DNA of 64,000 nucleotides, from positions 84,863-148,862 of the forward strand of contig JBAYUF010000001.1 of the NCBI GenBank assembly GCA_041675205.1, given 5' to 3'. The DNA comes from Patescibacteria group bacterium. Its GTDB lineage: Bacteria; Patescibacteriota; Patescibacteriia; GWA2-46-9. Shown here piece by piece: positions 1-64,000 of the stretch. Within the stretch, counting starts at the first letter, position 1, and each line of letters opens with the position of its first letter. The notes under the pieces are model-generated. The model had not been told where the DNA came from and ran no database searches. It saw only the letters and a list, made by a program, of their open reading frames with translations. A program made the position numbers and the translations under genes.

Positions 1-221
1 CCCAGGCGCTTCGAACCTTGCTGCGTGTTGTTGGCGCTAAGAATAATGCTCGGGTGAACCTAAAAATTTACGAGCCAGAGGAAGAGCGACAGGCTCGTTT
101 TGCGAAGCGTGATGCTGAGCGACCACAGGGTGAAGCACCAAGTCGTGCCCCTCGTGAAGCGGCACCAATGACGAGAGACGAAGACATCGACACTAGTGCG
201 GTGGACGACCTCAAGATTTAG
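1..221 (+). CDS. 3' end of a CDS running in from upstream of the window (charged C-terminal tail; possibly ribosomal protein bS16/KH-type, given trmD follows)
   Basis: The frame is open from the window edge to the stop at 219-221. It sits upstream of trmD, where rpsP/rimM usually lie. No strong motif was recognised. Confidence 0.3.
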   Translation, partial: QALRTLLRVVGAKNNARVNLKIYEPEEERQARFAKRDAERPQGEAPSRAPREAAPMTRDEDIDTSAVDDLKI

Positions 222-240
222 TTCGTTTTTGTAGAACGAT

Positions 241-284
241 AAACATACCCCGACGTACGTCGGGGTATGTTTTTGCTTTTTTTT
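241..284 (+). terminator. Rho-independent terminator (perfect palindrome aaacataccccgacgt/acgtcggggtatgttt plus T-run)
   Basis: A 16-bp-arm palindrome is followed by ttgctttttttt. Confidence 0.7.
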
Positions 285-307
285 CTTCAGTAGGTAATGA
301 TTGACTT

Positions 308-1015
308 ATGCTTACGATAGACATCCTTACCCTTTTTCCAAATATATTTGATTCGTACTATGGCGCGTCAATTTTAAAACGTGCGCAATCGAAGGGGGTT
401 GTTCGTATTGCCGCCCATAATATTCGTGATTTTACGGCTGGTCCGCAGCATATGACCGATGATCGACCATACGGAGGTGGGGCAGGCATGGTGATGTTGG
501 CAGAACCTATTTTGAAAGCGGTAGAGGCTGTGAAAAAAAACAGTAAGACTTCAGCAAAGCGACGAAAAATTATTGTTATGTCGGCCAAGGGAAAACCATT
601 TACTCAGAAAATGGCGTATACATGGGCGAAACAGTATGGTCACCTTGTTATTATTAGTGGTCGGTACGAAGGTATTGATGAACGAGTAACGAAAATTCTT
701 GCTGCCGAAGAAGTGTCGATTGGGCCCTATGTTCTGACCGATGGAGACGTGGCTGCTATGACTATCACTTCTGCGGTTACTCGGCTTTTGCCCGGTGCTA
801 TTCGACTGGAATCACTGGCTGAAGAATCTCACTGGGATGCACTCGTCAAAGAAGAGTCACAAGAGAATGGTTCGCTTGAGTACCCGCACTATACTCGACC
901 AGAAATCCTTACGTGGAAGCGCAAAAAGTACACGGTGCCGAAGGTCTTGCTTTCCGGAGATCATAAAAAAATTGACGAATGGCGTAAGAGTGAGCGACTA
1001 GAAAAAACCACTTGA
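308..1015 (+). CDS. trmD: tRNA (guanine37-N1)-methyltransferase TrmD
   Basis: 235-aa ORF with the TrmD signature segments (LTLFP..., PYGGGAGMVM, SGRYEGIDERV). Confidence 0.9.
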   Translation: MLTIDILTLFPNIFDSYYGASILKRAQSKGVVRIAAHNIRDFTAGPQHMTDDRPYGGGAGMVMLAEPILKAVEAVKKNSKTSAKRRKIIVMSAKGKPFTQKMAYTWAKQYGHLVIISGRYEGIDERVTKILAAEEVSIGPYVLTDGDVAAMTITSAVTRLLPGAIRLESLAEESHWDALVKEESQENGSLEYPHYTRPEILTWKRKKYTVPKVLLSGDHKKIDEWRKSERLEKTT

Positions 1016-1083
1016 CTGACTACGTAACGGCTTTTAGGATTAGTGCACTACGCAACGTCCTAAAAAAGAGGAGGAAAGGAACG

Positions 1084-1215
1084 ATGAAATCGAGCACCCG
1101 GCCGGTAGTCGTCTACGCCCGTAGTTACTGGTACAGTTTCCTGCGCTACTGGCGGAAACTGGAAGCCCGGTATGAAGAGTTTGATGCGACGTACCGTCGC
1201 ATCTATCCAAAGTGA
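1084..1215 (+). CDS. small basic W/Y/R-rich hypothetical protein (43 aa)
   Basis: Perfect SD AAGAGGAGG lies 8 nt upstream of the ATG. The ORF is followed by the stem-loop ggccgagggatgacgccgttgtctccctcggcc. Confidence 0.35.
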   Translation: MKSSTRPVVVYARSYWYSFLRYWRKLEARYEEFDATYRRIYPK

Positions 1216-1327
1216 GCCTTTGGGGCCGAGGGATGACGCCGTTGTCTCCCTCGGCCTCGGCACAATGGTTGACCGCTTTATGTAAACTCTGTATTATTTT
1301 TTCCAATCAAAGCGGAGGAGGATTGCG

Positions 1328-1447
1328 ATGGGTGTACTTGGAACCGTTGTGTTTGATGTAGTCATTGGGTGGCCGTTCGCCCTTGTGGCCTTTGTCCTCT
1401 GGAAAGACGGCGCATTCGATCAGCGCTCAAAGCCCCCAAAGGTTTGA
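1328..1447 (+). CDS. small hydrophobic peptide (39 aa, single TM-like segment)
   Basis: SD GGAGGAGGA lies 5 nt upstream of the ATG. The hydrophobic core is VVFDVVIGWPFALVAFVLW. Confidence 0.3.
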   Translation: MGVLGTVVFDVVIGWPFALVAFVLWKDGAFDQRSKPPKV

Positions 1448-1783
1448 GCAAAACCCGAGCCTGGAGGAGGCGAGGAATGGAAAAACTGAACCAGTTTTAC
1501 CACCTCGTTTCCTCCCGCGCTCGGCAAAAATGACCACTTGACACCCCCGGCTGGGGGTTTTATTATATGTAGGCTAACAAATTAATAGCAAAGGCTATTT
1601 ACTAGCTAGCCGTTACAAGTGTAGTGGTCCCCGAGAAGCTTTTTCGGAGGCAGACAAAAGGGCGAAACTTTGGTTTCTCTCTTTTTTCTTCCGACGAGAG
1701 CGATTACCCAGAGAACGTGCTACGCCGCTTCAATTGAAGCGGTCGAGGAGTTCTTCAATCGTTTTTTCGGAAGCTAACAGAAC

Positions 1784-1814
1784 ATTGACAACTGTACAGT
1801 GGTAAGGAAACTTC
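1784..1814 (+). promoter_or_regulatory. 5' arm of the 16S precursor processing stem (pairs with 3504-3534)
   Basis: attgacaactgtacagtggtaaggaaacttc is the near-perfect reverse complement of gaagtttccttccactgtacagattgttaat downstream of the 16S. This is the classic RNase III-type flanking helix. Confidence 0.7.
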
Positions 1815-1903
1815 ATTGATTTCTTTTCGCTGGATAAACGAGCCGGTGTGCTCGTGGACCAGCACCCTTCTTGGAAAGTATCGCAAGATATTTAAAAGAA
1901 GAT

Positions 1904-3388
<1,485 letters not shown>

Positions 3389-3503
3389 AAGGAGATATAT
3401 ATGTTTCGTTTCTCACAAATGAAAACATAGCCAGTCGACCCCACATCGTTCAACTTTGTTGAACTATGAGGGGCCCCGCAAGGGTGGCAACACGAGAGAT
3501 ATT

Positions 3504-3534
3504 GAAGTTTCCTTCCACTGTACAGATTGTTAAT
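3504..3534 (+). promoter_or_regulatory. 3' arm of the 16S precursor processing stem
   Basis: Reverse complement of 1784-1814 with two single-nucleotide bulges. Confidence 0.7.
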
Positions 3535-3574
3535 AAAAAACCACTCCGACAAGTAGTCGGAGTGGTTTTTGGTG
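3535..3574. terminator. bidirectional terminator hairpin between the 16S (+) and a convergent minus-strand CDS
   Basis: aaaaaaccactccgac-aagt-agtcggagtggttttt, with an A-run on one side and a T-run on the other. Confidence 0.7.
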
Positions 3575-3579
3575 TCTGT

Positions 3580-4415
3580 TTAGTTTTTTGAATCGTAGGT
3601 AGCGGAAAGAAAATTGAGTGATTTGCCACTGTCTTTGAGGAGTTTGGCGTTCAAAGCTTCAGCCGCTTTGAGGTAGGTTAGGAGTTCTGGCGGGCAGTCG
3701 GACGCTTCTAACGCCCGACGGTAGGCAGCGAAGTCTTTGATAAGGCAGTGCCCACCAACACCGCGACCATCGTCATGAATAACATCGGTAAAAGAGGATT
3801 CAATATTGGGGTCAGCCACGAGTGCCTCTCGCACGTCGTCGTATGAAACTTCGTAGTGCTGGCAGAGTTCGTAGAGTGAGTTAGCAAAAAGAATTTTTAA
3901 GTAGCGATACACATTGCCGCCGTACTTAACAAGCGCCGCCGCACGAGCGTCCATTATTTTTACGTACGGCGCGGGTGGGAGAATAGCAATGACTTCTTCG
4001 GCGTGTGGTCGTGAGATTTCTGTGACGCCAATGATATGTCGAGCTGGGTTCGCCACTTCTTCAGCTGCGTACAATGCTCGTAAAAATTCTGGCGCATGAA
4101 TGATGGCAACCCCTGGTCGGAGTGCCTGTAGTTTGTCGGTTGTTTCAGGGAGGATGGTTGATTTAATGACAAGCACAGCACCATCACGCACTAGCGGAAG
4201 GGCAGCGACTAGTGCGCTGTCGTCAAAGCCTTGTGGCGTGGTTGGTGTGGGGACAGCAATGAAAACGATGTCGCACGTTGCAATCGCCTCGCGGTTTTCG
4301 ATGAAGGCAGGTTCGAGGCTATAGCGAACAATGTCGTAACCTCGTGCGGCAAAATTGTCAGCGTACGCTTTGCCAACAAATCCTTGCCCAATGAAGCCGA
4401 TGCGTTTCGTCATGA
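3580..4415 (-). CDS. nucleotide-sugar (UDP-glucose/GDP-mannose family) dehydrogenase, short form lacking most of the C-terminal UDP-sugar-binding domain
   Basis: N-terminal Rossmann motif IGFIGQGFVGK. Catalytic-Cys motif GGHCLIKD. Only ~54 aa follow the Cys. Start chosen at MTKRIGF; an in-frame ATG exists 39 nt upstream. Confidence 0.6.
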
Positions 4416-4595
4416 ATTTATTATACAACGAGAAAGTGGGGATGGTCATCAAAAATAAAAAAGCCCTCGATGGTGGGAGGTCATTGACGGGATACTTTAA
4501 CTTTTACACTTCGGTCAAGAAACAAATTTTGATGGCTTTCTAAAGTGCTTTGATAGATATTTTAAGGCTTGCCGACGTACTTCGCGTCGGGCCAG

Positions 4596-4922
4596 TTATT
4601 CACGAGTTTCTAAAGAATAAAGATCGTAGGCAATTTCTTCGTAAGGATGAACTTTTTTCAATGCCACTAGAACATCATCGACAACTGCAGCATCGCATTG
4701 GCATTCAATACGTTCTTCTTCTACTTCTTCAAATTTTCCGACCTCGCCTATGGTGGGATTAGCACCTTTCTCCGGCTTAAAACGACCAATCCCTCTAGTA
4801 CTAAAAGAACAGAAAGAATAATTTCCTAGTTTTCCAGCTCCGGCTTCGGCAATGGCTTTTCGACATTCATCGGCATTTGCCAAGGGCACCGTAAAAATGA
4901 GTTTGTATTTATTGGCCGACAT
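4596..4922 (-). CDS. small conserved hypothetical protein (108 aa, alpha/beta, CutA/PII-like impression; HPYEE motif)
   Basis: Clean ORF with a hydrophobic beta-strand start (KLIFTVP) and protein-like composition. Confidence 0.45.
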   Translation of the reverse strand: MSANKYKLIFTVPLANADECRKAIAEAGAGKLGNYSFCSFSTRGIGRFKPEKGANPTIGEVGKFEEVEEERIECQCDAAVVDDVLVALKKVHPYEEIAYDLYSLETRE

Positions 4923-5114
4923 AAGGTCTCGATTGTTTGATAAGTATTATTGGTGGCTACGATGAATAGGGTCGAACCGTTCAAGGGAACTTTATTAGAT
5001 CCCGTCTTCAATTTCTCTCGGTATAAACCGAGCGAAGTTACTCGTAGTAAATCTATCGAACTATTCGAATGATGTTTTGGGTCCTCGTTCGAATAACTAA
5101 CCAAGCTGTAACTA

Positions 5115-5435
5115 TCATACAGAACGTATCCCTTTTTCCCGAAGAGCAGCGGTGACTTCTATGCGTTTTTTATTTTCTGGATCTTCAAACCCATTGGTAA
5201 ACGACACTGTTAAGCCACCTTCCCGATTGCGGCTGGCTCTGATGCCGTCCAGACCGTCATGGGCGATAGGAAATGTATAACGATTCTTAAGTTGTTCAAT
5301 TATTATTTCGTCTGAATATTCACGTGCGTTTAATCCGCACTCTGAAAGGACCTCTTTAATAATTGCTAGTGTACGGAAATACTCAGCATATTCTTGTGTT
5401 TCTAACCTTGGTTCCTGACTAGATTTTTCACCCAT
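5115..5435 (-). CDS. hypothetical protein (106 aa)
   Basis: ORF with protein-like composition. No motif recognised. Confidence 0.4.
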   Translation of the reverse strand: MGEKSSQEPRLETQEYAEYFRTLAIIKEVLSECGLNAREYSDEIIIEQLKNRYTFPIAHDGLDGIRASRNREGGLTVSFTNGFEDPENKKRIEVTAALREKGIRSV

Positions 5436-5581
5436 TATATTGAGGATTCAACTTTGAATAATATAAAGGTAAGACGTGATATTATTTTTAGCCATCCTTC
5501 GCCAAGGCTTCGGAGGACATTCTTCGCTTTTCTTCTTAACTACTTTATGGCTGTGCCATTCGTGGCTCGAAGAGCGAAGAA

Positions 5582-5658
5582 TGGTGGGCGTGGATGGACT
5601 CGAACCATCGACCTCTTCATTATCAGTGAAGTGCTCTAACCAACTGAGCTACACGCCC
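5582..5658 (-). tRNA. tRNA-Ile (anticodon GAT), CCA encoded
   Basis: Reverse complement folds as GGGCGTG/CACGCCC acceptor, anticodon loop CTGATAA, T-loop TTCGAGT. Confidence 0.9.
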
Positions 5659-5952
5659 TTATGAATGCGAAATCTCAAATGAACAATGTTTCCAGTCTAC
5701 TACTCTTTACTATTCGACAAACCCGTCACGATACGAAGCGATGAGCGGGTAATCTCCGCCAGAGGCGGATCCGCCGTTGGCGGAAGCTGCTTGTCCGCCG
5801 TAGTTCGCCGCGGCGAACGGAGGAGGGAGCTACACGCCCGTAATTTTCAATGTGGGGGCACTATAGCAGACGAGCTGGTGAGGTGCAATAATTGACCATT
5901 TCACCTTCTGTTCATTATGCTTGGCTCGAGGTCAGGAAGAGGAGGTGCCGCT

Positions 5953-6078
5953 GTGCCCAAGTTTCATTGGTACGAGGTAGTAACCTTGCCGATTCTTGCA
6001 GTCATCGGGCTGCTGGCCGCGGGCGCCTGTATGGCGTGGCTGTTCCAGCATCCCGAAGAGTGCAGAGGTCGTCGGTGA
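5953..6078 (+). CDS. candidate small membrane peptide (41 aa; GTG start)
   Basis: SD AGGAAGAGGAGGTG lies 5 nt upstream of the GTG. Hydrophobic core LPILAVIGLLAAGACMAWLF. It sits in an otherwise noncoding GC-rich region. Confidence 0.25.
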   Translation: MPKFHWYEVVTLPILAVIGLLAAGACMAWLFQHPEECRGRR

Positions 6079-6222
6079 ACTATCCGAGGGGGGGGGTATC
6101 CGAACACGGAGCCCCCCTCAATCCCTTTCGTCTTGCCTCATTGCCTGATATTGGGTACCTTTTGTCTACCCAATACTGCGTCGTTTTGTAGTTTTTATTG
6201 TTACATTTCCTGTTATGCCTCA

Positions 6223-6297
6223 TGCCGAGGTAGCTCAGTGGTAGAGCAGTGGTCTGAAGAACCACGTGTCGTCAGTTCGATTCTGACTCTCGGCACC
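6223..6297 (+). tRNA. tRNA-Phe (anticodon GAA), CCA encoded
   Basis: GCCGAGG/TCTCGGC acceptor, anticodon loop CTGAAGA, T-loop TTCGATT. Confidence 0.9.
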
Positions 6298-6485
6298 AAG
6301 ACGTTAAGGCAAACCTTCCGGTTTTCCTTAATATTCCTTTCCCTCAGCAGGAGGGCGTTCAAAAATTATTCCGTCGTCAGCGAACATAGTTCTACGGCCG
6401 ACGTACTCATAATTTTCTCACTCGCAGAAAACTCACTTTATGCAAAGAACCGTTCTGTTTTGCGCATAGGGTAGCTAAGTCTTAT

Positions 6486-6562
6486 CGGGGATTGGCGCAG
6501 TTGGCTAGCGCGCCTGCTTTGGGAGCAGGAGGCCGCCGGTTCGAGTCCGGCATCCCCGACCA
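6486..6562 (+). tRNA. tRNA-Pro (anticodon TGG), CCA encoded
   Basis: CGGGGAT/ATCCCCG acceptor, anticodon loop TTTGGGA, T-loop TTCGAGT. Confidence 0.9.
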
Positions 6563-6571
6563 CATTAATTT

Positions 6572-6600
6572 ACATTGCGACTTAGGTCGCAATGTTTTTA
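6572..6600 (+). terminator. terminator hairpin after tRNA-Pro
   Basis: acattgcgac-ttag-gtcgcaatgt followed by ttttta. Confidence 0.6.
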
Positions 6601-6602
6601 AT

Positions 6603-6784
6603 ATCAGTAGTCCCGCATCCTAAGTTTCCATTCCTGCTAAGCAGGAATGTATAGTAAGTCGGTAGTGCCGCTAGCGAGCGGCGCAGAAGGGCGGGGCCAC
6701 ACAGTGAGTTTAGTTCATAAAAAATTCCCTGACCCAATTTGGGTCAGGGAATTTTTGGTGTCCCGCTGTGGCGGGACTACTGAC
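6603..6784. repeat. MITE-like unit bounded by 13-bp inverted repeats tcagtagtcccgc / gcgggactactga, enclosing several hairpins and hairpin copy 1
   Basis: Exact inverted repeats lie at 6603-6615 and 6772-6784. A third gggactactga copy lies at 6841-6851. Confidence 0.5.
6719..6760. repeat. terminator-like hairpin, copy 1 (aaaaaattccctgaccca-att-tgggtcagggaatttttggtg)
   Basis: Near-identical 42-bp copy of 7081-7122. Confidence 0.8.
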
Positions 6785-6890
6785 TATTTAGAGTTATGGA
6801 CTTCGTCATAACTGAATTATTGAAGCCGCCCCACTACTGTGGGACTACTGATATTTTATACCTTTCGACCAGGTCGAAAGGATTGTTAAT

Positions 6891-6945
6891 GATGCGGGAG
6901 GGAATTCCGACGCCCTTCGTCGCCAGCAGTGCGACTCAGTGCTCT
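6891..6945. repeat. ~55-bp element: degenerate tRNA 3'-end copy (gcgggagggaattccgacgcc) fused to a conserved tail cgtcgccagcagtgcgactcagtgctct; related copy at 43360-43414
   Basis: About 80% identity to 43360-43414. The first 20 nt mimic the T-arm/acceptor 3' strand of the tRNA-Leu at 7118-7204. Confidence 0.6.
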
Positions 6946-7080
6946 GTCCTGGGCAGCGCTGAATGCTGCGCTTGCTCGCATCCATCGGCGCTCGCTTAAT
7001 TCGTCGCGTCTTCCGACGCTCCTCATTGCTTGCTGCTGCCCGCGACCGAAGGAAGTGCCTGTGGTATTCGATTCCCTCCG

Positions 7081-7122
7081 ATCGTACATAAAAAATTCCC
7101 TGACCCAAATTGGGTCAGGGAA
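7081..7122. repeat. terminator-like hairpin, copy 2. It abuts and overlaps the 3' CCA of tRNA-Leu(CAA) and works as a bidirectional terminator.
   Basis: 42-bp near-exact copy of 6719-6760. Confidence 0.8.
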
Positions 7123-7204
7123 TTTTTGGTGCCGCGGGAGGGAATCGAACCCTCACGAGGTTGCCCCCACAGGATTTTGAGTCCTGCGCGTATACCAGTT
7201 CCGC
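7118..7204 (-). tRNA. tRNA-Leu (anticodon CAA), long variable arm, CCA encoded
   Basis: Reverse complement has GCCGCGG/CCGCGGC acceptor, anticodon loop CTCAAAA, a long extra arm and T-loop TTCGATT. Confidence 0.9.
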
Positions 7205-7365
7205 CACCGCGGCAGCACTCAAACAATAGTTCCTCTTCAGCACTCGCCCATCAATTGTGCTCAAAAGCGTTGAAAGGCAGGTGAGGCGCATTGTATTTGT
7301 GTTCTGGTGCGTTGTCAAAGGGGCGCAAGTGAAGGTATACTGCCCCTCATTAATGTATACACAGT

Positions 7366-8157
7366 ATGTCTGAACTGCGTTCCGTTACCCTAGCCTCCAT
7401 AGATACAAATCCTTGGCAACCAAGGCACGATTTCGCCGTTGAAGAATTGGCTGGTCTGGCTGCTTCAATAAAAGAGCACGGCATTCTTCAGCCACTTGTT
7501 GTAACTGAACTACCAAGCGGTCGCTACCAACTTATTGCTGGTGAACGGAGGTTTCGGGCTGCGAAACAAGCCGGATTGTCGAAGGTATTTGTCATTGTGC
7601 GCGAAGCGAATAATCAACAGCGATTAGAATTGGCTCTCGTTGAAAACTTGCAGCGACAGGATTTAAACCCCATTGAACGAGCACTAGCATATCAGCGGCT
7701 GATGCAGGAGTTTCAACTAACGCAGGTTCAGGCGGGTGAACGGGTGGGAAAAACACGTTCGGCGGTTGCTAATGCCTTGCGACTCCTTGATTTACCGGCA
7801 AAGATTCAAGAAGCAGTCCGACAAGGTGTGCTTACTGAAGGGCATGCGAAAGTTATTGCTGGGTTACCTACAACACAGCAGATGAGTTTCTTTGAACGAG
7901 TAATGGCTGGAAATTTGTCTGTTAGAGAAACGGAACGAATTGGTCGCAAAGTTAAAGCTGGCCGCCCTGCCGCCCAAGCGTCAGTAAACGAGGATGAGAT
8001 AATCGATCACTACCGGGGACTACTCGAGGGGGAGCTAGCGACGAAGGTAGAAATTAATGACAAGGCTGGTTCAGGTGAGGTAACTATTCATTTTTATAGC
8101 GAAGAAGAATTGCAACGAGTGGTACGAAAGATTTTAGGCAAAGAAGAGGGGGAGTAA
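7366..8157 (+). CDS. parB: ParB/Spo0J family partition protein (no parA adjacent)
   Basis: ParB box motifs LQPLVV, GERRFRAAKQAGL and HTH region VGKTRSAVANALRLL. Confidence 0.85.
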   Translation: MSELRSVTLASIDTNPWQPRHDFAVEELAGLAASIKEHGILQPLVVTELPSGRYQLIAGERRFRAAKQAGLSKVFVIVREANNQQRLELALVENLQRQDLNPIERALAYQRLMQEFQLTQVQAGERVGKTRSAVANALRLLDLPAKIQEAVRQGVLTEGHAKVIAGLPTTQQMSFFERVMAGNLSVRETERIGRKVKAGRPAAQASVNEDEIIDHYRGLLEGELATKVEINDKAGSGEVTIHFYSEEELQRVVRKILGKEEGE

Positions 8158-8294
8158 TTTTTGACTATTTATTACCTCAGTTTTAAACCTATCCCACATT
8201 TATATTTCGTTTAGTTTATTGTTCACTTTCTTGCTTGTCCAAGAAAGTGGTCGCAAAGAAGGACACCCTCACTCCGACACTTACGCGACTTCTC

Positions 8295-8377
8295 GCACTC
8301 TGGCACAGACTGGTCATGAACTCCTCACTATTTGTTCGTCAGACAGCATGACCAGTGTTTTGTCTGTGCCAGAGTGC
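8295..8377. repeat. long imperfect inverted repeat (arms ~24-30 bp, ~28-nt loop) in the parB/rnj convergent intergenic region
   Basis: gcactctggcacagactggtcatg ... catgaccagtgttttgtctgtgccagagtgc. Confidence 0.5.
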
Positions 8378-8615
8378 TGGTCGCTGTGGTGCCTACGCTA
8401 AAGGGTTAAGAATCCAAAAAACCCGTTAGCGACGTCAGCCCAGCGGTGCTGCAAGAGCTTGCGCTTTGGAAACGGCCATGTGTTCGACAAAGCGGGAAGC
8501 TGAGAAGTTCATGGCCGAGCTGCAAGGTCGCGCAGCTAACCGCGTCGCTAGCGGCGCGAGGGCATCGTTCTTTTGGTAACTTTTCTTGGATGAGCAAGAA
8601 AAGTTACAGTATTCA

Positions 8616-10478
8616 TTACACTTGGTTTATAACGGGCAGCACCATTGGTCGACGACGAGTGGCGGCATACAGCATCTGTCCGACTTCGTTGCGAATCTTC
8701 TCATTGAGGTAGGATTCAATCGCTGGATTATCTGGTGTTGTTGCCTGGACAATCTTTTTCACTTTGTCCCTCACTCGGCCAACCAGTTGGGGTTGATCTT
8801 TCATGAATATAAAACCTCGAGAAATGATGTCTGGTTCACCAATAAGCGCATTAGTTTTTCTGTCGATGGTAACTATGACAACAAACATTCCTTCTTCAGC
8901 CATGGCTTGTCGTTCGCGAAGAACAACGCTAGAAACGTCACCAACCCCTAGGCCGTCGACAAAGACGTAGTCTGCGGGGACATGTCGCTTTGTTAGCGTT
9001 CCGCCATTCTTTGTGAATTCGATAATCTGTCCATTGTTGGCGATGAAAACATTTTTTGGATCAACCCCAGTTTGCACCGCTAACTCGCCTTGGGTCACAA
9101 GGCGGAAGTGATTGCCGTGCTGTGGAATGACATATTTGGGCTTGAGGAGTCGGTGCAGTAACTTCAGGTCTTCCTGCTTGGCGTGTCCGCCAGAGTGAAT
9201 GTCCATCATGGCGTTGTTGTAGACCTTGGCCCCACGGCGAACGAGGGAGTCCTGTAGTCGCTCGACCGTGCGCTCGTTTCCTGGAATGACCGATGAAGAA
9301 AATATGATGGTGTCACCTTTTCGTAAGGATACAATGCGATGCTCGTCACGAGCGATTCGCATAAGTGCAGAATTTTGCTGTCCCATAGCACCCGTGCATA
9401 TCACAATGAGTTTATTGTCTGGATAGCGACTAAATTCATCCTCTTCAATGAGAACACCCTTTGGTACCTTGAAGTATTTCAGGCGCTGCGCAATTTCGAC
9501 ATAGTTGTGAATACTGCGGCCGAGGAGCAACACTTTTTTCCCTAGGACGTTCGCAATGTCGATAACTTGCTGATGTCGGGTGAGGAGTGACGCAAAAGCC
9601 CCGATAATGACCCGACCTTCGGCTTTTCCAATGAGCTCTGCTAGATTTTCTCCAACCTCTTTTTCTGATATTTGGTATCCAGGTGAACTTGCGTTTGTGC
9701 TGTCTGGCATGAGCGCGAGAATACCTCGGTGGCCAAGGTCAGCGAGACGAGCGATATCGGCCGGTCGTTCATCAACCGGTGTGTAGTCAAATTTAAAGTC
9801 ACCAGTGTGGGCGACGGTACCAACTGGTGTGTGAATAGCCACACCGAAAGCATCGGTAATGTTGTGGTTTACGTGGAACGGCTCAACGACGAAGTGTTTT
9901 CCAATCGGCAATTTCTTTGTTGAGTCTACTTTAATGAGCTTTAATTTTGAGGCGCGCGGGAATTCATCTTGGCGACGTTGAATTATGCCCAGCGTTAAGG
10001 GGGCAGAATAAATTGGTGGGTTGCCAATCTTTTGAATGAGATACGGTATGGCACCCATGTGGTCCATGTGCCCGTGCGTGATAATGACTGCGCGGATTCG
10101 TTTTTCTTTCCCCTTGAGGTAGTCAAGATTGGGGATTATGAAATCGATGCCAGGCATGTCTTCTTCTGGAAACTGAATCCCCATGTCGACGATAATAATA
10201 TCGTCAGCATATTCGAAGATGCAGCAATTTCGGCCGATCTCTTCAAGTCCACCAATGGGAATAATACGAAGTGTGCCACGGGCAACTTCAGACTCCACGG
10301 CTGGTGTTGTTGGCTTCGGTTGAGTAACGGAAACTGGTGTTGCGACGCGTTTTACGTTCGCGGGAGTGGCCGTTGTTTTATTGATAGACGGCTGCTTGTC
10401 ATTGGGTCGTTCGTTGCTGCGGAAGCGATGATGCCCCTGGCCACGTGGTGGCCGACTACTAAAGCGGGACTGTTCCAT
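8616..10478 (-). CDS. rnj: ribonuclease J (metallo-beta-lactamase/beta-CASP RNase) with a ~75-aa low-complexity basic/Pro-rich N-terminal extension
   Basis: HxHxDH motif ITHGHMDHMG and the beta-CASP region. 620 aa. Confidence 0.85.
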   Translation of the reverse strand: MEQSRFSSRPPRGQGHHRFRSNERPNDKQPSINKTTATPANVKRVATPVSVTQPKPTTPAVESEVARGTLRIIPIGGLEEIGRNCCIFEYADDIIIVDMGIQFPEEDMPGIDFIIPNLDYLKGKEKRIRAVIITHGHMDHMGAIPYLIQKIGNPPIYSAPLTLGIIQRRQDEFPRASKLKLIKVDSTKKLPIGKHFVVEPFHVNHNITDAFGVAIHTPVGTVAHTGDFKFDYTPVDERPADIARLADLGHRGILALMPDSTNASSPGYQISEKEVGENLAELIGKAEGRVIIGAFASLLTRHQQVIDIANVLGKKVLLLGRSIHNYVEIAQRLKYFKVPKGVLIEEDEFSRYPDNKLIVICTGAMGQQNSALMRIARDEHRIVSLRKGDTIIFSSSVIPGNERTVERLQDSLVRRGAKVYNNAMMDIHSGGHAKQEDLKLLHRLLKPKYVIPQHGNHFRLVTQGELAVQTGVDPKNVFIANNGQIIEFTKNGGTLTKRHVPADYVFVDGLGVGDVSSVVLRERQAMAEEGMFVVIVTIDRKTNALIGEPDIISRGFIFMKDQPQLVGRVRDKVKKIVQATTPDNPAIESYLNEKIRNEVGQMLYAATRRRPMVLPVINQV

Positions 10479-10607
10479 GTATTTTTGCTGCGGTCATACC
10501 AAAGATTTGGTAGAGCCGACGGTTGTGGTAACGGTGAATAAAAAAACTGCGTTAACTTTCTAGTAATTGTGGTTGTTGACGATTCAGTACTGCTGTAGTC
10601 AACACCA

Positions 10608-10694
10608 TGGTGCCCTGGGAGGGACTCGAACCCTCAATCTCTTGCGAGAACTAGCTCCTGAAGCTAGCGCGTATACCAATTCCACCACCAGGGC
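10608..10694 (-). tRNA. tRNA-Leu (anticodon CAG), long variable arm, CCA encoded
   Basis: Reverse complement has GCCCTGG/CCAGGGC acceptor, anticodon loop TTCAGGA and a long extra arm. Confidence 0.9.
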
Positions 10695-10918
10695 AAGTGA
10701 GCGGGGGTGTTTTGTCGATGGCATTGTTCGATACGGCTTCGTTCGACGAGTAGTGCTCGAATGAAGCTGCGTATATCTACCGTAAGGGTACAACGTACAA
10801 CGTAGTGCTAATCTTTTAAAGATGAGCAGTTTTGTTCTGCGTTCTACTGATTCATTTTATAGCGTAGCATCTAACGAGCTCTATTTGTACCACGACTTTT
10901 CAGTTATGTCAAGAAATA

Positions 10919-12658
10919 TTAACGAGAAAAAGCTCGTTTCGTTTCGATATACCACGTGTTCAGTGTTGTAAATCGATCAGCCGGTATGGCCAGTTTTGGA
11001 ATGCTAACGCCGTGTATCTCGTGACTGATAAGATATTGGCGGATGGGTGAGTATAAGAATATGGCCGGTGTCTCGTCGCTAATTATTTTTCGTAGCGCCG
11101 TGAACAGCTCCTCCCTTGCCGCAGTGTCTTCTGAGCGACGAATGCGATCAATGAGTGTGTCGGCATCAGCATTTTCAAAGAGTGACAAGTTGAGTCCGGG
11201 ATCGTTTTTTTGCGACGAATGCCAGAAGGGATAAGGGTCAACAGTGGCAGCGTAAACAATAGTGTAAAGGAGTGCGTCATACGCACGTGGTCTGAGCACT
11301 GTATCGCGGACGTGGTCGGCGGTTGCTGGGGCAATGATGTTGATTTTAACGTCTACGCCAATCGTTCTCCAAGATTGTTGAATGAACTGGGCAACGTCGC
11401 GATCAGGTTGGCGATCTATGGCGGTGAGCGTGACACTGAGCGGCGTGCCTTGGCGATCTGAACGAAGGGTGTCGTTTACTTTCCAACCCGCACTGTCGAG
11501 CAAAGCTGCTGCCTGTGTTCTCTCAACTGTGCCTGTATCCGCCGCTTGTTTCGTACCCATGACATTTGTTGGAAATGGACCACGACTAACGTTTGCCTCG
11601 CCAACGATAGTACTTAGCACCAGTGCTCGGCGGTCAATTGCTAAATTTAGTGCTTCACGTACTCGCCCGTCGGCCAGTGGCCCTTTTTGACTGGTATTAA
11701 AAAAAACAGCAGTTATCGCAGGTAGCTGCATATCATAGCGGTTGAAACCTCGGCTTGTTTTGGCCAAAAGTTCAGCGTCACTGTTCGCTATCATAGCCAG
11801 GCCGTCGACCGTACGACTTTGCAGGGCGTCGAGCGCTGAAGTTTCGTCTGGATAGAATTTAAACGTCAGTCGTTCGATGTAGCCAGATTGATTGGTATTT
11901 TCGGTCGGCACGAATGAATAACTTCGCGTTGTTCCGTCACTATCTTTTGCCAATGAAGAAAATTGCCATGGACCACTGCCGATGGGTCGACTGTTGAAAT
12001 CGGATTGACGTACTTGATCGGTCGGTATTTCTTCCCAAATATGTTTTGGAATTATGCCAACGGTGAGGATTTCTAAAAACGCGGGGTACGGTTCGGGGAG
12101 AGTAAATCGAATTGTTTTATCATCGACTCGCTCTACGACAACCCCTTGAAGTGTCTGTGCCAACGGACTGCGTAGCGCCGGGTCTGTAAGTCGTTCGAAT
12201 GTAAAGACCACGTCGTCAATGGTGACCGGTTCGCCATCATGCCAAATAGCTGTTTGCTTAATAGTGATGGTGTATGTTTTTTCATTGTCCATTGAAATCG
12301 TATCCGCTAAGTCTGGCACTGGCTTTAGGGCAGCGTTGTAACGGAAGAGCCCCGAGAAGAGTAGTCGGGTTAAATCGGTATCAATAGCAGATGTTTGGGC
12401 CAGCAAAGGGTTAAGGTACGTTGGTTGGCCAATCAATCCTTCGCGATAGGTTCCACCAGTTTGTGGTGCGAGCGCGAGGTGTGTATTAAGTTGATTAACA
12501 CTAATCCAAATGCTCGAGACAGTAATTAATGTTAGACAGGTCGCAATAATGCGCCGCTCTTTTTTTGAAAATAAAGTTGTCGAATATAATAATTGCTGGC
12601 TACTCGGTAGCCAGGTTTTCACTCGCTTAATAAAACGAAGAATGGCGCCGTCGTTCAT
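10919..12658 (-). CDS. ABC transporter substrate-binding protein, family 5 (Opp/Dpp-like), membrane-anchored
   Basis: 579 aa. N-terminal TM segment. The GLIGQPTYLNPLLAQTSAIDTDLTRLLFSGLFRY block is typical of SBP_bac_5. Confidence 0.7.
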   Translation of the reverse strand: MNDGAILRFIKRVKTWLPSSQQLLYSTTLFSKKERRIIATCLTLITVSSIWISVNQLNTHLALAPQTGGTYREGLIGQPTYLNPLLAQTSAIDTDLTRLLFSGLFRYNAALKPVPDLADTISMDNEKTYTITIKQTAIWHDGEPVTIDDVVFTFERLTDPALRSPLAQTLQGVVVERVDDKTIRFTLPEPYPAFLEILTVGIIPKHIWEEIPTDQVRQSDFNSRPIGSGPWQFSSLAKDSDGTTRSYSFVPTENTNQSGYIERLTFKFYPDETSALDALQSRTVDGLAMIANSDAELLAKTSRGFNRYDMQLPAITAVFFNTSQKGPLADGRVREALNLAIDRRALVLSTIVGEANVSRGPFPTNVMGTKQAADTGTVERTQAAALLDSAGWKVNDTLRSDRQGTPLSVTLTAIDRQPDRDVAQFIQQSWRTIGVDVKINIIAPATADHVRDTVLRPRAYDALLYTIVYAATVDPYPFWHSSQKNDPGLNLSLFENADADTLIDRIRRSEDTAAREELFTALRKIISDETPAIFLYSPIRQYLISHEIHGVSIPKLAIPADRFTTLNTWYIETKRAFSR

Positions 12659-12723
12659 GATTGAGATCGCTAGTAGTTCTCAGTGAGTAAGCTGGCATGC
12701 GCCAGCACATCACTCCAGCGTCA

Positions 12724-12960
12724 TTAAAGAAGAACGCGAGCTAATGATACAGCAGCGAAAAGTATGCCGAGCGTAACCGTTACCCGGAAGAGTGAACGCT
12801 CGATGCCACGCTTGGCATAGGAGATGCCACCACTGTTGCCACCAAACGCACCACCAACATCACTACCACGTCGTTGCAAGAGAACGACGATTACTAAAAG
12901 TACAGCCAATATAATTTGGGCGTACGGGAGAAAAGGAAGAATTAATTCTACGTTTGCCAT
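12724..12960 (-). CDS. secG: preprotein translocase subunit SecG
   Basis: 78 aa with two TM helices and a glycine-rich loop (GGAFGGNSGG). Confidence 0.8.
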   Translation of the reverse strand: MANVELILPFLPYAQIILAVLLVIVVLLQRRGSDVGGAFGGNSGGISYAKRGIERSLFRVTVTLGILFAAVSLARVLL

Positions 12961-13305
12961 AGCTGCGTATGATAATTGGTATAGGTAATAGAATGAAGAA
13001 GTAGCAAGAATAGGCGTATACTATATCAGGGAATCACTCAGGGGTCAAAACGTTGCTTGCGTATTTTTAAGAGTCCTCGGGTGCCGCTTCCGGTTACTTT
13101 CATGCGCGGTGACTGTTTCCGCTGACGAGTTTTTTGTTTTTTCTCGACAGACCGAACAGTCGGATGGTCGAGATCGTAATCATGCAGTGGTCGCTCAAGC
13201 ATAACAGTAGACAGTGTGCCAGTTTGGTGGTACAGTTGGCAACTGTTTCAGGTTCCGTTTGTTGCTACGAATTCTTTTAACCAAGCCTTTCACTTGGTGC
13301 GTCCT

Positions 13306-13989
13306 ATGGATCAGCATTCGCAAGCAGTACCGAAGCGGTGGCGGCATTGGTTGGCGCTCATCGTTATAGTTGGCGTTTTTATAGGAGCACTGTTGCTTCG
13401 ATTATTTGGTTCGGGCGATACCTTGCCGTCCAGGTCTGGATTTACCGTTGGAACTGTTCCGACCAACAGTACGGGCGCTGGGTCGCTAACTCGCTCAAGT
13501 AATCCCACCCTTGGACCAATTGATGCCCCCGTTCAAATAATTGAATTTTCAGATTTTGAGTGCCCGTTTTGTCAGCAGTCTTATTCCGCTATTCGAACGT
13601 TGGCGTTGCGCTACCCAGAAAAAGTGCGCGTCGTTTACCGACACTTCCCCGTGGCGTCTATTCATCCAAACGCGGTAGCTGTGGCTGAAGCCGCTCAGTG
13701 TGCTGCAGCGCAGGGAAAATTTTGGCCGTATCACGATCGATTATTTCAGAATCAATCCGCTATGACGAAAGTTCATCTCATACGGTATGCCAGTCAGGTG
13801 GGTTTGAGCGAACAGCAATTTTTAACCTGTATTGAAACAAGAGCGCAGCAGGTAGTAGTGGAAGAAGATTTGGCTGATGGCGTACGCCTTGGGGTGCGTG
13901 GTACCCCGACGTGGTTTATAAATGGTGAAAAAATAGAGGGTGCGCTGACGCTCGAAGGACTTACGGGCGTGGTTGAGCAGTTTAAGTAA
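13306..13989 (+). CDS. DsbA-family thiol:disulfide oxidoreductase, N-terminal TM anchor (copy 1)
   Basis: CPFC active site within FSDFECPFCQQ. C-terminal GTPTWFING cis-Pro region. The ORF-track start at 13216 is probably too early. Confidence 0.75.
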   Translation: MDQHSQAVPKRWRHWLALIVIVGVFIGALLLRLFGSGDTLPSRSGFTVGTVPTNSTGAGSLTRSSNPTLGPIDAPVQIIEFSDFECPFCQQSYSAIRTLALRYPEKVRVVYRHFPVASIHPNAVAVAEAAQCAAAQGKFWPYHDRLFQNQSAMTKVHLIRYASQVGLSEQQFLTCIETRAQQVVVEEDLADGVRLGVRGTPTWFINGEKIEGALTLEGLTGVVEQFK

Positions 13990-13991
13990 GT

Positions 13992-14990
13992 ATGAAGCGT
14001 TTTTTTCTAACAAGTAGTCTTTCTGTTGCCATGCTGATGCCGCAGCTGGTAAGGGCAATTGAATTTGTGCCATCAATATCAATTCCTGGAGTCGCTACAG
14101 CTGGCGAAAAAATTACCATTACGGGCAGTACTTTTGGTGAGTATATTGTCGGTCTATACAGTACGTCGCTGTCCGTTGGTGCGATTCTTTCCACGATTGT
14201 TTTACTCGTAGCTGGTTTTATATGGCTGACAGCGGCCGGGAATGTTGGTCAAATCGAAACAGCCAAAGATGTCGCCGGTGGAGCTGTGTCAGGTTTAGCC
14301 TTACTTTTATTGTCGTGGGTATTACTCAACACCATTAATCCTAATTTGGTTAATTTTAAAACCCTCGATATTGAATCAATTGTTGAACGGCCACTTTTTG
14401 ACTCACAAACAACATATTGTTGTTTGTGTGGAGAAACAAACCCAACATGTTCTGATCGTGTTACCCCATCAAAGGGTGAATGTCGCTGTACTGATACGAG
14501 CCTTTCAAAACTGTACGTATCAGAAAGTGAATGTGCTGCTCTTGGAGTCGGCTGTCAGTACATTGCGCAAACGGAAGCTGTACAGCGGCAAAATGCTCTT
14601 TCAATTTGTCAAAAAGAAAATCCGAGTAAAACGTGTCGATTACATACTTCTTCAGCAACGTGTTCAAATGTGGCGGAATGCCAAGCTGACTTAATAAGTA
14701 GTGGACGTTCGGGGCCATGTACATTAGAGAATAGCTGCGCATCTACATATGCATGTAACAAGGCGTGGGATTGTAGTACCGCAACCCCGAAACTAATTGG
14801 ACCAGATGAGATGGGCTGGGCTGGTATAAGGGGGTGTTGCAGACCAGCCGGTCGCGACGGTGATGCGTGTGGTGATGACGGATTAATAGATACTGCAAAT
14901 GATGATTGTGCTTCTGGCTACCATTGTGTAGCTCCGGATACTCACTATGGGCCAGCTTTTGAAGTCGGTGTCTGTCGTCCGAACACGTAA
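13992..14990 (+). CDS. secreted VirB2/TrbC-like two-helix pilin domain fused to a ~190-aa Cys-rich (~26 Cys) extracytoplasmic domain (copy 1)
   Basis: Sec signal peptide (…LVRA). Hydrophobic helix [15 protein letters not shown]. Short polar loop. Second helix [23 protein letters not shown]. Paralog at 48130-49191. Confidence 0.6.
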
Positions 14991-14995
14991 TAATT

Positions 14996-17794
14996 ATGCC
15001 AACTGAAATTGTTGTAAAGGGCGCCCGCGTCCACAATTTAAAGAACATTGACGTCACTATTCCTCGAGACAAGCTGGTGGTTATTACTGGTTTGTCTGGT
15101 TCAGGAAAGTCATCATTGGCGTTTGACACAATCTACGCTGAAGGTCAGCGACGGTACGTTGAATCTTTGTCGGCGTACGCCCGACAATTTTTGGGGCTCA
15201 TGGATAAGCCAGACGTTGACCAGATTGACGGATTGTCACCAGCAATCTCTATTGACCAAAAGTCAGTTTCCCGGAATCCGCGCTCTACTGTCGGCACTGT
15301 AACGGAGATCTATGATTATCTGCGTTTACTTTTTGCTCGCATCGGTCAACCACACTGTCCAAAGTGTGGCCGTGAAATTAGTCCGCAAACTGTGCCACAA
15401 ATTGTTGAACGTATTTTAAAACTGAAAACCGGCCTTTTCTTAATACTGGCCCCGCTGGTGCGTGACCAGAAAGGTGAACACAAACGACTGCTTGATGAGG
15501 TTGAGAAAGCGGGCTACGCCCGAGTTCGCTATGACAAGCTTCTTTATACAATTGCGGAAGCGCGCGAGTTAGCCATTGATAAACAAAAGAAACATAGTCT
15601 GGAAGTTGTTATTGATAGACTTGAGGTGCATGAATCGGTGAGTGCCGAGCTTAAAACAAGACTTCGTGAGGCGCTTGAGCAAGCGCTGGATCTCGGCAAC
15701 GGGCTCGTCATTATTCATGAAACCGTGAATGAAACAGACCACCTTTTCAGCCAGCATTTGGCCTGTGCGCACTGTGGTCTGGATATACCACAATTAGAGC
15801 CAAGGAACTTCTCATTCAATAGCCCGCATGGTGCCTGTCCGACGTGTACGGGCCTTGGAACGAAACAAGAGATTGATCCAACCCTGGTTATGCCTAATCA
15901 GCGGTTGTCGATTGCGGAAGGAGCGGTTCGTCCATGGTCGCGTTCAGCGGCCAGTCAGTATTGGCATATGACCAAGCTTGAGGATGTCGCTCGCCGGCGA
16001 AAATTTTCTCTTACCGTGCCAGTGAGCGAGATGCGACAGCAAGATATAGATTTGGCTTTGTACGGCGATCCAGAAAATGATTTCGAAGGCGTTATACCGT
16101 TTCTCGAGCGACGGTATCAAGAGACGGATTCTGACTATTTCCGAAATGAGATTGAGGCGTACATGCGCATTACCCCTTGCCCGGTTTGCCGCGGACAACG
16201 ACTGAAACCAGAAGCGTTGGCCGTAACGGTTGCGGGTCAGTCTATTGCGGAGATAACGGGGCTCACCATTAAAGCGGCTCAGGCGTTTTTTGTTACCTTA
16301 GCCGCCCCAAACAGTTCATTTACCAAAAAAGAAAAAGAGATTGGTCGGCAGATTTTTAGAGAAATAAGCGCCAGACTCACTTTTCTTGTTGATGTTGGGT
16401 TGCCGTATCTCACCCTGCATCGGTCAGCCACTACGCTTTCCGGTGGTGAAGCGCAACGTATTCGATTAGCCACTCAAATCGGTTCGTCTCTCGTTGGCGT
16501 TGTGTACATACTTGACGAGCCATCAATTGGTTTACATCAACGAGATAATGCGCGACTCATTACCACCCTCAAAGCACTTCGAGATATGGGTAACACGGTG
16601 CTCGTTGTCGAACATGACGAAGAGACGATGCGCGCGGCTGATCACCTCATTGATATTGGGCCGGGAGCTGGAAAGCATGGTGGTGAGCTCGTTGCCCAAG
16701 GTACACCAGCGGCCGTTGCCAAGAATCCTAAGTCGCTGACGGGTCAGTACTTGTCTGGGAAGAAACGTATTGCCGTTCCGAAACGGTATCGGACAGGGTC
16801 TGGGGCGGCCATTGAAATTATTGGTGCCACTGAGCACAACTTGAAGAATATTGATGTCACTATTCCACTCGCTAAGTTTGTGGTCGTTTCTGGTGTGTCG
16901 GGTTCAGGGAAATCAACATTGATTACCGATATTCTTTCTAAGACCCTTGCCCAGCGTTTTTACGGAGCGAAAGATTCACCTGGTTCGTATAAAGAAATGA
17001 AGGGGCTTGAGCTGTTAGACAAAGTCATTACCATCGACCAGTCGCCGATCGGTCGAACGCCGCGGTCAAACCCTGCTACATATGTTGGTTTGTTTACCCC
17101 CATTCGTGATTTATTTGCCAACCTGCCTGAATCAAAGATTCGGGGGTATCAACCTGGTCGATTTAGCTTCAATGTGAAGGGTGGGCGTTGCGAAGCCTGT
17201 CAGGGCGAAGGTCAGGTGGCGATTGAAATGCAGTTTCTGGCTGATGTCTACGTTGATTGTGACGAGTGTCACGGAACACGGTATAACGCGTCAGCATTAG
17301 AGATTCATTATCGAGGAAAACACATCGCTGAAATCTTGAATATGACCGTCGAAGAAGCGCGATTATTTTTTACCAATATCCCATCTATTCGCATTAAGCT
17401 TGATACGCTTTTTGATGTTGGGCTTGGCTACCTTCGACTTGGACAACCAGCCACAACGCTTTCCGGCGGAGAAGCGCAACGGGTTAAATTGGCAACGGAG
17501 TTATCTCGCCGTGCCACAGGGAAAACACTCTACATATTAGATGAGCCAACAACGGGATTGCACTTCGAAGATATCAAGCATCTGCTCGACGTGCTGCAGC
17601 GGCTGGTTGATAAAGGAAACACTGTGCTGGTGATTGAGCACAACCTGGACGTGATTAAGTGTGCCGACTGGGTTATTGACCTTGGTCCAGAAGGAGGGGA
17701 CCAGGGGGGTGAGATTGTGGCAATTGGTACGCCAAAAGACATTGTTAAGGTGAAGCGGAGTTATACCGGACAGTTTTTGAAAAGCCTTGTGTAA
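14996..17794 (+). CDS. uvrA: excinuclease ABC subunit A
   Basis: 932 aa. Two ABC ATPase modules ([22 protein letters not shown]), zinc-finger Cys clusters, LSGGEAQR signatures. Confidence 0.95.
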
Positions 17795-20231
17795 AGACTC
17801 TATGTCACAACCGTATAATCATCGGGCAATTGAAAAGAAGTGGCAGGAACAGTGGGACGAAAAGGCCACCTTTAAAGTTGTTGAAGAGAAAAACCGGAAG
17901 AAGAGTTACCTGCTCGTAGAATTTCCTTACCCTTCCGCAGAAGGGTTACACGTTGGGCACCCGCGAAGTTACACCGCGATGGATGTGCTGGCTCGTAAAC
18001 GACGGGCACAAGGTGAGTTAGTACTTTTTCCAATGGGATTTGACTCGTTTGGTTTGCCGGCAGAAAATTATGCCATTAAAACTGGGCAGCACCCGGCGGT
18101 TATTACAAAAAAGAACATTGAGAATTTTCGGCGGCAGTTAAAAAGTCTGGGGTACTCGTTTGATTGGTCTCGGGAAGTTATTACCTCCGACCCCTCGTAC
18201 TATCGCTGGACACAGTGGATTTTTTTAAAGCTGTATGAGCGTGGGTTAGCGTACAAAGCAAAAAAAGCTATCAATTGGTGTCCGTCCTGTAAAATTGGGT
18301 TGGCACACGAGGAAGTCATAAATGGCAAATGTGAACGGTGCGGCACTGAGGTTCTACAGCGGGAAAAAGAGCAGTGGATGTTAAAGATTACTGCATATGC
18401 TGATAGGCTACTCGACGATCTAGACACCGTTGATTACTCATCACGCATTAAGATACAACAACAAAATTGGATTGGTCGTAGCGTAGGCACCCAATTTAGT
18501 TTTCGGTTGCGAGGAGTTACTGGTCAGGAAGATGATAAGCATGAGGTTCGTGTATTTACGACTCGACTCGATACTTTGTATGGGGTCACGTTTATAGTCG
18601 TGTCTCCCGAGGTTGCATCATTTTGGATGGATATAGGCTGGCAAGCGAGGGACGAAGTGCGAGACTATGTTTCAAAGAGTTTGGCAAAGCGTGAATTGGA
18701 ACGAACAGAAGCAAAAGATAAAACAGGTGTTGACGCTGGCATTCGGGCGGTACACCCATTGACCGGAGAAGAACTGCCCGTGTGGGTGGCTGATTACGTC
18801 CTTGGTGCGTACGGCACAGGGGCTATTATGGCAGTACCGGCGCATGATGAACGAGACGCGGCGTTTGCTGAAAAATTTCATTTGCCAGTTCGTCGTGTGC
18901 TCGTTAGTGATGCGGCCGCAGGTTTATGGACAGGGGAGAGTGTATTGGAAAATTCAGATAAATTTACTGGCATGACCTCCGCGGATGCTCGCCGCGCCAT
19001 TGCCACAAAAATTGGCGCCGAAGAAAAAACACAATATAAACTGAGAGATTGGGTTTTTTCACGACAGCGGTACTGGGGTGAGCCTATTCCAATGATACTG
19101 TGCCAGGGTTGTGGTTGGGTAGCAGTGCCCGAAGCGCAGTTGCCAGTTGAGCTTCCGAATGTAGAGCGATATCAGCCAACTGACAGTGGTGAATCACCAC
19201 TGGCCGCTATTACCGATTGGGTTCAAACGATTTGCCCCACCTGCGGCGGCTCGGCAGAGCGTGAGACTGACACCATGCCGAACTGGGCGGGTAGTTCTTG
19301 GTACTTCTTACGATATGCAGATCCAAAAAATACTACCGAGCTTGCCGCACTGGATAAGCTGGCCTATTGGACTCCGGTTGATTGGTACAACGGGGGAATG
19401 GAACATACGACGTTACATCTTTTGTATTCTCGTTTTTGGCATAAGTTTCTTTATGACCTTGGGTTGGTACCAACAGCAGAACCGTATGCGAAGCGTACGT
19501 CGCACGGTATGATTTTGGCTGAAGACGGGCAGAAGATGTCGAAGTCGCGCGGTAACGTGGTTAACCCTGACGAAGTGGTAGATGCTTTCGGTGCGGATAC
19601 GTTGCGGGTGTACGAAATGTTCATGGGACCATTTGAAGATGCTATACCGTGGAGCACAAAAAGCATGGGCGGCGTTCGCCGTTTTCTAGAACGCGTATGG
19701 AAGTTTGGTCAACAATTGCAGGATAGGTCGGTTGGTAGTGGAGAAGCACAGACAACAATACTGCGTCATGAAACAGCGCAAGCAGTTAAAAAGGTGACTG
19801 ATGACATTGAACAATTTCGTTTCAATACTGCGCTCTCTGGAATCATGGAATTTTTGAATGCGTTCACAGAGCAGAAGACTAGCAGTCGAGATGAACTCAT
19901 AGAACCGTTTAAAACATTGCTGGTTCTTTTGCAACCGTTTGCCCCACATGTGACGGCAGAGCTTTGGCAACAAATCGGTTCCGCTGGGTTCATCTGGGAA
20001 GCGCCGTGGCCAACGTATGATGAAGCAGATTTAGTGACCGACGAAGTCACCGTCGCCGTGCAAGTGAATGGGAAATTGAGAGGTACGATTATTATTGGTC
20101 GAGAACTTGATGAGCAGGCACTTTTGACCGCGGCTATGGCGCATCCAAATGTTTCCGTATGGTTATCTGGTAAAGCCATACGAAAGACAATCGTGCGCCC
20201 AGGTGCACTGGTGAACTTCGTTCTTGAGTAA
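17787..20231 (+). CDS. leuS: leucine--tRNA ligase
   Basis: HVGHPRSYT (HIGH) and KMSKS motifs. 814 aa. Overlaps uvrA by 8 nt. Confidence 0.95.
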
Positions 20232-20234
20232 GGT

Positions 20235-20831
20235 ATGGCGGTTGTTCAATTGAGCAGTATACAAGAATGTGTGCGAGCATTGCAGCAGGGTGGCCTTGTT
20301 GTTTACCCAACAGAAACAAGCTATGCGCTAGGGGCTGATCCTCGCAGTGCTAAAGGACTAAAGGCCATTTTCGAGGCAAAAAGTCGCTCAAAAAATATGC
20401 CTCTCTCACTCATCGCGTCTTCTGTTGCCTCGGCAGAACGCCTGGTTCGTTTTTCGTCGAAAGCAAAATTGTTGGCCGCACAGCATTGGCCGGGGCCACT
20501 GACGCTCGTCTTACCAGCAAAATCTTTATCTTTGGCTCGTCGATTGGGTAGCTTAGACGGCACCGTTGCCGTTCGTGTTTCTTCTTCTCCTGTTGCAATA
20601 GCACTCGCTCGGCGGATAGGTGGAGCAATCGTCGCGACGAGCGCGAACAAGAGCGGCGCGGGGGACAGTTATGATGCGCGTGCAATTGAAAAGTTCTTTG
20701 CCGCAGACGACGCACTTATTTTCTTTTTTTCGAGTGGTCGTTTACCGCGACGGTTGCCTTCGACCATAGGTCGAGTCGTCGGTGATGAAGTCACCGTGCT
20801 GCGCCAAGGATCCATTTCAATAAATTTTTAA
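20235..20831 (+). CDS. tsaC: L-threonylcarbamoyladenylate synthase (YrdC/Sua5 family)
   Basis: YPTETSYALG motif. 198 aa. Confidence 0.8.
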   Translation: MAVVQLSSIQECVRALQQGGLVVYPTETSYALGADPRSAKGLKAIFEAKSRSKNMPLSLIASSVASAERLVRFSSKAKLLAAQHWPGPLTLVLPAKSLSLARRLGSLDGTVAVRVSSSPVAIALARRIGGAIVATSANKSGAGDSYDARAIEKFFAADDALIFFFSSGRLPRRLPSTIGRVVGDEVTVLRQGSISINF

Positions 20832-20833
20832 TC

Positions 20834-21688
20834 ATGAACGCTAGTACAAAGGCTGCGAAGAACGAACAGCATGGTACGACCGAATTGCTTCGTCAGTATG
20901 GCGTCATGCCGAAGAAAAAATTTGGTCAAAATTTTTTGGTTGACGACGAGGTGTATGACAGCATCATGACGGCTGCTGCCGTTCAATCCTCAGACACAAT
21001 TTTAGAAATTGGCCCCGGTGTTGGATCGCTCACCGAACGACTCGTCGCAAAAGCGAATCGTGTTGTAGCAGTCGAGATTGATAGAGAGCTTGTTACCGTT
21101 TTGCGTGAACGGTTTGCGGCGGTCAGTAAACTCGAAGTGTGTGAAGGAGATATTTTGGCAAAGCCTCTGAAGGCGTTTAATGTGGCCGCACCATATCGCG
21201 TCGTAGCTAATATTCCGTACAACATCACCGCCGCGCTCATTCGTAAGTTTTTATCAGATGATGTGCAGCCACTATCTATGACGCTTCTTGTGCAGCGAGA
21301 GGTTGCCGAACGTATTGTGGCGGCGCCGGGAAAAATGAGCTTGCTCGGCCTCTCCGCCCAACTGTACGCCACCCCAGTTTTTGTTCGGTCAGTGCCACGG
21401 GAAAGTTTCTATCCACCGCCAAGTGTCATGAGCGCCGTTGTTCATTTTTCATTGGTACATTCGTATCCTTTCAGCGACGTTCCAGAAGCATTTTTTTGGC
21501 GGGTCGCAAAAATGGGTTTTGCCGGTAGAAGAAAGCAGCTACAAACAAATATTCGTGCTGGTTTTCAGCTCTCTCGAGAAGCGTGCGATGCTATTTTTAA
21601 AAAAAGTAACATTGCCGAGCGTGCCCGTGCCCAAGAGTTGACCGTTCTACAGTGGCACACGTTGTCACTGGCGCTACAAAAGTTGTAG
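20834..21688 (+). CDS. rsmA: 16S rRNA (adenine1518/1519-N6)-dimethyltransferase
   Basis: KKFGQNFL motif and the SAM-binding site LEIGPGVGSLT. Confidence 0.9.
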   Translation: MNASTKAAKNEQHGTTELLRQYGVMPKKKFGQNFLVDDEVYDSIMTAAAVQSSDTILEIGPGVGSLTERLVAKANRVVAVEIDRELVTVLRERFAAVSKLEVCEGDILAKPLKAFNVAAPYRVVANIPYNITAALIRKFLSDDVQPLSMTLLVQREVAERIVAAPGKMSLLGLSAQLYATPVFVRSVPRESFYPPPSVMSAVVHFSLVHSYPFSDVPEAFFWRVAKMGFAGRRKQLQTNIRAGFQLSREACDAIFKKSNIAERARAQELTVLQWHTLSLALQKL

Positions 21689-21765
21689 TTTTTCAAAGAA
21701 TAATGGTGCTTTATTTCCGAGTGGAAGCATAAAGGACGAAGAGTACTTTTTGACAGCGTTTTCCT

Positions 21766-21795
21766 TTGACGGGGAGGGTCATTCTCTGCTATAAT
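21766..21795 (+). promoter_or_regulatory. sigma70-type promoter for the giant-protein/T4SS-like operon
   Basis: TTGACG, 18-bp spacer, TATAAT. It lies ~60 nt upstream of the first gene, and a GGAAAG SD precedes the ATG at 21855. Confidence 0.55.
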
Positions 21796-21854
21796 GAGTG
21801 GGTGATTTCCACAATTCTTAAAATAAAAAGCTAGCGAACCATCAAGGAAAGTCG

Positions 21855-22562
21855 ATGATGGATTTTTTTCAAAAACTTGGCGTTCGATTTGATCAGCACA
21901 GCCAATCAATCCTGTTGGCGTTTCTGTTTTTTGTTGGTGGCGTTGGTCTCATTCTTGGTGGAATGAATTTGCGAAGCTCTTTACGAAATCCATTTATTGA
22001 AAAGGGTGTTGGCGCTCTTCAAACAGCCGAGGGAACAACAGCGCTGGTTGACACTGATGGTGATGGCTTAACCGACGAAGAGGAATTGGCGCAGTATGGC
22101 ACGAGTCCGTATTTGGCGGATTCTGACTCAGATGGCGCAAACGATGCCGATGAACTTGCTGCGAGCAGTGACCCCAATTGTCCAACTGGAAAAAATTGTC
22201 AGGCCGTGGCTGAACTTGATGTGCCGAGTAGCGCCGGTGATACCTTCTCGTCGCTCCTACAGGTTTCTGCAAATGGCACAACAGAACCAAGTGCGGCGCA
22301 GATTCGAGCGGCGTTGCTCACTTCCGGTGTGGCTGAATCAGAATTGGCAAAACTAACTGATGAAGAAATAGTTGCTGGGTATCGTAGCGCTGTGCAGGCT
22401 CAAACTTCAACGACAGCGAGTGATGGCGTTCAGAATCTTTCGACAGAAGAAATTCGAAAGGTACTTAAAGAGCAAGGAGTGACTGACGAGCAGCTCTCCA
22501 AAATTTCTGACACCGAACTGCTGAAACTTTACGAAGAGACGCTGCGTCAGACGCAGCCGTAG
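21855..22562 (+). CDS. membrane-anchored hypothetical protein with a DTDGDGLTDEEE calcium-binding-type motif and two tandem ~30-aa repeats (…EEIxxxLxxxGVxExxLxKxxDxE…)
   Basis: N-terminal TM segment. 235 aa. 9-nt gap to the giant gene. Confidence 0.6.
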   Translation: MMDFFQKLGVRFDQHSQSILLAFLFFVGGVGLILGGMNLRSSLRNPFIEKGVGALQTAEGTTALVDTDGDGLTDEEELAQYGTSPYLADSDSDGANDADELAASSDPNCPTGKNCQAVAELDVPSSAGDTFSSLLQVSANGTTEPSAAQIRAALLTSGVAESELAKLTDEEIVAGYRSAVQAQTSTTASDGVQNLSTEEIRKVLKEQGVTDEQLSKISDTELLKLYEETLRQTQP

Positions 22563-22570
22563 TTTTTTAT

Positions 22571-25500
22571 ATGCAGTTAGGATTACATAATCGGCAAAAG
22601 CGTCATCGGTTCGTGGGTGCACTACTCGCGCTTGTGTTTTTATTTACTGGCACGTTTGGAGCGCCGCAACGGGCGAATGCGCAAGCCATCAAGGCCTTTA
22701 CGACATCGGTTAGTGACATTTGGACTTCACTCCAAACTATTGGAGACAAAGCGGTGGCGGCGTACGAGAAAGCAGCAGATATAAAAACAGAAGCACTGAA
22801 AGAGTCGGCCGCGGTGAGCTTTCGTCAGGGCGTTAGTTATTTTTTAAATAAGATTGCCAGTGACACAGCCGTGTGGATTGCCAGCGGTGGGAAAGGGCAA
22901 AAGCCACTCTTTATTACGCAGGGGTGGGGTTCCTATTTGACCGATGCCGCAGAAGGGGCGGCCGGTGCTTTTGTTGATGGACTCATCACCGGCCCAGTGG
23001 CAAGTTGCCAATGTCGTGATCAATACGGCTCAATCGAACCAAATACGGCGACCGAGGAGGTGCAGTGTTTGACTACAACTACCATAAACGGAATTCCTGT
23101 TGAGTGTCAGTGGACCCCTGGTACGAAATCAGATTCAACAAATACGTTGGGACTTATTGCCCAAGGGTTATGTGCACCAGATGCTGATATTCAACTTTCC
23201 ATTAATTTAGGGTTAGCGAATTCCGGTCGACAGCGTGCCCCGAAGTGCACCTTTAGTCGCATTAAGCATAACTGGGAGCAATTAATTCGAGAGAAAAACT
23301 TTCTACCAACGCTTTCTCAGAGTTTTAACCCCAGTCAAAGCGACCTCGGCATTGCGTTGACACTGCAGTCAAATCTGTTGCTTGAAAAAAGAGAAGCCAA
23401 AGAGCGGGCAGAAAAAGAGCGACTTGAAGCTGGTGGGTATAAGCCAGTAACGGGCGGCGTAGGGGATGTTTTGAAGTTACCTGGTCAGACGGTGCGAGGT
23501 ATTTTTGACGGTGTTTTTAAAACGACAACTGAGCAGAATCAATCGCCGACCGGCACCATTATTGGTGATGCTGTTGATATTTTTGTGAATACATTGGCCA
23601 CTAACTTCTTGAAAAATCTTATCAGCGGTGGATTTAGTGGTAATACTTCTTCGAGCGGTGGGAATAAACCTAATTTGAGTAATTTTGAAGCCGAATCCGC
23701 CACTGAAGGGGTTCTTGGCGCGCAAGCTCGACTGGCGCAAGAGCTTCGTCCACGGTTTACTGTTCCTGGTCGGTATGACGTGTTGTCACAGCTCGTGAGT
23801 TGTCAGAATACAAAAAATCCAGGGCCGAATGATTGCGTCATTACTGATAGCTTTCGGAACGCCGTGTCGCAGCGCCTTACCGTTCGTGAAGCTGTTGATC
23901 GCGGACTCATTAACGCAGACGCACCGTTTGGATTTGTTGCGTGGGATCCACAATCAGTTGAGCCAAGTTACAATGAAGGGATACCGTATCGTTCAATTCT
24001 TATTCTACGAAAATATAGGATTGTACCAGTCGGGTGGGAGTTAGCCGCCCGCTACATTGAACGTTTTCAAGATGATTCCCCAAAACGAGTTACGCTTGGT
24101 GAGTTACTGAACCTTTACGATCAACCAGAGCTGCCGGGTGGAGCATTGAACCCATACTATCATTTAGTCGATCCGTCATGGGTGCTCGTGCCACCGGATT
24201 CGTTTTGCAAGTTGCAAGGTTCTGGTCCACAAATTCTAAGCCAGGATGTTTTGCCCGGTGTGGACTCTGACAATGATGGCAAGTTCACTTCAGTTGGTGA
24301 TACCGCCCCCAAAGTCGCGATTTCTCGAAATGCAAATTACTGTGCCGATGAACAGACCTGCATCGCTCGAGATAATGATGGGAACTGTAAGTTCTACGGG
24401 TATTGTACCGAAGAAAAACAAGTTTGGGATTTTGGTGGGAAGAGCTGTTCACCTCAGTTTTCAAGTTGTACCACATTAAAAAATGAACTCAGCGGTACTA
24501 CCGTCTCCTATCTCCTCAATACGGTTGATTTTTCTCCATGTGACGCTAGTTCCGTTGGTTGTGCCATGTATAGTGCAACACCATTGTCTGATACAGTCTG
24601 GAGCACGAGTGATGTCATATTCCTGAATAACCAAGCAGAAACGTGCAGTAAAGATGACGCGGGGTGCCGAAAGTTTATTCGTACCGGCGCGCAATTTCTA
24701 AATGGGTTAAGCACAAATTTAGTTCGTAATCCTGGATTTGAAGTGGTTGCAGAGGACAACAGCTTTACCGGATGGACCGCAAATGGCGGCGCCGTGGAGT
24801 CGGTCACCGAAGCGCAATTTAGTGGGAGCCGGTCACTCAAGGCAACAACACTTAGCGTGCTATCGCAGTCAGTTCTCACTGGGCCACTAGCCAATCAAAC
24901 CGTTACGCTTTCATTTGAAGCTCGTGGAGCCATTGCTGGTCAAGTTCTTGGTTATACCCTTGCGGCAGGTGATGCCATACAGACAGCCGCTACCCTTACC
25001 ACCGAGTGGCAGCACTATGAGGTGCGGAAAACCTATGGTGCCACAGCTGCTTCATCACTTACGCTGGAGCTGTCAGTCCTTACTGGTGTCGCAATTGACA
25101 ATGTAAAGATTCAGCTTGGTGCCGCGTCGGCGTATTCAGCATATGGCGAAGGGGCAAGTAATAGTTCGGTGTATTTAAAACGAGCACCGGCGTACCTCTC
25201 TGCGAAGACTGACATCGACTTTCTTGCAAGTAACGAACAGAGTTGTCGGCCCTCGGCGGTGGCTAGTGATGCCGTAGATGAGAATAGTGAACGGGCGGAA
25301 TGTCAGCCGTATGCCCGCTACTGCACACCGCAGGAAGCTGGTTGTCTGCGCTATACGCCCACCAATCGCACAACACCGGTAACGGCCGTGAGTGGTTCTT
25401 CGTGCCCGGGCGAGTGTGTTGGCTTTGACACCTACACCCAAGGGAAAACTTTCTTTGAGTCGGTAAAATTTGTTGACCTTATTCCTACCTCGGGAGAGCG

Positions 25501-28500
25501 TTGTTCAGCCGCCGCGGTTGGTTGTGATGAATTCACAAACTTAGACACAACAACGCAAGGCGGCGAATCGCGCGAGTTCTACCAACAGGTTCGATTCTGT
25601 GAATTACCAGGTAGAGCAGATGCCGGGACATTCTACACATGGGAAGGGTCAGACGACACCGGCTTCCAGTTGCGAGTCTTTACTTTAAAGAAAACGGATG
25701 TTGGAGTAGAAAATTATTTTGTAAACGATGTCGGTGACACCGGTGTTGACAGCGCCGCGCCGTGTACGAAAATTGATTGGTCCGACGATGGTCAGTCTGC
25801 GACCTGTGCTGATACAACGCAAACCGCTGACCCGGCGTGGCGAACCTGCAACGAGAACACCTATCAAGGGAATCCCGATTGTCGACAGTTTTATAATGAA
25901 GCTGGTTTAGTGTCGTACCGTTTGCTATCCCACACCATTAGCGTGACGGACCAATGTCGGCCATTACGGAAAACGACGTCCAACACCATAGATTGTGAGG
26001 CATCAAATGGTTGGTGGAACAGTGCGTTGCAGGCCTGCTTGTATCAAGCCGTGCCAGGTGAAGGTCGGCAGTGTAATGCGGCGGTTGCTGGCTGCCGTGA
26101 GTATCGAGGCGGCACAGCCGCTCGATATCGAACTATTTTAAATGACACCTTTGAGCGTGGCACTGGAAACTGGGAGGGTGGACGATTAAGCCCGGTGGCC
26201 AGTACAGTCGGCGGACATTCGTATGAAATACTTGATCGCACTACCCGTAAACCAGTAACGGTTTCTGATGGTAGCAGTACGGCAGTTGACGGCTCGGTTA
26301 CAAACGGGGCAACGTACGTCGTGAGTTTTTCAGCACGGGCACAAAATGGCGATACTGATTCAGCTTTCGTACTTTCTTTTGAAAGAAAGAGCGGGGAGGT
26401 CGACCTATTAATTACAGATTCTTTAACGAATGAGTGGCAAACATATCAGAGTGACCCAGTAACTATCTCTGTAGACCCTACTGACCCCCTGGTTGGTTTA
26501 CTTATAACGCATGCTGGTGCAGGTCGCGCTTATGTCGATAACGTTACATTACGCACCACGAGTGATACGCATTACCTCATTAAAAATTCTTGGCAAACAC
26601 CATCCGCTTGCTTTGCTCCGGACACTGGGGAACCCTATTTGGGTTGCCAATCATATAGAGTGAGTGACGGTTCGGAACGTTCTGTGTGGGAGTTTGGCGG
26701 AGCCTGTCATGATAAGGTCGTTGGCTGTGAAGCCGTCATCGACACGCAAAACACAACGATTGGTGAAGTAGCCCCCTTTGCTAAGACATTTGCTGAGGAC
26801 AGTGAAACAATCATTACCGTACCTGAAGACTCGCTCGACTATATCGTTAATGACCCAGCCAAAACATGTAAAGTAAGCGCCCAAGGGTGTGAGCTTTTGG
26901 GGAAAGCAAACCTTTCTACTGCGTCAGCATCTCCAACCCTTCCGTTGGCCTTAGCGGTTTTGCGATGCCACACACAAAGAAATTCTTGTGTTTCAGATTT
27001 GCGCATTAGATTAGTTGCCGCCGGGTATGATAAAGATTTGCTAACAACACCAGGTATTGATGAAAATTTAGTAGCGAAGTTTGACAGTAACGTTTTAGGC
27101 GCTAAGGATGCGTTACTCATCTTGCGCAATTCTGTTGGTCTTGGAGATCCAAACATTAGCACCTGGACGACAGGAGCTGTCTTAAATAATCCTGACACCT
27201 ACGACAGTATTCTTTGTCGAATTGATGAGCTTCAGTGTTCTGCCTTTACTGATAGCGGTGGCTCGACGTATTACTTTAAAGATCCAGGTAGCCAAATTTG
27301 TGAATACCGAACTGACAAACCAATCGCTGGTTGGTACGTTAAGGGAACCATAAGTCTGACCCCAGATTGTAACGCTAGTCAGAATGATCCTGACGTTAAC
27401 ATCCACATTGCCGGTGGCACTGCGCCTAGCCCGCAGTCTGGGTTTACTGGTGTGTGTCCGGCGCAGCAAAATAGTTGTCGCGAATTTATTGATCCTCGGT
27501 CTGATGGCAGCGCTAACATTCTCTATAACGGTGAGTTCATATTGAAAACTGATGACAAACCAGTTCGGTGGAAGGAAACGGTTCCTGGGGATATAGCTGA
27601 TGTAGAGGGTGGTGTTAAAATTATGGAGGGTGGTCTTGAGCAAGAGCGGGTGGCACTTCGAACGCGCACCCTGTACGTATTGTCAGCCGAGGTGAAAGCG
27701 GTAAATGCCGCCGCTACTAAAACAGCGGGCTATGTCGGTATAGATTGTGGCGTGGGTGAAGTGTTTACTGCTAGTGATATTCCCTATGCCTTTGCCGTGC
27801 CACGTTCTACGGAAACCTTCGAACGATTCAGTACACAGTTTTATGTTAGTGGTGACGACCAGGGTGATTGCACCGTTAGTGTTGGTTTGGCGGCAAGTTT
27901 GCTTCCTCGAGACAAAAGCGAATTTACCACAAATAGCGGTGTGATTGTTCGTGCCATTAGCTTACGCGAAGCAGGACTACACTATGAATTAGCCAATGGT
28001 GTATCGCAAAAAGATTGTGCTGGTACGGTAAACAATGCGAACTGCGTGCTGGTTGGTGTGCAGCAAGACTTCACCCAAAAAGGTATCACCGCCAATTTTG
28101 ATGCCGATACAAGCCCCACAAGTACGAAAGTGCCAAACAGCGATAGTCGGGGAGAGTATGTATGTATTACCGCCGAGAGCCGCTGTGTTGGAACTGATAG
28201 GGCGTGTACTAATGATAGCGACTGTCAGCTGCAAAAAGATGCAACGTTCATTGCTAGCGTGCAGCCAGGTCGCGAGTGTGGTGCATGGCTATCTTGCCGG
28301 ACGGCCAGAACAGTTGTCAAAGGTGGGGTTACTAATAACGTTTGTCTGGAGGTTGAAGGGTGCCAAGAGCTCGACGACAAGGGGAATTGTATTCGACGAG
28401 CCCCAGACGTTATTGATACTGACCTGACCTACACGGCAGCCACCGTCGACCTCTTGCGTAATCGGTCCGGGTATTCAAAGGTCGGCTTTGACTGGACAAC

Positions 28501-31036
28501 GGATCCGTTGAAGAAAAAAGTGATTCAGGGGTATTTAGCGCCAGGGATGATGAGCCAAATTGGTCAGTTAGCCGGGAATTTTAATGGTACCTTTGAGAGC
28601 GCTAGCATTGTTGGTGAACCGTTCGGGTGGGTTGGATGGGGGCAAGGCCAGAATATGCTGGTGATTGGTGACCCACTGGCTGCTCAGGATGCAGGCATTA
28701 GTTATCCTGCAGAAGGGAAGAATGTACTTGAGGTAAACGCCAATCATGCTGATCCAGACGCCAATCATGCTGATCCAGACGACGATTACGTGCTTAATGA
28801 TGCTTCAACAAATCTTTCTCGCTTTATTCCCGTTACACCAAACACCGAGTACGTGCTATCTGCTTTGGTGAACACAAGGCAATTCACTGGTGAAAGTAGC
28901 GAAGTTCGTGTCTTTGAATACAACGGCATTGCTGAAACTATTCCCAATGCCACGGGTGATAAGTTTTCTGCTCTACTTAACCTTGGTCGTGGGACTGAGT
29001 GGACTATTCGCACTGATAAATTTACAACAGCTAGCACTACGAGTTACGTGCGACTGCAACTTTCATGGGTGCCGCAGGCCGGTAAACCAGAGACTTCCGG
29101 GTTCTGGTATATTGATGATATTAAATTACAACCAGCACTTGAATATCAGAAAAATGAGTTTTATAACCCTAACGACCTGGCGGGTAGTAGGGTTGCTCCT
29201 GACTTTCCACCACTTGCCTATGAGCGAGGTTTAGAAACGCTTGATTATAAGTACGCTTCACAGTCATGCCGGCTTTACCCGCAGGCTGATGCCCTGTCGT
29301 GCTCCTACTTTGACGACAATGGATTAAAGCAGCGCGGTAAACTGGGTTATTGTTTGGAGTGGGACACGCAAAATAAGAATTACTGCATCCAGTGGTGGCC
29401 GGTGGACAATGTTATTGGTGAAGACAGTGAAGAAGATCGAGCCGGTTACGACGGCCCCGTTCCTTTGTACCAGTGCATTGAAACCTACGACGGCTTCTTA
29501 CCAGCCACCAGCAATAATTTTTACGGTGTCTATTACAATGGCAAACATTCCTCAATTAAAATAGAGGATCCGTGGGAAAGCTATCAGATAGAAGCAGATA
29601 GTACCGTTGTCATCGACCTCTTCAAGAGTGGCTTTGATGGTTTGCCAAATGTGTCATCCGGTGGCATTACTGATAAGCCTGGTACCTGCAACAGAGATGG
29701 CGGTGACATCACTGGGTGTGAAATCGCGATTCGTATATTGAAGGCTAGTGATGACGAGGATGAATGTGCCGAGGTGTATGTTGGTAACAAAATGGGACAG
29801 GTCGTTAATGGTGACGACAGTGAAGACGGGGATGTAAAAGTGAGAGCGGCAGAAGTGACAAGAGTTACAACCCGCAAGTCAGCCGCCTTTCTTGATTTAG
29901 CTGATCTTGGCCCTGAAAATAGTAAACGCAACTATCGGTATCTTAAAATTTCAACTATTGATACTGGTTGCGATCAATCAGAGATTCGGCTTTGGGTCCG
30001 TCCTAACTTTGCCTGCACGGCAGTGCTTCGAACAGTGGACGAGGATGGTACTAATAAGGCCTACGCCAGTCGGGTAACGTCTGGAGCTACCTACCCATTT
30101 AGTTTTCCAGGCGGTCTAACCTACGGGTATTCAACTGATAGCCCACCATTTGGTTCGGCGGTGCCGCCAGCCCCGGCGGGAGATCCCACGCAATGGGATA
30201 CCAATACTGAAGCTGGAAAACAGGCACTGTTCGCTATGCCGAAGCAGGTGAATACTAGCAACAAAGAGCTCGCCCGAGCTGGTGGCCCGTATAGCTGTCT
30301 TTCGATTGGTTCAGTGCAACCTTTCGTTGCCGAAGGTGAGCCATGGACCTGGGGAGGGACGGTTAGCATTAGGCAGCCAGCATGTGCTTCTTATCTTGGT
30401 GTACCTGGAGTAGTCGGGGGTCGTAATGAGGCGGTTAAACTGCTACAAAATTTATTTGTTAAGAGCTACGGGATGTGGGAGTGGAAGAATGAAGCATACA
30501 CTCCAGCAACTGGTGCTATTTTAACAGTACCGGATGAGCGGTGTAAGAATAATGTTCGACCCGAACCGGATGATCCTGATGCTGCCGATGCTTGCTTTGT
30601 GTATCCAGGTATTCCAAAGGCTGTGTTAGACACAACAACCGTTAAGGATGTCGGTGTTGTTGGTATTAGATTCACCGCCGTAGCTGACTCCGACCAGGAG
30701 CCTATTGTGCAGTACATAGTAGACTGGAGGGACGGCTCTAAGACTACGCAAACAGGCTTACGACTTTCCAGCCGTTCAGAAATTGCGCAGGCGATTTCGC
30801 TCACTCACAATTACTCTTTTGATCAAATCAGTCAGTGCAAAGAAAATGGTGATTGTGGGGATGTTGGCGGTACCGGTACCGATAGCAATCCGTTCACTGT
30901 CAAGCCACAGGTGCAAATTCTAGATAACTGGGGATTCTGTAGCGGTAGTACCCTTGGTTCGGGAGACAGCCTGAGCACGGGTGGCTGTACAGGCTCATGG
31001 AAAGAGACGGAAAACGAGGTAGAGATTACCAGATAG
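22571..31036 (+). CDS. giant secreted Cys-rich protein (2,821 aa) with several CBM4/9- or galactose-binding-like beta-sandwich segments
   Basis: Signal peptide with a …RANA|QA cleavage site. Uninterrupted 8.5-kb ORF. Recurring NPGFE…GW-type segments. High Cys content. Confidence 0.85.
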   Translation: MQLGLHNRQKRHRFVGALLALVFLFTGTFGAPQRANAQAIKAFTTSVSDIWTSLQTIGDKAVAAYEKAADIKTEALKESAAVSFRQGVSYFLNKIASDTAVWIASGGKGQKPLFITQGWGSYLTDAAEGAAGAFVDGLITGPVASCQCRDQYGSIEPNTATEEVQCLTTTTINGIPVECQWTPGTKSDSTNTLGLIAQGLCAPDADIQLSINLGLANSGRQRAPKCTFSRIKHNWEQLIREKNFLPTLSQSFNPSQSDLGIALTLQSNLLLEKREAKERAEKERLEAGGYKPVTGGVGDVLKLPGQTVRGIFDGVFKTTTEQNQSPTGTIIGDAVDIFVNTLATNFLKNLISGGFSGNTSSSGGNKPNLSNFEAESATEGVLGAQARLAQELRPRFTVPGRYDVLSQLVSCQNTKNPGPNDCVITDSFRNAVSQRLTVREAVDRGLINADAPFGFVAWDPQSVEPSYNEGIPYRSILILRKYRIVPVGWELAARYIERFQDDSPKRVTLGELLNLYDQPELPGGALNPYYHLVDPSWVLVPPDSFCKLQGSGPQILSQDVLPGVDSDNDGKFTSVGDTAPKVAISRNANYCADEQTCIARDNDGNCKFYGYCTEEKQVWDFGGKSCSPQFSSCTTLKNELSGTTVSYLLNTVDFSPCDASSVGCAMYSATPLSDTVWSTSDVIFLNNQAETCSKDDAGCRKFIRTGAQFLNGLSTNLVRNPGFEVVAEDNSFTGWTANGGAVESVTEAQFSGSRSLKATTLSVLSQSVLTGPLANQTVTLSFEARGAIAGQVLGYTLAAGDAIQTAATLTTEWQHYEVRKTYGATAASSLTLELSVLTGVAIDNVKIQLGAASAYSAYGEGASNSSVYLKRAPAYLSAKTDIDFLASNEQSCRPSAVASDAVDENSERAECQPYARYCTPQEAGCLRYTPTNRTTPVTAVSGSSCPGECVGFDTYTQGKTFFESVKFVDLIPTSGERCSAAAVGCDEFTNLDTTTQGGESREFYQQVRFCELPGRADAGTFYTWEGSDDTGFQLRVFTLKKTDVGVENYFVNDVGDTGVDSAAPCTKIDWSDDGQSATCADTTQTADPAWRTCNENTYQGNPDCRQFYNEAGLVSYRLLSHTISVTDQCRPLRKTTSNTIDCEASNGWWNSALQACLYQAVPGEGRQCNAAVAGCREYRGGTAARYRTILNDTFERGTGNWEGGRLSPVASTVGGHSYEILDRTTRKPVTVSDGSSTAVDGSVTNGATYVVSFSARAQNGDTDSAFVLSFERKSGEVDLLITDSLTNEWQTYQSDPVTISVDPTDPLVGLLITHAGAGRAYVDNVTLRTTSDTHYLIKNSWQTPSACFAPDTGEPYLGCQSYRVSDGSERSVWEFGGACHDKVVGCEAVIDTQNTTIGEVAPFAKTFAEDSETIITVPEDSLDYIVNDPAKTCKVSAQGCELLGKANLSTASASPTLPLALAVLRCHTQRNSCVSDLRIRLVAAGYDKDLLTTPGIDENLVAKFDSNVLGAKDALLILRNSVGLGDPNISTWTTGAVLNNPDTYDSILCRIDELQCSAFTDSGGSTYYFKDPGSQICEYRTDKPIAGWYVKGTISLTPDCNASQNDPDVNIHIAGGTAPSPQSGFTGVCPAQQNSCREFIDPRSDGSANILYNGEFILKTDDKPVRWKETVPGDIADVEGGVKIMEGGLEQERVALRTRTLYVLSAEVKAVNAAATKTAGYVGIDCGVGEVFTASDIPYAFAVPRSTETFERFSTQFYVSGDDQGDCTVSVGLAASLLPRDKSEFTTNSGVIVRAISLREAGLHYELANGVSQKDCAGTVNNANCVLVGVQQDFTQKGITANFDADTSPTSTKVPNSDSRGEYVCITAESRCVGTDRACTNDSDCQLQKDATFIASVQPGRECGAWLSCRTARTVVKGGVTNNVCLEVEGCQELDDKGNCIRRAPDVIDTDLTYTAATVDLLRNRSGYSKVGFDWTTDPLKKKVIQGYLAPGMMSQIGQLAGNFNGTFESASIVGEPFGWVGWGQGQNMLVIGDPLAAQDAGISYPAEGKNVLEVNANHADPDANHADPDDDYVLNDASTNLSRFIPVTPNTEYVLSALVNTRQFTGESSEVRVFEYNGIAETIPNATGDKFSALLNLGRGTEWTIRTDKFTTASTTSYVRLQLSWVPQAGKPETSGFWYIDDIKLQPALEYQKNEFYNPNDLAGSRVAPDFPPLAYERGLETLDYKYASQSCRLYPQADALSCSYFDDNGLKQRGKLGYCLEWDTQNKNYCIQWWPVDNVIGEDSEEDRAGYDGPVPLYQCIETYDGFLPATSNNFYGVYYNGKHSSIKIEDPWESYQIEADSTVVIDLFKSGFDGLPNVSSGGITDKPGTCNRDGGDITGCEIAIRILKASDDEDECAEVYVGNKMGQVVNGDDSEDGDVKVRAAEVTRVTTRKSAAFLDLADLGPENSKRNYRYLKISTIDTGCDQSEIRLWVRPNFACTAVLRTVDEDGTNKAYASRVTSGATYPFSFPGGLTYGYSTDSPPFGSAVPPAPAGDPTQWDTNTEAGKQALFAMPKQVNTSNKELARAGGPYSCLSIGSVQPFVAEGEPWTWGGTVSIRQPACASYLGVPGVVGGRNEAVKLLQNLFVKSYGMWEWKNEAYTPATGAILTVPDERCKNNVRPEPDDPDAADACFVYPGIPKAVLDTTTVKDVGVVGIRFTAVADSDQEPIVQYIVDWRDGSKTTQTGLRLSSRSEIAQAISLTHNYSFDQISQCKENGDCGDVGGTGTDSNPFTVKPQVQILDNWGFCSGSTLGSGDSLSTGGCTGSWKETENEVEITR
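28739..28780 (+). repeat. perfect 21-bp tandem duplication inside the giant gene (ANHADPD x2, in frame)
   Basis: gccaatcatgctgatccagac is repeated twice head-to-tail. Confidence 0.9.
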
Positions 31037-31039
31037 GGT

Positions 31040-31369
31040 ATGGCAAATACATTTAGCAGCGTTGACGAACAATTGCTTGCCCAAAATAGTGATGTGGGTG
31101 AACAAGAGCGCGCACAGCAACTGCGTGGGCTGCAGTCTATTGCCCGTCGGCAACTCGCCTCGCGGGCGGTGAAAAAGGGTGCTGGGGCAGCAGCCCGTTC
31201 GGGCGCCATGGGGGCCGCAAAAGCCGCTCGAACAATTTGGATTATTATGGCTGCTCTTGCCACCCCGGAAGTCTTGACGGTCGTTATCGTTTTGATGCTT
31301 CTTGTACTCTTCATGAATTACGCCTTATCGATACCAGTTGTCGGCGACATACTGAAGTGGTTTCTATGA
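31040..31369 (+). CDS. small membrane protein (109 aa, C-terminal TM hairpin)
   Basis: 4-nt gap after the giant gene. Its stop overlaps the next start (ATGA). Confidence 0.55.
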   Translation: MANTFSSVDEQLLAQNSDVGEQERAQQLRGLQSIARRQLASRAVKKGAGAAARSGAMGAAKAARTIWIIMAALATPEVLTVVIVLMLLVLFMNYALSIPVVGDILKWFL

Positions 31370-34300
31370 GTTTTCGTGATCTCTTAAAGAAGAAATATAT
31401 ACGTCGTCAGGTATTGATAGCTGCAATGCTCGGTTTCATTGTCATGCTTCCTATCGGTGTTAAGGCAGCAGGGATTGGTGACGGGATTCAGGGGACCATC
31501 TTCGGAGTACTTTCATGGGGCATTTATGGCATTGTGCTCTTTTTATCTCGTTTTACCGTTTGGCTTGTCGGTTTTTTAGTAAGCATCGGACAGTATAACG
31601 GATTTATTAATTCACCAGTTGTGTTGCAGGGTTGGGTGGTATTGCGAGATATATCGAACATGTTCTTTGTACTCATCCTACTTTTGATAGCGTTTGGCAC
31701 CATCCTTCATATTGAGCAATATCAAATGAAACGATTGCTGCCCAAAGTGCTCCTCATGGCAATCTTGGTTAACTTTAGTAAAGCCATCGCCGGGCTGCTG
31801 ATTGATTTCTCACAAGTTATAATGCTCACTTTTGTGGCGGCGTATCAGGCTGCCGGAGCGGGGAATTTAGCGCAGGCAATGCATCTAGATAAAATTTTAG
31901 CAATAAAAAATACAGAGGATGGTGGTTTGTTTGATGAAGCTGCTGCCGAGACGCTCGTGGCATTACTACTTGCACTTGTATACATAGTCGTTGCCTCGGT
32001 TGTTGTTGGGGCTTTTGCGGTGATACTTGTGGTACGAATGGTGATGTTGTGGTTGCTCATCATTTTTTCACCACTCGCCTACGTCCTTTCCGTTGTGCCT
32101 ATTGGGCAAAAGTATGCCAGTCAGTGGTGGGAAAATTTTGCAAAATATGTAATTTTAGGTCCGGTCATGGCATTTTTCTTGTGGCTATCACTCGCCACAC
32201 TGCCGACCCTTATTGCAAGTGACGCCGACCTTGCTGTTCGTACACAATCAAGCGGTAGCGCACAATCACTCGCCGAAGAGAAAGAGCAAGTCAAAACCAT
32301 CGGTATTACAGAGATTGGCTCTGGGTCTGTGATGTCCGGATTTCTCATCAGCATCGTTATGCTCTTTGCGTCGCTCATGTTTGCAATCCAGACTGGTGGC
32401 GTGGTTGGGAAGATTGCTGGTGGTGCCTATGGTCAATTACTGAGTAAAGGCACCACAGTGGCAAAGATACCATTAGGCCTTGCCAGTTGGGGAGAAAGAA
32501 AGGTTGCTCGCATGACGGGTGGTGTAACCGCATTTCTGAACCCAGTCCGGGTTGCTCGGGCTTGGCGTGGTTACGCTGCACACAAAGCGGGTCGTGAGGA
32601 GGCAGAAATTGGCTATCGAGCAGGGAGCGCCGCTAGTGCTCATTTTGCCGCTGGTCGAGGGGTGCGCGGCGCACTGCGATTAATGGCCGGAGCGCATGAA
32701 GATGCTTTTGAAACGTATATGGGAACGCATGGAGTGATGCGTTTTGTCAAAACCATGAGCGGCAACAGTAAAACAGGTACGAATGATTTTCTTGATGCGA
32801 AACGATTACAGCAAGAGGCAGATATTGAGCGGGAAACTTTCAATGCCGCAACTGATAAGGGGCGAGTAGATAAGATTCGGCAAATTGGAAAAGAGCACTA
32901 TGCCGACAAATTTCGTACCAAGATTATGAAGGAGGAAGTTGATCGCGTCAGTGTTATTCGTGGTTTTGGGAAAAGCGACAATAAACTTGACCCCTATAAT
33001 TCACGTAAAGAAATTAACGATGAAGGTAAGCAAGAAGTAGTTACCCTTAAAGACGCAGCAGAAAAAGCAGGCGTTGATTTAACAGACACTAGCAGTAGTA
33101 CAACACAGGCGTTTCTGCGTGAATGGGATGAAGATAATGCCCGTCGTGATTTAGGTAAGCGGCCAGGTGGTTTGGAGGGTCGGGTGAGCGCACTTGTTGC
33201 AAAAAAGGGCGATGCTGATATTTTGGACCAAGGCAAACGTACGCTCGGTGAGAAATTAAAAGCGCAAGAATCCTATGTTACGGAGCTTATGGCGGGTGGG
33301 CTTTCGAGCACAGAAAAAGCAACACGTGAGCAACAAGAAAAGACAGTAGATGAAGAATTACGACGTATTACTGCGGCGCTTAAAACGGCAAGTGGTGTTG
33401 AGAAACAATCACTCAACGCACTAAAGACAGAATTACAGAAAGAAAAAAAGAGTGGTCGATTTGATAAAGACACTGCAGGTAACTACTTACTGACCAAGAA
33501 AGAACGGGATGAAAATAAAGAGAAAATTAAAGACTTCAGTGATCCTCGCCGGGCTGATTACAGCAGTGCGCTTAAAGAGCAGAAAAAGCTTTACGGGATG
33601 ACGTTAGACCCAGCCGACGCCGCAGAAAAGATGGAAATTGACCGTGCGAAAGCGAAGGCAGATGAAATAATGGCTCGTAGAAAGGAGCCAGATGTGGCAC
33701 CTCGCCCGTATTTTGCCGAACAAGCATTCAGGCATTTAGAGTCGGAAGAATCGTCGAAATTACCGCGCGAAGCCATGGAGTACGACGAAATTGATGCATT
33801 ACTGAAAGATGCATTACATGAGGGGAACATCGTGAAAACATCAGCGCTCATGAAGAAAGCGGCGAAAGATGCTAACGACAACGAAATTTGGAATAGTTTC
33901 GGTTATGGTAGTGGGCCCGAAGGTGCTGAGCAATTTAGAAAGGCAAAACTTGTCCCATTAATGGGGGACCAGGCCTCAATGTCACTCATGAGTGAGCTGA
34001 ACTATATTAACGAAGATATTGGTCACACTAACACCACTCGTTCGTATGGGGTGAGGAATGGTTCATACTATAAGAAATCTGCAGCTGAGCAATCGGCATC
34101 CGCGGCGTGGGAAGTAACGAAACGGCAATCACGAAACTTTTTGCAAAATACAAACCGACTTGGTTTTGGGTATGAAGATACTGAAGGCAAGTTTCACCTT
34201 GATTTAACTGGCAAGCTTATCATTTCATCAATGCAAAATGACATGAATTACCGGTTGAATCGAAAAGAGTTTAACAACAACCTATTGTTGAAATTACTAG

Positions 34301-34455
34301 AAGACGTAGATTCGCTCGACGACATGGTACGACGGGGTCTATTGCGGAGAGATTTGGTTGATAATATGAAGTCGCTAGGCCGAGAACATGTGCGGCGCGG
34401 TGTACCGAATAGCCCGGGTGGTTTTGAGTCAATGGCACGGCAGCTTTCCGTTTAG
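31366..34455 (+). CDS. VirB6/TrbL-like polytopic membrane protein with a ~600-aa coiled-coil-rich hydrophilic C-terminal extension (TcpH/PrgH-like architecture)
   Basis: ≥7 TM segments in the first ~400 aa, then a K/E-rich region. Start chosen at the ATGA overlap rather than the track start 31237. Confidence 0.6.
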   Translation: MSFRDLLKKKYIRRQVLIAAMLGFIVMLPIGVKAAGIGDGIQGTIFGVLSWGIYGIVLFLSRFTVWLVGFLVSIGQYNGFINSPVVLQGWVVLRDISNMFFVLILLLIAFGTILHIEQYQMKRLLPKVLLMAILVNFSKAIAGLLIDFSQVIMLTFVAAYQAAGAGNLAQAMHLDKILAIKNTEDGGLFDEAAAETLVALLLALVYIVVASVVVGAFAVILVVRMVMLWLLIIFSPLAYVLSVVPIGQKYASQWWENFAKYVILGPVMAFFLWLSLATLPTLIASDADLAVRTQSSGSAQSLAEEKEQVKTIGITEIGSGSVMSGFLISIVMLFASLMFAIQTGGVVGKIAGGAYGQLLSKGTTVAKIPLGLASWGERKVARMTGGVTAFLNPVRVARAWRGYAAHKAGREEAEIGYRAGSAASAHFAAGRGVRGALRLMAGAHEDAFETYMGTHGVMRFVKTMSGNSKTGTNDFLDAKRLQQEADIERETFNAATDKGRVDKIRQIGKEHYADKFRTKIMKEEVDRVSVIRGFGKSDNKLDPYNSRKEINDEGKQEVVTLKDAAEKAGVDLTDTSSSTTQAFLREWDEDNARRDLGKRPGGLEGRVSALVAKKGDADILDQGKRTLGEKLKAQESYVTELMAGGLSSTEKATREQQEKTVDEELRRITAALKTASGVEKQSLNALKTELQKEKKSGRFDKDTAGNYLLTKKERDENKEKIKDFSDPRRADYSSALKEQKKLYGMTLDPADAAEKMEIDRAKAKADEIMARRKEPDVAPRPYFAEQAFRHLESEESSKLPREAMEYDEIDALLKDALHEGNIVKTSALMKKAAKDANDNEIWNSFGYGSGPEGAEQFRKAKLVPLMGDQASMSLMSELNYINEDIGHTNTTRSYGVRNGSYYKKSAAEQSASAAWEVTKRQSRNFLQNTNRLGFGYEDTEGKFHLDLTGKLIISSMQNDMNYRLNRKEFNNNLLLKLLEDVDSLDDMVRRGLLRRDLVDNMKSLGREHVRRGVPNSPGGFESMARQLSV

Positions 34456-34467
34456 GTAAATTTCACT

Positions 34468-35892
34468 ATGCCAATAACAAAAAAAAATGAAACAATCGAG
34501 GTGGTGGCGAAAGCGCTACCCAATCCAGCATATTTAGAATCGGTTACAAAATATTTCCACGAGCAAGTTTTCGTGGAAGATAATGCTCGAGAGGCCGATA
34601 GGTTTTATCGTGTTTTGGTCGAACTGTTACCGAAAGACTCTTTTAAAGAGCGATACCCAGAGCTCTACACTGGCTATGAAAAGCTGCTGTATGAATGTCA
34701 ATTCTATGCCTTTGCTTGGTTGACTGAAGATGAGGCTCTCAACCTAGTGCGTAATCATTTTTCCCTTGCGTTCCAGCTCTCCGCTATTTTAGAGCTCCGC
34801 CGGAAAATAAGAGTTAAACTTATCGCTGATTATCAGATAGAGGCACGTGATGCTTTCAAGGAAAAGTTACGGCGAGCAGCAGAACAAAATACTGAAGTCA
34901 TTACTGGTAAGCAGCTGCAGCAAGACGGAGCTGCTACAACAGCCCCTCCAACGGTTGGCAATTGGATCAGAAATTATGTGGGTGCTGTTGGTACAGCAGG
35001 GCCGGTGGACGCGCTCCGACAAGCCGAATATTTTACAAAAAATAAGAATTTTGACGCACTGACACAGACGGAGAAAGAGGGCATTCGGTGGTTATTGGAA
35101 ATATACGAGTCACTTCGGTGGTCGTCTTTGACACCGGAAGGTTTAGAGGAAGTACTCTCTACAAATATTGATGGGAAAGAGGTGCTCATTAGTGGAGGGG
35201 AGGTGGAGGAAATTTCTCCTGAAATCCGTAAGCTGGTGCAGAAATTTCAAGAAGTAGGGCTCATTTCTGAGAGTGAAAAACCTTCGCCTGCCGTGCTTGA
35301 AGCTGCTGTGGCGGCATCTACTGTTATTGCAGAAAAACCCGTCGCGATGCCGCCGCTTGTTCTCCCTGTTGCCCCTGCACTTGTGACTGGTGAATTGCCA
35401 CGCATTTCTGCCTTGCCTGCTCCGCCAGTGGTTTTACCATTACCTCCAGTTGCACCAATTATAATTCCAAAGCCACCTGCAGCTGAACCACGGGTTGAAA
35501 AAATTATTAATCCCACTCCGCAAAAGGTGGTGGTCACTAAAACGAGCGAGTCGCCATCAATGGTTGACGTGAAACGGTTTGGCGGTGCTGTTGGGCCAAT
35601 TGATGAGTTACGACTTTCGACACTGAATGATTTTCGTAAACTTGACCCAGATCCAGCTGAGGCGGCGAAGCGAATACTGCAAAAGATTCACCTCCTTGAA
35701 GATGAATCATATGATCGGAAGGCCGACGCCATTCGTGCCTGGCGACAAAGCCCCGTTCATCGATTGTATTTAGACGTCATCGACGAGAGTGTTCGCACAG
35801 GTATGCCAGTAACCGAACTCTTTGAGAAATACAACGTGCGCCAAACGGAATGGGAAGCACTTGGCACGTTATCTCGTGATTTGAGTAGCTAA
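34468..35892 (+). CDS. hydrophilic hypothetical protein (474 aa) with a Pro/Ala/Val-rich linker
   Basis: Clean ORF with no TM segment. PVAMPPLVLPVAPALV…PPVVLPLPPVAPIIIPKPPAAEP. Confidence 0.55.
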   Translation: MPITKKNETIEVVAKALPNPAYLESVTKYFHEQVFVEDNAREADRFYRVLVELLPKDSFKERYPELYTGYEKLLYECQFYAFAWLTEDEALNLVRNHFSLAFQLSAILELRRKIRVKLIADYQIEARDAFKEKLRRAAEQNTEVITGKQLQQDGAATTAPPTVGNWIRNYVGAVGTAGPVDALRQAEYFTKNKNFDALTQTEKEGIRWLLEIYESLRWSSLTPEGLEEVLSTNIDGKEVLISGGEVEEISPEIRKLVQKFQEVGLISESEKPSPAVLEAAVAASTVIAEKPVAMPPLVLPVAPALVTGELPRISALPAPPVVLPLPPVAPIIIPKPPAAEPRVEKIINPTPQKVVVTKTSESPSMVDVKRFGGAVGPIDELRLSTLNDFRKLDPDPAEAAKRILQKIHLLEDESYDRKADAIRAWRQSPVHRLYLDVIDESVRTGMPVTELFEKYNVRQTEWEALGTLSRDLSS

Positions 35893-35894
35893 GT

Positions 35895-36326
35895 ATGCAG
35901 CAGTTTATTATTCCCCAGTTCATTGATGAAGAACCCCATATTCTTGGGCCGATAACTGTTCGACAGTTTTTGCTGCTTCTCATTGCGGGCTTCTTTATTT
36001 TCCTCAGCTATCGACTCGCGGATACTGCCTTATTTATTGTGCTGACCATAGTACTACTCATCATAAGCATAACTTTGGCATTCGTTCGGGTGAACGGTCG
36101 CCCTTTTCATTTCTTTTTGCTAAATTTAGTGCAGACATTGCAACGTCCTCGGTTACGCATTTGGCGCAAAGAAGTGAGCAGAGAAGAAATTCAGGACGAA
36201 TCAAAAATGCCAGTCCTCGTCCCAACTGTCATAGTGGCGAAAGCGCCCATTAGTCGTTCCCGTTTGGCGGAACTCTCACTCATTGTTGATACGGGTGGGG
36301 CATATGCTGGTACTGAAGGTAATTAG
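35895..36326 (+). CDS. VirB3/TcpE/PrgI-like small membrane protein (143 aa, two TM helices)
   Basis: Size, two-helix topology and its position immediately upstream of VirB4. Confidence 0.45.
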   Translation: MQQFIIPQFIDEEPHILGPITVRQFLLLLIAGFFIFLSYRLADTALFIVLTIVLLIISITLAFVRVNGRPFHFFLLNLVQTLQRPRLRIWRKEVSREEIQDESKMPVLVPTVIVAKAPISRSRLAELSLIVDTGGAYAGTEGN

Positions 36327-36343
36327 CGTGTAATTGAAAATAA

Positions 36344-37045
36344 GTGGCTAAAAGAAAGGCAAACAAGGCAACACTGAGTACCCAGCGATTTCTAGAAATC
36401 GCTGAAGTGCATGATGATACCGTTGTCCTTAAGGATGGTAGCCTGCGTGCGGTACTACTTGTTTCGTCAATCAATTTTGCCTTGAAGTCAGACGATGAAC
36501 AGGAAGCGATTATTCAGGGATATATGAGCTTCTTGAACTCTATCGATTTTTCGCTTCAAGTGGTTATGCAATCTCGCCAGCTGAATATCGCTGGCTACCT
36601 TGATAAGTTAACAGCCATTGAGCGTGAGCAGACTAACGAGCTCTTAAAGATGCAGACGGGTGAGTACCGTCAATTTATTAGAGAATTGGTTGAATTGGGG
36701 CAGATTATGAATAAGCGGTTCTATGTGGTGGTGCCATATCAACCTGGGAGCGACAGTCAAAAGCCATTTTTTGCACGACTCCGTGAGGTGTTGCGACCAG
36801 CTTCAATCTTGCGTCTCAGTGAGGATCGGTATCTTCGGCATCGACATGAATTAATGCAGCGGGTTGATCATGTGACGAGCGGGCTTAATTCTTTAAGCCT
36901 CGAAGTTCGCATGCTTGATACACAGACGTTAGTTGAACTGTATTATGGAACGTATAATCCTGAGAGTGCGCGGTTAGCGCCACTTGTTGATCTCCATGAT
37001 TTGCAGGTCGATGATACGGCGTTCCGTTCTACACCATCACTATGA
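36344..37045 (+). CDS. N-terminal domain of a Gram-positive-type VirB4 ATPase, encoded as a separate ORF
   Basis: The [38 protein letters not shown] … RFYVVVPYQP pattern matches what I recall of TcpF/PrgJ N-termini (uncertain). Stop overlaps the next ATG (ATGA). Confidence 0.5.
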   Translation: MAKRKANKATLSTQRFLEIAEVHDDTVVLKDGSLRAVLLVSSINFALKSDDEQEAIIQGYMSFLNSIDFSLQVVMQSRQLNIAGYLDKLTAIEREQTNELLKMQTGEYRQFIRELVELGQIMNKRFYVVVPYQPGSDSQKPFFARLREVLRPASILRLSEDRYLRHRHELMQRVDHVTSGLNSLSLEVRMLDTQTLVELYYGTYNPESARLAPLVDLHDLQVDDTAFRSTPSL

Positions 37046-38898
37046 TTACCTTGAATCGAAATAAAAAAAAGATTGCTGCCGCTGCTGAATCCGTTTCGGT
37101 CGAATCTTCAGCGCAGAGCCGAGAGGCGTTGGAGATCGCAAGAGTTTACCAGAAAGGCGTTATTCGATTGCGTGATATTGTCGCGCCGACTGCGTTTGAG
37201 GTTGAAGCATCGTATATTAAGTTGAATGACCAGTACGTGCGCACACTCTTCATAACAGAGTATCCACGGTACATCTCGGTTGGTTGGTTCGCACCACTCA
37301 TCAATGTTAGTACAACCATTGATCTGGCACTCTATATTTACCCAGTGAGTTCGGGAATTGTTTTAAAGCAACTCCGAAACAAGGTGGGGTCACTGGAAGC
37401 AGAAATTATCGCGGAGCACGAAAAGGGTGCACCGCGCGATCCTATTAAAGAAACAGCATTAAAGGATATTGAACGACTCAGAGATGACCTGACACAGGGG
37501 GTAGAGAAGTTCTTTCAATTTGGGCTTTATGTGACGTTGTACGCTGATACGCTTGAGCATCTTGATAGGACAACAGGGGATATCGTGCAGCTGCTTGGCA
37601 CGAAGCTTGTCTATGCTCGAAAGGTGCTCTATCAGGCAGAGCAAGGCTTTATTTCAACCGTCCCACTTGGCGTTGATGAACTGCAGATTACCTTCAACAT
37701 GAACACGTCACCTATTTCTTCTGCGTTTCCCTTTGTTTCTTCAGAACTGACTAGTGACGACGGCATACTGTACGGTATCAATAGGCACAATAACAGCCTC
37801 ATTCTCTTTGATCGGTTCTCGCTGCAGAATGCGAATACGGTCGTGTTCGCCACCTCTGGAGCTGGAAAATCGTACACTATTAAGCTTGAGGTACTGCGGT
37901 CCCTTATGCTTGGGGTGGACGTTATTGTGATTGACCCTGAAAAGGAATATCAACACCTTTCTGAAGCGGTCGGTGGCACCTACTTAAATATTTCATTGGC
38001 CAGCGAAAGCAAGGTAAACCCTTTTGATTTACCGCGCGGTATTGGTGACGATATACAGACAGGGGACGTCATTCGTAGTGCCGTCATTACGCTGAAGGGA
38101 TTACTTCGTATCATGCTCGGTACGTTAACAAGCGAAGAGGATTCGCTGCTTGATCGCGCCCTCTTGGAAACATATGCCAAAAAAGACATTACACCCGAAT
38201 CTGACTTAACCCGAGTAGAGCCACCAATTTTGGCCGACCTGGAAGACGTTTTGAACGGTATGCAAGGCACGCAAGATATGGTGGCCCGGTTGCAAAAATA
38301 TACCAAGGGGACGTTTGCCGGACTTTTGAATAGCACAACAAACGTCGTCACTGATAATCAACTAATTGTTTTTTCAATCCGAGATTTGGAAGATGAATTG
38401 CGACCAATTGCAATTTACACAATTATAAACCACATTTGGAATTTGGTTCGCAGCGAGCGAAAGAAGCGGATTCTTGTAATTGATGAAGCCTGGTGGATGA
38501 TGCAGCACGAAGACAGCGCCAAGTTTATATTTGCGTTAGTGAAACGGGCTCGTAAATACTATCTTGGGGTAACGACTATCACGCAAGACGTCAGCGACTT
38601 TTTAAGTTCACCGTATGGATTAGCGGTAGTGAATAACTCAGCGATGCAACTCTTGTTGAAACAGTCACCAGCCGCCATTGATTTGGTACAGAAGACATTT
38701 CTTTTGACTGAAGGCGAGAAGTACCTGCTACTGGAGGGCAGTGTTGGTGAAGGCATTTTCTTTGCTGGGCCGAAGCATGCGGCTATTAAAGTTGTGGCTT
38801 CGTATACGGAAGATCGTTTGATTACAACTGACCCACGGCAACTCTTAGAAATGGAGGCGGCGGCAAAGCGCGACAACGCTACACCGCCAGTAGCATAA
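37042..38898 (+). CDS. VirB4/TrbE/CagE-family T4SS ATPase (C-terminal 618 aa including ATPase core)
   Basis: YVRTLFITEYPRYISVGWFAPLIN block. Walker A FATSGAGKSYT. Walker B/DEAW block ILVIDEAWWMM. Confidence 0.8.
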   Translation: MITLNRNKKKIAAAAESVSVESSAQSREALEIARVYQKGVIRLRDIVAPTAFEVEASYIKLNDQYVRTLFITEYPRYISVGWFAPLINVSTTIDLALYIYPVSSGIVLKQLRNKVGSLEAEIIAEHEKGAPRDPIKETALKDIERLRDDLTQGVEKFFQFGLYVTLYADTLEHLDRTTGDIVQLLGTKLVYARKVLYQAEQGFISTVPLGVDELQITFNMNTSPISSAFPFVSSELTSDDGILYGINRHNNSLILFDRFSLQNANTVVFATSGAGKSYTIKLEVLRSLMLGVDVIVIDPEKEYQHLSEAVGGTYLNISLASESKVNPFDLPRGIGDDIQTGDVIRSAVITLKGLLRIMLGTLTSEEDSLLDRALLETYAKKDITPESDLTRVEPPILADLEDVLNGMQGTQDMVARLQKYTKGTFAGLLNSTTNVVTDNQLIVFSIRDLEDELRPIAIYTIINHIWNLVRSERKKRILVIDEAWWMMQHEDSAKFIFALVKRARKYYLGVTTITQDVSDFLSSPYGLAVVNNSAMQLLLKQSPAAIDLVQKTFLLTEGEKYLLLEGSVGEGIFFAGPKHAAIKVVASYTEDRLITTDPRQLLEMEAAAKRDNATPPVA

Positions 38899-39455
38899 TG
38901 TATATGACTCGACGAACAAAGATAATAATAGGTGTTGGGTTCTTGTTGGGCGTTGGAGTGCTCCTATACTTTCTCTTTCAATCTCGACAAACCCCGCCAG
39001 AGGTTACTCCGCCACCGGCAAAGCCAGCAGTTGAAAATAGAGACGATGGTACTGCCCAGGTGATTGGTGGCGTCGAACCTACCCCAGAAAGCACAGCGCT
39101 TCGAACTGCCCGGTTTGTCGCAGAGCGGTACGGTACGTTTTCGAGTGATGAAGGTCTGAATGGGGTGCAAGAATTAGTCGCTGTTTCTACGCCTCAAACC
39201 ACTGAATGGCTAACGGGAATCTACATACCGCAAGTAACATCGCGAATGAAAACTAGTGTATTTTACGCTGAATCTGCTCGCGTGCTTGCGGCAACAATCA
39301 TTACGATAAACGATACAACCGCCGGCGTTCATATTCGTCTACAGCGTCAAATTACTGAAGGGAGCGAAGAACGGATGAATAATGCTGAATTGGATATTGA
39401 ACTGACGCGAAGTGGGAACACGTGGCTTGTTTCAGGCATTTTTGAAGACCGCTGA
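38898..39455 (+). CDS. bitopic membrane protein (N-in, single TM, ~150-aa extracytoplasmic domain), VirB8-like in architecture
   Basis: Start overlaps the VirB4 stop (TAATG). 185 aa. Possibly NTF2-like. Confidence 0.4.
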   Translation: MYMTRRTKIIIGVGFLLGVGVLLYFLFQSRQTPPEVTPPPAKPAVENRDDGTAQVIGGVEPTPESTALRTARFVAERYGTFSSDEGLNGVQELVAVSTPQTTEWLTGIYIPQVTSRMKTSVFYAESARVLAATIITINDTTAGVHIRLQRQITEGSEERMNNAELDIELTRSGNTWLVSGIFEDR

Positions 39456-40168
39456 TGAGCGCAGTTGTTGAAGTATGGCGCTGGCTTACAGACGTAATCC
39501 AGCGTTTACTTTTTCCAGTGTTTTGTTTGCGCTGCGGCGTGGAAGGTGATTTTTTATGTGCTGCTTGTCAAAAAACTGTGCCACCGGTGCCGGTTCAAGT
39601 CTGTGTTTTTTGCTCGGTGTCCAGCCCCAATGGGCGTACGTGCAGTGCCTGCAGCCGACATGCGCTTGACGGCGTTTGTGTGCGTGGCATGTACGATGAC
39701 TGGAGTTGGCGGGTGCTCATTACGGCCTGGAAATTTCATGGTGCAGCAATCACGCCGCTCCTCAGTCGGCTTCTTGAGGATAGTATCGCCGTGCTTCCAG
39801 AAAGTTATCGGACTGGGAAGTTTATGGTAGTTCCAGTACCGCTTGCTAGACGTCGACAACGTGAGCGGGGTCGAAATCAATCAGCGGAGCTCGCGAATGC
39901 GCTTGTCGGTCATCAGTTGATTGTAGCTGCGCTTACTCGTGTTCGAGAGACCGCCCAACAATCGCAGTTATCAAAAAAAGATAGGATACGAAATGTTCAT
40001 GCTGCCTTCAAAGCTAATCCTGCGCTTGTGCAACCGGACACAAACTATCTGCTCATCGACGACGTAGTCACTACTGGGGCTACGCTTGAACAAGCGGCGC
40101 AGGCGCTTAAAGAAGTCGGCGCAACGTCTGTTTGGGCAGTTACTCTAGCAAGAAGTCGCTTGCTTTAA
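39455..40168 (+). CDS. comFC: ComF family protein (ComFC): N-terminal 4-Cys zinc finger plus phosphoribosyltransferase-type domain
   Basis: CLRCG…CAAC / CVFC…CSAC cysteine pairs. PRTase motif LLIDDVVTTGATL. Start overlaps the previous stop. Confidence 0.8.
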   Translation: MSAVVEVWRWLTDVIQRLLFPVFCLRCGVEGDFLCAACQKTVPPVPVQVCVFCSVSSPNGRTCSACSRHALDGVCVRGMYDDWSWRVLITAWKFHGAAITPLLSRLLEDSIAVLPESYRTGKFMVVPVPLARRRQRERGRNQSAELANALVGHQLIVAALTRVRETAQQSQLSKKDRIRNVHAAFKANPALVQPDTNYLLIDDVVTTGATLEQAAQALKEVGATSVWAVTLARSRLL

Positions 40169-40369
40169 GTGCTAGTGAGAAAGAAGAAACAAAAAAAGTT
40201 TCTAACGGGTACTTCATCTATTTGCCGTCGCATGGTAGGGACGATTGGCGGAACTTTGAACCAAAAGAACGGCTTAACTTCGCGATTATCGATAAAAGAA
40301 AAGGAAAATTAAGACGAATTTACGAGGAAAATCTAAACTGCTTTGAAATTCCAAAGCTCGCGCTTAAAA

Positions 40370-40987
40370 TTATTGAAGAATGATCGATTTTAACTCGGCA
40401 ATGTTATTAATTATAAAATCTGGTTTTAAAGCTTCGAGTCTTTCTTTTGTGAAAAATCCCCACGTTACCGCTCCAGTCTTTACTCCCGCGTTTTTGCCTG
40501 CTTCTATTTCATGATTTGAATCGCCGATAAAGATAGTTTCTTCCAATTTAAAATTATTTCTTTTTGTTAATTCATATAGACTTTCGGTTTTGTCATACGC
40601 ATTGGTGATAACATCATAAAAAATATCTTGGAGTCCAAAACTGACAATTTCTGGCAAAAGAGTTTCAGGGAAATCAGAACTTAAAACTGCAATTTTAATT
40701 CCCTTTCTTTTAAAATCTTTAATGCTTTCTACAATTCCAGGATAAGATTTTCCTTTTGGGGATTTAGCGACCGCGCGTCTGTAAGCAGTCTGTTCTTCTT
40801 CAAGAGTAAGATGGGGTGCATATTTATTATAAAAACGCATGTAGGGTTGTTCCCATTCTTCCTTCAACTCTATTAATGAAATTGGTTTCAAGTCTAATTC
40901 CTCAAAAATTCGATTAACAACAATTAGCTGATTTTCAACTGAATCGTTTATCACTCCTGACCAATCAAAAATTATATTTTTAAACAT
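40370..40987 (-). CDS. HAD-superfamily hydrolase (phosphatase-like), in an AT-rich islet
   Basis: Motif I IIFDWSGVI, motif IV IGDSNHEIEAG. Local GC is markedly lower than the window average. Confidence 0.7.
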   Translation of the reverse strand: MFKNIIFDWSGVINDSVENQLIVVNRIFEELDLKPISLIELKEEWEQPYMRFYNKYAPHLTLEEEQTAYRRAVAKSPKGKSYPGIVESIKDFKRKGIKIAVLSSDFPETLLPEIVSFGLQDIFYDVITNAYDKTESLYELTKRNNFKLEETIFIGDSNHEIEAGKNAGVKTGAVTWGFFTKERLEALKPDFIINNIAELKSIILQ

Positions 40988-41133
40988 ACGTATCTATTTT
41001 AAACTTGGATATCTGACGGTGGTGGCCCGCCAAATCAAAGGAATTTCTTCGGACAAGGATTAGTTCACTCCTTCGGCGTGCTCAAAATACATCTTTAGCT
41101 CTAATATTTTACGAAGTTCGCTCTAGTCGACAC

Positions 41134-41211
<78 letters not shown>

Positions 41212-41222
<11 letters not shown>

Positions 41223-41358
41223 ACTACCGACTAGTTTTTCCACCAGAGGCGGATCCACCCTTGGTGGACAAGACTGTCGCCATTGTAACCACCGACTACC
41301 TAGAAGTCCCGCGAAGGCGGGGTCGGACACCTCTCCGCACTACCGACTAGTTTTTCCG
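41212..41358. repeat. direct ~30-bp repeat of the tRNA-Ser(TGA) 5' end plus flank (cacctctccgcactaccgactagtttttcc x2), with a partial anticodon-arm copy between
   Basis: Exact copies at 41212-41243 and 41328-41358. gactgtcgccat recurs at 41272-41283. Confidence 0.7.
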
Positions 41359-41446
41359 CTTTTGGCTGAGCCACTTCTTTACGAGGTAAATATACCAGTG
41401 ATTATGGCGTCGGCATAGTTTAGCTACTTCCCGATCGAATGGCAAA

Positions 41447-43234
41447 TTAACTTTCTAAAAATCCACCAGACTGATGTTCCCATAGTTTTACATAGAGTCC
41501 TTTCTGGTGAATCAATTCCTCGTGTGTGCCATCTTGAACGATTCTTCCTTGGTCTAGAACAATGATTCTATCTAAGTGTTTGATGGTAGAAAGTCGGTGA
41601 GCAATAACCAAAGCGGTTTTTCCTTTCATTAATTCCCAAAGTCCTTCTTGAATATATTTTTCTGACTCAGAATCTAGTGAGCTCGTCGCTTCATCTAAGA
41701 TGAGAATAGGTGCGTTCTTCAGCAGTGCCCGAGCAATGGCGATTCGCTGCCTTTGTCCGCCACTTAACTTGACACCACGTTCACCAACCAGAGTTTCATA
41801 CCCTTGCGGCAGTTGGTTGATGAATTCATCAGCGTGGGCGATTTTTGCTGCTCGTACTATCTCTTTTTTGCTTGCCTTACTATTTCCATAGGCAATATTT
41901 TCAAGCAAAGAACGGTGAAAAAGTAGTGGTTCTTGGGGAACATAACCAATCGCTTCTCGGAGTGAAACCTGACTAACCTTCTGGATATCTGTGTCATCAA
42001 TTGTAATCGTACCTGAGTTAACATCAACAAATCGAAGAAGTAACTTTGTCATCGTTGTCTTTCCGCCACCGCTTGGACCGACTAAACCAATTTTTTGATG
42101 CCCTTCAATTTGAAGGCTAAGGTCACGAAGGAAGGGCGTATGTTCATCATTCCCCGAATAGGTAAAGGTAATTTTGTTGAAACGTATTGCACCGTTTTTA
42201 ACATGAAGCGTGGTTGCTCGGGGAGCGTCTTCAATAAGTGGTGCGGTTAGAAAAAGTTGCGTTAGCTCAGCCGCTTCGCTAACAGAAGATTCAAATTGAC
42301 GGTAGACCTTGTTGATTTCCCAAAGGACTCGCGTAGTGAGAGCGTAGTAGGAAAAAATAATCATAATTGCACCGGCGGACAACCCTAGTTGTTCTGCAAA
42401 TAGTACGGCAGCGATGAGCCCGCAGGTGTTGGTGAGCACATAAATAGGTGAGATTACCGTGTCGAATCTCAGGTTTTGAAAATTTGCTGCCCGTCTGTAT
42501 TTATCAGTAAAGTCAGCAACGTAGGTGCTAAAATTTTCTAATTCCCATTTTTCTTTTGCAAAGGACTTAATAATAATCATGTTGCCGATGGCGTCAGATA
42601 ATTTTCCAGCAACTCTGCTGCTGGCATCATGACGAAGGGATACCAAGTGAGCGCGGCGGCGAATAATTGGTAGAGCGACAACGAGAGCAATCACGATCCA
42701 CATTACAAGTATGAATGGCAGCCACGGTGAGTACTGCCATAGGACAATGAGCGCAAAAAGTATTGGGAAAATATTATTTGTCACACTGAACGCCAGTGTA
42801 TCGGTGAACGTTTCGAAATTTCTAGAGAAGGCCATAGCCTTCTTGGTTAATGAACCAACAAAGTTATTAGCGTAGAAGTCATAATCTCGGTCAGAAAGTC
42901 GTTTAAAAACAATTCTGCCAAGGTTGTAAAAAGCATTGGCTTCGATTTTTACCAAATAATGAAAACCAATTCTCCAAAAAATTTCACCGAGCATCCATAA
43001 ACTTGCAAAAGCAAAGATGTATGGCGCAGCGGTTGTAAGTGAGATGGTGCCATCAGCGACAAAAATGTTAATGAGTCGGCCGACAATGAGTGGGGGGACA
43101 AAAAAAACGAAAATCGTACCAGTTGCTGGCATAAGAAACGCTGCCAGCGAGTACCAGGGGTAGGCCCGGTATTGATCGGTAAAGTCCCGCAGTACTTGTC
43201 GTACTGCATCAGGAGTAATAAGTTGCTCTGCCAT
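41447..43234 (-). CDS. ABC exporter, fused permease/ATPase (MsbA-like multidrug/lipid exporter family)
   Basis: Six TM segments followed by an NBD with Walker A GPSGGGKTT, signature LSGGQRQRIAIARAL and Walker B ILILDEATS. Confidence 0.85.
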   Translation of the reverse strand: MAEQLITPDAVRQVLRDFTDQYRAYPWYSLAAFLMPATGTIFVFFVPPLIVGRLINIFVADGTISLTTAAPYIFAFASLWMLGEIFWRIGFHYLVKIEANAFYNLGRIVFKRLSDRDYDFYANNFVGSLTKKAMAFSRNFETFTDTLAFSVTNNIFPILFALIVLWQYSPWLPFILVMWIVIALVVALPIIRRRAHLVSLRHDASSRVAGKLSDAIGNMIIIKSFAKEKWELENFSTYVADFTDKYRRAANFQNLRFDTVISPIYVLTNTCGLIAAVLFAEQLGLSAGAIMIIFSYYALTTRVLWEINKVYRQFESSVSEAAELTQLFLTAPLIEDAPRATTLHVKNGAIRFNKITFTYSGNDEHTPFLRDLSLQIEGHQKIGLVGPSGGGKTTMTKLLLRFVDVNSGTITIDDTDIQKVSQVSLREAIGYVPQEPLLFHRSLLENIAYGNSKASKKEIVRAAKIAHADEFINQLPQGYETLVGERGVKLSGGQRQRIAIARALLKNAPILILDEATSSLDSESEKYIQEGLWELMKGKTALVIAHRLSTIKHLDRIIVLDQGRIVQDGTHEELIHQKGLYVKLWEHQSGGFLES

Positions 43235-43359
43235 AGACAGTTACTTTAGCCAATTTCGTGAATATGTCCATTATAATAGAAAAAACTTCTGCAATGTGGC
43301 AGAAGAAGTTCAGCTGGTGAGGTAGGTGGAGGATTGTTTCGAAATGATTTCTGAACGAC

Positions 43360-43789
43360 CCTGAGGGAGGGATTTCCGGCGTGTCTCGTCGTCAGCAGTA
43401 CGACTCAGTGCTCTAATTTGAAGGGGAGGGATTCGCCTACAAATCGCTTCGGCTTCCGCCTCAGCGTTCGCAGGCCGCCCCTCGCGGTCTTCGTCGTCAG
43501 CAATACTCCTCAGACATCGCTGCGGGCTTCTCACCCCTCACACGAGCAAATCAATTTGCTCGTTCCCTTCCTCGGAACACTGACATTATTATATTTATCT
43601 TTTGGTATGTTCCTCGGAAGGTGGGTCGGGAATCGGTCACAACTCTCGTCGGCTTCCGCCTCCTCGGTCGCGACCCCGCCTCACGGTCTTCGTCGTCAGC
43701 AATACTCCTCAGACATCGTTCCGGCTTTCGAATCCCTCACGCGAATGAAGCAGTTCATTCGCTCCCTTCCTCGTTCACAAAGTTCACTT
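43360..43789. repeat. array of degenerate tRNA-Ser(GCT) 3'-end copies (43420, 43608) with a 28-31-bp repeat family (43384-43414, 43489-43518, 43690-43720) and repeated hairpin+tcccttcctcg blocks, 3' of the intact tRNA
   Basis: cgtcgtcagcaatactcctcagacatcg occurs twice, ~200 bp apart. gaaggggagggattcgcc and ggaaggtgggtcgggaatcgg mimic the tRNA 3' end. Confidence 0.65.
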
Positions 43790-43879
43790 CGGAAGGGGAG
43801 GGATTCGAACCCTCGGTACGGAAAAAAACCGTACAACGGTTTAGCAAACCGTCGCCTTAGGCCACTCAGCCACCCTTCC
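43790..43879 (-). tRNA. tRNA-Ser (anticodon GCT), long variable arm, CCA not encoded
   Basis: Reverse complement has GGAAGGG/CCCTTCC acceptor, anticodon loop TTGCTAA, a long extra arm and T-loop TTCGAAT. Confidence 0.85.
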
Positions 43880-44099
43880 GTATGCATCTGGCTACGCCAG
43901 ATTATAAAAAACCGTCGGCTTCGTGCCCCCGGGGTTGTTTTTTACAACCCGCCGAATGCTGCGCCTTCTCGCATTCAGCCCACTCAGCCACCCTTCCATC
44001 AAGTATTTAACGTCTGCCAAGTGTAGCCGCGAGGGGTCGATTCGTCAATTGACAAAATTGACCCAACACAGGCATTTCCGTATACTTCTCAAGTAAACT

Positions 44100-44594
44100 A
44101 TGGAAGAGCAAACAGATACAGATAGAAAGCCAGTTCGTTTTCAATGGGTGGTACCGGAGTACCACGAGTATGACCGTAGTCGGGAATGGTATATTGTTGC
44201 GGGGCTATGCGCTCTTTTTTTTCTGGGCATTGCCATTTGGTATCAAAATTTTCTCGGTGCAGTTTTGGTGCTCATCCTGACCATTATTGTGGTTGCCCAG
44301 CATGGTCAAACACCAATTGACGTAGCCGTTGAGCTAAGGGAAGACGGTATTCAGATAGGATCCGCCTTCTTTCATTATCGCGACTTGCAAAGTTTTTGGT
44401 TCATTTATGAGCCGCCTGATGTGAAAACCCTCTACTTTGATTTCCGCAGTCAATGGAGGGTTCGATTGCCTGTTCCATTGCAGGATATGGACCCAGTCGC
44501 CATTCGTGCTATGCTGCTGCAGTATCTTGAGGAGAATTTGGAACGTGAAGCAGAGCCAACCAGTGATTCCTTAAGTCGTTGGTTACAATTATAG
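44100..44594 (+). CDS. hypothetical membrane protein (164 aa, two TM helices)
   Basis: Clean ORF with a hydrophobic hairpin (IVAGLCALFFLGIAIWY / LGAVLVLILTIIVV). Confidence 0.5.
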   Translation: MEEQTDTDRKPVRFQWVVPEYHEYDRSREWYIVAGLCALFFLGIAIWYQNFLGAVLVLILTIIVVAQHGQTPIDVAVELREDGIQIGSAFFHYRDLQSFWFIYEPPDVKTLYFDFRSQWRVRLPVPLQDMDPVAIRAMLLQYLEENLEREAEPTSDSLSRWLQL

Positions 44595-44615
44595 AAACAA
44601 CGTTCTTCGTTGTGC

Positions 44616-44689
44616 GTCCCTGTAGCTCAGCTGGATAGAGCGCAAGCTTGCGGAGCTTGAGGTCGCAGGTTCGACCCCTGCCGGGGACG
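44616..44689 (+). tRNA. tRNA-Arg, anticodon reads GCG, CCA not encoded
   Basis: GTCCCTG/CGGGGAC acceptor, D-arm GCTC/GAGC, anticodon stem CAAGC/GCTTG with loop TTGCGGA, T-loop TTCGACC. Confidence 0.7.
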
Positions 44690-44710
44690 CAGAGCGCGGA
44701 ACATTAAAGC

Positions 44711-46777
44711 GTGAAGTACCATACGTTAACCAGTTCAATTGCAATACTTTCCGGCGTGGGGCCGAAGCGTGCTGCTTTGTTTGCGCAGCTTGGTATTAAC
44801 ACCATTGAAGATTTGCTATTGCATGCCCCCAGCGGCTATGTTGATTATTCACACCTGGCCACGATTGCAGAAGCCGGAGCAGGCGAACCCATTGCGCTGC
44901 GGGGTGAACTATCAAGCGTAAAATCTCGTCGCAGCTTTCGAAATAGAAAAGTATCGATTCATACAGCCACATTTTCAGACGATACTGGCAGCATTCAGGT
45001 AACGTGGTTTAATCGGTTTTCTATTCCTGCACTGCGTAGTGGCCCTGTGTATTTGACGGGTGTAATGCAGCTGGTTGACGGTAAGAAGCAAATTAGTAAC
45101 CCAATCGTTGAATCTGGGGACTGTGAACCGGTCGTCGCAAATCACATACTTGCGGTTTATCCTTTAACAAAAGGGCTTCAGCAGTGGCACGTCCGTCATG
45201 CAGTAGCTGCGGCGTTACCACTGCTTTCTAAATGCACTGACCCACTGCCTGGTCAGATTCGTGTGGCAAATAAGCTCGTTACTTGGTTGGAGTCGATACG
45301 AGATATTCATGCCCCACGTGACTTGCAAGTCGTTTTAACTGCCAGGCGACGGTTGGCCTTTGATGAATTACTAACATTTCGATTGGCACAGGCATTTGTG
45401 GCTCGAGATGCGGGCAAACAACGTTCGCATAAAATTACGGTTTCAGCTTCAAAGCGAGCAACGTTGTTGGCGCAGCTACCATTTCAGTGCACGCCTGAGC
45501 AGCAGCAAGTGCTTGAGGCTGTTTTTGAGGACATTGCGAAATCCAAGCCAGCCCGTCGATTAATTCAGGGTGAAGTAGGAACTGGCAAAACCGTGATTGC
45601 TGGTATGGCGCTTGCGGCTACTGTCCAGCAAGGCTTACAGGGATTGTATCTAACCCCGACCGATGTACTGGCCCGTCAACAGTATGAAACCCTGCATACG
45701 TGGCTAGAAGGCCTTGGGGTTAAGGTTGCCCTACTGACAGCTCGGACAGGCCTGTATGCTGGTCTCCCCGCCACGCCGCTAGCAGTACGAAGGCTTGCAG
45801 CTAGTGGAGAGCCAGTACTATTTGTTGGAACTCATGCGGCTGTTACCCACAAAACGACATTTTTAAAACTCGGGTTGGTTGTAATTGATGAGCAGCACCG
45901 TTTTGGCGTTGGACTTCGTCATCGAGCGTTTCAATCAACCGGCCGTTCACTCGTTCCCCATACTATTTCTATGACCGCCACACCAATTCCGCGAACATTA
46001 CAGCGAGCTATGCTGGAAGGCTTTGTTTATTCGACGCTTCATACGCCGCCGTTTGGTAAGCGACGAGTACACACTGCCATTGTGCCCACAGACAAACGTT
46101 CGATTGCTGAGGCCCGTTTACGAAAACGTTTACAGACAGGTGAGCAGGCCTTTGTTGTTTGTCCGCTCATTGACCCATCAGATGTGCTGGGTGTTCAGTC
46201 AGTGCAGGAAATGTTGCTGCACCTTCGGCACGTTTTACCAGACAGCACTATTGCCGCAGTACATGGGCGTCTTTTGCCGGCGGAAAAAGTGTCTATTTTT
46301 GCTGATTTTAAAGCAGGTAAGATTCAGGTTTTAGTAGCAACAACAGTAATTGAAGTTGGTATTGATGTTCCAGCCGCGACAATAATGGTGATCGAGGGCG
46401 CGGAACGATTTGGCTTAGCACAGCTGCACCAATTGCGTGGACGAGTTGGTCGTGCGGGCGGTGAAGGTTTCTGTTTGCTGTACGTAACCAAAATGACTGC
46501 TCGGGTACTTCACAGGCTGCGTTTATTTGCGAAGACCGATGACGCTTTCCGTTTGGCCGAGTTGGATTTATCACTGCGCGGTCCGGGTGAATGGTTTGGC
46601 TTTCGACAATCTGGTTTTCCTGAGCTGCGATTTGCCGACCTTTCAGATTCCGAAACACGTGCCCTGGCTGATTCAGCGGCGGAGACACTTTTGCGCATTG
46701 ACCCTAAGGGAGCGACGTATCGAAAATATTATGAGGCTGCGCAAAAGCTATGCAGCAGCGCCGATACTGGTCTTTAG
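44711..46777 (+). CDS. recG: ATP-dependent DNA helicase RecG
   Basis: Walker A GEVGTGKT. RecG-type motif VVIDEQHRFGV. Wedge-domain N-terminus. 688 aa. Confidence 0.9.
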   Translation: MKYHTLTSSIAILSGVGPKRAALFAQLGINTIEDLLLHAPSGYVDYSHLATIAEAGAGEPIALRGELSSVKSRRSFRNRKVSIHTATFSDDTGSIQVTWFNRFSIPALRSGPVYLTGVMQLVDGKKQISNPIVESGDCEPVVANHILAVYPLTKGLQQWHVRHAVAAALPLLSKCTDPLPGQIRVANKLVTWLESIRDIHAPRDLQVVLTARRRLAFDELLTFRLAQAFVARDAGKQRSHKITVSASKRATLLAQLPFQCTPEQQQVLEAVFEDIAKSKPARRLIQGEVGTGKTVIAGMALAATVQQGLQGLYLTPTDVLARQQYETLHTWLEGLGVKVALLTARTGLYAGLPATPLAVRRLAASGEPVLFVGTHAAVTHKTTFLKLGLVVIDEQHRFGVGLRHRAFQSTGRSLVPHTISMTATPIPRTLQRAMLEGFVYSTLHTPPFGKRRVHTAIVPTDKRSIAEARLRKRLQTGEQAFVVCPLIDPSDVLGVQSVQEMLLHLRHVLPDSTIAAVHGRLLPAEKVSIFADFKAGKIQVLVATTVIEVGIDVPAATIMVIEGAERFGLAQLHQLRGRVGRAGGEGFCLLYVTKMTARVLHRLRLFAKTDDAFRLAELDLSLRGPGEWFGFRQSGFPELRFADLSDSETRALADSAAETLLRIDPKGATYRKYYEAAQKLCSSADTGL

Positions 46778-48126
46778 GAAGAGAGCGTTTTAAGAAGTGT
46801 GGTCGCTTCTAGAAGTGTTTGTGCGATGAGTTTCTTTGGTTGACTTGGTAATTTTTCGTCCACTCGGGGGCTCGCAATGATTGCTGCAGTAATACCGAGC
46901 CGTTTGGCTGTTTCTAGGCGCCGAGCGGCTTCTGATACAGGACGAACGTCACCGTGCAACCCTAACTCGCCGTACGCCATAAGTGTTCGCGGGACCGGCA
47001 GATTGTGTATGGCACTAATGATTGCAAGCGCTACTGGCAAATCAAGCGCCGGCTCGGTTACTTTTAGTCCTCCAACTAAGTTACAGTGAATATCAAAGTT
47101 CGAAAGTGACTTCCGAAACTGTTTTTCTATAACCGCAGTTATAAGCTGCAAACGATTCGTATCAAAGCCGCTACTCCGTCGTTTGGCATTACCAGAGCGG
47201 GTCGGGGATAGCAAGGCCTGTACCTCGACCAGAAAAACCCGTGAGCCTTGCACAAGCGGCGCAAGCATTGTGCCAGGGACGGGACGTTTCGTGAGATCGA
47301 TGAAGGTAGCCGAAGGGTTTTGTACAGGACACAAACCTGCGGCCGCCATTTGCCACACACCAATTTCTGTAATACCGCCAAATCTATTTTTAATAGCTCG
47401 AAGTATTCGATGTAAGCCGTCGTCGCTTTTTTCAAAGTATAGAACAGTATCAACCGTGTGCTCGATTAGTTTTGGTCCAGCGATGCCGCCGGTTTTTGTA
47501 ACGTGTCCAATGATGACAATGGGTGTTGCTGTATGTTTGGCAATCTCAAGCAGCGCATCTGTTGCATCGGCCAGGTCTCTCGGTCGGTTTGCCGTAGCAC
47601 CGCGTTCTGTGCGCATGGTTTGTAAAGAATCAATAACGACGAGTGCGGGTTTTAGGGTTGCAATGCCATGAGTAATATTTGCAATCGTTGGTTCGTCGAG
47701 AAAGTGCAGTGCGTCATTTGTAATGCCTCCCAAACGGTTCAGACGAAGCCGAACCTGCTCACCTGATTCTTCACCTGAGACGTAGAGAATAGAGCGATTA
47801 GCCAGTGCCAAGTGTCGAGCAATTTGCAGCAGGAGTGTTGATTTTCCTACACCAGGGTCGCCGCCAATCAGAATAAGTGCGCCGGCCACAACTCCACCAC
47901 CCAAGACCCTGTCGAATTCTTCGTCGCCAGTGGGGAAACGGGTTGCGCCTTGTGGTGAGGAAAAATTACGAAGCGACGTTGCCGCCTTTGTGGCAGTAGT
48001 CTTTGCCGCTTTTACAGGCGCTGAAACGATAAGCGTACCCCAGGCTTCACAGTTGCGACATTTACCTTCCCATTTTGGGAAGTGGGCGTTGCAGGCTGCG
48101 CAGGAATAAGAAGCGACCTGTTTCAT
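46774..48126 (-). CDS. radA: DNA repair protein RadA/Sms
   Basis: N-terminal C4 zinc finger (CSAC…CRNC). Walker A GDPGVGKSTLLLQ. Lon-like C-terminal domain. 450 aa. Confidence 0.9.
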   Translation of the reverse strand: MKQVASYSCAACNAHFPKWEGKCRNCEAWGTLIVSAPVKAAKTTATKAATSLRNFSSPQGATRFPTGDEEFDRVLGGGVVAGALILIGGDPGVGKSTLLLQIARHLALANRSILYVSGEESGEQVRLRLNRLGGITNDALHFLDEPTIANITHGIATLKPALVVIDSLQTMRTERGATANRPRDLADATDALLEIAKHTATPIVIIGHVTKTGGIAGPKLIEHTVDTVLYFEKSDDGLHRILRAIKNRFGGITEIGVWQMAAAGLCPVQNPSATFIDLTKRPVPGTMLAPLVQGSRVFLVEVQALLSPTRSGNAKRRSSGFDTNRLQLITAVIEKQFRKSLSNFDIHCNLVGGLKVTEPALDLPVALAIISAIHNLPVPRTLMAYGELGLHGDVRPVSEAARRLETAKRLGITAAIIASPRVDEKLPSQPKKLIAQTLLEATTLLKTLSS

Positions 48127-48129
48127 GAG

Positions 48130-49191
48130 CTATTTTGTCGCTGTGCAGTCGTTCATTTCAATGTGCATATGGGGTGGTTTCGTTTCCCAGAGTGGGGGTT
48201 CATACCCACCACCGATATTTGGACACTTTGCTACTATAATGTCGCGTATCCTATCAAAGTCTTCAAACGTTCTTGCTCGTATATCGACTGCGCATGAGAA
48301 TCCCGATGGTAGAGAGCCAGATGAAAGCTCACCATAGTGCTTAGAGCCACGGTGATGTTGGCAGTTTGTACTGCTACTGTACGTTTCGTTTGGGTCCCAA
48401 GGGGTGCAGGTTCCTTTGGCAATATTATCGTCAGAGATGCTGTTAAATGTTACGTCTACATTGGACTTGATACAGCTCATCAATTCAGCTAGTTGTTTTG
48501 TTGCGTGCGCTCCTTGGTCAGAAGCAATTGGTAAATCGGAGAAGGTATCTTCGCCAAGTGTGACCTTTGTGCAACAGCAAACGTTTGTTCCCTCTGTTGG
48601 TTGTGGCTGGGGGCAAGAGGAGAAATTGGCGTAGGCCGCGCCTGGGCATTGCTCACTGCCGGCTGGGAATTTTTCTAAATCGCGCCATGAACAAAATTGC
48701 GCAGCATCAATGATGGCCTTTTGTTCGAGTGGTACATTAGCAATATATGCTAAGTTCAGCGCAGTGAACTTCGTTAGCTGGGGGTTAACCGTGTAGAGGA
48801 TTACATATGAACCGAGCATGAGTACAAGCCCTATGACAGCGCCGCCAGCGTAGGTCTGGGCGAGGGAGATTCTATTCGTGTTTCCCGCAGCCGTTAGCCA
48901 TATAAAACCAGAAACTAGTAACACTATGGCCGCAAGTAGTGTAGCGGCGCTAACCGCTAGAATATATAAACTGGCTATGTATTCGCCAATCCAGGGTATG
49001 CCGATGCACCTTTGAGTGGGATTTGAAATATCCGAGCATGCAGTGGGCGCTCCAATAGCTGAAAAGTCTACGATTTTAAACGTTAAATCAGGTACTTTAA
49101 ATTTCGGCTCTTCAGCCTTCGCTACTGTGCCAACGAAAGAAATGGTCAACGACGCAACGAGTACCGCCAGTGCTATGAAGCGCCGGTTCAT
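48130..49191 (-). CDS. secreted VirB2/TrbC-like two-helix pilin domain fused to a Cys-rich extracytoplasmic domain (copy 2, paralog of 13992-14990)
   Basis: Signal peptide. [16 protein letters not shown] … AGGAVIGLVLMLGSYVILYTVNP is conserved with copy 1. The C-terminal domain is divergent and carries ~12 Cys. Confidence 0.6.
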   Translation of the reverse strand: MNRRFIALAVLVASLTISFVGTVAKAEEPKFKVPDLTFKIVDFSAIGAPTACSDISNPTQRCIGIPWIGEYIASLYILAVSAATLLAAIVLLVSGFIWLTAAGNTNRISLAQTYAGGAVIGLVLMLGSYVILYTVNPQLTKFTALNLAYIANVPLEQKAIIDAAQFCSWRDLEKFPAGSEQCPGAAYANFSSCPQPQPTEGTNVCCCTKVTLGEDTFSDLPIASDQGAHATKQLAELMSCIKSNVDVTFNSISDDNIAKGTCTPWDPNETYSSSTNCQHHRGSKHYGELSSGSLPSGFSCAVDIRARTFEDFDRIRDIIVAKCPNIGGGYEPPLWETKPPHMHIEMNDCTATK

Positions 49192-49192
49192 A

Positions 49193-49891
49193 TTATTGCT
49201 TCGTAGCGTGGAGATTAATGACTTGTGTCAGTTCTTCGCTCGTAATGAGGCCGGACACTCGCTGGTCATTTATGAATAGATACGGAGTACCATCCACACC
49301 AAGCGCGTTACCTTCTTGTACGTTTCGCAATACCATATTTTTCGCTTCAGTACTTTCCATGCAAGCCGTAAAGGTATTCGATTTCAAACCCAACGCTGAC
49401 CCAAGGGCTAGTAGGTTGTCTTGGTAGTGGTTTGTGGTAGCAAATAGCGCATCGTGAAATTCCCAGAACTTACCTTCTTTACCGGCACACCAGGCAGCTG
49501 TGTGGGCTACGAGCACATTTGGGTGTACAGACGAAACAGGAAAATCGCGCCAAACGAGACGTGCTTTTTTATTCGTGTCCACCTCACTCTTTAAAAGCGT
49601 CGCCATGTCCCGACAGTAGGGGCAATCAAAGTCAGAAAAAATAACAATTTTTACCGGTGCGTCTGAAGCGCCGTATGAAAAATCATCAGACCGTGTGGTG
49701 GGTTCGGTTATCGTGGGCGTTCTTGTCCCAGTGACAAGTGGGTTACCAGCAGGCTCGAACGTACTCCCGGTGTTTATGGGTTGGGATGTTGTTGGTAGAA
49801 GCGTAAAGCGTAAAAAGAGGTATAACGTAACAATGGCTGCTAACAGTATGGCACCGACAAACGGGAGAAGGGTTGTTTGTGATTGTTTCAT
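49193..49891 (-). CDS. DsbA-family thiol:disulfide oxidoreductase, N-terminal TM anchor (copy 2)
   Basis: CPYC active site within FSDFDCPYCRD. GVDGTPYLFIND cis-Pro region. Paralog of 13306-13989. Confidence 0.75.
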   Translation of the reverse strand: MKQSQTTLLPFVGAILLAAIVTLYLFLRFTLLPTTSQPINTGSTFEPAGNPLVTGTRTPTITEPTTRSDDFSYGASDAPVKIVIFSDFDCPYCRDMATLLKSEVDTNKKARLVWRDFPVSSVHPNVLVAHTAAWCAGKEGKFWEFHDALFATTNHYQDNLLALGSALGLKSNTFTACMESTEAKNMVLRNVQEGNALGVDGTPYLFINDQRVSGLITSEELTQVINLHATKQ

Positions 49892-51069
49892 AGACGTAGA
49901 CGAGAAATCCCGCCAAAAATAGTTTCAATAGTTAGCCACAGTCCGTCAGTGCTGACCGAGAGCTGCCGAACTGTTTCAATGGGAACATCTGGGCCAATCT
50001 GTTCACGGGTGCCAGTGGCAAGATCAATTGCAAAAAGGTTATCGCGGTAGCTATCAGCAATACTTGGCGAAAGCCCTGCCCCTTCGGGTAGTTCTGTTGG
50101 AACAGCGCAGACAACTTTTGTCTGGCTGGAGAAGGTGCATTTGTCGGCCCACGTTGTAACGCCAATGCTGTGCCTGTTAGCGCCAATAGCTTCACCACTG
50201 GCATCAACCAACCACACCGTCGGCCGGTAACCTGTTGCGGCAGACGAGACACTGTAGAGCAACCGTTGCCCATCTGGCGTCCATTTGGCTTGCATGCCGA
50301 CACCTGGAACAGTGAGTGATCGGTAGTTCTCTCCATTGAGGCCAATCAGGAAGATATCTTGCTGGTCAGCGGCAGACGGGGTGTGCTGATACCCAAGTAT
50401 GTCCCCTCGAGGGGACCACAGCACGTCAACTGAGGCAGCATTCCTACCGAGTGGTTCAATTGCTTTTGCGGCTGTGCCGTCGACATTTGCTGTGCCCAGC
50501 CAGTTATTATCTGGGTCGAGTGCCAAACTTTTGAAGGCGAGAGATTCACCAGTTTTGTTAAAAGAAAAATCTTCCCAGTGTTTTGGGAGGGTGTACTGCG
50601 TATCCGATTGAAAATCATAGACAATATTTGCGCCGTCCGGAAATTCAATAACTGCCTGCTCGCTCGTAGGTGACCAGGTAACATTTTCTGCGCCCAAAAA
50701 TGATTTTTCTCCAAGTTGTTTGATTGTTCCGTCTATAGCAACTTGCTGAAATTCGCCGCTTCTGGGTTGATAGAAGCGAACGTTACCAGTGTTGGCGGTG
50801 GTGCTAAATACTGAACCAGTTGTGGTAATTGCCGTTGGTGCTTCGACTGCTGTGCCGTCTGCGCCAATCAGTACAGTTCTGCCGTCGACAGTTGTTCTTG
50901 GTGCACCAGGTCGAGCCGTAGGCAGCGTGGCGGAGGGGGTGGGGGTGGGCGCACTAGGGGGCGTTGGTGTTTTTTTGAAAGCGATACTATAAAGGAGCGT
51001 TGCTATAAGAGCAACGAGCAGGAGGAAACCAGTGATGAGCAGTATTTTTCTAAGTGAAATATGTGGCAT
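49888..51069 (-). CDS. membrane-anchored beta-propeller protein with TolB/PD40-like repeats
   Basis: N-terminal TM segment and Pro/Thr-rich linker. Repeated WSP/WTPDGQRLLY-type motifs. Confidence 0.55.
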   Translation of the reverse strand: MPHISLRKILLITGFLLLVALIATLLYSIAFKKTPTPPSAPTPTPSATLPTARPGAPRTTVDGRTVLIGADGTAVEAPTAITTTGSVFSTTANTGNVRFYQPRSGEFQQVAIDGTIKQLGEKSFLGAENVTWSPTSEQAVIEFPDGANIVYDFQSDTQYTLPKHWEDFSFNKTGESLAFKSLALDPDNNWLGTANVDGTAAKAIEPLGRNAASVDVLWSPRGDILGYQHTPSAADQQDIFLIGLNGENYRSLTVPGVGMQAKWTPDGQRLLYSVSSAATGYRPTVWLVDASGEAIGANRHSIGVTTWADKCTFSSQTKVVCAVPTELPEGAGLSPSIADSYRDNLFAIDLATGTREQIGPDVPIETVRQLSVSTDGLWLTIETIFGGISRLRL

Positions 51070-51071
51070 AG

Positions 51072-53495
51072 CTAGGCGAGTCGCCAGCGATTGCCATGCT
51101 TCGTCAAAGCGAGGGTAAGCGGCTTCACGCCGCGTCGAGCGAGCAGCCGTTTGGCAAGCGCTTCCTCTACAGTACCACGGAGCACATGTTGAATGCTACG
51201 GGCGCCGTTGCCGTGCACTGTTGCGGCTGTTAAGAGGGCAGTGCGCGCGGCGTCAGGCACCAGCAGTGTTACGCCGCGCTCTGCTAAACGTTCGTTGAGT
51301 AAAGCAACCTCTCTCTCGAGTAACGTTGCGAGCTCGTCATTTGCAAGAGACGTTAAGGATAGTACAGCGTCAAAACGTTCGCGAAGCTCTCCAGGCAGGA
51401 GTTTGGCCGTAGCTTCGAGAATATCTTCACTAGCGGCTGTTGCGTTATGCGTACCAAAGCCCAGCGAACTGGCCTCCTTGGGGAGCGGGTTCATGGTGGC
51501 GACTATTATGGTTTGTCGAAAGCTGATGACTCGTCCCGCACCATCTCGGAGAGACCCTTCGCTTAGTATTTGTAGGAGCAATTGGTAGACATCCCTATGG
51601 GCACGGTTAAGTTCGTCAAAGAGGATGACGCGATACGGTCGCCGTCGTACAGCCTCCGTTAGTGCGCCGCTTTCCTTGTAGCCAACGTAGCCAGCTGGTG
51701 CGCCAATAAGTTTCGCGACCGTGTGTCCCTCGGTGTACTCACTCATATCAAAGCGAAGCAGGGCATCCTCGGATTGGAAAAGTGTTTGGGCCAACGCTTT
51801 CGCCAGCGTTGTTTTTCCGACGCCGGTAGGACCAGCCAGGAGAAACGAGGCCAGGGGACGATGCCTATCAGATAAACCTAACGACGAGCGGCGGATTGTT
51901 TCTGAAACGGTTCGTCGAACATGCTCATGACCAATAAAACGTTCACCAAGCGACGCTTCTAAATTATTGAGTCGGGCGTGCTCGTCGAGGGCGAGTTCAC
52001 GCACGGGTACACCTGTCCAGGCGGTGAGGATTTCGGCCACCGTCTTTGCCGTCACTGTTGGTAGGTCAGTTGAATCATCGGCCGCAAATGAGGCTTCAAG
52101 CTCCAGCCGACGAGCATGGTGGTCGCGTGCTTCGTCGCGCCAACGAATCGCTTCTTCAAATCGTTCCTGTGTTGTGGCCGTTTCTTTGCGTTTTGTGGCC
52201 GTTCGTTCAGCGGCGGTGACTTCTTGAATGCGACCAATGAGGGCTGGCGTTGCACTTTTTAGTGCTGCTCGAGCGGCTGCTTCATCAATAAGATCGATTG
52301 CCTTGTCAGGGAGAAACCGTTCTGGTAGGTAGCGTTCGCTAAAGCGGATGGCGGCGTCAATGGCTTCATCAGTAATACGAACACCATGGTGCATTTCATA
52401 GCGACGACGAAGTGCGTGGAGAATATCACGGGTCGCGCTTGGGGTTGGTTCAGACACGCGTACTGGTTGGAAGCGTCGTTCAAGCGCGCCATCAGATTCA
52501 ATATGCTGGCGATACTCTTCGAGAGTTGTGGCACCAATGCAGCGAAGTTCTCCACGAGCCAGCGCTGGTTTTAGAAGATTAGCCGCATCAATAGAGCCTG
52601 TGGCAGCGCCGGCGCCCACAATGGTGTGTAATTCGTCGATGAATATAATGATGTCTGTGTTGCGTTTCAGTTCGTCTAAGACCTGCCGTATGCGGTTTTC
52701 AAATTCACCTCTAAACATTGTACCCGCAATAAGTGAACCAACGTCGAGCGATACGATGCGCTTGCCTTTGAGTGCTGTGGGAACGTTCCCTTCGGCAATC
52801 CGTTTAGCGAGCCCTTCGACAATGGCAGTTTTACCTACGCCCGGATCGCCAAGGAGGACGGGGTTATTTTTTGTGCGACGAAGTAGTATTTGCATGACCC
52901 GTTCTATTTCTAGTTCACGGCCAATGACCGGGTCGATTGCCGCCGCTCGTTCAGGATTTGTTAAATGAGTACCAAACCCCTTAATGACGCTTGGTAACTC
53001 ATCAAGCTCGTCGCTTGTTGTCGCGGTATCAATAAAGGTTTCCGTTAGTTCGGTTAACTTTGCGTCACTCTTCATAACGAGCTCGAGTTGTTTTGCTAGC
53101 TCACGAGTATCCCAATGACTGTGGCGAAATAGTCGAAGCGCTTCCCCCGGACGGTCGAGGATGGCCTGTAGGAGATGTTCAGTTCCTATATACGTGTGCT
53201 GTGCACGGTAGGCAATGGCGGTTGCCCGCATCAGTGCTCGACGCGCATCAGCAGACAGGAGTGGCGTTGCGGTGCTTGTTGCTGTTGTTTGCTCAATTAA
53301 GAAGGAACGCAACGCTTCAATGTCGAGTTTTGCACTTGCTAGCAGCTCAGCTGACAGGGAACCACGAGTTTCTGCCAAGGCGAGGAGCAGGTGAATCGGC
53401 TCAACGGTTGCCTGCTTCGCTTCCCGTGCTAGCGTATTTGCTCGACGGAGCGCGAGAGAAAGGTAGCCGCTGAATTTTGTAGATTTAGTAGACAT
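51072..53495 (-). CDS. clpC: Clp/Hsp100 AAA+ ATPase (ClpC-like: two Clp_N repeats, two AAA modules, short middle domain)
   Basis: Walker A motifs [15 protein letters not shown] and [15 protein letters not shown]. 807 aa. Confidence 0.85.
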
Positions 53496-53497
53496 AC

Positions 53498-54385
53498 TTA
53501 TGCTCCGCCACCCATTGTCCGGAGCGCGGTAATCCGCTCTTCCAGGGGTGGGTGGGTAGAAAATAGAGAAGCGAGTCGTCGGGATGAGCGTGGGAAGGGG
53601 CTGGCAAAATAGAGTGAGGCTGTGGCGTTTGAGGCGCTCGTTGTCATTTGGTTAGCGTCAGCAATTTTTTCTAGCGCCGAAGCCAGCCCTTCAGGATAGC
53701 GACTGAGCAGCGCGCCATCAGCATCGGCTAGAAATTCACGGCGGCGTGAGATGGCCAGTTGTAATAATTTGGCAATAATCGGGCTTAGTACAGCCAGTGC
53801 CAATCCGACGATAATCAAAATTGGTGGGGTGTTCTTTGTGTCCCGATTCCTGCCAAAGAGGTGGGAGTGAATGAAGAAGTCTGAAGCGATAGCAATGAAG
53901 CCAACCAGTGTAATGGCCAGCATGAGATACCGCGTGTCGAAGTTTTTAATGTGAGAAAGTTCGTGTGCCAGGACACCTTCAAGCTCATTCTTGCTTAATG
54001 TCTGTCGGAGCCCTGCAGTAACCGCGATACTTGCGTGCGCTGGGTCACGACCAGTGGCAAATGCGTTCAGGGCGCTGTCTGGCAAGAGATACAATTTTGG
54101 CGTTGGTATACCGGCAGTAATGGCCAAGTTTTCAACTATGCGGTGTAGTTCAGGGTCTGCGTCGTAGGGCAGCGACACAGCACCGGATCCTGTAAGAGCG
54201 ATTTTATCACCCGCGAACCAGCTCGTGAGCGTACTGGTGAGTGCCAAGAAACCAGCCATGACTAACAGTGCTGGAGTGTTGCCACTAATCGTACCGAAGA
54301 CGTAGCCAATAAGAAGCACCAAAGCAACTACCGCACTGATCAGCAGTATAGACCGTCGTTTATTCGCAACAATTTGTTGATACAT
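53498..54385 (-). CDS. htpX: M48 zinc metalloprotease HtpX
   Basis: HEXXH motif AHELSHIKN. Multiple TM segments. 295 aa. Confidence 0.85.
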   Translation of the reverse strand: MYQQIVANKRRSILLISAVVALVLLIGYVFGTISGNTPALLVMAGFLALTSTLTSWFAGDKIALTGSGAVSLPYDADPELHRIVENLAITAGIPTPKLYLLPDSALNAFATGRDPAHASIAVTAGLRQTLSKNELEGVLAHELSHIKNFDTRYLMLAITLVGFIAIASDFFIHSHLFGRNRDTKNTPPILIIVGLALAVLSPIIAKLLQLAISRRREFLADADGALLSRYPEGLASALEKIADANQMTTSASNATASLYFASPFPRSSRRLASLFSTHPPLEERITALRTMGGGA

Positions 54386-54942
54386 TAGGTAAAGGAAACA
54401 GCAACAGGTTCACGACTGGCCGTTGCATCAAGCTCAAAGAACTCTGCTTGGTGGAAACCAAGTGGGCCAGCAATGAGGTTGGTCGGGAAGACAGTTTGTT
54501 TAATGTTGTAGTCTCGCACCAGTCCGTTATAGAACCGTCGGGCAGCTTGTACTTTGTTTTCTGTATCAGCCAGTTCACGCTGCAGCTCAACAAAATTGGT
54601 GGATGCTTTGAGGTCTGGGTAGCTTTCTGCGACCGCAAATAAGCCACTGAGACTGTTTCCGAGTGCCGCTTCTGCTATGCCTCGTTCCGCCATGGTGGCG
54701 GCTTGCAGGGCAGCTGCTCGGGCCGCGGTTACTTTTTCTAATGTACCAGCTTCATGCGCCTTGTACCCCTTAACGGTTTCGACAAGATTTGGAATAAGGT
54801 CAGAGCGTCGTTTCAGTTGGATATCGATATCCGCCCAGGCCTCAGTCACGTGGGTGCGGGCACGAATCAATCCATTGTAAAAAGAAATGATTCCTAAAAT
54901 AATGACGACAGCAATAATGGCAAAAATACTTAGTGGTGTCAT
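54385..54942 (-). CDS. lemA: LemA family protein
   Basis: N-terminal TM segment and LemA-type conserved region (NGLIRARTHVTEAWADIDIQLKRRSDLIPNLVETVKGY). The lemA-htpX pairing is common. Confidence 0.8.
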   Translation of the reverse strand: MTPLSIFAIIAVVIILGIISFYNGLIRARTHVTEAWADIDIQLKRRSDLIPNLVETVKGYKAHEAGTLEKVTAARAAALQAATMAERGIAEAALGNSLSGLFAVAESYPDLKASTNFVELQRELADTENKVQAARRFYNGLVRDYNIKQTVFPTNLIAGPLGFHQAEFFELDATASREPVAVSFT

Positions 54943-55093
54943 AGGAATTTTCTTGTAATGTGTGGTATAATAAATTTTGAGCGAACCATATTTTCAATCA
55001 TTTTCTTTTGCAATCGTACCGAAAAAACAAGCAAACGTCAACGTTTGCGGAATTTATTTCTCGCCCTGTTGTTCGGGGTATGTATACAAACGC

Positions 55094-56107
55094 ATGCGGC
55101 CTACGAGTTATCTTGGATTAGATATTGGCTCAACGAGTATAAAGCTCGTTGAGTTGCGAGCCACCGCTGGCGTGCCTGAGCTAGCAACCTACGGCATGGT
55201 GACCGTACCAACGCTTCCAGCTGCTCGTCAGTATGATACGGGTCAGTTGGCTGCCACTGTAGCCACGTTACTGAAACAAAGCCGAGCAACAGCTCGGGGA
55301 GTGTACAGTGCCTTACCAACAGAATCAGTCTTTACCTCAATCATTACTGTACCGCAGGGGAATGCGAAAGCTGTGGCAGCGGCAGTTCACACGGAAGCCG
55401 CGAAACTGCTTCCTCGGCCAATTGACGAGATGGTGCTTGATCCACAACAACTTAGCGTGAGCGCTGATAAACACTCCGTTCGTATACTGCTCGTGGCGGC
55501 TCCACGCGAGTTGGTTGAGCGATACGATACTATTTGTCGATTGGCCGGAATTGAATTGCTTGGTCTGGAAGTCGAGAGCTTTGCTATGGTGCGTTCCTTG
55601 GTTGGTAAAGACCCTGCTTCGGTAGCGATTGTAGACTTTGGTGCGACAACAACAGACATCATCGTTGTGGCCAATGGGGTGCCAGTTCTTTCTCGCAGTG
55701 TACGCATTGGTGGCCGAGACTTAACTAGTGCGCTGCAGTCGGTGCTGGGCGTTGACGTTGCGCTAGCCGAACAAGCAAAGCGAGATGCTGGTTTGGCTGC
55801 CGGAAACGTTGGTTTGGCTGGTGTCTATAAAAAAACAATTGAACCCGTAGTCCACGAGTTGCGTTACACGCTTGATACCTATTTCGAGCAATCCCAGCGA
55901 CGGGTTGAGAAGATAATTCTCACTGGCGGCTCGTCATTACTGGTTGGGCTTCCTGAATACATTTTTCAAGAGACGGGGTTGCGCACGTTTGTTGGTAATC
56001 CATGGTCTCGGGTTCGCTATCCATTAGAACTTGAGAAGGTGCTGTCAGAAACAGCCGGACAGTTTAGCGTGGCGATTGGTCTGGCGCTCCGACCATTTAA
56101 ATCATAA
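55094..56107 (+). CDS. pilM: type IV pilus assembly ATPase-like protein PilM
   Basis: Actin-like fold start YLGLDIGSTSIKLVEL. ~338 aa from the chosen ATG; the track start 54977 is probably too early. Confidence 0.75.
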   Translation: MRPTSYLGLDIGSTSIKLVELRATAGVPELATYGMVTVPTLPAARQYDTGQLAATVATLLKQSRATARGVYSALPTESVFTSIITVPQGNAKAVAAAVHTEAAKLLPRPIDEMVLDPQQLSVSADKHSVRILLVAAPRELVERYDTICRLAGIELLGLEVESFAMVRSLVGKDPASVAIVDFGATTTDIIVVANGVPVLSRSVRIGGRDLTSALQSVLGVDVALAEQAKRDAGLAAGNVGLAGVYKKTIEPVVHELRYTLDTYFEQSQRRVEKIILTGGSSLLVGLPEYIFQETGLRTFVGNPWSRVRYPLELEKVLSETAGQFSVAIGLALRPFKS

Positions 56108-56113
56108 CGAACT

Positions 56114-57052
56114 ATGGATGTTAATTTCCTGTCTTCTGAACGTCGTAAACGGGAAGTTGAAGAACGTGAACGTTTAGCAAAACAGCTATTGCCAGCTGAA
56201 CTACATGAAGCCGAGGGGCTGTCGAATTCGCCACAATTAAAAACGGTGCGAGCAGTACCGACGAAGACCGAAGCAGAGCCGGCTAAAATTGAATTGAGTG
56301 AAGTCGTGCAGCCAGTTATACCAACGGTGATGCATCCTGCAGCGGTGGCAAGCACCATCAGCATGCATGAGCCTGAGACGCAGCAGGCGAAGCCAGCAGT
56401 AGACCGGTCGATTTCCGTTCCGCCGCCTGTGGCGAAAAAAAATAGTGCTCCACACAGTGCAACAGTCGAGATGGTGCGAGGGCCAGAGGCAAAAAAACAT
56501 AAAACAGGAATGACACGAACCGCCGGAAGGCTCGTCGAATACGCCGCTTTACTTAGTATCGTTGTCGTTGTGTTTGTAAGCGGGGTAGCCATTGGCGTGT
56601 CTATGCGTCGTTCACCAGCACCGGTTGCTCCCGTGGTGTCAGGTATTTCGCTCATAGAACACGAAGCAGCCATGGCCTCGGCTCGAGATGTGCTTCGTCT
56701 CGCGCACGTTGCTTTGATTCAAGAGTCGCTTGATGAATATTGGCGTCAAAATGAAGCTCGCTTTCCAAGCGGCGTTGAAATTGTGCTGGGGACCGACACA
56801 ACGCAGTGCCTGGGTGCGGCCGGTTGGATTAGTAGAGATAGTTGTATTCTTCCAGTTAATCCTTCGGACAATAGAATATATTTGAGTGCCATGCCGCGTG
56901 ATCCGGGTACTGGTACCTACCGGTACACGGTGCTCGAAGCCGGCCGGGCCTATCGACTTGAATTTACGCTTGAAACAGATGCGCCGGGGTTTAAGGCCGG
57001 TCCACAGCAGCGGACGGGCGGCGCTGTGCCAGCAGCGGAAGTTGCGTCATAG
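56114..57052 (+). CDS. bitopic membrane protein downstream of pilM, PilN/PilO-like (atypical: ~135-aa cytoplasmic N-region before the TM)
   Basis: Position after pilM. N-terminus MDVNFLSSERRKRE loosely resembles the PilN INLLP start. Single TM LVEYAALLSIVVVVFVSGVAIGV. Confidence 0.35.
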   Translation: MDVNFLSSERRKREVEERERLAKQLLPAELHEAEGLSNSPQLKTVRAVPTKTEAEPAKIELSEVVQPVIPTVMHPAAVASTISMHEPETQQAKPAVDRSISVPPPVAKKNSAPHSATVEMVRGPEAKKHKTGMTRTAGRLVEYAALLSIVVVVFVSGVAIGVSMRRSPAPVAPVVSGISLIEHEAAMASARDVLRLAHVALIQESLDEYWRQNEARFPSGVEIVLGTDTTQCLGAAGWISRDSCILPVNPSDNRIYLSAMPRDPGTGTYRYTVLEAGRAYRLEFTLETDAPGFKAGPQQRTGGAVPAAEVAS

Positions 57053-57054
57053 CC

Positions 57055-57447
57055 ATGCCAGGGAACGAGCAACAGGCGAAGGTGTTATTAGTTGAGGATG
57101 ATGTAGGAATTTCTGAAATGTATGCGACGGCACTCCGTATGGCTGGGTACACTGTGCAGACAGCCCTTGACGGAGCAGCCGGACTTGTTGCCGCGATCAC
57201 CGAACCACCCGACGTTGTACTTCTTGACATCATTTTGCCAGAGCTCGATGGGTTTGATGTGCTGCAGCGACTAAAGGGAAACAGTAAGACAGCACAGATT
57301 CCCGTTCTCCTTTTGTCTAATCTCAGCCAACCAGAGCAGGTGGAGCGGGGTAAAGTACTTGGCGCTGTGGATTATTTTGTAAAAGCGAACCACATTCCAG
57401 CAGATATCGTTCGTCGACTGGGTGAATTGTTGCCTGGTCGTTTGTAA
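57055..57447 (+). CDS. single-domain response regulator (CheY-like receiver), no output domain, no kinase adjacent
   Basis: Receiver motifs LLVEDD, LLDIILP (phospho-Asp site), S…K. 130 aa. Confidence 0.8.
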   Translation: MPGNEQQAKVLLVEDDVGISEMYATALRMAGYTVQTALDGAAGLVAAITEPPDVVLLDIILPELDGFDVLQRLKGNSKTAQIPVLLLSNLSQPEQVERGKVLGAVDYFVKANHIPADIVRRLGELLPGRL

Positions 57448-57552
57448 ACCGTTGCGAAGAAGTTGTATGACTGGTAAACTACTCTCGTGCATTTACGCAC
57501 TTGTGCATAGTGATATGATTCAAAATTTTCAACTGAAAGGGGGTGAACACGC

Positions 57553-57981
57553 ATGACGATAGTTCGAAAAGGTTTCACCTTAATTGAGCTGTTGGTGGTC
57601 ATCGCCATTATTGCGTTGCTTTCGACCCTCGCAGTAGTTGCTTTGAACAACGCTCGACAGAAATCACGGGACGCCAAGCGCGTTGCAGACGTGAAGCAAG
57701 TACAGACGGCATTGGAGCTTTACTTCGCTGATCAGAACGCTTACCCAATCGCAACAGTTACGCTCGGTGGTGCATCGGCCACTTGTCTCTCTTCTGGAGG
57801 CGGCATCAGTGGTTCTTGCTCTGGTACGACTTACATGGGTCAAGTTCCATCAGCGCCAACTGGTACGTATGATTACGATTCTACGGCTGGCACTGACTAC
57901 ACTATTGACTTCACCCTCGAAGGTCAGACCGGCAGTCTCGCTTCCGGTTCGCATACTGCTAACCCAAGCGGCATCCAATAG
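57553..57981 (+). CDS. pilA: type IV pilin (class III signal peptide, prepilin-type N-terminal methylation domain)
   Basis: MTIVRKG|[21 protein letters not shown] leader with conserved Glu. 142 aa with C-terminal Cys residues. A strong terminator follows. Confidence 0.85.
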
Positions 57982-58007
57982 TTTTCGATTCACTATTTCG
58001 TTTTCAT

Positions 58008-58044
58008 AAAGTACACCCCAGAACTTCTGGGGTGTACTTTATTC
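58008..58044 (+). terminator. Rho-independent terminator after the pilin gene
   Basis: aaagtacaccccag-aact-tctggggtgtacttt followed by att. Confidence 0.7.
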
Positions 58045-58057
58045 GTCGTAACTGTTT

Positions 58058-59697
58058 GTGACTGCTAGAATACGATGTATGAGCATAGTACTCGTCAAGG
58101 TGCGGCAGTACGCCATTCGTCATACGTCGAGCATATTTCTTGCTGGCGTCGTCATTCTCGGTGGGGTGCTGCGCGCTATACATCTTGGCACCGAGCCTTT
58201 TTGGGGTGACGAAGCCTTGAGTTTTGATATCGCAACTAATTTTTCAAGTGCCGCTGCGTTAATCGACTACCTCAAGTTAGTTGAAGTGCATCCGCCGTTG
58301 TACTACTTGCTTTTGCAATGGTGGACGGTTTTCGGTGAGGGCGAATTCATTGCTCGGTTACCCTCGTTTATTGCTGGCCTCGGTGTTGTTCTCGCCACGT
58401 ATGGTGTGACGCATTCTTTTTTTAAATCCCGCACAGCGGCAATTGTAGCGGCCTTGATTACTGCGCTCCTTCCTTCACAAATTGAATTTAGCCAAGAGGC
58501 AAGGCCTTACGCACTTTTTACGTTAATCGGTTTAATCACCCTCTGGTGTTACTCCCGGTATCGGCGGTCGGGGAATCGGTATTTTTTGGTTGGTTATGGT
58601 GCCGCGATGCTCGCTGGCCTGTATGTACACTACTCGTTTTTATTCTTTGCGGCTTCTCTGGCTGTGGTGTGGCTCTTTGACGCCGCGTATCCAGAATCCA
58701 GCATTGAAAAGCGGCGCAATTGGTTTCTGGCTTGGTTTTATACGCACGTCGCAATTGCACTTGGGTTCATGCCGTGGCTGAGTACTGTATTTTATAAATT
58801 GTTTCTTGGGGAGTATGAACTATGGGGCGTCGCCAGAAGCATTGGTAATGGCGTACGCTCAGTTAGTTTTCCGAGCGTCGTTAGTGACCAGCTGCTGTGG
58901 CTAAATGATTTTACAAAAGTGGCGCCGGTCGTTACCTTCGCTGTGTTCTTCTGGAAGCTTGTTTTTCTTTTGTGCCTTGCGTACACCGTGCGTAATCTGT
59001 GGCGTCGTGGCGAATTACCAGAAAGTCGAGGGGCAGTGCTTTTGTTGGCCGTCGCCGTATTGTCGCTTACCGGTTTTCTATTTTCACCCCAGTCCATCAG
59101 TTACACGCCCAAGTTGCAGGAGCACATACTCATCAATAGTGTTCTCTTTGCAATGCTCATTGGGTATGCACTGTCGCTTATGGCCGTGAAATTGCGATTG
59201 CTCTGTCTTGCTTTGTTTATCATTAGTACGGTGCCGTTCACTGTGCAAGTCGTCGGGAACGACGAGGTGTGGGATACCCATCATCGCCTGCGGATAGTCG
59301 CCAATTTTATCAACGAATCGTTTCAACCAGGAGACGTCGTTATCACTGAGTCTGCTTTTCTGCGCACTGATATAAATCATTATCTGCGCACCGACATCGA
59401 AACGCATTCCATTTTACCCATTGGCTACTTTGGTAATGATTTGGGACAATCCCGACAGACGCTTGGGTTAGTAGAAAACGAGTCTCAATTTCGTATTTTT
59501 CGTCCGACCAACGCTGCGGTAGTTGGTCAGCTTGAACAGGTATTGGAGCGTGAGCAGGCAAAGCGTGTTTGGTTGGTATTTTTTATCGACCCGAGCACAC
59601 TTACGGTCTGGCTAGAAGCTAATGGCTGGCGGGCTAGCTTTCTTTCCCCAAGTTCGAGCTTGTTACCAGTGAACATGTATACGAAGCGTACACAGTT

Positions 59698-59701
<4 letters not shown>
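58058..59701 (+). CDS. GT-C superfamily glycosyltransferase (ArnT/PMT-like, polytopic)
   Basis: ~12 TM segments. An N-terminal first-loop (D/E)E-containing region typical of GT83/GT39. 547 aa. Overlaps pilD (ATGA). Confidence 0.5.
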
Positions 59702-62480
<2,779 letters not shown>

Positions 62481-62501
62481 TTGCGTACCATTGGGACTCA
62501 T

Positions 62502-62795
62502 ATGGCATTAACGAAAGAGGACGTCATTCATATTGCAACGCTCGCTAGGCTTGACTTAAGTGAAGCCGAAATCGACAGCATACAAGGTGAGCTGTCTAAA
62601 ATTATTGCCTACATTGATGAGCTGCAAGAAGTTGTTGTCACGGGTGTCGAAGAAACAGCGCAGGTAACGGGGCTAACGAATCGTTTGGCAGCAGACGTCG
62701 CCAGCCCATCAGACACAGCAACCCGCCAGCTCCTCCTTGAGGCTTTTCCTCTGCGCGAAGGGGACTACCTCAAAGTGAAGGCAGTGTTTGAATAG
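62502..62795 (+). CDS. gatC: Asp/Glu-tRNA amidotransferase subunit C
   Basis: MALTKEDVIHIATLARLDLSEAEI… ~97 aa. Directly upstream of gatA. Confidence 0.8.
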   Translation: MALTKEDVIHIATLARLDLSEAEIDSIQGELSKIIAYIDELQEVVVTGVEETAQVTGLTNRLAADVASPSDTATRQLLLEAFPLREGDYLKVKAVFE

Positions 62796-62806
62796 TATGG
62801 CGAAAC

Positions 62807-64000
62807 TGCATGAATTAACGCTGGTTGAAACAGTGGCTGGTTTATCGGCTGCTGAGTTTAGTGCTGTAGACGTTACGAAAGCATATCTCGATCGCATTGA
62901 TGCCTTGAATCCAACACTGAACGCCTATCTTACTGTGGCGCATGAATCTGCCTTGGCTGCAGCTGAGGATGCCGACAAGAAACGCGGAGAAGGAGAGAGC
63001 GCGCCACTTCTAGGCGTTCCGATTGCTGTTAAAGACGTCATTATGACGCTTGGCATGCGCACCACGGCCGCTTCAAAAATGCTGGAGCACTACCAATCGT
63101 CGTTTGATGCGACAGCAGTGAAGCGATTGCGTGCGGCGGGTGCTGTTATTTTGGGTAAGACCAATCTTGATGAATTTGCTCACGGTGCTTCTACTGAGAA
63201 TTCTGCGTATGGCCCAACCAAGAATCCTTGGGACACCTCACGCGTACCTGGTGGCTCTTCGGGCGGTTCAGCTGCGGCGGTAGCAGCTGATTTATGCGCC
63301 GCCGCCATTGGAACGGACACCGGTGGTTCTATTCGGCATCCTGCAAGTTTTTGTGGTGTGCTTGGTATGAAACCAAGCTATGGGAGAGTTTCGCGTTCCG
63401 GTCTTCTTTCTATGACGTCTTCCACTGACGTCATAGGTCCCATGACGAAAACGGTTCTGGACGCCGCGCATATGCTTGAAAGTATGGCCGGCGGGGACGA
63501 TGCTGACCAAACGACTTCACCGGAGGCGGTCTTAGGTGGCACGTACACTACAGCCATTACTGCGTTGCAAGATTTACGAGGCAAAAAGATTGGCGTACCA
63601 AGAGATTTTATTGCGACCGGTATGCTGCCAGCAGTGGCTGAACGGTTCGAGCAAGCACTGGCGGCTGCGAAAGTATTAGGCGCAGAAATAGTTGATATAC
63701 AATTACCAACCGCACGGTACGGTATTGCCGCATATTACGTTATTACACCCTGCGAAGTGAGTTCTAACCTGGCTCGATTCGATGGCATTCGCTATGGACA
63801 CCAAAGTAAGGCTGCTGACTCGCTTTTTGGAGTGTATGCAAAATCACGTGGTGAAGGTCTTGGGCCAGAGGTGAAACGACGGGTTATGCTTGGTACCTAT
63901 GCCCTGTCGGCTGGGTACTATGACGCATACTATAAAACTGCCCAGAAGGTGCGCACCGTCATTGTTCGAGAATTGGAGGCAGCGCTTACGCAGTGTGATT
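62807..64000 (+). CDS. gatA: Asp/Glu-tRNA amidotransferase subunit A, 5' portion (runs off the window end)
   Basis: Amidase signature GGSSGGSAAAVA and the Ser-cisSer-Lys region. ATG at 62807, frame open to 64000. This ORF is not in the supplied track. Confidence 0.85.

Follow-up and report, generated by a model that had tools for sequence, protein, structure and literature searches.

The window, by which we mean the whole 64,000-nucleotide stretch of Patescibacteria DNA that was analyzed, carries on its forward strand two overlapping open reading frames, ORF1 (36,344–37,045; GTG start, 233 aa, TGA stop at 37,043–37,045) and ORF2 (37,042–38,898; ATG start, 618 aa). They meet at an ATGA (37,042–37,045) in which the start codon of ORF2 overlaps the stop codon of ORF1, and which reads as a termination–reinitiation coupling site. 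The two products sum to 851 aa, close to one VirB4, and the initial annotation had indeed described a VirB4 split into 233- and 618-aa reading frames meeting at an ATGA, a description that the coordinates of the frames and of their overlap confirm. ORF2 is in the −1 frame relative to ORF1, and its frame is closed upstream by a TGA (37,012–37,014) that lies 30 nt before the ATG, as had been claimed, leaving both frames open only across the 28 nt from 37,015 to 37,042 (TACGGCGTTCCGTTCTACACCATCACT). The run of eight adenines that had been noted just past the junction was located at 37,063–37,070 on the same strand, starting 18 nt beyond the junction and 3′ of the ORF1 stop, within codons N7 to K10 of ORF2 (AAT AAA AAA AAG; Asn-Lys-Lys-Lys), and the peptide motifs quoted in the initial annotation are all present in the translations. 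No obvious Shine-Dalgarno sequence precedes the start codon of either ORF1 or ORF2, and a promoter and terminator scan of positions 35,800–40,300 gave no signal beyond that expected from shuffled sequence, and none at the ORF1/ORF2 junction. Antisense reading frames over the region are short, at most 123 aa.

Directly 5′ of ORF1, also on the forward strand, is a gene for a small membrane protein of 143 aa (35,895–36,326) that belongs to the PrgI family of VirB3-like proteins, scoring 35 bits with Pfam PF12666 against a cut-off of 27. Farther upstream on this strand, two tightly packed genes (31,237–35,892; intergenic gaps of 2–17 nt) encode a protein of 1072 aa whose N-terminal half is hydrophobic and a proline-rich protein of 474 aa, both of which may be components of a type IV secretion system (T4SS), and genes for both are likewise found upstream in the independent contig L086. 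The gene that follows ORF2 (38,898–39,455, forward strand) has a start that shares 1 nt with the ORF2 stop, and its 185-aa product carries a hydrophobic segment at the N terminus. The 1072-, 474-, and 185-aa proteins and the other neighboring proteins gave no match in the Pfam and NCBIfam search, and those profiles mark none of them as VirB6-like or as a VirB2-like pilin. The flanking genes include those for UvrA, LeuRS, TsaC/Sua5, KsgA, and a ComF-like protein, and a 16S rRNA gene lies within the window. The genes for PrgI, ORF1, and ORF2 stand together at 35,895–38,898 in a chromosomal setting, which is the core that characterizes the Patescibacteria-type T4SS (PMC12102498).

Profile comparisons identify the ORF2 product as a VirB4-family ATPase without the first N-terminal module. 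It matches the NCBIfam profile of the CD1110 VirB4-like protein (NF045971) with 344 bits (E = 1.7e-102; curated cut-off 325) over positions 177–729 of 752, which falls short of the full profile expected of a single polypeptide, and it matches the Pfam P-loop_TraG family with E = 4e-29. The VirB4 C-terminal domain of PDB entry 4AG5 aligns with residues 236–592 (E = 7.4e-43), and R388 TrwK aligns with residues 264–562 (E = 6e-5), its residues 445–735 being matched to the P-loop region. The diderm VirB4/CagE profile TIGR00929 gives 115 bits against a curated cut-off of 643, and ORF2 is therefore not placed in the diderm VirB4/CagE subfamily. Both motifs that define the family are intact in the translation and align with those of the homologs, namely a Walker A motif of the GxxGxGKS/T-like type (A270-TSGAGK276-S277; 37,849–37,872, forward strand), aligned with the P-loop of the homologs, and a Walker B motif of the hhhhDE type (I477-LVIDE482; 38,470–38,487, forward strand), whose DE is the aligned pair. 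The initial annotation had assigned the ATPase core to ORF2, an assignment that these matches bear out.

The ORF1 product is a TrsD-like or "TraC-like" (PF26593) protein, the equivalent of a stand-alone VirB4 N-terminal module. A total of 4020 homologs was found, and the best 120 of these, down to 54% identity, are all 188–248 aa long; one protein, P0001, from a metagenome-assembled genome labeled "Patescibacteria group bacterium," is 100% identical to ORF1. The PF26593 assignment stands in the precomputed annotation of P0001 and of all 120 listed homologs, and it was not returned for ORF1 by a local Pfam scan, where the sole match was PF11130 (TraC_F_IV) at 17.6 bits, under the cut-off of 28.1. 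In the NCBIfam search ORF1 matched the N-terminal parts of the VirB4 CD1110, Mbov_0397, and TrsD profiles, with the CD1110-type match covering positions 6–120 of 752. The match to the TrsD/TraD profile NF041427 reaches 29.3 bits over residues 7–67 only, below the curated cut-off of 200, and so the protein is TrsD-like while lying outside that narrow NCBIfam family. It does fit the positional description of TrsD, being a protein of ~200–230 aa that is encoded between the VirB3-like and VirB4 genes and is homologous to the prototype.

Both products are collinear with an 831-aa fused VirB4 from a Bacillus mycoides plasmid, in agreement with the proposal that they be aligned with full-length VirB4 proteins. 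The ORF1 family aligns with this protein over residues 14–206 (hhalign, 97.9% probability), and residues 243–818 of the fused protein align with residues 43–600 of ORF2 (31% identity, E = 3e-79), showing that ORF1 corresponds to approximately the first 200 residues of a single-chain VirB4 and ORF2 to the remainder. Together with the CD1110 match, this upholds the earlier proposal that ORF1 is the N-terminal part of a VirB4. Disorder is predicted for residues 1–15 and 211–233 of ORF1, and the break between the two frames sits in a disordered or low-complexity segment both in the two products and in the rare fused homologs. An AF2 model of ORF1, which has only moderate confidence (pLDDT 73), was compared with the PDB by Foldseek, and the 14 best matches were all R388 TrwK/VirB4 chains, the best of them with E = 5.4e-4 and probability 1.0 over 186 columns; TM-scores with TrwK are about 0.47, and the matches that follow the 14 chains are nonsignificant. 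By sequence the resemblance of ORF1 to diderm VirB4 is negligible, as hhalign of the ORF1 family with R388 TrwK gave 8% probability over 26 columns (ORF1 120–145 to TrwK 115–140), and a sequence-profile search of the PDB with the ORF1 family returned nothing meaningful, its best match being a designed fiber at E = 0.05. Because the hhalign comparison with TrwK is weak, the link between ORF1 and diderm VirB4 rests on the fold search and on the monoderm intermediates.

The initial annotation had left open whether the split was genuine, a frameshift or pseudogene, or an assembly error, and had proposed that orthologous loci be checked for a single or a split gene. In 78 other species genomes that carry both genes (51–71% identity), the ORF1 homolog ends in its own stop codon in every case (TAA in 59, TAG in 12, and TGA in 7) and is followed by a separate ATPase gene of ~610–650 aa, with relative frames 0, 1, and 2 at 32, 23, and 23 loci and a gap with a median of 8 nt (range −8 to +192 nt). 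A fused ORF1–ATPase gene was found in none of the 78 genomes, and a PrgI-like gene lies directly 5′ of the ORF1 homolog at 74 of the 78 loci. Since the same layout recurs in all 78 of the other species, the two-gene pattern is far beyond chance. The ATGA overlap itself is present in the relative L012 as well, and the close relatives L086–L088 and L001 are likewise without a single uninterrupted gene. Among the 150 best 50%-identity cluster representatives there is one fused form, the 898-aa P0255, in which the halves are joined through a simple Pro/Ala linker, and 52 of the 150 have C-terminal low-complexity tails of 100–200 aa, which single-chain VirB4 proteins do not have.

A recent frameshift mutation or pseudogenization of what had been one VirB4 gene in this genome would account for a 4-nt overlap between different frames, for a summed length of 851 aa near that of one VirB4, and for the known fused homologs of 831 aa (B. 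mycoides plasmid) and 898 aa (P0255). Against it are the two-gene state of all 78 other species, with varied stops, varied spacers, and all three relative frames; the existence of thousands of stand-alone ~230-aa homologs of ORF1; the full length of both ORF1 and ORF2, with invariant motifs and the Walker A and B motifs intact; and the fact that TrsE of the staphylococcal plasmid pSK41 begins at the same point as ORF2. As separate stops and starts are kept across 78 species in three frames, and as stand-alone homologs number in the thousands, we take frameshifting or pseudogenization to be excluded, its probability being very small. The second doubt, that a sequencing or assembly error such as a miscounted A8 homopolymer divided one gene artificially, draws on the position of that run 18 nt 3′ of the junction and on the source being a metagenome-assembled genome. 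However, the 121-nt junction, including the ATGA and the A8 run, reads the same in the Logan assemblies of two separate sequencing runs, SRR6484325 and SRR18595300. Adding one A would bring the body of ORF2 into the ORF1 frame, yet the TGA codons at 37,043 and 37,052 would remain, and removing one A would put it in the third frame. In addition, the 87%-identical relative L088, in which the A-run is interrupted, has the same TATGA overlap. With two independent runs agreeing on the junction, an assembly error is excluded, with a vanishingly small residual probability. Thus of the three explanations left open, only the genuine split survives. The A8 run is irrelevant to any joining of ORF1 and ORF2, since it lies 3′ of the ORF1 stop and lacks conservation, being absent from L001 as well. 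Slippage on this run as a way of joining the frames was considered and rejected on the same two grounds.

A third explanation for a divided gene is programmed recoding, in which a −1 ribosomal frameshift or the reassignment of a stop codon would yield a fused full-length VirB4. The −1 frame of ORF2 and the 28 nt open in both frames are compatible with it, and UGA is reassigned in some Patescibacteria lineages. There is, however, no slippery heptamer (X XXY YYZ) or homopolymer in 37,015–37,042, and reading UGA as sense would keep the ribosome in the frame of ORF1 and not that of ORF2, with the next TGA 9 nt on. In most relatives, moreover, the ORF1 homolog ends in TAA or TAG, the spacers contain several stops, and no frame relationship is conserved, so that recoding is highly improbable as well.

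We consider it very likely that ORF1 and ORF2 are genuine, separate genes within a T4SS locus on a Patescibacteria chromosome and that they encode coupled chains that together complete one VirB4, the association of the chains being the part that we infer. The ORF2 chain comprises the latter portion of the VirB4 N-terminal region and the Walker A/B ATPase domain. The ATGA overlap would tie ORF2 translation to the termination event on ORF1, favoring near-equimolar synthesis, and the two chains may then assemble noncovalently, in trans, into a functional VirB4. The N-terminal module encoded by ORF1 might contact the VirB3-like PrgI and the membrane complex, a docking role like that of the N terminus of single-chain VirB4. 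It is also conceivable that ORF1 is an independent accessory of VirB4 N-terminal descent, for example a regulator or chaperone, that does not complete the ATPase. The long low-complexity tails in 52 of the 150 best representatives and the Gracilibacteria TrsD homologs that are not adjacent to virB4 (PMC12102498) would suit such a role. Nevertheless, the gene near-universally and tightly adjoins the ATPase gene, often overlapping it, a fused form with a Pro/Ala linker exists (P0255), and the segment missing from ORF2 is exactly the one that ORF1 supplies, making an independent accessory unlikely.

The two-chain VirB4 invites a broader and more tentative reading, which we hold to be possible though somewhat less likely than not, in which VirB4 has since ancient times had a detachable N-terminal module, split off at a disordered linker and represented by the TrsD-like protein. 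This protein could then act as an adaptor, exchangeable or regulated, that connects the VirB3-like protein to the ATPase. The fission would be common to Patescibacteria, to plasmids of the pGO1 type and of other Firmicutes (Clostridium, Geobacillus), and even to haloarchaeal plasmids, with occasional re-fusion in P0255 and the B. mycoides plasmid protein, and the adaptor could be a separate subunit, often with a long low-complexity tail. If true, this would give TrsD, so far without a functional assignment (PMC12102498), its first one, and to regard TrsD as structurally the first module of VirB4 gives it a concrete, testable role. For annotation, ORF1 and ORF2 should be neither merged nor marked as a pseudogene, and "TrsD-like / VirB4 N-terminal module" is a better name for ORF1 than "hypothetical protein." The wider relevance is that, in the only organism tested, epibiotic life depends on the Patescibacteria T4SS: the T4SS cluster of Ca. 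Southlakia epibionticum is reported to be essential (Wang et al. 2023, PMC10633639), and the TrsD homolog of strain ML1 of this organism is listed as essential (PMC12102498).

The same gene order is seen in the staphylococcal pSK41/pGO1 system (MPF_FATA, pGO1 subclass), where trsC (135 aa), trsD (227 aa), and the DUF87/TrsE gene (672 aa) follow one another as PrgI, ORF1, and ORF2 do here. The pSK41 TrsE aligns with ORF2 from residue 8 of both, placing the split at the same point, and the 227-aa TrsD aligns with the family of the 233-aa ORF1 by hhalign (91.8% probability, E = 7e-7, 111 columns). The likeness is remote, with the ATPases 24% identical and ORF1 at 29 bits against the TrsD cut-off of 200, and plasmid pSK41 encodes an apparatus for conjugation that includes a relaxase and a coupling protein, whereas the locus described here is chromosomal and lies among housekeeping genes. 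Single-chain VirB4 proteins (R388 TrwK, 7O41/8RTB; CD1110; the 831-aa protein of NZ_CP036106) match ORF1 plus ORF2 in domain content and domain order, but they are one polypeptide, which here is split into the first N-terminal module and the remainder. The VirB3–VirB4 fusion proteins of some conjugative systems (PMC12102498) show the evolutionary plasticity of domain boundaries at VirB3 and the VirB4 N terminus, though in the opposite direction, fusion as against the fission seen here, and the 2025 survey found none of them in Patescibacteria (PMC12102498).

TrsD is not mentioned in the 2025 FEMS nomenclature review, nor in the searchable main text of Guglielmini et al. 2014, the source cited in PMC12102498 for the homology of TrsD and VirB4. 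In the survey of Quiñonero-Coronel et al. 2025 (PMC12102498), TrsD is the most abundant component of the Patescibacteria T4SS and mostly lies next to virB4. The two-gene TrsD and VirB4 arrangement is thus already known from Patescibacteria and ordinary there, and a T4SS specialist would find nothing surprising in it; the initial annotation had not recognized this normal, already named arrangement. The Patescibacteria-type T4SS shares with the present locus the phylum, the PrgI/VirB3–TrsD–VirB4 core, and the chromosomal location, with no substantive difference, and the locus is another member of that type, to whose published description our analysis adds the anatomy of the junction, the frame and gap statistics, the TrwK fold match, and the rare fused relative.

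The VirB4 region consists of two genes on the forward strand, ORF1, a TrsD-like gene with a GTG start (36344..37045, 233 aa), and ORF2, a VirB4-family ATPase gene with an ATG start (37042..38898, 618 aa), which overlap in an ATGA tetranucleotide at 37042-37045. As read from the sequence, the ORF2 frame is closed upstream by a TGA at 37012-37014, and an A8 run (37063-37070) lies within ORF2 codons 7-10; every feature described in the initial annotation was recovered. A 143-aa PrgI (VirB3-like) gene recognized by Pfam is found directly 5' of ORF1 (35895-36326). The cluster is tightly packed, with gaps of 2-17 nt upstream and overlaps at 37042, 38898 and 39455, and a scan of the ORF1/ORF2 junction found nothing resembling a promoter or terminator. 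Coupling-style overlaps carry on downstream of ORF2, where a 185-aa gene begins on the final base of the ORF2 stop codon (38898), and a ComF-like gene (double zinc ribbon and phosphoribosyltransferase) begins on the final base of the stop codon of that gene (39455).

ORF2 scores 344 bits against a curated cut-off of 325 for the monoderm VirB4-like CD1110 family of NCBIfam, covering only positions 177-729 of the 752 in the profile. The CD1110 profile is matched by ORF1 at positions 6-120; ORF1 also hits the Mbov_0397 VirB4 profile at positions 96-233 and gives a weak match to the TrsD/TraD family. The ATPase core of ORF2 contains TraG/AAA_10/DUF87 P-loop domains (Pfam) with an intact Walker A motif (ATSGAGKS, residues 270-277) and Walker B motif (ILVIDE, residues 477-482), and it matches a VirB4 C-terminal domain solved by crystallography (4AG5, E = 7e-43) as well as residues 445-735 of TrwK, the VirB4 of R388. 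A Bacillus mycoides plasmid encodes a single-chain relative of 831 aa, to which the ORF1 family aligns at residues 14-206 (hhalign probability 97.9%) and ORF2 residues 43-600 align at residues 243-818 (31% identity, E = 3e-79); because both align in order to this one protein, ORF1 and ORF2 are collinear with a single VirB4. An AlphaFold2 model of ORF1, built on a 55-sequence alignment, has a mean pLDDT of 73 and pTM of 0.63, with disordered ends (residues 1-15 and 211-233). When the PDB was searched with this model by Foldseek, the top 14 matches were without exception TrwK/VirB4 chains from the R388 type IV secretion system (T4SS), the best having E = 5.4e-4 and probability 1.0 over 186 aligned columns, after which the list passes to unrelated folds with E above 0.1; this link of ORF1 to diderm VirB4 was not detected by sequence-only methods. 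The profiles, the alignment to a full-length single-chain relative and the fold match thus bear out the earlier proposal that the two ORFs together represent one VirB4, and on sequence comparison the split falls between the first N-terminal module of VirB4 and the remainder of the protein.

The initial annotation had considered a frameshift mutation, pseudogenization or assembly error as well as a genuine split. A search with ORF1 gave 4020 homologues; the best 120, with identities down to 54%, come from many Patescibacteria lineages, and every one is a stand-alone protein (188-248 aa, median 227). Scanning one genome for each GTDB species confirmed 587 loci, and the best 80, which include Uhr-, Falkow-, Buchanan-, Magasanik-, Nomura- and Parcubacteria and Saccharimonadales, yielded 78 with sufficient downstream DNA for junction statistics. 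In all 78 the ORF1 homologue has its own stop codon (TAA 59, TAG 12, TGA 7) and is followed by a separate ORF2 homologue, the complete ones being ~610-650 aa and 65-79% identical to ORF2, with a PrgI-like gene directly upstream in 74; none of the 78 has a fused gene. The sole locus flagged as fused by the automated scan (L012) carries the same ATGA overlap as the window. The frame of the second gene relative to the first is 0, 1 or 2 in 32, 23 and 23 loci, respectively, and spacing ranges from small overlaps to 192 nt (median 8 nt). In the closest species genome, from Uhrbacteria (L001), the two genes are separated by 47 nt that include several stops and a GGAG motif, and the ATPase gene starts at an ATG of its own. 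When 1.84 billion cluster representatives were searched with a profile, 3456 relatives were recovered, 547 of them at E ≤ 1e-30. Of the 150 best, 86 have lengths of 200-260 aa and 52 of 261-450 aa, and 11 are fragments below 200 aa. Seven of the 261-450-aa group were inspected (P0127, P0147, P0148, P0158, P0165, P0167 and P0198); their C-terminal tails are of low complexity, with abundant Pro, Gln, Thr, Ala and Asn, and no such tail is present in the window ORF1. The only fused protein among the best 150 is P0255 (898 aa), in which residues 1-223 form an ORF1-like module (37% identity) and residues 313-892 correspond to VirB4 (51% identity to ORF2), the two being bridged by a ~90-residue Pro/Ala/Gly-rich linker; either a genuine re-fusion or a local frameshift in its contig could account for it.

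The 121-nt junction, ATGA and A8 included, is identical in Logan assemblies from two separate sequencing runs (SRR6484325 and SRR18595300), which excludes an assembly error, and the separate genes across relatives exclude frameshift mutation and pseudogenization. The homologue lengths, related genomes, cluster representatives and independent assemblies therefore leave no support for the suspected defect, and ORF1 and ORF2 are two intact genes. Recoding as the source of a fused product is likewise excluded: no slippery sequence occurs in the 28 nt over which both frames are open, UGA readthrough would keep the wrong frame and reach the next TGA 9 nt on, and relatives have no conserved frame relationship. 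Nor does the A8 run have the suspected relevance, since it is located 3' of the ORF1 stop and is unable to join the frames, and in an 87%-identical relative the A-run is interrupted while TATGA is retained. It encodes Lys-Lys-Lys in a poorly conserved and probably disordered ORF2 N-terminal tail. The break point lies where the ORF1 segment is disordered in the model, the ORF2 N terminus is of low complexity, and the fused P0255 is Pro/Ala-rich.

We propose that termination-reinitiation at the ATGA would couple ORF2 synthesis to that of ORF1, and that the two chains would associate to reconstitute VirB4, with ORF1 supplying the module that adjoins VirB3 and the membrane complex in single-chain systems. 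A less favored possibility is that ORF1 has gained an accessory role of its own, as hinted at by the long low-complexity tails seen in roughly one-third of the top representatives and by the TrsD genes unlinked to virB4 reported in Gracilibacteria (PMC12102498).

Just upstream of the T4SS genes lie a giant 2821-aa ORF (22571-31036, +), whose sole recognizable domain is CBM_4_9 (residues 1188-1300), and, preceding it, a gene for a 235-aa protein (21855-22562, +) that contains a bacterial TSP3 repeat; these could be an epibiont surface adhesin or effector. A 1072-aa protein (31237-34455, +), whose N-terminal half is strongly hydrophobic and whose C-terminal half is charged and coiled-coil-like, is followed by a 474-aa Pro-rich protein (34468-35892, +); neither has a match in Pfam or NCBIfam, and their position makes them candidates for a VirB6-like channel and a further T4SS component. 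The TTG annotated as the start of the 1072-aa protein, at 31237, probably lies too far upstream. Elsewhere, a complete 16S rRNA gene (1904-3386, +) is present and no 23S or 5S rRNA was detected across the 64-kb window, so the rRNA genes appear to be unlinked. The GC content of 40001-42000 is 0.414 vs 0.46-0.53 elsewhere, and GC skew becomes negative, coinciding with a switch to minus-strand genes (ORF 40370-40987, tRNA 41136-41220). A 202-aa TTG-start ORF (43418-44026, +) is probably spurious because a 90-nt minus-strand tRNA hit (43790-43879) lies within it. Among the compared loci, L006, L007, L009, L012 and about 30 others are typical of Patescibacteria, and the genomes that carry them, TPA 'binchicken' co-assemblies, are titled 'uncultured Gammaproteobacteria bacterium', apparently through systematic taxonomic mislabelling.

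The same gene order is found on pSK41, a conjugative plasmid of staphylococci, where trsC (135 aa) is followed by trsD (227 aa) and then by trsE (672 aa), a DUF87/VirB4 gene. The ORF1 family aligns with pSK41 TrsD (hhalign probability 91.8%), and ORF2 and TrsE share the split point, since their alignment starts at residue 8 of both. On plasmids of Firmicutes and haloarchaea, such as C. perfringens pJFP838A, Geobacillus pLW1071 and that of Haloprofundus, more distant homologues of ORF1 also have a gene of their own, and downstream of it lies the gene for a DUF87 or 'transfer complex' ATPase of ~600-640 aa; in Haloprofundus halobius (NZ_CP083668, 3656-6609) a 349-aa homologue is directly upstream of a 633-aa 'transfer complex protein'. 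Others are found on Halobacterium and Haloarcula plasmids. The separate-gene pair on haloarchaeal plasmids extends the two-gene VirB4 layout to archaea. Quiñonero-Coronel et al. (2025, PMC12102498) reported TrsD to be the most abundant component of Patescibacteria T4SS, counted 2,272 TrsD homologues, 1,664 of them associated with VirB4, noted that TrsD has been assigned no function, and listed the homologue of Ca. Southlakia epibionticum ML1 as essential; the T4SS cluster of Ca. Southlakia epibionticum is essential for epibiotic growth (Wang et al. 2023, PMC10633639). The window cluster, flanked by UvrA, LeuRS, TsaC, KsgA and the ComF-like gene and sharing the window with the 16S rRNA gene, is chromosomal, which fits the published picture of Patescibacteria T4SS. 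The novelty that remains is limited to TrsD function and the evolutionary history of the fission, and the feature itself is the normal, already published TrsD plus VirB4 architecture.

Follow-up and report, generated by a model that had tools for sequence, protein, structure and literature searches.

Organization of the T4SS locus

The window, meaning the whole 64-kb stretch of DNA that was analysed, came from an ultrasmall ABY1 bacterium and contained a T4SS operon, with recombination genes and type IV pilus (T4P) genes further downstream (Table 1). The genes of the operon were arranged in the order TSP3 protein, giant surface protein, polytopic protein, p474, PrgI/VirB3, TrsD, VirB4, PrgL/VirB8-like protein and ComFC. 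It was a chromosomal monoderm-type (MPF-FATA) operon typical of class ABY1 Patescibacteria, and comFC was its terminal cistron.

Table 1. Coordinates of the T4SS operon, comFC and neighbouring features in the window
Feature	Position	Strand	Evidence or remark
Second DsbA + Cys-rich T4SS-pilin-like pair	13216..14990	+	Pfam Thioredoxin_4/DSBA; T4SS_pilin E 0.0026, below cutoff
TSP3-repeat membrane-anchored protein; probable first gene of the T4SS unit	21855..22562	+	Pfam TSP3_bac 1.8e-9; one predicted TM
Giant 2821-aa surface protein with carbohydrate-binding module; candidate adhesin	22571..31036	+	Pfam CBM_4_9 9.7e-12
109-aa ORF with C-terminal hydrophobic segment; uncertain gene	31040..31369	+	TM scan
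Polytopic membrane protein, at least 7 TM, long hydrophilic tail	31366..34455	+	TM scan; kept in relatives
Conserved 474-aa protein (p474)	34468..35892	+	always between polytopic protein and PrgI
PrgI/VirB3-like membrane protein	35895..36326	+	Pfam PrgI 35 bits (cutoff 27); two TM
TrsD-like protein, free-standing VirB4 N-terminal-like domain	36344..37045	+	NCBIfam TrsD E 6.7e-7 (below cutoff)
VirB4 ATPase, CD1110 (monoderm MPF-FATA) family	37042..38898	+	NCBIfam NF045971 conju_CD1110 344 bits (cutoff 325)
PrgL/VirB8-like bitopic protein (p185): N-terminal TM helix + ~120-aa alpha+beta domain	38898..39455	+	profile comparison
ComFC (ComF family): double zinc ribbon + type I phosphoribosyltransferase-fold domain	39455..40168	+	final gene of the + strand run
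HAD hydrolase, tRNA-Ser, ABC exporter, tRNA-Ser: lineage-specific insert between comFC and p164-recG-radA	40370..43880	-	
Conserved 164-aa two-TM protein (p164), accompanies recG in relatives	44100..44594	+	
RecG branch-migration helicase	44711..46777	+	Pfam RecG_wedge, DEAD, Helicase_C
RadA/Sms recombination helicase	46774..48126	-	Pfam AAA_25, ChlI, Lon_C, zinc ribbon
Cys-rich T4SS-pilin-like protein (p353), DsbA, 393-aa exported protein	48130..51069	-	p353 motif match; DsbA
Separate type IV pilus genes: pilM, 312-aa ORF, response regulator, pilin, PMT_2 glycosyltransferase, pilD	54977..60471	+	PilM 54977-56107; pilin 57553-57981; PilD 59698-60471

The TSP3-repeat gene had a gap of 166 nt upstream and of 8 nt downstream. 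The giant protein carried an N-terminal TM or signal segment, and in many relatives its homologues preceded the T4SS core. A family of the 109-aa ORF was sought in relatives and none was detectable. In the case of the polytopic protein, the ATG at 31366 was the likely start, and the homologue alignment began at the same Met. p474 was present in the related loci that reached far enough upstream of VirB4, and it gave no family match in Pfam, NCBIfam or the pCF10 profiles. The TrsD-like protein matched the N-terminus of VirB4_plasma (3e-9), and its orthologues matched PF26593 TraC-like. VirB4 also matched Pfam P-loop_TraG (4e-29) and was 67-85% identical to its counterparts in the genome loci of 80 relatives; those with a named record included Uhrbacteria and Falkowbacteria. 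The large ORFs of the 64-kb window were scanned, and none was recognised as a relaxase or coupling protein. Derivation of the T4SS from a phage, plasmid or ICE was rejected, since the window held no relaxase, integrase or coupling protein and the system was chromosomal and syntenic in 80 genomes.

Downstream of comFC, the insert at 40370..43880 was absent from the corresponding position in the Uhrbacteria locus L003 (PFET01000001.1), and it is not part of the T4SS/comFC system. Within this region, ORF 43418-44026 ('p202') was rejected as a gene because it overlapped tRNA-Ser and its apparent conservation came from the tRNA. The genes at 48130..51069 are likely a T4SS accessory module, because in some relatives (L075, L079 and L080) they immediately followed the T4SS core. 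A motif common to p353 and the protein at 13992-14990 indicated paralogy. The housekeeping genes ksgA, leuS, uvrA and clpB were located in the same neighbourhood. The separate T4P set described by the sequence-only reading as lying 15 kb away was real, and its genes were about 15-20 kb downstream. ComEC and DprA were found neither in the window nor in about 15 kb of extra flank.

Identity of ComFC

The 237-aa comFC ORF started with ATG at 39455-39457, and ORF 38898-39455 stopped with TGA at 39453-39455. The sequence-only reading had claimed that the two genes overlap, and they did so by 1 nt (TGATG); the junction sequence was gaccgcTGATGagc. Both ORFs were the longest of their region. An identical 237-aa protein was recorded from a 245,978-bp Patescibacteria MAG contig (P0001), and its NCBI record was titled 'phosphoribosyltransferase family protein'.

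The N-terminal zinc-binding domain matched Pfam DZR_2 (28.5 bits, cutoff 27), and C24, C27, C35, C38, C50, C53 and C66 were invariant in an alignment of 73 homologues. The C-terminal domain matched Pfam Pribosyltran (31.3 bits, cutoff 26.3). It carried the PRPP-loop motif DDVxTTGAT, in which D202, D203, T206, G208 and T210 were invariant in the homologue alignment. The TIGR00201 comF model was matched over its full length (1-190/190) with E 8e-26 and 91 bits, below its trusted cutoff of 233.55, and the GntX model gave 81 bits (cutoff 304). The AF2 model had a pLDDT of 94. In a Foldseek search of the PDB with this model, the top match was H. pylori ComF (7p0h_A, E 6.7e-9, 219 columns), and the runner-up was PurF (E 6e-5). 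The predicted fold thus appeared to be the same as that of H. pylori ComF. The identities first given to ComFC, VirB3 (PrgI) and VirB4 were confirmed by family profiles, and that of ComFC also by fold. By domain architecture and predicted fold, ORF 39455-40168 is a bona fide ComFC, a predicted DNA-uptake protein. By analogy, its function is most likely the same as elsewhere, where ComFC binds to ComEC and directs the ssDNA (PMC12663950; PMC9005727).

PrgL/VirB8-like and VirB6-like assignments

Profile comparison was performed for the gene between virB4 and comFC. A 192-sequence profile of the p185 family was aligned with pCF10 PrgL by hhalign with a probability of 89% and E 2.2e-6 over 97 columns. 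As controls, 25 other pCF10 proteins gave 2.6% or less against the same profile. An earlier comparison with a 43-sequence profile was weak (9%). The family comprised 365 representative clusters, and nearly all members were about 170-225 aa long among the 150 listed. A word-indexed homology search with p185 returned the self match only, and the PDB profile search gave only weak, TM-driven matches. Pfam scans of 43 family members gave only faint NTF2/SnoaL hints. The single-sequence structure model had a pLDDT of 49 and was left out of the fold search. The label 'VirB8-like' proposed earlier was supported by the comparison with PrgL.

In the case of the polytopic protein, no match was found in Pfam (10 orthologues), in the PDB profile search or in hhalign against PrgH. 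The label 'VirB6-like' was therefore left without sequence support, and it can be used by membrane topology and position only. The profiles of p474, p109, p164, p353 and p393 gave nothing significant against the pCF10 proteins.

Gene packing and transcription

The gaps across 21855 to 40168 ranged from -4 to +17 nt. From this spacing only, we infer that comFC is co-transcribed with the T4SS operon. A promoter/terminator scan showed nothing convincing at the junction between p185 and comF, and the site counts were near the shuffled expectation. Within the window, 9 of the 34 adjacent same-strand gene pairs overlapped, and 21 had gaps of 5 nt or less. Functionally unrelated genes overlapped as well (uvrA/leuS by 8 nt, pilD/ligA by 10 nt), and ligA/gatC was another tightly packed unrelated pair. 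Since overlaps and tiny gaps also joined unrelated genes, packing was weak evidence of shared function. In relatives, the p185-comF gap varied from -10 to about +150 nt, and the 1-nt overlap was not conserved. Several of them had an AT-rich spacer of 60-150 nt between the PrgL-like gene and comF, some with a hairpin. The translational coupling that the sequence-only reading took as a clue thus carried little weight, because overlaps were common between unrelated genes and the gap was variable.

Linkage of comF to the T4SS in relatives

We compared 80 species-level genome loci of relatives, 77 of which were evaluable for the gene after the PrgL-like gene. The core order PrgI-TrsD-VirB4-PrgL-like was kept in 80/80 loci, with the PrgL-like gene always directly 3' of VirB4. 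The earlier reading named conservation of the comFC-T4SS linkage in related genomes as a check. The linkage was conserved in the closest relatives and in several deep ABY1 lineages, and in 14/77 loci comF came straight after the PrgL-like gene, in the same orientation. It was not conserved in 51/77, where radA took this position and no comF was present within 10 kb; these locus counts are not independent events. In an NJ tree of VirB4, the comF-adjacent loci formed deep, paraphyletic branches including the clade of the window, and the radA-adjacent loci formed one derived clade. All comF-adjacent loci may go back to one ancestral arrangement, and one inversion may account for the radA-adjacent loci.

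When the relatives were sought by ComF, 4 of the 7 nearest homologues lay directly after the T4SS block. In a broad metagenome sample, virB4 was upstream of comF in 0/42 evaluable comF loci, and T4SS linkage is not a general property of comF. The window ComF was 30-40% identical to all homologues but one, and the genes downstream of comF varied between loci. The comF-T4SS linkage is real, and it is old because ComF identity was this low and the downstream genes differed.

In L003, the closest genome-level relative, comF was interrupted in frame by a TGA at Gly139, a nearly invariant residue, and the T4SS genes were intact. This comF is possibly a pseudogene. Recoding of UGA as glycine was rejected, since TGA terminated other genes of that locus.

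T4SS-free loci were also found. In three of them comF was beside clpB (L083, L134, L148), and in L123 it was beside p164-recG. In four others comF was near radA (L142, L146, L152, L168), and the three checked for composition were high-GC non-CPR contigs. These positions of comF without a T4SS indicated that part of the neighbourhood is independent of the T4SS.

Comparison with known systems

ABY1 T4SS loci were reported to lie commonly with comF, recG and radA, which was read as functional coordination, and ksgA was reported near virB4 across classes (Quinonero-Coronel et al. 2025, Microb Genom, PMC12102498). The window had the same separate TrsD, PrgI/VirB3, MPF-FATA-related VirB4 and nearby VirB2-like pilins, without a relaxase. 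It also had the VirB8/PrgL-like homologue, reported almost only in ABY1, and the same neighbours comF, recG, radA and ksgA. There was no essential difference, and the window was one further example.

The MPF-FATA prototype, Prg/Pcf of Enterococcus pCF10, shared PrgI, a CD1110-family VirB4, a PrgL homologue and adhesin genes upstream. However, pCF10 exports DNA and has the PcfC coupling protein, a relaxase, the PrgK hydrolase and PrgH, none of which was detected in the window. In contrast to pCF10, VirB4 was split into TrsD and VirB4 in the window, and comFC ended the operon.

The sequence-only reading had proposed a ComB-like system. H. pylori ComB is likewise a T4SS without VirD4, VirB11 and relaxase, and is paired with ComFC in a transformation pathway. 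However, it is a diderm MPF-T type with VirB7/9/10 that takes dsDNA across the outer membrane, whereas the envelope is monoderm-like in the case of the window. No VirB7, VirB9 or VirB10 was found in the window, and the VirB4_CagE model gave 115 bits against its VirB4 (cutoff 643). To our knowledge, comF of H. pylori is not encoded within the comB operons. Crenarchaeal Ced, which imports DNA across a single membrane, is also relaxase-free and has a VirB4/HerA-like ATPase with membrane partners, but its lineage and partners are different. The CedB model matched the window VirB4 weakly (50.8 bits, cutoff 700, E 1e-13), CedD gave 23 bits (cutoff 600), and no match to CedA was found in the window. 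By its sequence, the T4SS appears to belong to neither the ComB nor the Ced family. Since it was of monoderm MPF-FATA type without VirB7/9/10, the ComB-like assignment was set aside.

Southlakia epibionticum is the only patescibacterium that has been studied genetically, and no ABY1 member has been cultivated. Its comEC was needed for transformation; ComEC, ComF and DprA were dispensable for growth, whereas the T4SS was essential (Wang et al. 2023, Cell, PMC10633639). This meant that the essential role of the T4SS in S. epibionticum is not competence. Its T4SS is also chromosomal and monoderm-type, with pilin-like genes and a cluster without recognisable relaxase or coupling protein, and ComEC, ComF, DprA and T4P are present in the Saccharibacteria group. 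However, no comF-T4SS linkage was reported in Wang et al. 2023.

Role of the comFC-T4SS linkage

We tentatively favour the explanation that comFC ends the ABY1 T4SS operon because DNA uptake and recombination are thereby kept in step with contact through the T4SS. comFC would be read through from the T4SS promoter. We propose that, by this read-through, an ssDNA-handling protein would be made whenever the host-contact apparatus is built. ComFC would sit on the cytoplasmic side of ComEC, where ssDNA entering through the channel would be bound and handed on to DprA/RecA. RadA and RecG, encoded 4-8 kb downstream, would then extend and migrate the recombination intermediate. RadA extends the transformation D-loop in Bacillota (bioRxiv 10.1101/2024.02.06.579203). 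Uptake and recombination would be timed to T4SS contact, at which point DNA of the host is within reach. The linkage does not show that the T4SS is a DNA channel. A role in DNA import is plausible but unproven, and the Saccharibacteria genetics argue against it.

Clues to the role of the T4SS matter because it is conserved in Patescibacteria and essential in Saccharibacteria. Its tie to comFC, radA and recG in ABY1 is among the few clues for DNA rather than protein as cargo. The association of comF, recG and radA with the T4SS in ABY1 (2025) and the idea of ComB-like import (2024) have already been published. Added here were the universal PrgL-like gene after virB4, the use of the same slot by comF in deep branches and by radA in a derived clade, and the lack of conservation of the overlap. 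A functional link would mean a new way in which a group with a large share of bacterial diversity obtains DNA from host cells, and it would suggest handles for the genetic tractability of environmental CPR lineages.

It is possible, though we consider it somewhat doubtful, that the linkage is inherited synteny without a functional link. A horizontally acquired T4SS operon would have landed by an older neighbourhood of comF, p164-recG, radA and clpB in the ABY1 ancestor, and the order would have been kept by compact, slowly rearranging genomes. ComFC would serve ComEC and T4P only, and the T4SS would serve host interaction (adhesion, pilus, effectors or nutrient acquisition). The T4SS-free loci with comF beside clpB or p164-recG or near radA were consistent with this, as were the sharing of the neighbourhood with ksgA, leuS, uvrA and clpB, the proximity of ksgA and virB4 across classes and the common overlaps of unrelated genes in the window. 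The loss of comF from the locus in at least 51 relatives and its possible decay in L003 pointed the same way, together with the T4P genes in the window and the essential T4SS of Saccharibacteria against dispensable ComEC, ComF and DprA. However, several of the deeply branching ABY1 lineages still had comF abutting the PrgL-like gene despite the divergence of ComF and of the downstream genes. The slot vacated by comF was taken by radA, which is also a transformation/recombination gene. In addition, the T4SS accessory genes (pilin-like and DsbA) were interleaved with radA and clpB, not merely adjacent to them.

It is unlikely that the ABY1 T4SS is itself a DNA importer like ComB or Ced, delivering DNA from the medium or an attached host to ComFC, RadA and RecG. 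Import would be in two steps via ComEC or direct via a VirB4/VirB3/VirB6/VirB8 translocon. The lack of relaxase and coupling protein in the window, as in most Patescibacteria T4SS loci, made canonical export of processed DNA unlikely, and comF or radA lay directly after the T4SS block in 65/77 relatives. The very strong conservation of VirB4, the weak CedB match and the precedents of H. pylori ComB with ComEC/ComFC and of Ced were also in its favour, and ComB-like import of DNA or nucleotides was already proposed for Saccharibacteria T4SSs in 2024 (PMC11665869). However, the known docking partner of ComFC is ComEC, not T4SS parts, and in S. epibionticum transformation depends on comEC and the T4SS is essential irrespective of ComEC. 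The T4P set in the same window, the absence of the comF link from most ABY1 relatives and from other classes, and the position of the system outside the ComB and Ced families also argued against an importer. A more specific form is quite improbable, in which the T4SS is a contact-dependent importer that hands ssDNA to ComFC and then RadA/RecG, replaces T4P and perhaps bypasses ComEC. If this form were true, it would be the first T4SS-based competence system outside Helicobacter and archaeal Ced, with direct uptake of host DNA.

It is highly improbable that the protein is an active phosphoribosyltransferase salvaging T4SS-imported nucleotide substrates rather than a DNA-handling competence protein, since the intact PRPP loop (DDVVTTGAT), the NCBI record title and the absence of de novo nucleotide synthesis in the organism's group were set against a full-length ComF architecture with an N-terminal double zinc ribbon and invariant cysteines. 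We know of no catalytic activity reported for ComF proteins. The best family match was ComF/GntX, and the fold match to H. pylori ComF had an E-value about 10,000-fold better than that of the best enzyme.

Identity of ComFC and its junction with the upstream gene

The 237-aa protein was identified as ComFC. In Pfam, the double zinc ribbon scored 28.5 bits (cutoff 27) and the phosphoribosyltransferase domain 31.3 bits (cutoff 26.3), and the NCBIfam model TIGR00201 (ComF) was covered as a whole with E 8e-26, under its trusted cutoff. Seven cysteines and the DDVxTTGAT loop were invariant in an alignment with 72 homologues. The AlphaFold2 model from this alignment had a pLDDT of 94, and its closest solved structure was H. 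pylori ComF (7p0h_A, E 6.7e-9, 219 columns). These results bore out the name given in the sequence-only reading.

The bases at 39446-39460 are gaccgcTGATGagc. The TGA stop of the 185-aa ORF occupies 39453-39455 and the comFC ATG begins at 39455, so that one base is common to both. Both ORFs are dominant in their region. A record identical to the 237-aa protein was found in a 245,978-bp Patescibacteria MAG contig (P0001), which also carries the 185-aa protein as hypothetical protein WC052_00530. Therefore the coordinates of the sequence-only reading and its overlap between the comFC start and the VirB8-like stop were correct; the feature exists where it was placed, and most of the names given to it were right.

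The overlap stressed in that reading carries little information. Overlaps were found in 9/34 adjacent same-strand gene pairs of the window, and the gap was ≤5 nt in 21/34. The genome is compact, as the unrelated uvrA/leuS (17787-17794, gap −8 nt) and pilD/ligA (60462-60471, gap −10 nt) overlaps show; ligA/gatC has a gap of 0 nt. In the 14 relatives with comF after the PrgL-like gene, this gap ranged from −10 to about +150 nt, and the spacer was AT-rich with hairpins in several of them (loci L070 and L078). The adjacency is conserved in these relatives, but translational coupling is not, and the overlap was hardly meaningful as a signal.

Type IV secretion genes and the surrounding unit

The set upstream of comFC consists of type IV secretion system (T4SS) genes of the monoderm kind. 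The VirB3- and VirB4-like calls were upheld by PrgI and CD1110-family scores above cutoff.

Features of the comFC region
Feature	Position	Strand	Remarks
16S rRNA gene	1904-3386		
parB	7366-8157		
Second DsbA and pilin-like pair	13216-14990		Cys-rich paralogue 13992-14990
Ten-gene unit	21855-40168	+	TSP3-repeat protein, 2821-aa CBM surface protein, small ORF, polytopic protein, 474-aa protein, PrgI, TrsD, VirB4, PrgL-like, ComFC; gaps −4 to +17 nt
2821-aa protein	22571-31036	+	CBM_4_9 domain; candidate host-binding adhesin
Polytopic protein	31366-34455	+	at least 7 TM segments, long hydrophilic tail
PrgI/VirB3	35895-36326	+	35 bits, cutoff 27
TrsD-like protein	36344-37045	+	
VirB4, CD1110 family	37042-38898	+	344 bits, cutoff 325
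185-aa PrgL-like protein	38898-39455	+	TM helix, domain of about 120 aa
ComFC	39455-40168	+	
Lineage-specific insert	3' of comFC	−	HAD hydrolase, ABC exporter, two tRNA-Ser
Conserved genes	after insert		164-aa membrane protein, tRNA-Arg, recG, radA
T4SS accessory genes and clpB	further on	−	Cys-rich T4SS-pilin-like protein (48130-49191), DsbA, 393-aa exported protein, clpB

The 185-aa protein had no match in family libraries, and its single-sequence structure model was poor. Its family was located directly 3' of virB4 in 80/80 related genomes. A 192-member profile of the family matched PrgL, the VirB8-like protein of the pCF10 system, with a probability of 89% (E 2.2e-6, 97 columns), and the other 25 pCF10 proteins tested gave ≤2.6%. 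The VirB8-like call was therefore supported. The "VirB6-like" label is putative: the polytopic protein has a fitting topology and a conserved position, but its sequence matched neither Pfam families nor PDB chains nor PrgH. No relaxase or coupling protein was detected among the scanned large ORFs of the 64-kb window. Conservation within the operon was very uneven, with identities to relatives of 67-85% for VirB4, ~20-36% for the PrgL-like protein and ~30-40% for ComF.

In the window scan, promoter- and terminator-like sites were at chance level, with none prominent at the comF junction. Given this and the tight packing, comFC would most simply be the last cistron of the unit. The 2821-aa protein and the preceding TSP3-repeat protein head this unit, and many relatives have homologues of the former 5' of the T4SS core. 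DsbA/pilin-like accessory genes directly follow the core in some relatives (L075, L079, L080). Thus comF, recG and radA are embedded in a T4SS-related neighbourhood. The minus-strand transcription order at 46774-53495 is clpB, the 393-aa protein gene, dsbA, pilin-like gene and radA. This order is similar to the clpC-radA linkage of Bacillota, with T4SS accessory genes inserted between the two in the window. The separate type IV pilus set, placed by the sequence-only reading about 15 kb away, was present roughly 15-20 kb downstream of comFC.

Conservation of the comF-T4SS linkage

VirB4 shared 67-85% identity with its homologues in records of Uhrbacteria, Falkowbacteria and other Patescibacteria; these lineages belong to class ABY1 in GTDB. 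VirB4 loci from 80 species-representative genomes were annotated with phmmer, a ComF HMM and jackhmmer. The 474-aa protein, PrgI and TrsD preceded virB4 wherever the contig reached that far. The PrgL-like gene was followed by comF in 14 loci, same-strand radA in 51, other genes in 12 (mostly dsbA then radA, or a pilin/DsbA module), and 3 contigs were too short to show the next gene; these counts are not independent events, and a single ancestral arrangement plus a single inversion could account for most of them. In a VirB4 neighbour-joining tree, comF-adjacent loci formed deep, paraphyletic branches, including the window's clade with L003 and L004, and radA-adjacent loci formed one large derived clade. 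No comF was found within 10 kb in radA-type loci.

The linkage was also viewed from comF, whose window product shared only ~30-40% identity with all its homologues except one. Four of the seven contexts of the nearest homologues were directly after PrgI-TraC-like-VirB4-p19x, and the remaining three were beside clpB or smpB/spoIID. The genes after comF varied between loci. A broad metagenome sample gave 80 comF loci, 42 with enough upstream sequence to judge, and virB4 was upstream in 0/42. Several metagenome loci were near clpB, radA or p164-recG (p164, the 164-aa protein) without any T4SS, and some were high-GC non-CPR contigs. The comF-T4SS adjacency is thus specific to part of ABY1 and old there, and the comF neighbourhood with recG, radA and clpB partly exists independently of the T4SS. 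Linkage held in close relatives, but most ABY1 relatives were without it.

Possible function of the arrangement

Quinonero-Coronel et al. (2025) described exactly this system, with separate TrsD, PrgI, MPF-FATA-related VirB4, VirB2-like pilins, no relaxase, and VirB8/PrgL homologues nearly confined to ABY1 (PMC12102498). A 2024 perspective considered the T4SS a candidate DNA/nucleotide-uptake route in Saccharibacteria, with H. pylori ComB as precedent (PMC11665869). The association of comF, recG and radA with ABY1 T4SS loci (PMC12102498) and the DNA-import hypothesis are thus both already published.

We tentatively favour co-transcription of comFC with the T4SS genes. DNA handling and recombination capacity would thereby be produced along with the host-contact apparatus, and ComFC would act in its usual place, at ComEC. 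ComFC docks on ComEC and guides ssDNA (PMC12663950; PMC9005727), and RadA extends the transformation D-loop in Bacillota (bioRxiv 10.1101/2024.02.06.579203). Only slightly less likely is that the order is inherited synteny with no functional meaning; the T4SS-free comF loci are consistent with this, and the operon-like packing points to co-transcription.

That the T4SS itself imports DNA in the manner of ComB or Ced seems unlikely. The window system could work like either, but it does not belong to the ComB family with which the sequence-only reading compared it, because VirB7/9/10 are lacking in the window and VirB4 is monoderm-type; nor is it a Ced system. Transformation needs comEC in S. 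epibionticum (Wang et al. 2023; PMC10633639). ComEC/ComF/DprA made no fitness contribution there and the T4SS was essential (PMC10633639), therefore its essential role there is not competence. A role of ComF as a salvage phosphoribosyltransferase is very improbable; catalytic phosphoribosyltransferases ranked after H. pylori ComF in the structure search, from E 6e-5.

Additional observations

In the closest genome-level relative, L003 (PFET01000001.1, Uhrbacteria CG10_48_11), the T4SS genes were intact and comF (L003:12467-13165) had an in-frame TGA (12872-12874) exactly where the nearly invariant Gly139 codon should stand. Adjoining genes use TGA as a genuine stop, so recoding is unlikely, which leaves a pseudogene or an error of sequencing as the explanation.

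Small 23S_rRNA_IVP genes (PF05635) were found inside the T4SS operon of some relatives (L085:1896-2276, L085:5608-5967, L088:3396-3773), in one case separating the PrgL-like gene from comF. Directly 3' of comF, L084:6737-12708 encodes a serine recombinase, several HTH regulators, a PD-(D/E)XK protein and a large SMC/AAA_23 ATPase, a content suggestive of a mobile or defence element that has integrated there. L006, L008-L010 and many other VirB4-sampled GTDB representative MAG contigs are titled 'uncultured Gammaproteobacteria bacterium'; on MAGs with the patescibacterial T4SS block these titles appear mislabelled.

The two Cys-rich paralogues of the window, each beside its own DsbA, have a common T4SS-pilin-like hydrophobic core (...NP.L), which points to VirB2-like pilins that have disulfide bonds and a large extension at the C-terminus. 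A 202-aa ORF (43418-44026) was rejected as spurious; it overlaps tRNA-Ser(GCT) on the minus strand (43789-43880), and its "homologues" in other loci reflect the tRNA. The 16S rRNA gene is solitary: the next feature downstream is a sugar dehydrogenase gene on the minus strand, and neither a 23S nor a 5S gene adjoins it, so the rRNA operon is unlinked. Given parB, this part of the window may lie close to the origin of replication.

What the first reader, a model, noticed from the sequence alone, without database searches (positions are those of the whole stretch)
43360..44000. Serial degenerate copies of the tRNA-Ser(GCT) 3' end, and a ~55-bp element shared with the tRNA-Leu locus 36 kb away
3' of the intact tRNA-Ser(GCT) (43790-43879, minus) there are at least two degenerate copies of its 3' end, at 43420 and 43608. 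Each belongs to a ~200-bp unit with a conserved 28-mer (cgtcgtcagcaatactcctcagacatcg x2; cgtcgtcagcagtacgactcagtgctct) and a hairpin+tcccttcctcg block. A 5'-end fragment (ccactcagccacccttcc) recurs at 43979-43996. Separately, 43360-43414 is ~80% identical to 6891-6945 next to tRNA-Leu(CAA). Both long-arm tRNAs therefore carry the same pseudo-tRNA-tail plus 28-mer element. That pattern fits repeated site-specific integration and excision of an element targeting long-arm tRNA 3' ends, or a small nonautonomous element. Translated copies give a recurring RALSRTADDExRRxSLP peptide, which I consider incidental.
Basis: seen in the sequence. Interest (0 to 1): 0.6.

Follow-up and report, generated by a model that had tools for sequence, protein, structure and literature searches.

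The report
tRNA-linked repeats beside a Patescibacteria tRNA-Ser
The tRNA-Ser(GCU) gene of this uncultured Patescibacteria (CPR) bacterium is followed by about two and a third tandem ~200-bp units built from rearranged pieces of the tRNA itself, the same design as the long-known but functionally unexplained "tRNA-linked repeats" of E. coli, and nothing points to scars of an integrating element.

Summary

The window comes from a Patescibacteria MAG. Between a predicted promoter (44048-44020) and a predicted terminator (43305-43286), all on the minus strand, lie in order:
- a pseudo-5' half of tRNA-Ser(GCU)
- the intact tRNA
- two ~190-bp units, S2 and S1 (72% identical to each other)
- a truncated third piece, S0, which is 80% identical to part of an element behind tRNA-Leu(CAA)

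Each unit holds an inverted copy of the tRNA's T-loop/T-stem/acceptor 3' strand, GC-rich hairpins, and a direct degenerate copy of the tRNA 3' end. The inverted and direct copies pair into an acceptor/T-arm-like helix.

A homologous unit sits at the same place in a distant relative. It is 76% identical, while neighbouring non-coding DNA is at random level, and 11 base pairs have changed on both sides while staying paired.

The E. coli tyrT 178-bp repeats (RtT, a "tRNA-linked repeat") show the same architecture, including the inverted T-arm copy. There is no detectable sequence homology between the two.

No recombinase gene is in the window, and there are no phage, plasmid or viral matches.

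Verdict: a new, non-homologous member of the tRNA-linked-repeat kind, probably a co-transcribed structured trailer RNA. Serial integration is not supported.

The parts
44020..44048 (-). Predicted sigma-70-type promoter TTGACG-17-TACACT for the tRNA-Ser(GCU) transcription unit
   Evidence: The same hexamers occur upstream of tRNA-Ser(GCU) in relatives L044 and L050 (read).
43881..43997 (-). Upstream pseudo-5' half of tRNA-Ser(GCU). It holds a 5' copy at 43977-43997, hairpin A at 43954-43976 (similar to 6961-6983 at the Leu locus), hairpin B at 43931-43950, and an anticodon-stem remnant plus U-run at 43906-43930.
   Evidence: D4; tRNA positions 2-29 and 23-35; z -3.7. A homologous module with hairpins of different sequence lies in L050 4972-5090.
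43789..43880 (-). Intact tRNA-Ser(GCU), with no encoded CCA
43608..43775 (-). Trailer unit S2. On the + strand: degenerate direct 3'-end copy at 43608-43632; 28-mer at 43691-43718; inverted T-loop/T-stem copy at 43727-43740; 22-nt hairpin at 43741-43762; inverted acceptor-strand copy TCCCTTCCTCG at 43763-43773.
   Evidence: (covariance-model hit 43620-43774, 190 bits)
43576..43607 (-). AT-rich spacer between units S2 and S1
   Evidence: Read
43418..43575 (-). Trailer unit S1. Direct 3'-end copy at 43420-43435 (16/16); 28-mer at 43492-43519; degenerate inverted T-arm copy at 43527-43541; hairpin at 43542-43563; TCCCTTCCTCG at 43564-43574.
   Evidence: z -5.1; 170 bits
43360..43414 (-). S0, a truncated third element: 23-mer hairpin (GUCGU ACUGCUG ACGAC) plus a pseudo T-stem 3' strand. 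It is 80% identical to 6891-6945.
43276..43305 (-). Predicted intrinsic terminator (7-bp stem plus T-run) closing the tRNA-Ser unit, just before the promoter of the ABC-transporter gene
7127..7213 (-). tRNA-Leu(CAA), with encoded CCA
6890..7080 (-). Element at the Leu locus. Inverted T-arm copy at 7067-7079; hairpins; the 55-nt module at 6891-6945, with its 23-mer hairpin at 6917-6939; degenerate direct 3'-end copy ATTCCCTCCCGC.
   Evidence: I7; local covariance-model hit 6912-6944, E 0.006
6713..6765 (-). Second copy (92% identical) of the tRNA-Leu terminator hairpin plus the first 10 nt of the tRNA 3' end (compare 7084-7136). It overlaps a 7-bp hairpin ending in ACCA at 6756-6777.
   Evidence: (D1, I1, I3, I4)

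Best explanation
This is a tRNA-linked repeat array. It is a set of trailer and leader modules made from partial, rearranged copies of the adjacent tRNA gene, and it lies inside the tRNA-Ser(GCU) operon.

Shown by the sequence:
- Each ~160-190-nt unit starts with an inverted copy of the tRNA's T-loop/T-stem/acceptor 3' strand. In S1, S2 and the L044 unit this copy is interrupted by a 22-nt hairpin.
- It continues with two long GC-rich hairpins.
- It ends with a direct degenerate copy of the tRNA 3' end.
- On the tRNA strand, the inverted and direct copies pair into an acceptor-like helix plus a T-stem-like helix that closes the unit.

Inferred:
1. The units are transcribed with the tRNA from the 44048 promoter through to the 43305 terminator.
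2. The tRNA-like closing helix and pseudo-3' end act as processing signals for the tRNA end-maturation enzymes (RNase P; RNase Z or RNase E-type cleavage). Each unit is thereby released as a discrete structured RNA.
3. What that RNA then does is unknown, as it is for the E. coli tRNA-operon repeats.
4. The array arose and changes copy number through partial tandem duplication, through strand switching at the palindromic T-arm, and through unequal or ectopic homologous recombination between tRNA-end copies. Ectopic recombination would also explain the module shared with the tRNA-Leu(CAA) locus, because that tRNA has a near-identical T-arm.
For: Architecture:
- Exact inverted T-arm copies at both loci (I2; I7) and direct 3'-end copies.
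- Minimum-free-energy folds with acceptor-like and T-like closing helices: S1 z -5.1, S2 z -3.0, L044 z -3.5, L050 z -2.6.

Same design in the known E. coli case:
- The tyrT/tyrV 178-bp units carry a direct 19-nt tRNA 3' end and a 22-nt inverted T-arm copy.
- The Rfam RtT consensus structure closes with that same pairing.
- PMC8144298 defines tRNA-linked repeats (TLRs) by this 3'-end copy, counts 22 at 10 E. coli loci, and proposes the copy as an RNase E processing signal.

Constraint:
- A homologous unit lies at the same site in L044, a relative whose neighbouring protein is only 55% identical.
- S2 is 76% identical to the L044 unit, against 43.5% for adjacent non-coding DNA.
- In the consensus structure, 96.9% of cells are paired. 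11 pairs changed on both sides, against 5.3 +/- 1.4 in shuffles (0 of 500) and 0 in all slid controls.
- The tRNA strand folds better than the opposite strand (-46.4 against -34.4 kcal/mol) and has invariant G-U pairs.

Operon position: predicted promoter and terminator bracket the whole block.

Recombination dynamics: strain L018 has a duplicated S2 5' part whose junction lies exactly at the pseudo-3' end.
Against: - No expression data exist. The promoter and terminator are consensus matches only.
- Only three independent unit lineages are available (S1, S2/L018, L044). The structure was derived from the same sequences on which it was counted.
- The pseudo-3' ends look decayed: T-stem mismatches in S2, and a 55-nt insertion in L044. 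Tight selection on a processing signal would not predict that.
- Hairpin changes on both sides can arise from mutation at quasi-palindromes, without any selection on an RNA.
- At the Leu locus a terminator hairpin stands between the tRNA and the element, so co-transcription there would need read-through.
- Relative L047 has no unit at all, and L050 has a non-alignable one.
Confidence: 0.55

Rival explanations
1. Neutral debris. The units are decaying partial tandem duplicates of the tRNA gene and its flanks. Replication slippage or template switching at the tRNA's palindromic arms produced them, and they are tolerated because one intact gene copy remains. They have no RNA function.
For: - Pseudo-fragments flank many tRNAs in these genomes, in the only arrangement that keeps one intact gene: 5' copies upstream, 3' copies downstream.
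- Breakpoints recur in the anticodon loop and the T-loop.
- The L050 unit also contains tRNA positions 6-18, as a decayed whole copy would.
- L064 has a plain 5'-truncated pseudo-tRNA-Leu.
- The pseudo-3' ends are degenerate.
- L047 lacks the unit.
Against: - Unit identity is 72-76% between paralogues and between species, while adjacent non-coding DNA is at random level.
- Unpaired segments are conserved as well.
- 11 pairs changed on both sides, with 96.9% of cells paired.
Confidence: 0.18
2. Relics of serial site-specific integration. Elements with a tyrosine or serine integrase repeatedly integrated into the tRNA 3' end. Each event displaced a 3'-end copy (attR), and the elements were later deleted down to about 170 bp.
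For: - Direct 3'-end copies start in the T-loop, a classic crossover position.
- The region beyond S2 differs between strains. L018 carries a MazG-like gene and an 89-aa gene there.
- Relative L047 has an empty site.
- In relatives L060/L061 a ~4.5-kb block with AbiEii and Mu-Gam-like genes lies between tRNA-Arg and recG.
Against: - No recombinase was found in the 64-kb window.
- The units carry no cargo and lie inside the tRNA operon.
- Independent deletions would not leave homologous ~160-nt bodies with conserved structure in two species.
- Inverted tRNA-arm copies are not a feature of att scars.
- There are no phage, plasmid or viral matches.
- The E. coli counterpart shows the same design. 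The paper consulted (PMC8144298) describes it only as a processing-linked repeat and does not mention an integrase.
Confidence: 0.14
3. A small non-autonomous mobile element (MITE- or CIME-like). Its terminal inverted repeats mimic tRNA 3' ends, and it is moved in trans to sites next to tRNAs with the GAGGGUUCGAWUCCCUCCC T-arm.
For: - Each unit is bounded by inverted copies of the tRNA 3' end.
- A 55-nt module is shared by two tRNA loci 36 kb apart.
- The S0 hairpin differs from the Leu copy by a change on both sides of one pair, GUCGC/GCGAC against GUCGU/ACGAC (read).
Against: - The covariance model of the unit finds no further copy in 208 kb of this genome, its relatives and the E. coli tyrT locus.
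- The 23-mer occurs only at the two tRNA loci in the window.
- There are no target-site duplications and no transposase.
- Ends and bodies differ from locus to locus, so there are no uniform copies.
Confidence: 0.1

Closest known systems
E. coli tRNA-linked repeats (TLRs), in particular the tyrT/tyrV 178-bp repeat (RtT RNA, Rfam RF00391; genes rttR and tpr)
   Same: - They lie immediately 3' of a tRNA gene, on the same strand, within the operon.
- They form tandem units of about 180-200 bp.
- Each unit ends in a copy of the tRNA 3' end.
- Each unit carries an inverted T-arm copy that pairs with that end to close a multi-hairpin structure.
- Related repeats occur at several tRNA/rRNA loci, each with a 3' end fitted to the local gene (PMC8144298).
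- Function is unknown.
   Different: - There is no detectable sequence or covariance-model homology in either direction. Rfam RtT gives no hit at E up to 10. The model of the Patescibacteria unit scores only 5.6-7.3 bits on RtT, E about 1.
- The host is a Patescibacteria bacterium, not an enterobacterium.
- The partner tRNAs are Ser(GCU) and Leu(CAA), not Tyr.
- The 3'-end copies are shorter and more degenerate: 16/16, 12/12, or gapped, against 18-19 exact.
- There is no tpr-like ORF.
- A pseudo-5' module lies upstream of the tRNA.
att-site scars, tandem accretion and cis-mobilizable elements (CIMEs) left by integrase-driven elements at tRNA genes (own knowledge: Williams 2002; Pavlovic et al. 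2004)
   Same: Direct repeats of the tRNA 3' part lie downstream of an intact tRNA. The arrangement is serial. Strains differ at the locus.
   Different: There is no integrase and no cargo. Inverted tRNA-arm copies are present. The units are conserved and structured across species, and they lie inside the transcription unit.
Functional tRNA-operon spacer RNAs such as 3'ETS-leuZ of E. coli (cited in PMC8144298; Lalaouna et al. 2015 from own knowledge) and the rrn-operon TLR sRNAs RrA/RrB/RrF
   Same: These are non-coding RNAs transcribed as part of a stable-RNA operon and released by the maturation nucleases.
   Different: Those act as sponges for small RNAs or bind Hfq and CsrA. No such partner or motif has been shown here, and Patescibacteria may lack these proteins.
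MITEs and REP-type intergenic repeats
   Same: They are short, hairpin-rich, have inverted ends and are intergenic.
   Different: The elements here are not dispersed. They have no target-site duplication, and their ends derive from the neighbouring tRNA.

Membership tests
tRNA-linked repeats (TLRs; definition in PMC8144298) | Located in a tRNA or rRNA operon, immediately downstream of the stable-RNA gene | tested here: met
   Units S2, S1 and S0 follow tRNA-Ser(GCU) on the same strand, between the predicted promoter at 44048-44020 and the predicted terminator at 43305-43286. Operon membership is predicted, not measured.
tRNA-linked repeats (TLRs; definition in PMC8144298) | The 3' end of the repeat (18-19 bp) is identical to the 3' end of the gene immediately upstream | tested here: inconclusive
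   S1 matches 16/16 but lacks the last 2 nt. S2 has 18 matches over 22 columns, including gaps. S0 matches 10/10. The Leu element matches 12/12. The feature is present in kind, but shorter and more degenerate than in E. coli.
tRNA-linked repeats (TLRs; definition in PMC8144298) | One to five repeats per locus, and related repeats at several stable-RNA loci | tested here: met
   There are 2 full units plus 1 truncated unit at the Ser locus. A related 55-nt module lies at the Leu(CAA) locus. The rest of the genome could not be searched.
RtT RNA (Rfam RF00391) | A match to the family covariance model at or above the gathering score (45 bits) | tested here: not met
   No RtT hit at E up to 10 in 43250-44100 or in 6550-7230. 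The same search finds all 4 E. coli copies at 133-138 bits.
RtT RNA (Rfam RF00391) | A closing helix formed by an inverted T-arm/acceptor copy and the pseudo-3' end, enclosing internal hairpins | tested here: met
   for the Patescibacteria units; for RtT.
RtT RNA (Rfam RF00391) | A small basic ORF (tpr) inside the repeat | tested here: not met
   No frame with a start codon is shared by S1, S2 and the L044 unit.
RtT RNA / TLR | Transcribed and processed into a discrete RNA | not testable with these tools
Integrase-generated att repeats / CIME | A tyrosine or serine recombinase gene in or beside the array | tested here: not met
   Pfam scans and precomputed Pfam marks for the window ORFs of 150 aa or more that were examined show none. 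The rest of the genome was not tested.
Integrase-generated att repeats / CIME | Direct repeats that run from a fixed crossover point in the tRNA to its 3' end and flank foreign DNA | tested here: inconclusive
   The copies do start in the T-loop. What they flank, however, is conserved structured non-coding units, not cargo. In strain L018 two small genes follow the array.
MITE | Many dispersed near-identical copies with terminal inverted repeats and target-site duplications | tested here: not met
   The covariance model finds copies only at the tRNA-Ser(GCU) 3' flank in 208 kb. The 23-mer occurs only at two tRNA loci. No target-site duplications are present.

The most novel reading that the evidence does not exclude
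The units are a selectively maintained, independently evolved family of RNAs that mimic the top half of a tRNA. The tRNA-processing enzymes would excise them from the tRNA-Ser operon, and they would act in trans, for example as decoys or regulators of tRNA-binding enzymes. On this reading, a trailer RNA closed by a tRNA-end mimic is a recurrent solution reached separately in Enterobacteria and in Patescibacteria. A related possibility is that tRNA genes in this clade are renewed when a complete incoming tRNA cassette inserts into the resident gene and leaves old 5' halves upstream and old 3' ends downstream. The nested remnants of two different alleles around tRNA-Ser(UGA) in L050, and the variant pseudo-tRNA-Leu in L064, suggest this.
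Probability: 0.2. Interest if true: 0.6.

Novelty: new member of a known kind. Interest (0 to 1): 0.4.

Why it matters
tRNA-linked repeats have been known in E. coli since 1978. For the copies in tRNA operons, neither a function nor a mechanism of origin has been established.

This second example is unrelated in sequence and comes from a very distant, genome-reduced lineage. It has the same inverted-plus-direct tRNA-end design, and it is conserved between species in a way that preserves structure.

That argues the design is either produced repeatedly by a general mutational process at tRNA genes or selected repeatedly for a processing-related role. It also provides comparative material for telling the two apart.

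On the practical side, it warns annotators that pseudo-tRNA ends next to tRNAs are not by themselves evidence of integrated elements.

Tried and rejected
- **Scans of genome contigs and metagenome contigs with the 23-mer.** They returned 16 and 22 hits. All are chance matches in unrelated, mostly GC-rich genomes with no similarity in the flanks. The scans did not even recover the known JGI contig L018. The source population is therefore not in those collections, and the negative result says nothing about this genome. The covariance model gives only 5.6-7.3 bits, so this is treated as unproven.\n- **The unit's central part as a decayed copy of the tRNA 5' end and anticodon loop** (13/16 match, UUGCU loop). 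Not significant in local alignment.\n- **Unit-like sequence beyond the L018 gene cassette.** Only a 12-nt match.\n- **Relatives reached through RecG homologues P0007, P0008 and P0016.** The DNA fetched did not include the tRNA-Ser locus.

Full report
**Source and context**

The window matches ENA contig ERZ27247358:k141_1393887 (213 kb). NCBI names its proteins as from a "Patescibacteria group bacterium" MAG. The nearest RecG relatives are only 43-44% identical.

The genes around the finding are housekeeping: an ABC transporter, a 164-aa protein, tRNA-Arg, RecG and RadA. None of the window's ORFs of 150 aa or more that were examined has an integrase, transposase or reverse-transcriptase domain.

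**Observation**

All the listed repeats are present.

- tRNA-Ser(GCU) is at 43789-43880 on the minus strand.
- Two units follow it with a 199-200 nt period. I call them S2 (43608-43775) and S1 (43418-43575). They are 72% identical.
- The 28-mer is identical in both units, and a variant lies at 43387-43414.
- The 23-nt core of the 28-mer occurs four times in the window against 0.01 expected. The fourth copy is at 6917, behind tRNA-Leu(CAA).
- 43360-43414 (S0) is 44/55 identical to 6891-6945.
- The 5' fragment at 43980-43997 is exact.

**Anatomy**

Read on the tRNA strand, each unit has three parts.

1. It begins with CGAGGAAGGGA, a 22-nt perfect hairpin, then GUGAGGGAUUCGAA. Apart from the hairpin, this is the reverse complement of the tRNA's own UUCGAAUCCCUC-CCCUUCCG. 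The match is 12/12 for the T-loop/T-stem part (I2).
2. Two long GC-rich hairpins follow.
3. It ends with a direct, degenerate copy of the tRNA 3' end: 16/16 in S1, gapped in S2.

The Leu-locus element is built the same way, with a 13/13 inverted copy at 7067-7079 and the direct copy ATTCCCTCCCGC.

In predicted folds the inverted and direct copies pair into an acceptor-like helix plus a T-stem-like helix that closes the unit. The z-scores are -5.1 (S1), -3.0 (S2), -3.5 (L044) and -2.6 (L050).

Upstream of the tRNA lies a pseudo-5' half. It consists of tRNA positions 2-29, two hairpins, then positions 23-35, and it ends in a U-run at the anticodon-loop position.

A sigma-70-like promoter (44048-44020) and an intrinsic terminator (43305-43286) are predicted on the minus strand. 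They bracket the pseudo-5' module, the tRNA, S2, S1 and S0.

**Relatives**

- *L044* (JGI 3300037810) has conserved synteny, and its neighbouring protein is 55% identical. It has one homologous unit at the same site. The L044 unit is 76% identical to S2 and 71% to S1. The adjacent promoter region aligns at 43.5%, which is random level.
- *The hairpin next to the acceptor-strand copy* differs in sequence between copies but stays perfect: GCGAAUGAA/UUCAUUCGC, ACGAGCAAA/UUUGCUCGU and GCGAGCAAA/UUUGCUCGC.
- *The 28-mer region* is not conserved in sequence in L044, but it still forms a hairpin there.
- *Consensus structure* on the tRNA strand: 96.9% of cells are paired. 11 pairs changed on both sides, against 5.3 +/- 1.4 in shuffles (0 of 500) and none in the slid controls. 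The opposite strand folds worse.
- *Covariance model R1*, built from these four sequences, finds a variant unit in strain L018 (94 bits) and nothing else in 208 kb of this genome, its relatives and the E. coli locus. With filters off, only the 23-mer hairpin of the Leu element scores, locally.
- *L050* has a non-alignable unit of the same architecture, plus a homologous upstream module whose hairpins differ in sequence.
- *L047* has an empty site, with tRNA-Ser(UGA) 25 nt after tRNA-Ser(GCU).
- *Strain L018* is 99.4% identical from S2 through recG. It diverges exactly at the S2 pseudo-3' end. There it carries a second unit whose first ~75 nt repeat those of S2, then a MazG-like gene and an 89-aa gene. 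That is what unequal recombination between tRNA-end copies would produce.

**Known counterpart**

I recalled the E. coli tyrT 178-bp repeats and fetched the locus as L052.

- It has four units. Each has the direct 19-nt tRNA-Tyr 3' end and a 22-nt inverted T-arm copy that is 86% complementary.
- The Rfam RtT consensus closes with exactly this pairing.
- PMC8144298 names the class tRNA-linked repeats. It counts 22 at 10 loci and gives the 18-19-bp copy of the upstream gene's 3' end as the hallmark. It says the tRNA-operon members have no known function, because the 1991 claim about the stringent response was withdrawn in 1994. It proposes the 3' copy as an RNase E processing signal.
- Homology was tested in both directions and not found.

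The window's array therefore works like a TLR and meets the positional and architectural criteria. It is not a member of the RtT sequence family.

**Wider pattern**

In 35 tRNA genes of this clade, 16-mer copies of tRNA ends within 700 nt number 13 against 0.1 expected. Two of the 13 are neighbouring real tRNA-Ser genes. All 5' copies are upstream, all 3' copies are downstream, and all are direct.

Breakpoints recur in the anticodon loop and the T-loop.

This fits partial tandem duplication or cassette insertion at tRNA genes. It also fits integrase crossover sites, so position alone does not decide between them.

Four things speak against integration scars:
- the inverted copies
- the absence of cargo and of any recombinase
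- the location inside the operon
- the conservation between species

**Conclusion**

- Best reading (0.55): a tRNA-linked repeat array that is transcribed with tRNA-Ser(GCU). Its units fold into structures closed by a tRNA-end mimic and are probably cut out by tRNA-maturation nucleases. The array is generated and reshuffled by local duplication and by recombination between tRNA-end copies.
- Rivals: neutral duplication debris (0.18), integration relics (0.14), a non-autonomous mobile element (0.10).
- Transcription, processing and function are inferred, not shown.

Noticed in passing
L050 2590-3015: tRNA-Ser(UGA) is nested like an onion. Two pseudo-5' halves lie upstream, both cut in the anticodon loop, and two pseudo-3' ends lie downstream. 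They belong to two different alleles: a GGCGGAGAGGUG...CACCCUCUCCGCC type, and the resident GCGGUGGGUU...CACCCACCGC type. This suggests that incoming tRNA copies have repeatedly replaced the gene.
   Followed up: partly
L064 9655-9880 (same genome as L044): Directly after tRNA-Leu(CAA) comes a 5'-truncated pseudo-tRNA-Leu. Its 3' 43 nt are identical to the gene, but its anticodon stem is a different, fully paired one. The terminator follows. A 15-nt pseudo-5' fragment with a copy of the leader lies about 35 nt upstream of the gene (its first base ~50 nt from the tRNA's).
   Followed up: partly
window 41221-41360 and 5740-5840: Upstream of tRNA-Ser(UGA), a 30-nt direct repeat (leader plus the first bases of the tRNA 5' end) flanks a decayed pseudo-tRNA. 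Upstream of tRNA-Ile lies a 5'-end copy (5824-5839). Both regions share the exact 14-mer CCAGAGGCGGATCC followed by a hairpin (about 5760 and 41243).
   Followed up: partly
L046 1-430: A GIY-YIG nuclease gene (Pfam E 1.3e-12, with an in-frame stop) is inserted just upstream of tRNA-Ser(GCU). An ~83-nt duplication that includes the tRNA 5' end flanks it. A free-standing homing-type nuclease may therefore be one source of the duplications at tRNA genes.
   Followed up: partly
window 6600-6860: The motif GGGACTACTGAYA occurs three times (6602 on the minus strand; 6773 and 6841 on the plus strand). On the tRNA strand each copy lies next to a short GC hairpin. One hairpin is a 7-bp stem ending in ACCA (6756-6777) right before a duplicated terminator, which resembles an acceptor microhelix. 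The same motif with a hairpin occurs in the L018 variant unit.
   Followed up: no
window 6713-6765 and 7084-7136: The bidirectional terminator hairpin after tRNA-Leu(CAA), plus the first 10 nt of the tRNA 3' end, is duplicated 371 nt away at 92% identity. The same terminator is about 90% conserved in L064.
   Followed up: partly
L060/L061 450-5000: In Uhrbacteria-like relatives a ~4.5-kb block lies between tRNA-Arg(GCG) and recG. It holds bestrophin-like and AbiEii genes, plus a Mu-Gam-like gene in L061. In the window these two genes are adjacent. No second copy of the tRNA-Arg 3' end was found.
   Followed up: partly
L052 (E. coli K-12 1286700-1287500): Each RtT/TLR unit of the tyrT locus contains a 22-nt inverted copy of the tRNA-Tyr T-arm in addition to the well-known direct 19-nt 3'-end copy. 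It also contains a further direct T-arm fragment.
   Followed up: yes
window 1904-3386: The 16S rRNA gene (1483 nt, no insertion) is not followed by tRNA-Ile/Ala or by a 23S gene. tRNA-Ile lies 2 kb away on the opposite strand, so the rRNA operon is unlinked.
   Followed up: no
L018 190-790: The strain-specific genes after the repeat array are a MazG-like protein (101 aa) and an 89-aa protein with no Pfam match, followed by a strong terminator. The contig ends before the far junction, so insertion and replacement cannot be told apart.
   Followed up: partly

What the first reader, a model, noticed from the sequence alone, without database searches (positions are those of the whole stretch)
48130..49891. 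Module 2: a second, paralogous DsbA plus pilin-like/Cys-rich pair, 33 kb away on the opposite strand with the same gene order
The DsbA copy has a CPYC active site. The downstream 353-aa protein shares the pilin hairpin almost residue-for-residue ([16 protein letters not shown] … AGGAVIGLVLMLGSYVILYTVNP), but its Cys-rich C-terminal domain is divergent (~12 Cys). Duplicated modules with diversified extracellular domains suggest alternative pilus subunits or tips. This copy sits inside a long minus-strand run (lemA-htpX-clpC-TolB-like-dsbA-pilin-radA) and shows no signs of mobility.
Basis: seen in the sequence. Interest (0 to 1): 0.75.

Follow-up and report, generated by a model that had tools for sequence, protein, structure and literature searches.

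The report
Pilin-anchored cell-wall peptidase with its own DsbA
In this ultra-small (Patescibacteria) bacterium, a secretion-pilus-type membrane hairpin carries a disulfide-rich zinc peptidase-like domain that probably cuts cell wall, it is encoded right after its own disulfide-forming enzyme, and relatives keep the hairpin and that enzyme but swap in other cell-wall-cutting domains.

Summary
A CPYC DsbA gene (49193-49891, minus strand) is followed 1 nt later by a 353-aa protein (48130-49191). That protein's helical hairpin is 53% identical over 87 aa to a paralog at 13992-14990, which is also preceded by a DsbA. The match is not hydrophobic noise (z=24 with the hydrophobic pattern kept).

In relatives, the same chromosomal slot (clpC-propeller-dsbA-hairpin-X-radA) holds the same hairpin fused to SLT, VanY, Amidase_2 or M23. 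M15_4 and NlpC/P60 occur on hairpins at loci whose slot was not determined. DsbA precedes 15 of 16 long, Cys-rich fusions and none of the Cys-free short-pilin arrays.

Both modules are ancient, syntenic and non-mobile. Most likely this is a DsbA-folded, pilin-hairpin-borne peptidoglycan peptidase, not an adhesive pilus tip. Whether it polymerises, or acts on the cell's own wall or a host's, is untested. It is a new variant of known parts.

The parts
49193..49891 (-). DsbA-family thiol:disulfide oxidoreductase (232 aa). It has an N-terminal membrane anchor (hydrophobic segment 4-35), a CPYC active site (C90/C93, DNA 49613-49624), a GTPY cis-Pro loop and a second Cys pair (C135/C177).
   Evidence: PF13462 95.2 bits and PF01323 67.6 bits, both above cut-off. 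Hydropathy and Cys positions. Its start overlaps the upstream propeller gene's stop by 4 nt, and its stop lies 1 nt before the next start.
48130..49191 (-). 353-aa hairpin-LAS fusion protein. Layout: signal peptide, N-terminal exposed segment, VirB2/T4SS-pilin-type hairpin, Cys-rich linker, LAS-like zinc-peptidase domain.
   Evidence: It is 100% identical to the NCBI MAG protein WC052_00580 (Patescibacteria group bacterium), annotated as hypothetical.
49114..49191 (-). Predicted Sec signal peptide, residues 1-26 (MNRRFIALAVLVASLTISFVGTVAKA|EE).
   Evidence: Hydrophobic segment 3-26 followed by A-K-A. The cleavage site is read from the sequence and was not run through a predictor.
48757..48996 (-). 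VirB2/T4SS_pilin-type helical hairpin, residues 66-145. TM1 is about 68-100, the polar loop AGNTNRISLAQTY is 101-113, TM2 is about 114-137, and the NPxL motif follows.
   Evidence: 53% identity to the module 1 hairpin, E=7e-21, z=24-32. A custom HMM scores 91 bits here and 50-72 bits on short pilins; the four short pilins then scanned pass the PF18895 cut-off. 23 of 35 family members hit PF18895.
48529..48726 (-). Membrane-proximal Cys-rich linker, residues 156-221, with 6 Cys including C205-C206-C207.
   Evidence: C167 and the CCC are invariant among the 7 close homologs. AF2 confidence is low here. Its function is unknown.
48133..48528 (-). LAS (Hedgehog/DD-peptidase fold) zinc-peptidase-like domain, residues 222-353. 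Proposed Zn ligands are H285, D303 and H343, and the proposed catalytic His is H341. It contains 6 Cys.
49888..51069 (-). 393-aa membrane-anchored beta-propeller (TolB/PD40-like). It is a conserved upstream partner of the dsbA-hairpin pair.
   Evidence: Weak TIGR02800 TolB-propeller hit, 3.3e-5. Hydrophobic segment 3-34. A ~400-aa gene sits directly upstream of dsbA in every module 2-slot locus that extends that far (L001, L002, L003, L005-L009, P0018 contig).
13216..13989 (+). Module 1 DsbA paralog with a CPFC active site. The true start may lie downstream of the GTG at 13216.
   Evidence: PF13462 92.6 bits. 39% identity to module 2 DsbA. It clusters with the slot-1 orthologs L010 and L012.
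13992..14990 (+). Module 1 hairpin protein (332 aa) with a 22-Cys C-terminal domain of unknown fold.
   Evidence: PF18895 at 18.2 bits, below cut-off. Custom HMM 76 bits. Orthologs sit in the conserved slot RNaseJ-SBP-SecG-dsbA-hairpin-uvrA-leuS. No PDB sequence relative.
46774..48126 (-). radA, the last gene of the tightly packed operon, starting 3 nt after the hairpin-LAS stop.
   Evidence: Orthologous position.
51072..54942 (-). clpC, htpX (HExxH M48 protease) and lemA, the upstream genes of the same operon. Spacers are 2, 2 and -1 nt.
   Evidence: LemA PF04011 at 193 bits. Junctions. Orthologous genes carry Peptidase_M48 and Clp_N/AAA domains.
35895..38898 (+). Core of the monoderm-type T4SS lying between the two modules: PrgI/VirB3-like, TrsD-like and VirB4 ATPase.
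   Evidence: PF12666 PrgI 35 bits and PF19044 TraG P-loop 101.9 bits. NF041427 TrsD and VirB4-family hits.

Best explanation
The two genes form an enzyme-client pair. The 353-aa protein is exported by a Sec signal peptide. It inserts into the membrane through a VirB2/T4SS-pilin-type two-helix hairpin, with the loop in the cytoplasm and both ends outside. Its 200-aa C-terminal part is therefore exposed on the cell surface. That part consists of a Cys-rich linker followed by a LAS-fold (Hedgehog/DD-peptidase) zinc-peptidase domain, proposed to bind Zn through H285, D303 and H343, with H341 as the catalytic histidine. It most likely cleaves peptide bonds in peptidoglycan. The membrane-anchored CPYC DsbA encoded 1 nt upstream, probably translationally coupled, introduces up to seven disulfides into the exposed parts. 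All 14 Cys lie outside the hairpin. The pair, together with a membrane-anchored beta-propeller gene, occupies an old and conserved chromosomal slot in Uhrbacteria-like Patescibacteria. In that slot the hairpin and the DsbA are inherited vertically, while the catalytic cargo has been exchanged among different peptidoglycan hydrolases. What is shown: the gene anatomy, the hairpin homology, the LAS fold with conserved ligands, the cargo swapping at one slot, and the link between DsbA adjacency and Cys content. What is inferred: Zn binding, peptidoglycan as substrate, DsbA as the dedicated oxidase, and the topology. What is open: whether the hairpin only anchors the enzyme or feeds it into the neighbouring T4SS or pilus, and whether the target is the cell's own wall or a host's wall.
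Confidence: 0.65

Rival explanations
1. One reading: the two fusion proteins are alternative structural subunits or tip proteins of a T4SS pilus, and their diversified Cys-rich domains act as adhesins for different host surfaces.
For: The hairpin is a genuine VirB2-type fold. No short canonical VirB2 gene exists in the 64-kb window that holds the T4SS core. The fusion hairpins are better conserved (about 45-68% identity) than the ~25% average reported for Patescibacteria pilin arrays (PMC12102498), which fits a conserved machine interface. Module 1's Cys-rich domain has no enzymatic signature. Multiple VirB2 paralogs have been proposed to aid host adaptation (PMC12102498).
Against: The module 2 cargo has an enzyme fold with all catalytic-site residues conserved. 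Every recognisable cargo at this slot or on related hairpins is a wall hydrolase, not an adhesin. The genes sit in housekeeping operons rather than beside virB4. A 200-aa globular C-terminal domain on every subunit may be hard to fit into VirB2-type helical packing; this last point is inference, not a test.
Confidence: 0.15
2. It is a housekeeping autolysin. The hairpin is only a membrane anchor recruited from a pilin gene, and the enzyme remodels the cell's own wall during growth or division, or to let T4SS and type IV pilus machines pass. In that last role it would be a functional stand-in for VirB1, without being delivered to a host.
For: The operon is conserved, constitutive-looking and tightly coupled with lemA-htpX-clpC and radA. 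The gene lies between the T4SS operon and a type IV pilus cluster. Most Patescibacteria with VirB2 lack a recognisable VirB1 (PMC12102498). T4SS hole-punching enzymes of monoderms are varied hydrolases.
Against: An enzyme that acts on the cell's own unchanging wall would be expected to keep its bond specificity. Here, glycosidase, amidase, and DD-, LD- and endopeptidase types replace one another at a single slot. That pattern fits targets that vary, such as host walls, although this argument is itself inference. It also does not explain why the anchor is a well-conserved pilin hairpin rather than a simple transmembrane helix.
Confidence: 0.3
3. The LAS-fold domain is catalytically silent and works as a zinc-dependent binding module, as the Hedgehog N-domain mostly does. 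It would tether the cell or a pilus to peptidoglycan stem peptides or another ligand.
Against: The catalytic-type first His of HxH (H341) and S283/Y286 are conserved across the family along with the three ligands. Sister proteins at the slot carry ordinary catalytic hydrolase families.
Confidence: 0.1
4. The hairpin similarity is only hydrophobic, low-complexity matching, and the two modules are unrelated.
For: Both regions are transmembrane and rich in A, G, I, L and V. The target itself gets no Pfam pilin hit.
Against: Composition-adjusted E=7e-21. z=24.2 against shuffles that preserve the hydrophobic pattern. The conserved polar motifs W-L-T-A-x-G-N and N-P-x-L are invariant. The DsbA partners are also paralogous, E=2e-37.
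Confidence: 0.01

Closest known systems
VirB2-like / T4SS_pilin (PF18895, PF04956) proteins of Patescibacteria (Quinonero-Coronel et al. 2025, PMC12102498; the essential pilin array of Southlakia epibionticum, Wang et al. 2023, as cited there)
   Same: Signal peptide followed by a two-helix hairpin with a short polar loop. Homology is demonstrable through family members and a custom HMM. The organism is a Patescibacteria genome carrying a monoderm-type T4SS (PrgI, TrsD, VirB4).
   Different: Described pilins are short (about 110-160 aa here), nearly Cys-free, often in tandem arrays near virB4, and only about 25% identical to one another. The target is 353 aa with a 200-aa enzymatic C-terminal cargo and 14 Cys. 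It is encoded singly after a DsbA in a housekeeping operon about 9 kb from virB4, and its hairpin is 45-68% identical to orthologs. The paper does not mention pilin-hydrolase fusions or DsbA.
LAS zinc metallopeptidases (Hedgehog/DD-peptidase fold): VldE (9flh), phage L-Ala-D-Glu peptidases Ply500, LysB4 and T5, Streptomyces Zn DD-peptidase (1lbu), VanX/VanY, MepA, and the Sonic hedgehog N-domain
   Different: No Pfam M15 or M23 model matches. There is a 10-30-residue insertion between the S-x-H-Y-G histidine and the A-x-D aspartate, extra conserved Cys (C262, C277 and others) and an ITSISD motif. Profile comparison with VanY or M15_4 fusions is not significant. The family is tiny, with 34 representatives in 1.84 billion proteins.
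VirB1-type T4SS peptidoglycan hydrolases of monoderms (PrgK of pCF10, TraG of pIP501; references 72-76 in PMC12102498)
   Same: An extracytoplasmic, membrane-tethered wall hydrolase in a genome with a monoderm T4SS. The cargo set at the slot (SLT, M23, NlpC/P60-type) overlaps the domains used by VirB1-like proteins.
   Different: It is not encoded in the T4SS operon. The anchor is a VirB2-type hairpin rather than a single transmembrane helix. The catalytic domain here is LAS-like rather than SLT/CHAP. It has a dedicated DsbA partner.
DsbA-pilin partnerships in monoderms: BdbD/BdbC with the ComGC pseudopilin in Bacillus subtilis, MdbA with sortase pilins in Actinomyces and Corynebacterium, and TrbB in the F plasmid (from my own knowledge, not checked in the paper library)
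   Same: A membrane-anchored Thioredoxin_4/DSBA-type oxidase paired with an exported, disulfide-bearing surface or pilus protein.
   Different: Here the oxidase gene is adjacent to one specific client, with 1-2 nt between the two genes. It is duplicated together with that client, and the linkage is conserved across lineages. No DsbB, VKOR or BdbC partner was seen among the ORFs scanned.

Membership tests
DsbA-like thiol:disulfide oxidoreductase (Pfam PF13462 Thioredoxin_4 / PF01323 DSBA) | Profile score above the curated threshold | tested here: met
   PF13462 95.2 bits (cut-off 23.2) and PF01323 67.6 bits (cut-off 25.6). No NCBIfam equivalog threshold is reached.
DsbA-like thiol:disulfide oxidoreductase (Pfam PF13462 Thioredoxin_4 / PF01323 DSBA) | CXXC active site and a cis-Pro loop | tested here: met
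   CPYC at residues 90-93. The GTPY motif in 'GVDGTPYLFIN' is read directly from the translation. Module 1 has CPFC and GTPT.
DsbA-like thiol:disulfide oxidoreductase (Pfam PF13462 Thioredoxin_4 / PF01323 DSBA) | Extracytoplasmic location | tested here: met
   A single N-terminal hydrophobic segment at 4-35 precedes the thioredoxin domain. Orientation is inferred.
DsbA-like thiol:disulfide oxidoreductase (Pfam PF13462 Thioredoxin_4 / PF01323 DSBA) | Oxidising redox activity and a re-oxidation partner (DsbB/VKOR) | not testable with these tools
   No VKOR or DsbB appeared among the ORFs scanned with Pfam. Not every window ORF was scanned, and the rest of the genome is unavailable.
T4SS pilin (VirB2/TrbC; Pfam PF18895 / PF04956) | Profile score above the curated threshold | tested here: inconclusive
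   The target has no hit, and module 1 scores 18.2 bits against a 26.6 cut-off. Homologs of the same hairpin do pass: P0011 34.6, P0016 31.2, P0030 31.6 and short pilins 28.9-48.6 bits. 23 of 35 family members hit at E of 0.1 or less.
T4SS pilin (VirB2/TrbC; Pfam PF18895 / PF04956) | Signal peptide plus two hydrophobic helices joined by a short polar loop | tested here: met
   Segments 3-26, about 68-105 and about 108-137, with the loop AGNTNRISLAQTY. AF2 gives helices 68-100 and 105-135 at pLDDT 75-80.
T4SS pilin (VirB2/TrbC; Pfam PF18895 / PF04956) | Small protein consisting essentially of the hairpin | tested here: not met
   The protein is 353 aa with a 208-aa C-terminal extension. Genuine short pilins in related loci are 110-160 aa.
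T4SS pilin (VirB2/TrbC; Pfam PF18895 / PF04956) | Encoded with the T4SS genes (near virB4) | tested here: not met
   virB4 is at 37042-38898 on the + strand, and the target is about 9 kb away on the - strand in a different operon.
T4SS pilin (VirB2/TrbC; Pfam PF18895 / PF04956) | Polymerises into a conjugative-type pilus | not testable with these tools
   This needs microscopy or biochemistry.
LAS zinc metallopeptidases (Hedgehog/DD-peptidase fold; MEROPS M15/M23/M74 and Hedgehog N-domain) | The characteristic fold | tested here: met
LAS zinc metallopeptidases (Hedgehog/DD-peptidase fold; MEROPS M15/M23/M74 and Hedgehog N-domain) | Zn ligands His, Asp and His, plus a catalytic His (H...D and HxH motifs) | tested here: met
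   H285, D303 and H343 are invariant and H341 is at least 90% conserved in 35 sequences. hhalign places them opposite SLH-YEGRAV-D and AH-I-H of ShhN. The ligand identities in Shh come from my own knowledge.
LAS zinc metallopeptidases (Hedgehog/DD-peptidase fold; MEROPS M15/M23/M74 and Hedgehog N-domain) | Short spacing between the first His and the Asp (H-x(3-6)-D) | tested here: not met
   17 residues separate H285 and D303, and family members carry insertions of variable length here.
LAS zinc metallopeptidases (Hedgehog/DD-peptidase fold; MEROPS M15/M23/M74 and Hedgehog N-domain) | Match to a curated sequence family (Peptidase_M15, M15_2/3/4, VanY, M23) | tested here: not met
   None of the 35 members matches any such Pfam model at E of 0.1 or less. 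The PDB profile search gives only Desert hedgehog at E=1.8. hhalign against VanY and M15_4 fusions is not significant.
LAS zinc metallopeptidases (Hedgehog/DD-peptidase fold; MEROPS M15/M23/M74 and Hedgehog N-domain) | Zn binding and peptidoglycan peptidase activity | not testable with these tools
   Model coordinates could not be inspected, and there is no biochemistry.
VirB1-like T4SS peptidoglycan hydrolase | SLT and/or CHAP catalytic domain encoded within the T4SS locus | tested here: not met
   The target has no SLT or CHAP domain and lies outside the T4SS operon. Slot orthologs do carry SLT (P0008-10).

The most novel reading that the evidence does not exclude
In Uhrbacteria-like Patescibacteria, VirB2-type pilin hairpins serve as polymerisable or T4SS-loadable carriers that present interchangeable, DsbA-stabilised cell-wall-degrading enzymes at the contact site with a host cell. 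This would be an 'enzymatic pilus' or wall-breaching device. It would explain why these T4SSs mostly lack VirB1 and relaxases, why cargo specificity is swapped at a fixed locus (tracking host wall chemistry), and part of why the T4SS is essential for the epibiotic lifestyle.
Probability: 0.2. Interest if true: 0.85.

Novelty: new variant of a known kind. Interest (0 to 1): 0.62.

Why it matters
Recent reviews call the role of the Patescibacteria T4SS "completely unknown", even though the system is essential in the one species tested (PMC11665869, PMC12857230). Its VirB2-like pilins are unexpected for monoderm bacteria, and most of these genomes lack a recognisable VirB1 wall hydrolase (PMC12102498). 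This locus shows a concrete and testable link: the same pilin-type hairpin is fused to at least seven kinds of peptidoglycan hydrolase. One of these is a small LAS-like family that Pfam does not cover. At one conserved chromosomal slot the cargo is exchanged, while a dedicated DsbA and a beta-propeller partner stay constant. This yields candidate wall-breaching or wall-remodelling enzymes for organisms that live attached to other cells. It also gives a rule for finding them (a Cys-rich hairpin fusion next to dsbA) and a clear set of point mutants and substrates to test. If the enzymes act on host walls, cargo type could help predict host range for uncultured lineages.

Tried and rejected
- Pfam and NCBIfam scans of the target gave nothing useful; the only hit was a spurious FdtA match at E=0.049.
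- phmmer of the C-terminal half against PDB gave nothing.
- A profile of the domain against PDB sequences gave only non-significant hits: YefM, haemagglutinin, and Desert hedgehog at E=1.8.
- Full-length AF2 with 7 sequences gave a poor model (pLDDT 55) that I did not use for fold search.
- Foldseek against PDB (best E=0.43) and BFVD (best E=0.055) was not significant on its own. It only agreed in the kind of hits returned.
- The AFDB library was unavailable.
- hhalign of the domain profile against the VanY fusion P0016 and the M15_4 fusion L016b was not significant, so I do not assign the domain to a specific M15 subfamily.
- A hairpin-only homolog search returned nothing because of the word prefilter, so the cargo census rests only.
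- The ~280-aa, 16-Cys hairpin proteins at the ends of short-pilin arrays (L019, L020) were tested for the LAS-like domain and lack it.
- Mobile-element origin is rejected: both slots are syntenic across lineages.
- Recent duplication is rejected: the paralogs cluster by slot.
- Low-complexity matching is rejected.
Full report
**1. Observation**

The two ORFs are exactly as reported: 49193..49891 (-) of 232 aa and 48130..49191 (-) of 353 aa. The first is a DsbA-family protein, scoring 95.2 bits on PF13462 and 67.6 bits on PF01323. It has a CPYC motif at residues 90-93, a GTPY cis-Pro loop and one N-terminal hydrophobic anchor. The partner module is dsbA 13216..13989 (+) with CPFC, followed by 13992..14990 (+) of 332 aa. 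This has the same gene order, lies on the opposite strand, and is 33.1 kb away.

The two downstream proteins share an 87-aa stretch at 53% identity, E=7e-21 with composition adjustment. The Smith-Waterman score is 225 against 33±6 for shuffles (z=31.8). It is still z=24.2 when shuffles keep the hydrophobic/polar pattern, so this is not hydrophobic matching. The C-terminal parts are unrelated, z=-1.1. The DsbAs are 39% identical, E=2e-37. The target has 14 Cys: 2 before the hairpin, 12 after it and none inside it.

**2. Organism and surroundings**

The protein is identical to a hypothetical protein of a Patescibacteria MAG, on a 246-kb contig. A 16S gene stands alone at 1904-3386. Between the two modules lies a monoderm-type T4SS operon. 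It comprises a 2821-aa surface protein, 1072-aa and 474-aa proteins, PrgI/VirB3-like, TrsD-like, VirB4, a 185-aa protein and ComF. On the other side of module 2 is a type IV pilus cluster with PilM, a response regulator, an N_methyl pilin and PilD.

Module 2 is the fifth and sixth gene of a seven-gene run: lemA-htpX-clpC-propeller-dsbA-hairpin-radA. Every junction in that run is 3 nt or less, or overlaps. A custom hairpin HMM run on all six-frame ORFs finds only these two hairpin genes in the window (91 and 76 bits; next best 6.7 bits). There is therefore no short canonical VirB2 next to virB4 here.

**3. What the hairpin is**

The target itself gets no Pfam hit, and module 1 is sub-threshold for PF18895 T4SS_pilin at 18.2 bits. 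However, 23 of the 35 members of the target's family match PF18895 and 9 match TrbC/VirB2. Hairpin homologs such as P0011, P0016 and P0030 pass the cut-off. The custom HMM also scores 50-72 bits on short (110-160 aa) tandem pilins in related MAGs, and the four of these that I scanned pass the PF18895 cut-off.

The layout is a signal peptide (1-26), an exposed segment with C52 and C62, helix 1 (about 68-100), the loop AGNTNRISLAQTY, helix 2 (about 114-137) and an NPxL motif. This is the VirB2 layout. By analogy with VirB2 and TraA topology (my own knowledge), it places the C-terminal domain outside the cell.

**4. What the C-terminal domain is**

Seven full-length homologs show invariant S283-x-H285-Y-G, V302-D303 and H341-x-H343. 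An exhaustive HMMER search with residues 156-353 found only 34 representatives among 1.84 billion proteins. All 35 aligned sequences (those 34 plus the close homolog P0005) keep S-x-H-Y, and 34 keep a C-terminal H-x-H. In that 35-sequence alignment D254, C277, S283, H285, Y286, D303 and H343 are invariant, while S251, C262, H279, G287, S299, A301 and H341 are at least 90% conserved. No member matches any Pfam peptidase family.

VanYB, VanXYc, VanX, LdcB, MepA and the T5 endolysin follow further down. Foldseek hits in PDB and BFVD are individually non-significant but of the same kind: VldE, MepA, ChiX, LysECD7 and Peptidase M15A.

That puts H285, D303 and H343 opposite the Shh zinc ligands.

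**5. Comparative evidence**

The slot clpC – ~400-aa propeller – dsbA – hairpin-X – radA – recG is conserved in relatives. In those relatives X is:
- the LAS-like domain (P0006 in L001; P0003 in L002-L004)
- SLT (P0010, Uhrbacteria, L005/L006)
- VanY (P0016, Uhrbacteria, L007)
- Amidase_2 (P0018)
- Peptidase_M23 (P0030, L008/L009)

At two further loci, whose wider gene context I did not examine, related hairpins also carry Peptidase_M15_4 and NlpC/P60. Every cargo that can be identified is a peptidoglycan hydrolase.

Module 1's slot (RNase J – SBP – SecG – dsbA – hairpin-Cys-rich – uvrA – leuS – Sua5 – ksgA) is likewise conserved. Neighbour-joining trees of hairpins (79 columns) and of DsbAs (175 columns) both group sequences by slot rather than by genome, and the two trees agree. 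The SLT-bearing hairpin nests with the LAS-bearing ones (no bootstrap). The dsbA-hairpin pair was therefore duplicated as a unit long ago, and cargo was later exchanged on a vertically inherited hairpin.

**6. The DsbA link**

I annotated 21 loci with custom HMMs. DsbA lies directly upstream of the long hairpin fusion in 15 of the 16 loci where the upstream region is visible. It is absent from three arrays of 5-9 short pilins. Short pilins have 0-1 Cys, while fusions have 10-29, none of them in the hairpin. Within the window, the two hairpin proteins (6.6% and 4.0% Cys) and the 2821-aa T4SS-operon giant (82 Cys) are outliers, since most other proteins are at 1% or less. This supports, but does not prove, a dedicated oxidative-folding role.

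**7. Mechanism**

The best-supported reading is a surface-exposed, disulfide-stabilised LAS-type peptidoglycan peptidase. It is carried on a VirB2-type hairpin and folded by the co-encoded DsbA. Two sub-questions remain open.

The first is whether the hairpin is only an anchor (a housekeeping or VirB1-like role on the cell's own wall) or a ticket into the T4SS or pilus. The second is whether the substrate is the cell's own wall or a host's wall. Exchange of bond specificity at a fixed locus, together with the unusually well-conserved hairpin, leans toward an interaction with conserved machinery and a variable (host) target. The housekeeping operon context leans the other way.

**8. Literature**

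The 2025 survey of Patescibacteria T4SS reports the following (PMC12102498):
- VirB2-like pilins in 1,948 assemblies, and arrays of 2-11 divergent pilins.
- Few VirB1 homologs.
- The inference that pilus biogenesis does not need VirB1.
- Peptidase and lysozyme genes downstream of virB4 that are essential in S. epibionticum.

It does not describe pilin-hydrolase fusions or DsbA. Reviews state that the T4SS role is unknown and the system essential (PMC11665869, PMC12857230). No paper in the library combines Patescibacteria, DsbA and pilin.

**9. Verdict**

Confidence in the core explanation is 0.65 and interest is 0.62.

Noticed in passing
window 54977-60471 (+): A type IV pilus cluster runs divergently from the lemA operon. 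It contains PilM (PF11104, 158 bits), a 312-aa unknown protein, a response regulator, an N_methyl pilin (142 aa), a PMT_2 glycosyltransferase and the PilD prepilin peptidase. Module 2 therefore sits between the T4SS operon and the type IV pilus genes. The same PilM neighbourhood is conserved in L001 and L002.
   Followed up: partly
window 21855-35892 (+): The head of the T4SS operon encodes a TSP3-repeat protein (235 aa), a 2821-aa protein with 82 Cys (2.9%), and 1072-aa and 474-aa proteins; the three that were scanned (235, 1072, 474 aa) have no Pfam family apart from TSP3, and the 2821-aa protein was not scanned. The Cys-rich giant is another plausible DsbA client and candidate adhesin. The 474-aa protein sits where a VirB6-like subunit would be expected.
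   Followed up: no
window 49888-51069 (-), and the orthologous genes in L001, L002, L005, L007, L008: A ~400-aa membrane-anchored beta-propeller (weak TolB/PD40 signal) always directly precedes dsbA at the module 2 slot and overlaps it by 4 nt here. It may be a third component of the module, for example binding wall or client protein. Its function is unknown.
   Followed up: partly
window 48571-48588 (VCCCTK, residues 204-209) and 14415-14435 (YCCLCGE, residues 142-148): Both paralogs have a CC(x)C cluster after the hairpin (about 65 residues after it in module 2, about 25 in module 1). It is conserved in each orthologous group: CCC, and CCxC in three of the five aligned relatives plus CCxx in P0027 (absent from P0023 and P0026). 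This holds even though the C-terminal domains are otherwise unrelated. Possible roles are metal binding or inter-subunit disulfides.
   Followed up: no
window 13992-14990 (+), C-terminal 190 aa: Module 1's 22-Cys domain has no Pfam, NCBIfam or PDB sequence match and no obvious catalytic motif.
   Followed up: partly
L018 3921-5405; L021 4400-10791; L016 5782-8010; L017 5800-7668: Other hairpin architectures occur in relatives. One is a 458-aa hairpin protein heading a short-pilin array, with what reads like a PG_binding_1 motif (GPQTLNGVRAFQ..; by eye). Two are giant hairpin-bearing proteins of 900 and 1132 aa, the latter with 94 Cys. There are also tandem pairs of fusions, one with unknown cargo and one with M15_4 or NlpC/P60.
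   Followed up: partly
L008/L009 2521-4032: In the M23-bearing lineage, a 503-aa gene with a PT-TG domain (PF14449, associated with polymorphic toxins) is inserted between clpC and the propeller. A second hairpin fusion with a weak VanY match follows the first.
   Followed up: no
window 1904-3386 (+): A complete 16S rRNA gene (1470 bits) has no 23S or 5S adjacent. tRNA genes are scattered at 5582-7213. Unlinked rRNA genes are typical of Patescibacteria.
   Followed up: no
window 36344-38898 (+) and 38898-40168 (+): A TrsD-like 233-aa protein overlaps the start of VirB4 by 4 nt. VirB4 is followed by a conserved 185-aa unknown protein and ComF. The same VirB4 – ~188 aa – phosphoribosyltransferase (ComF-like) order is seen in L002.
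   Followed up: no
window 43418-44026 (+): This 202-aa ORF overlaps tRNA-Ser (43789-43880, minus strand) and looks like a spurious reading frame rather than a gene.
   Followed up: no
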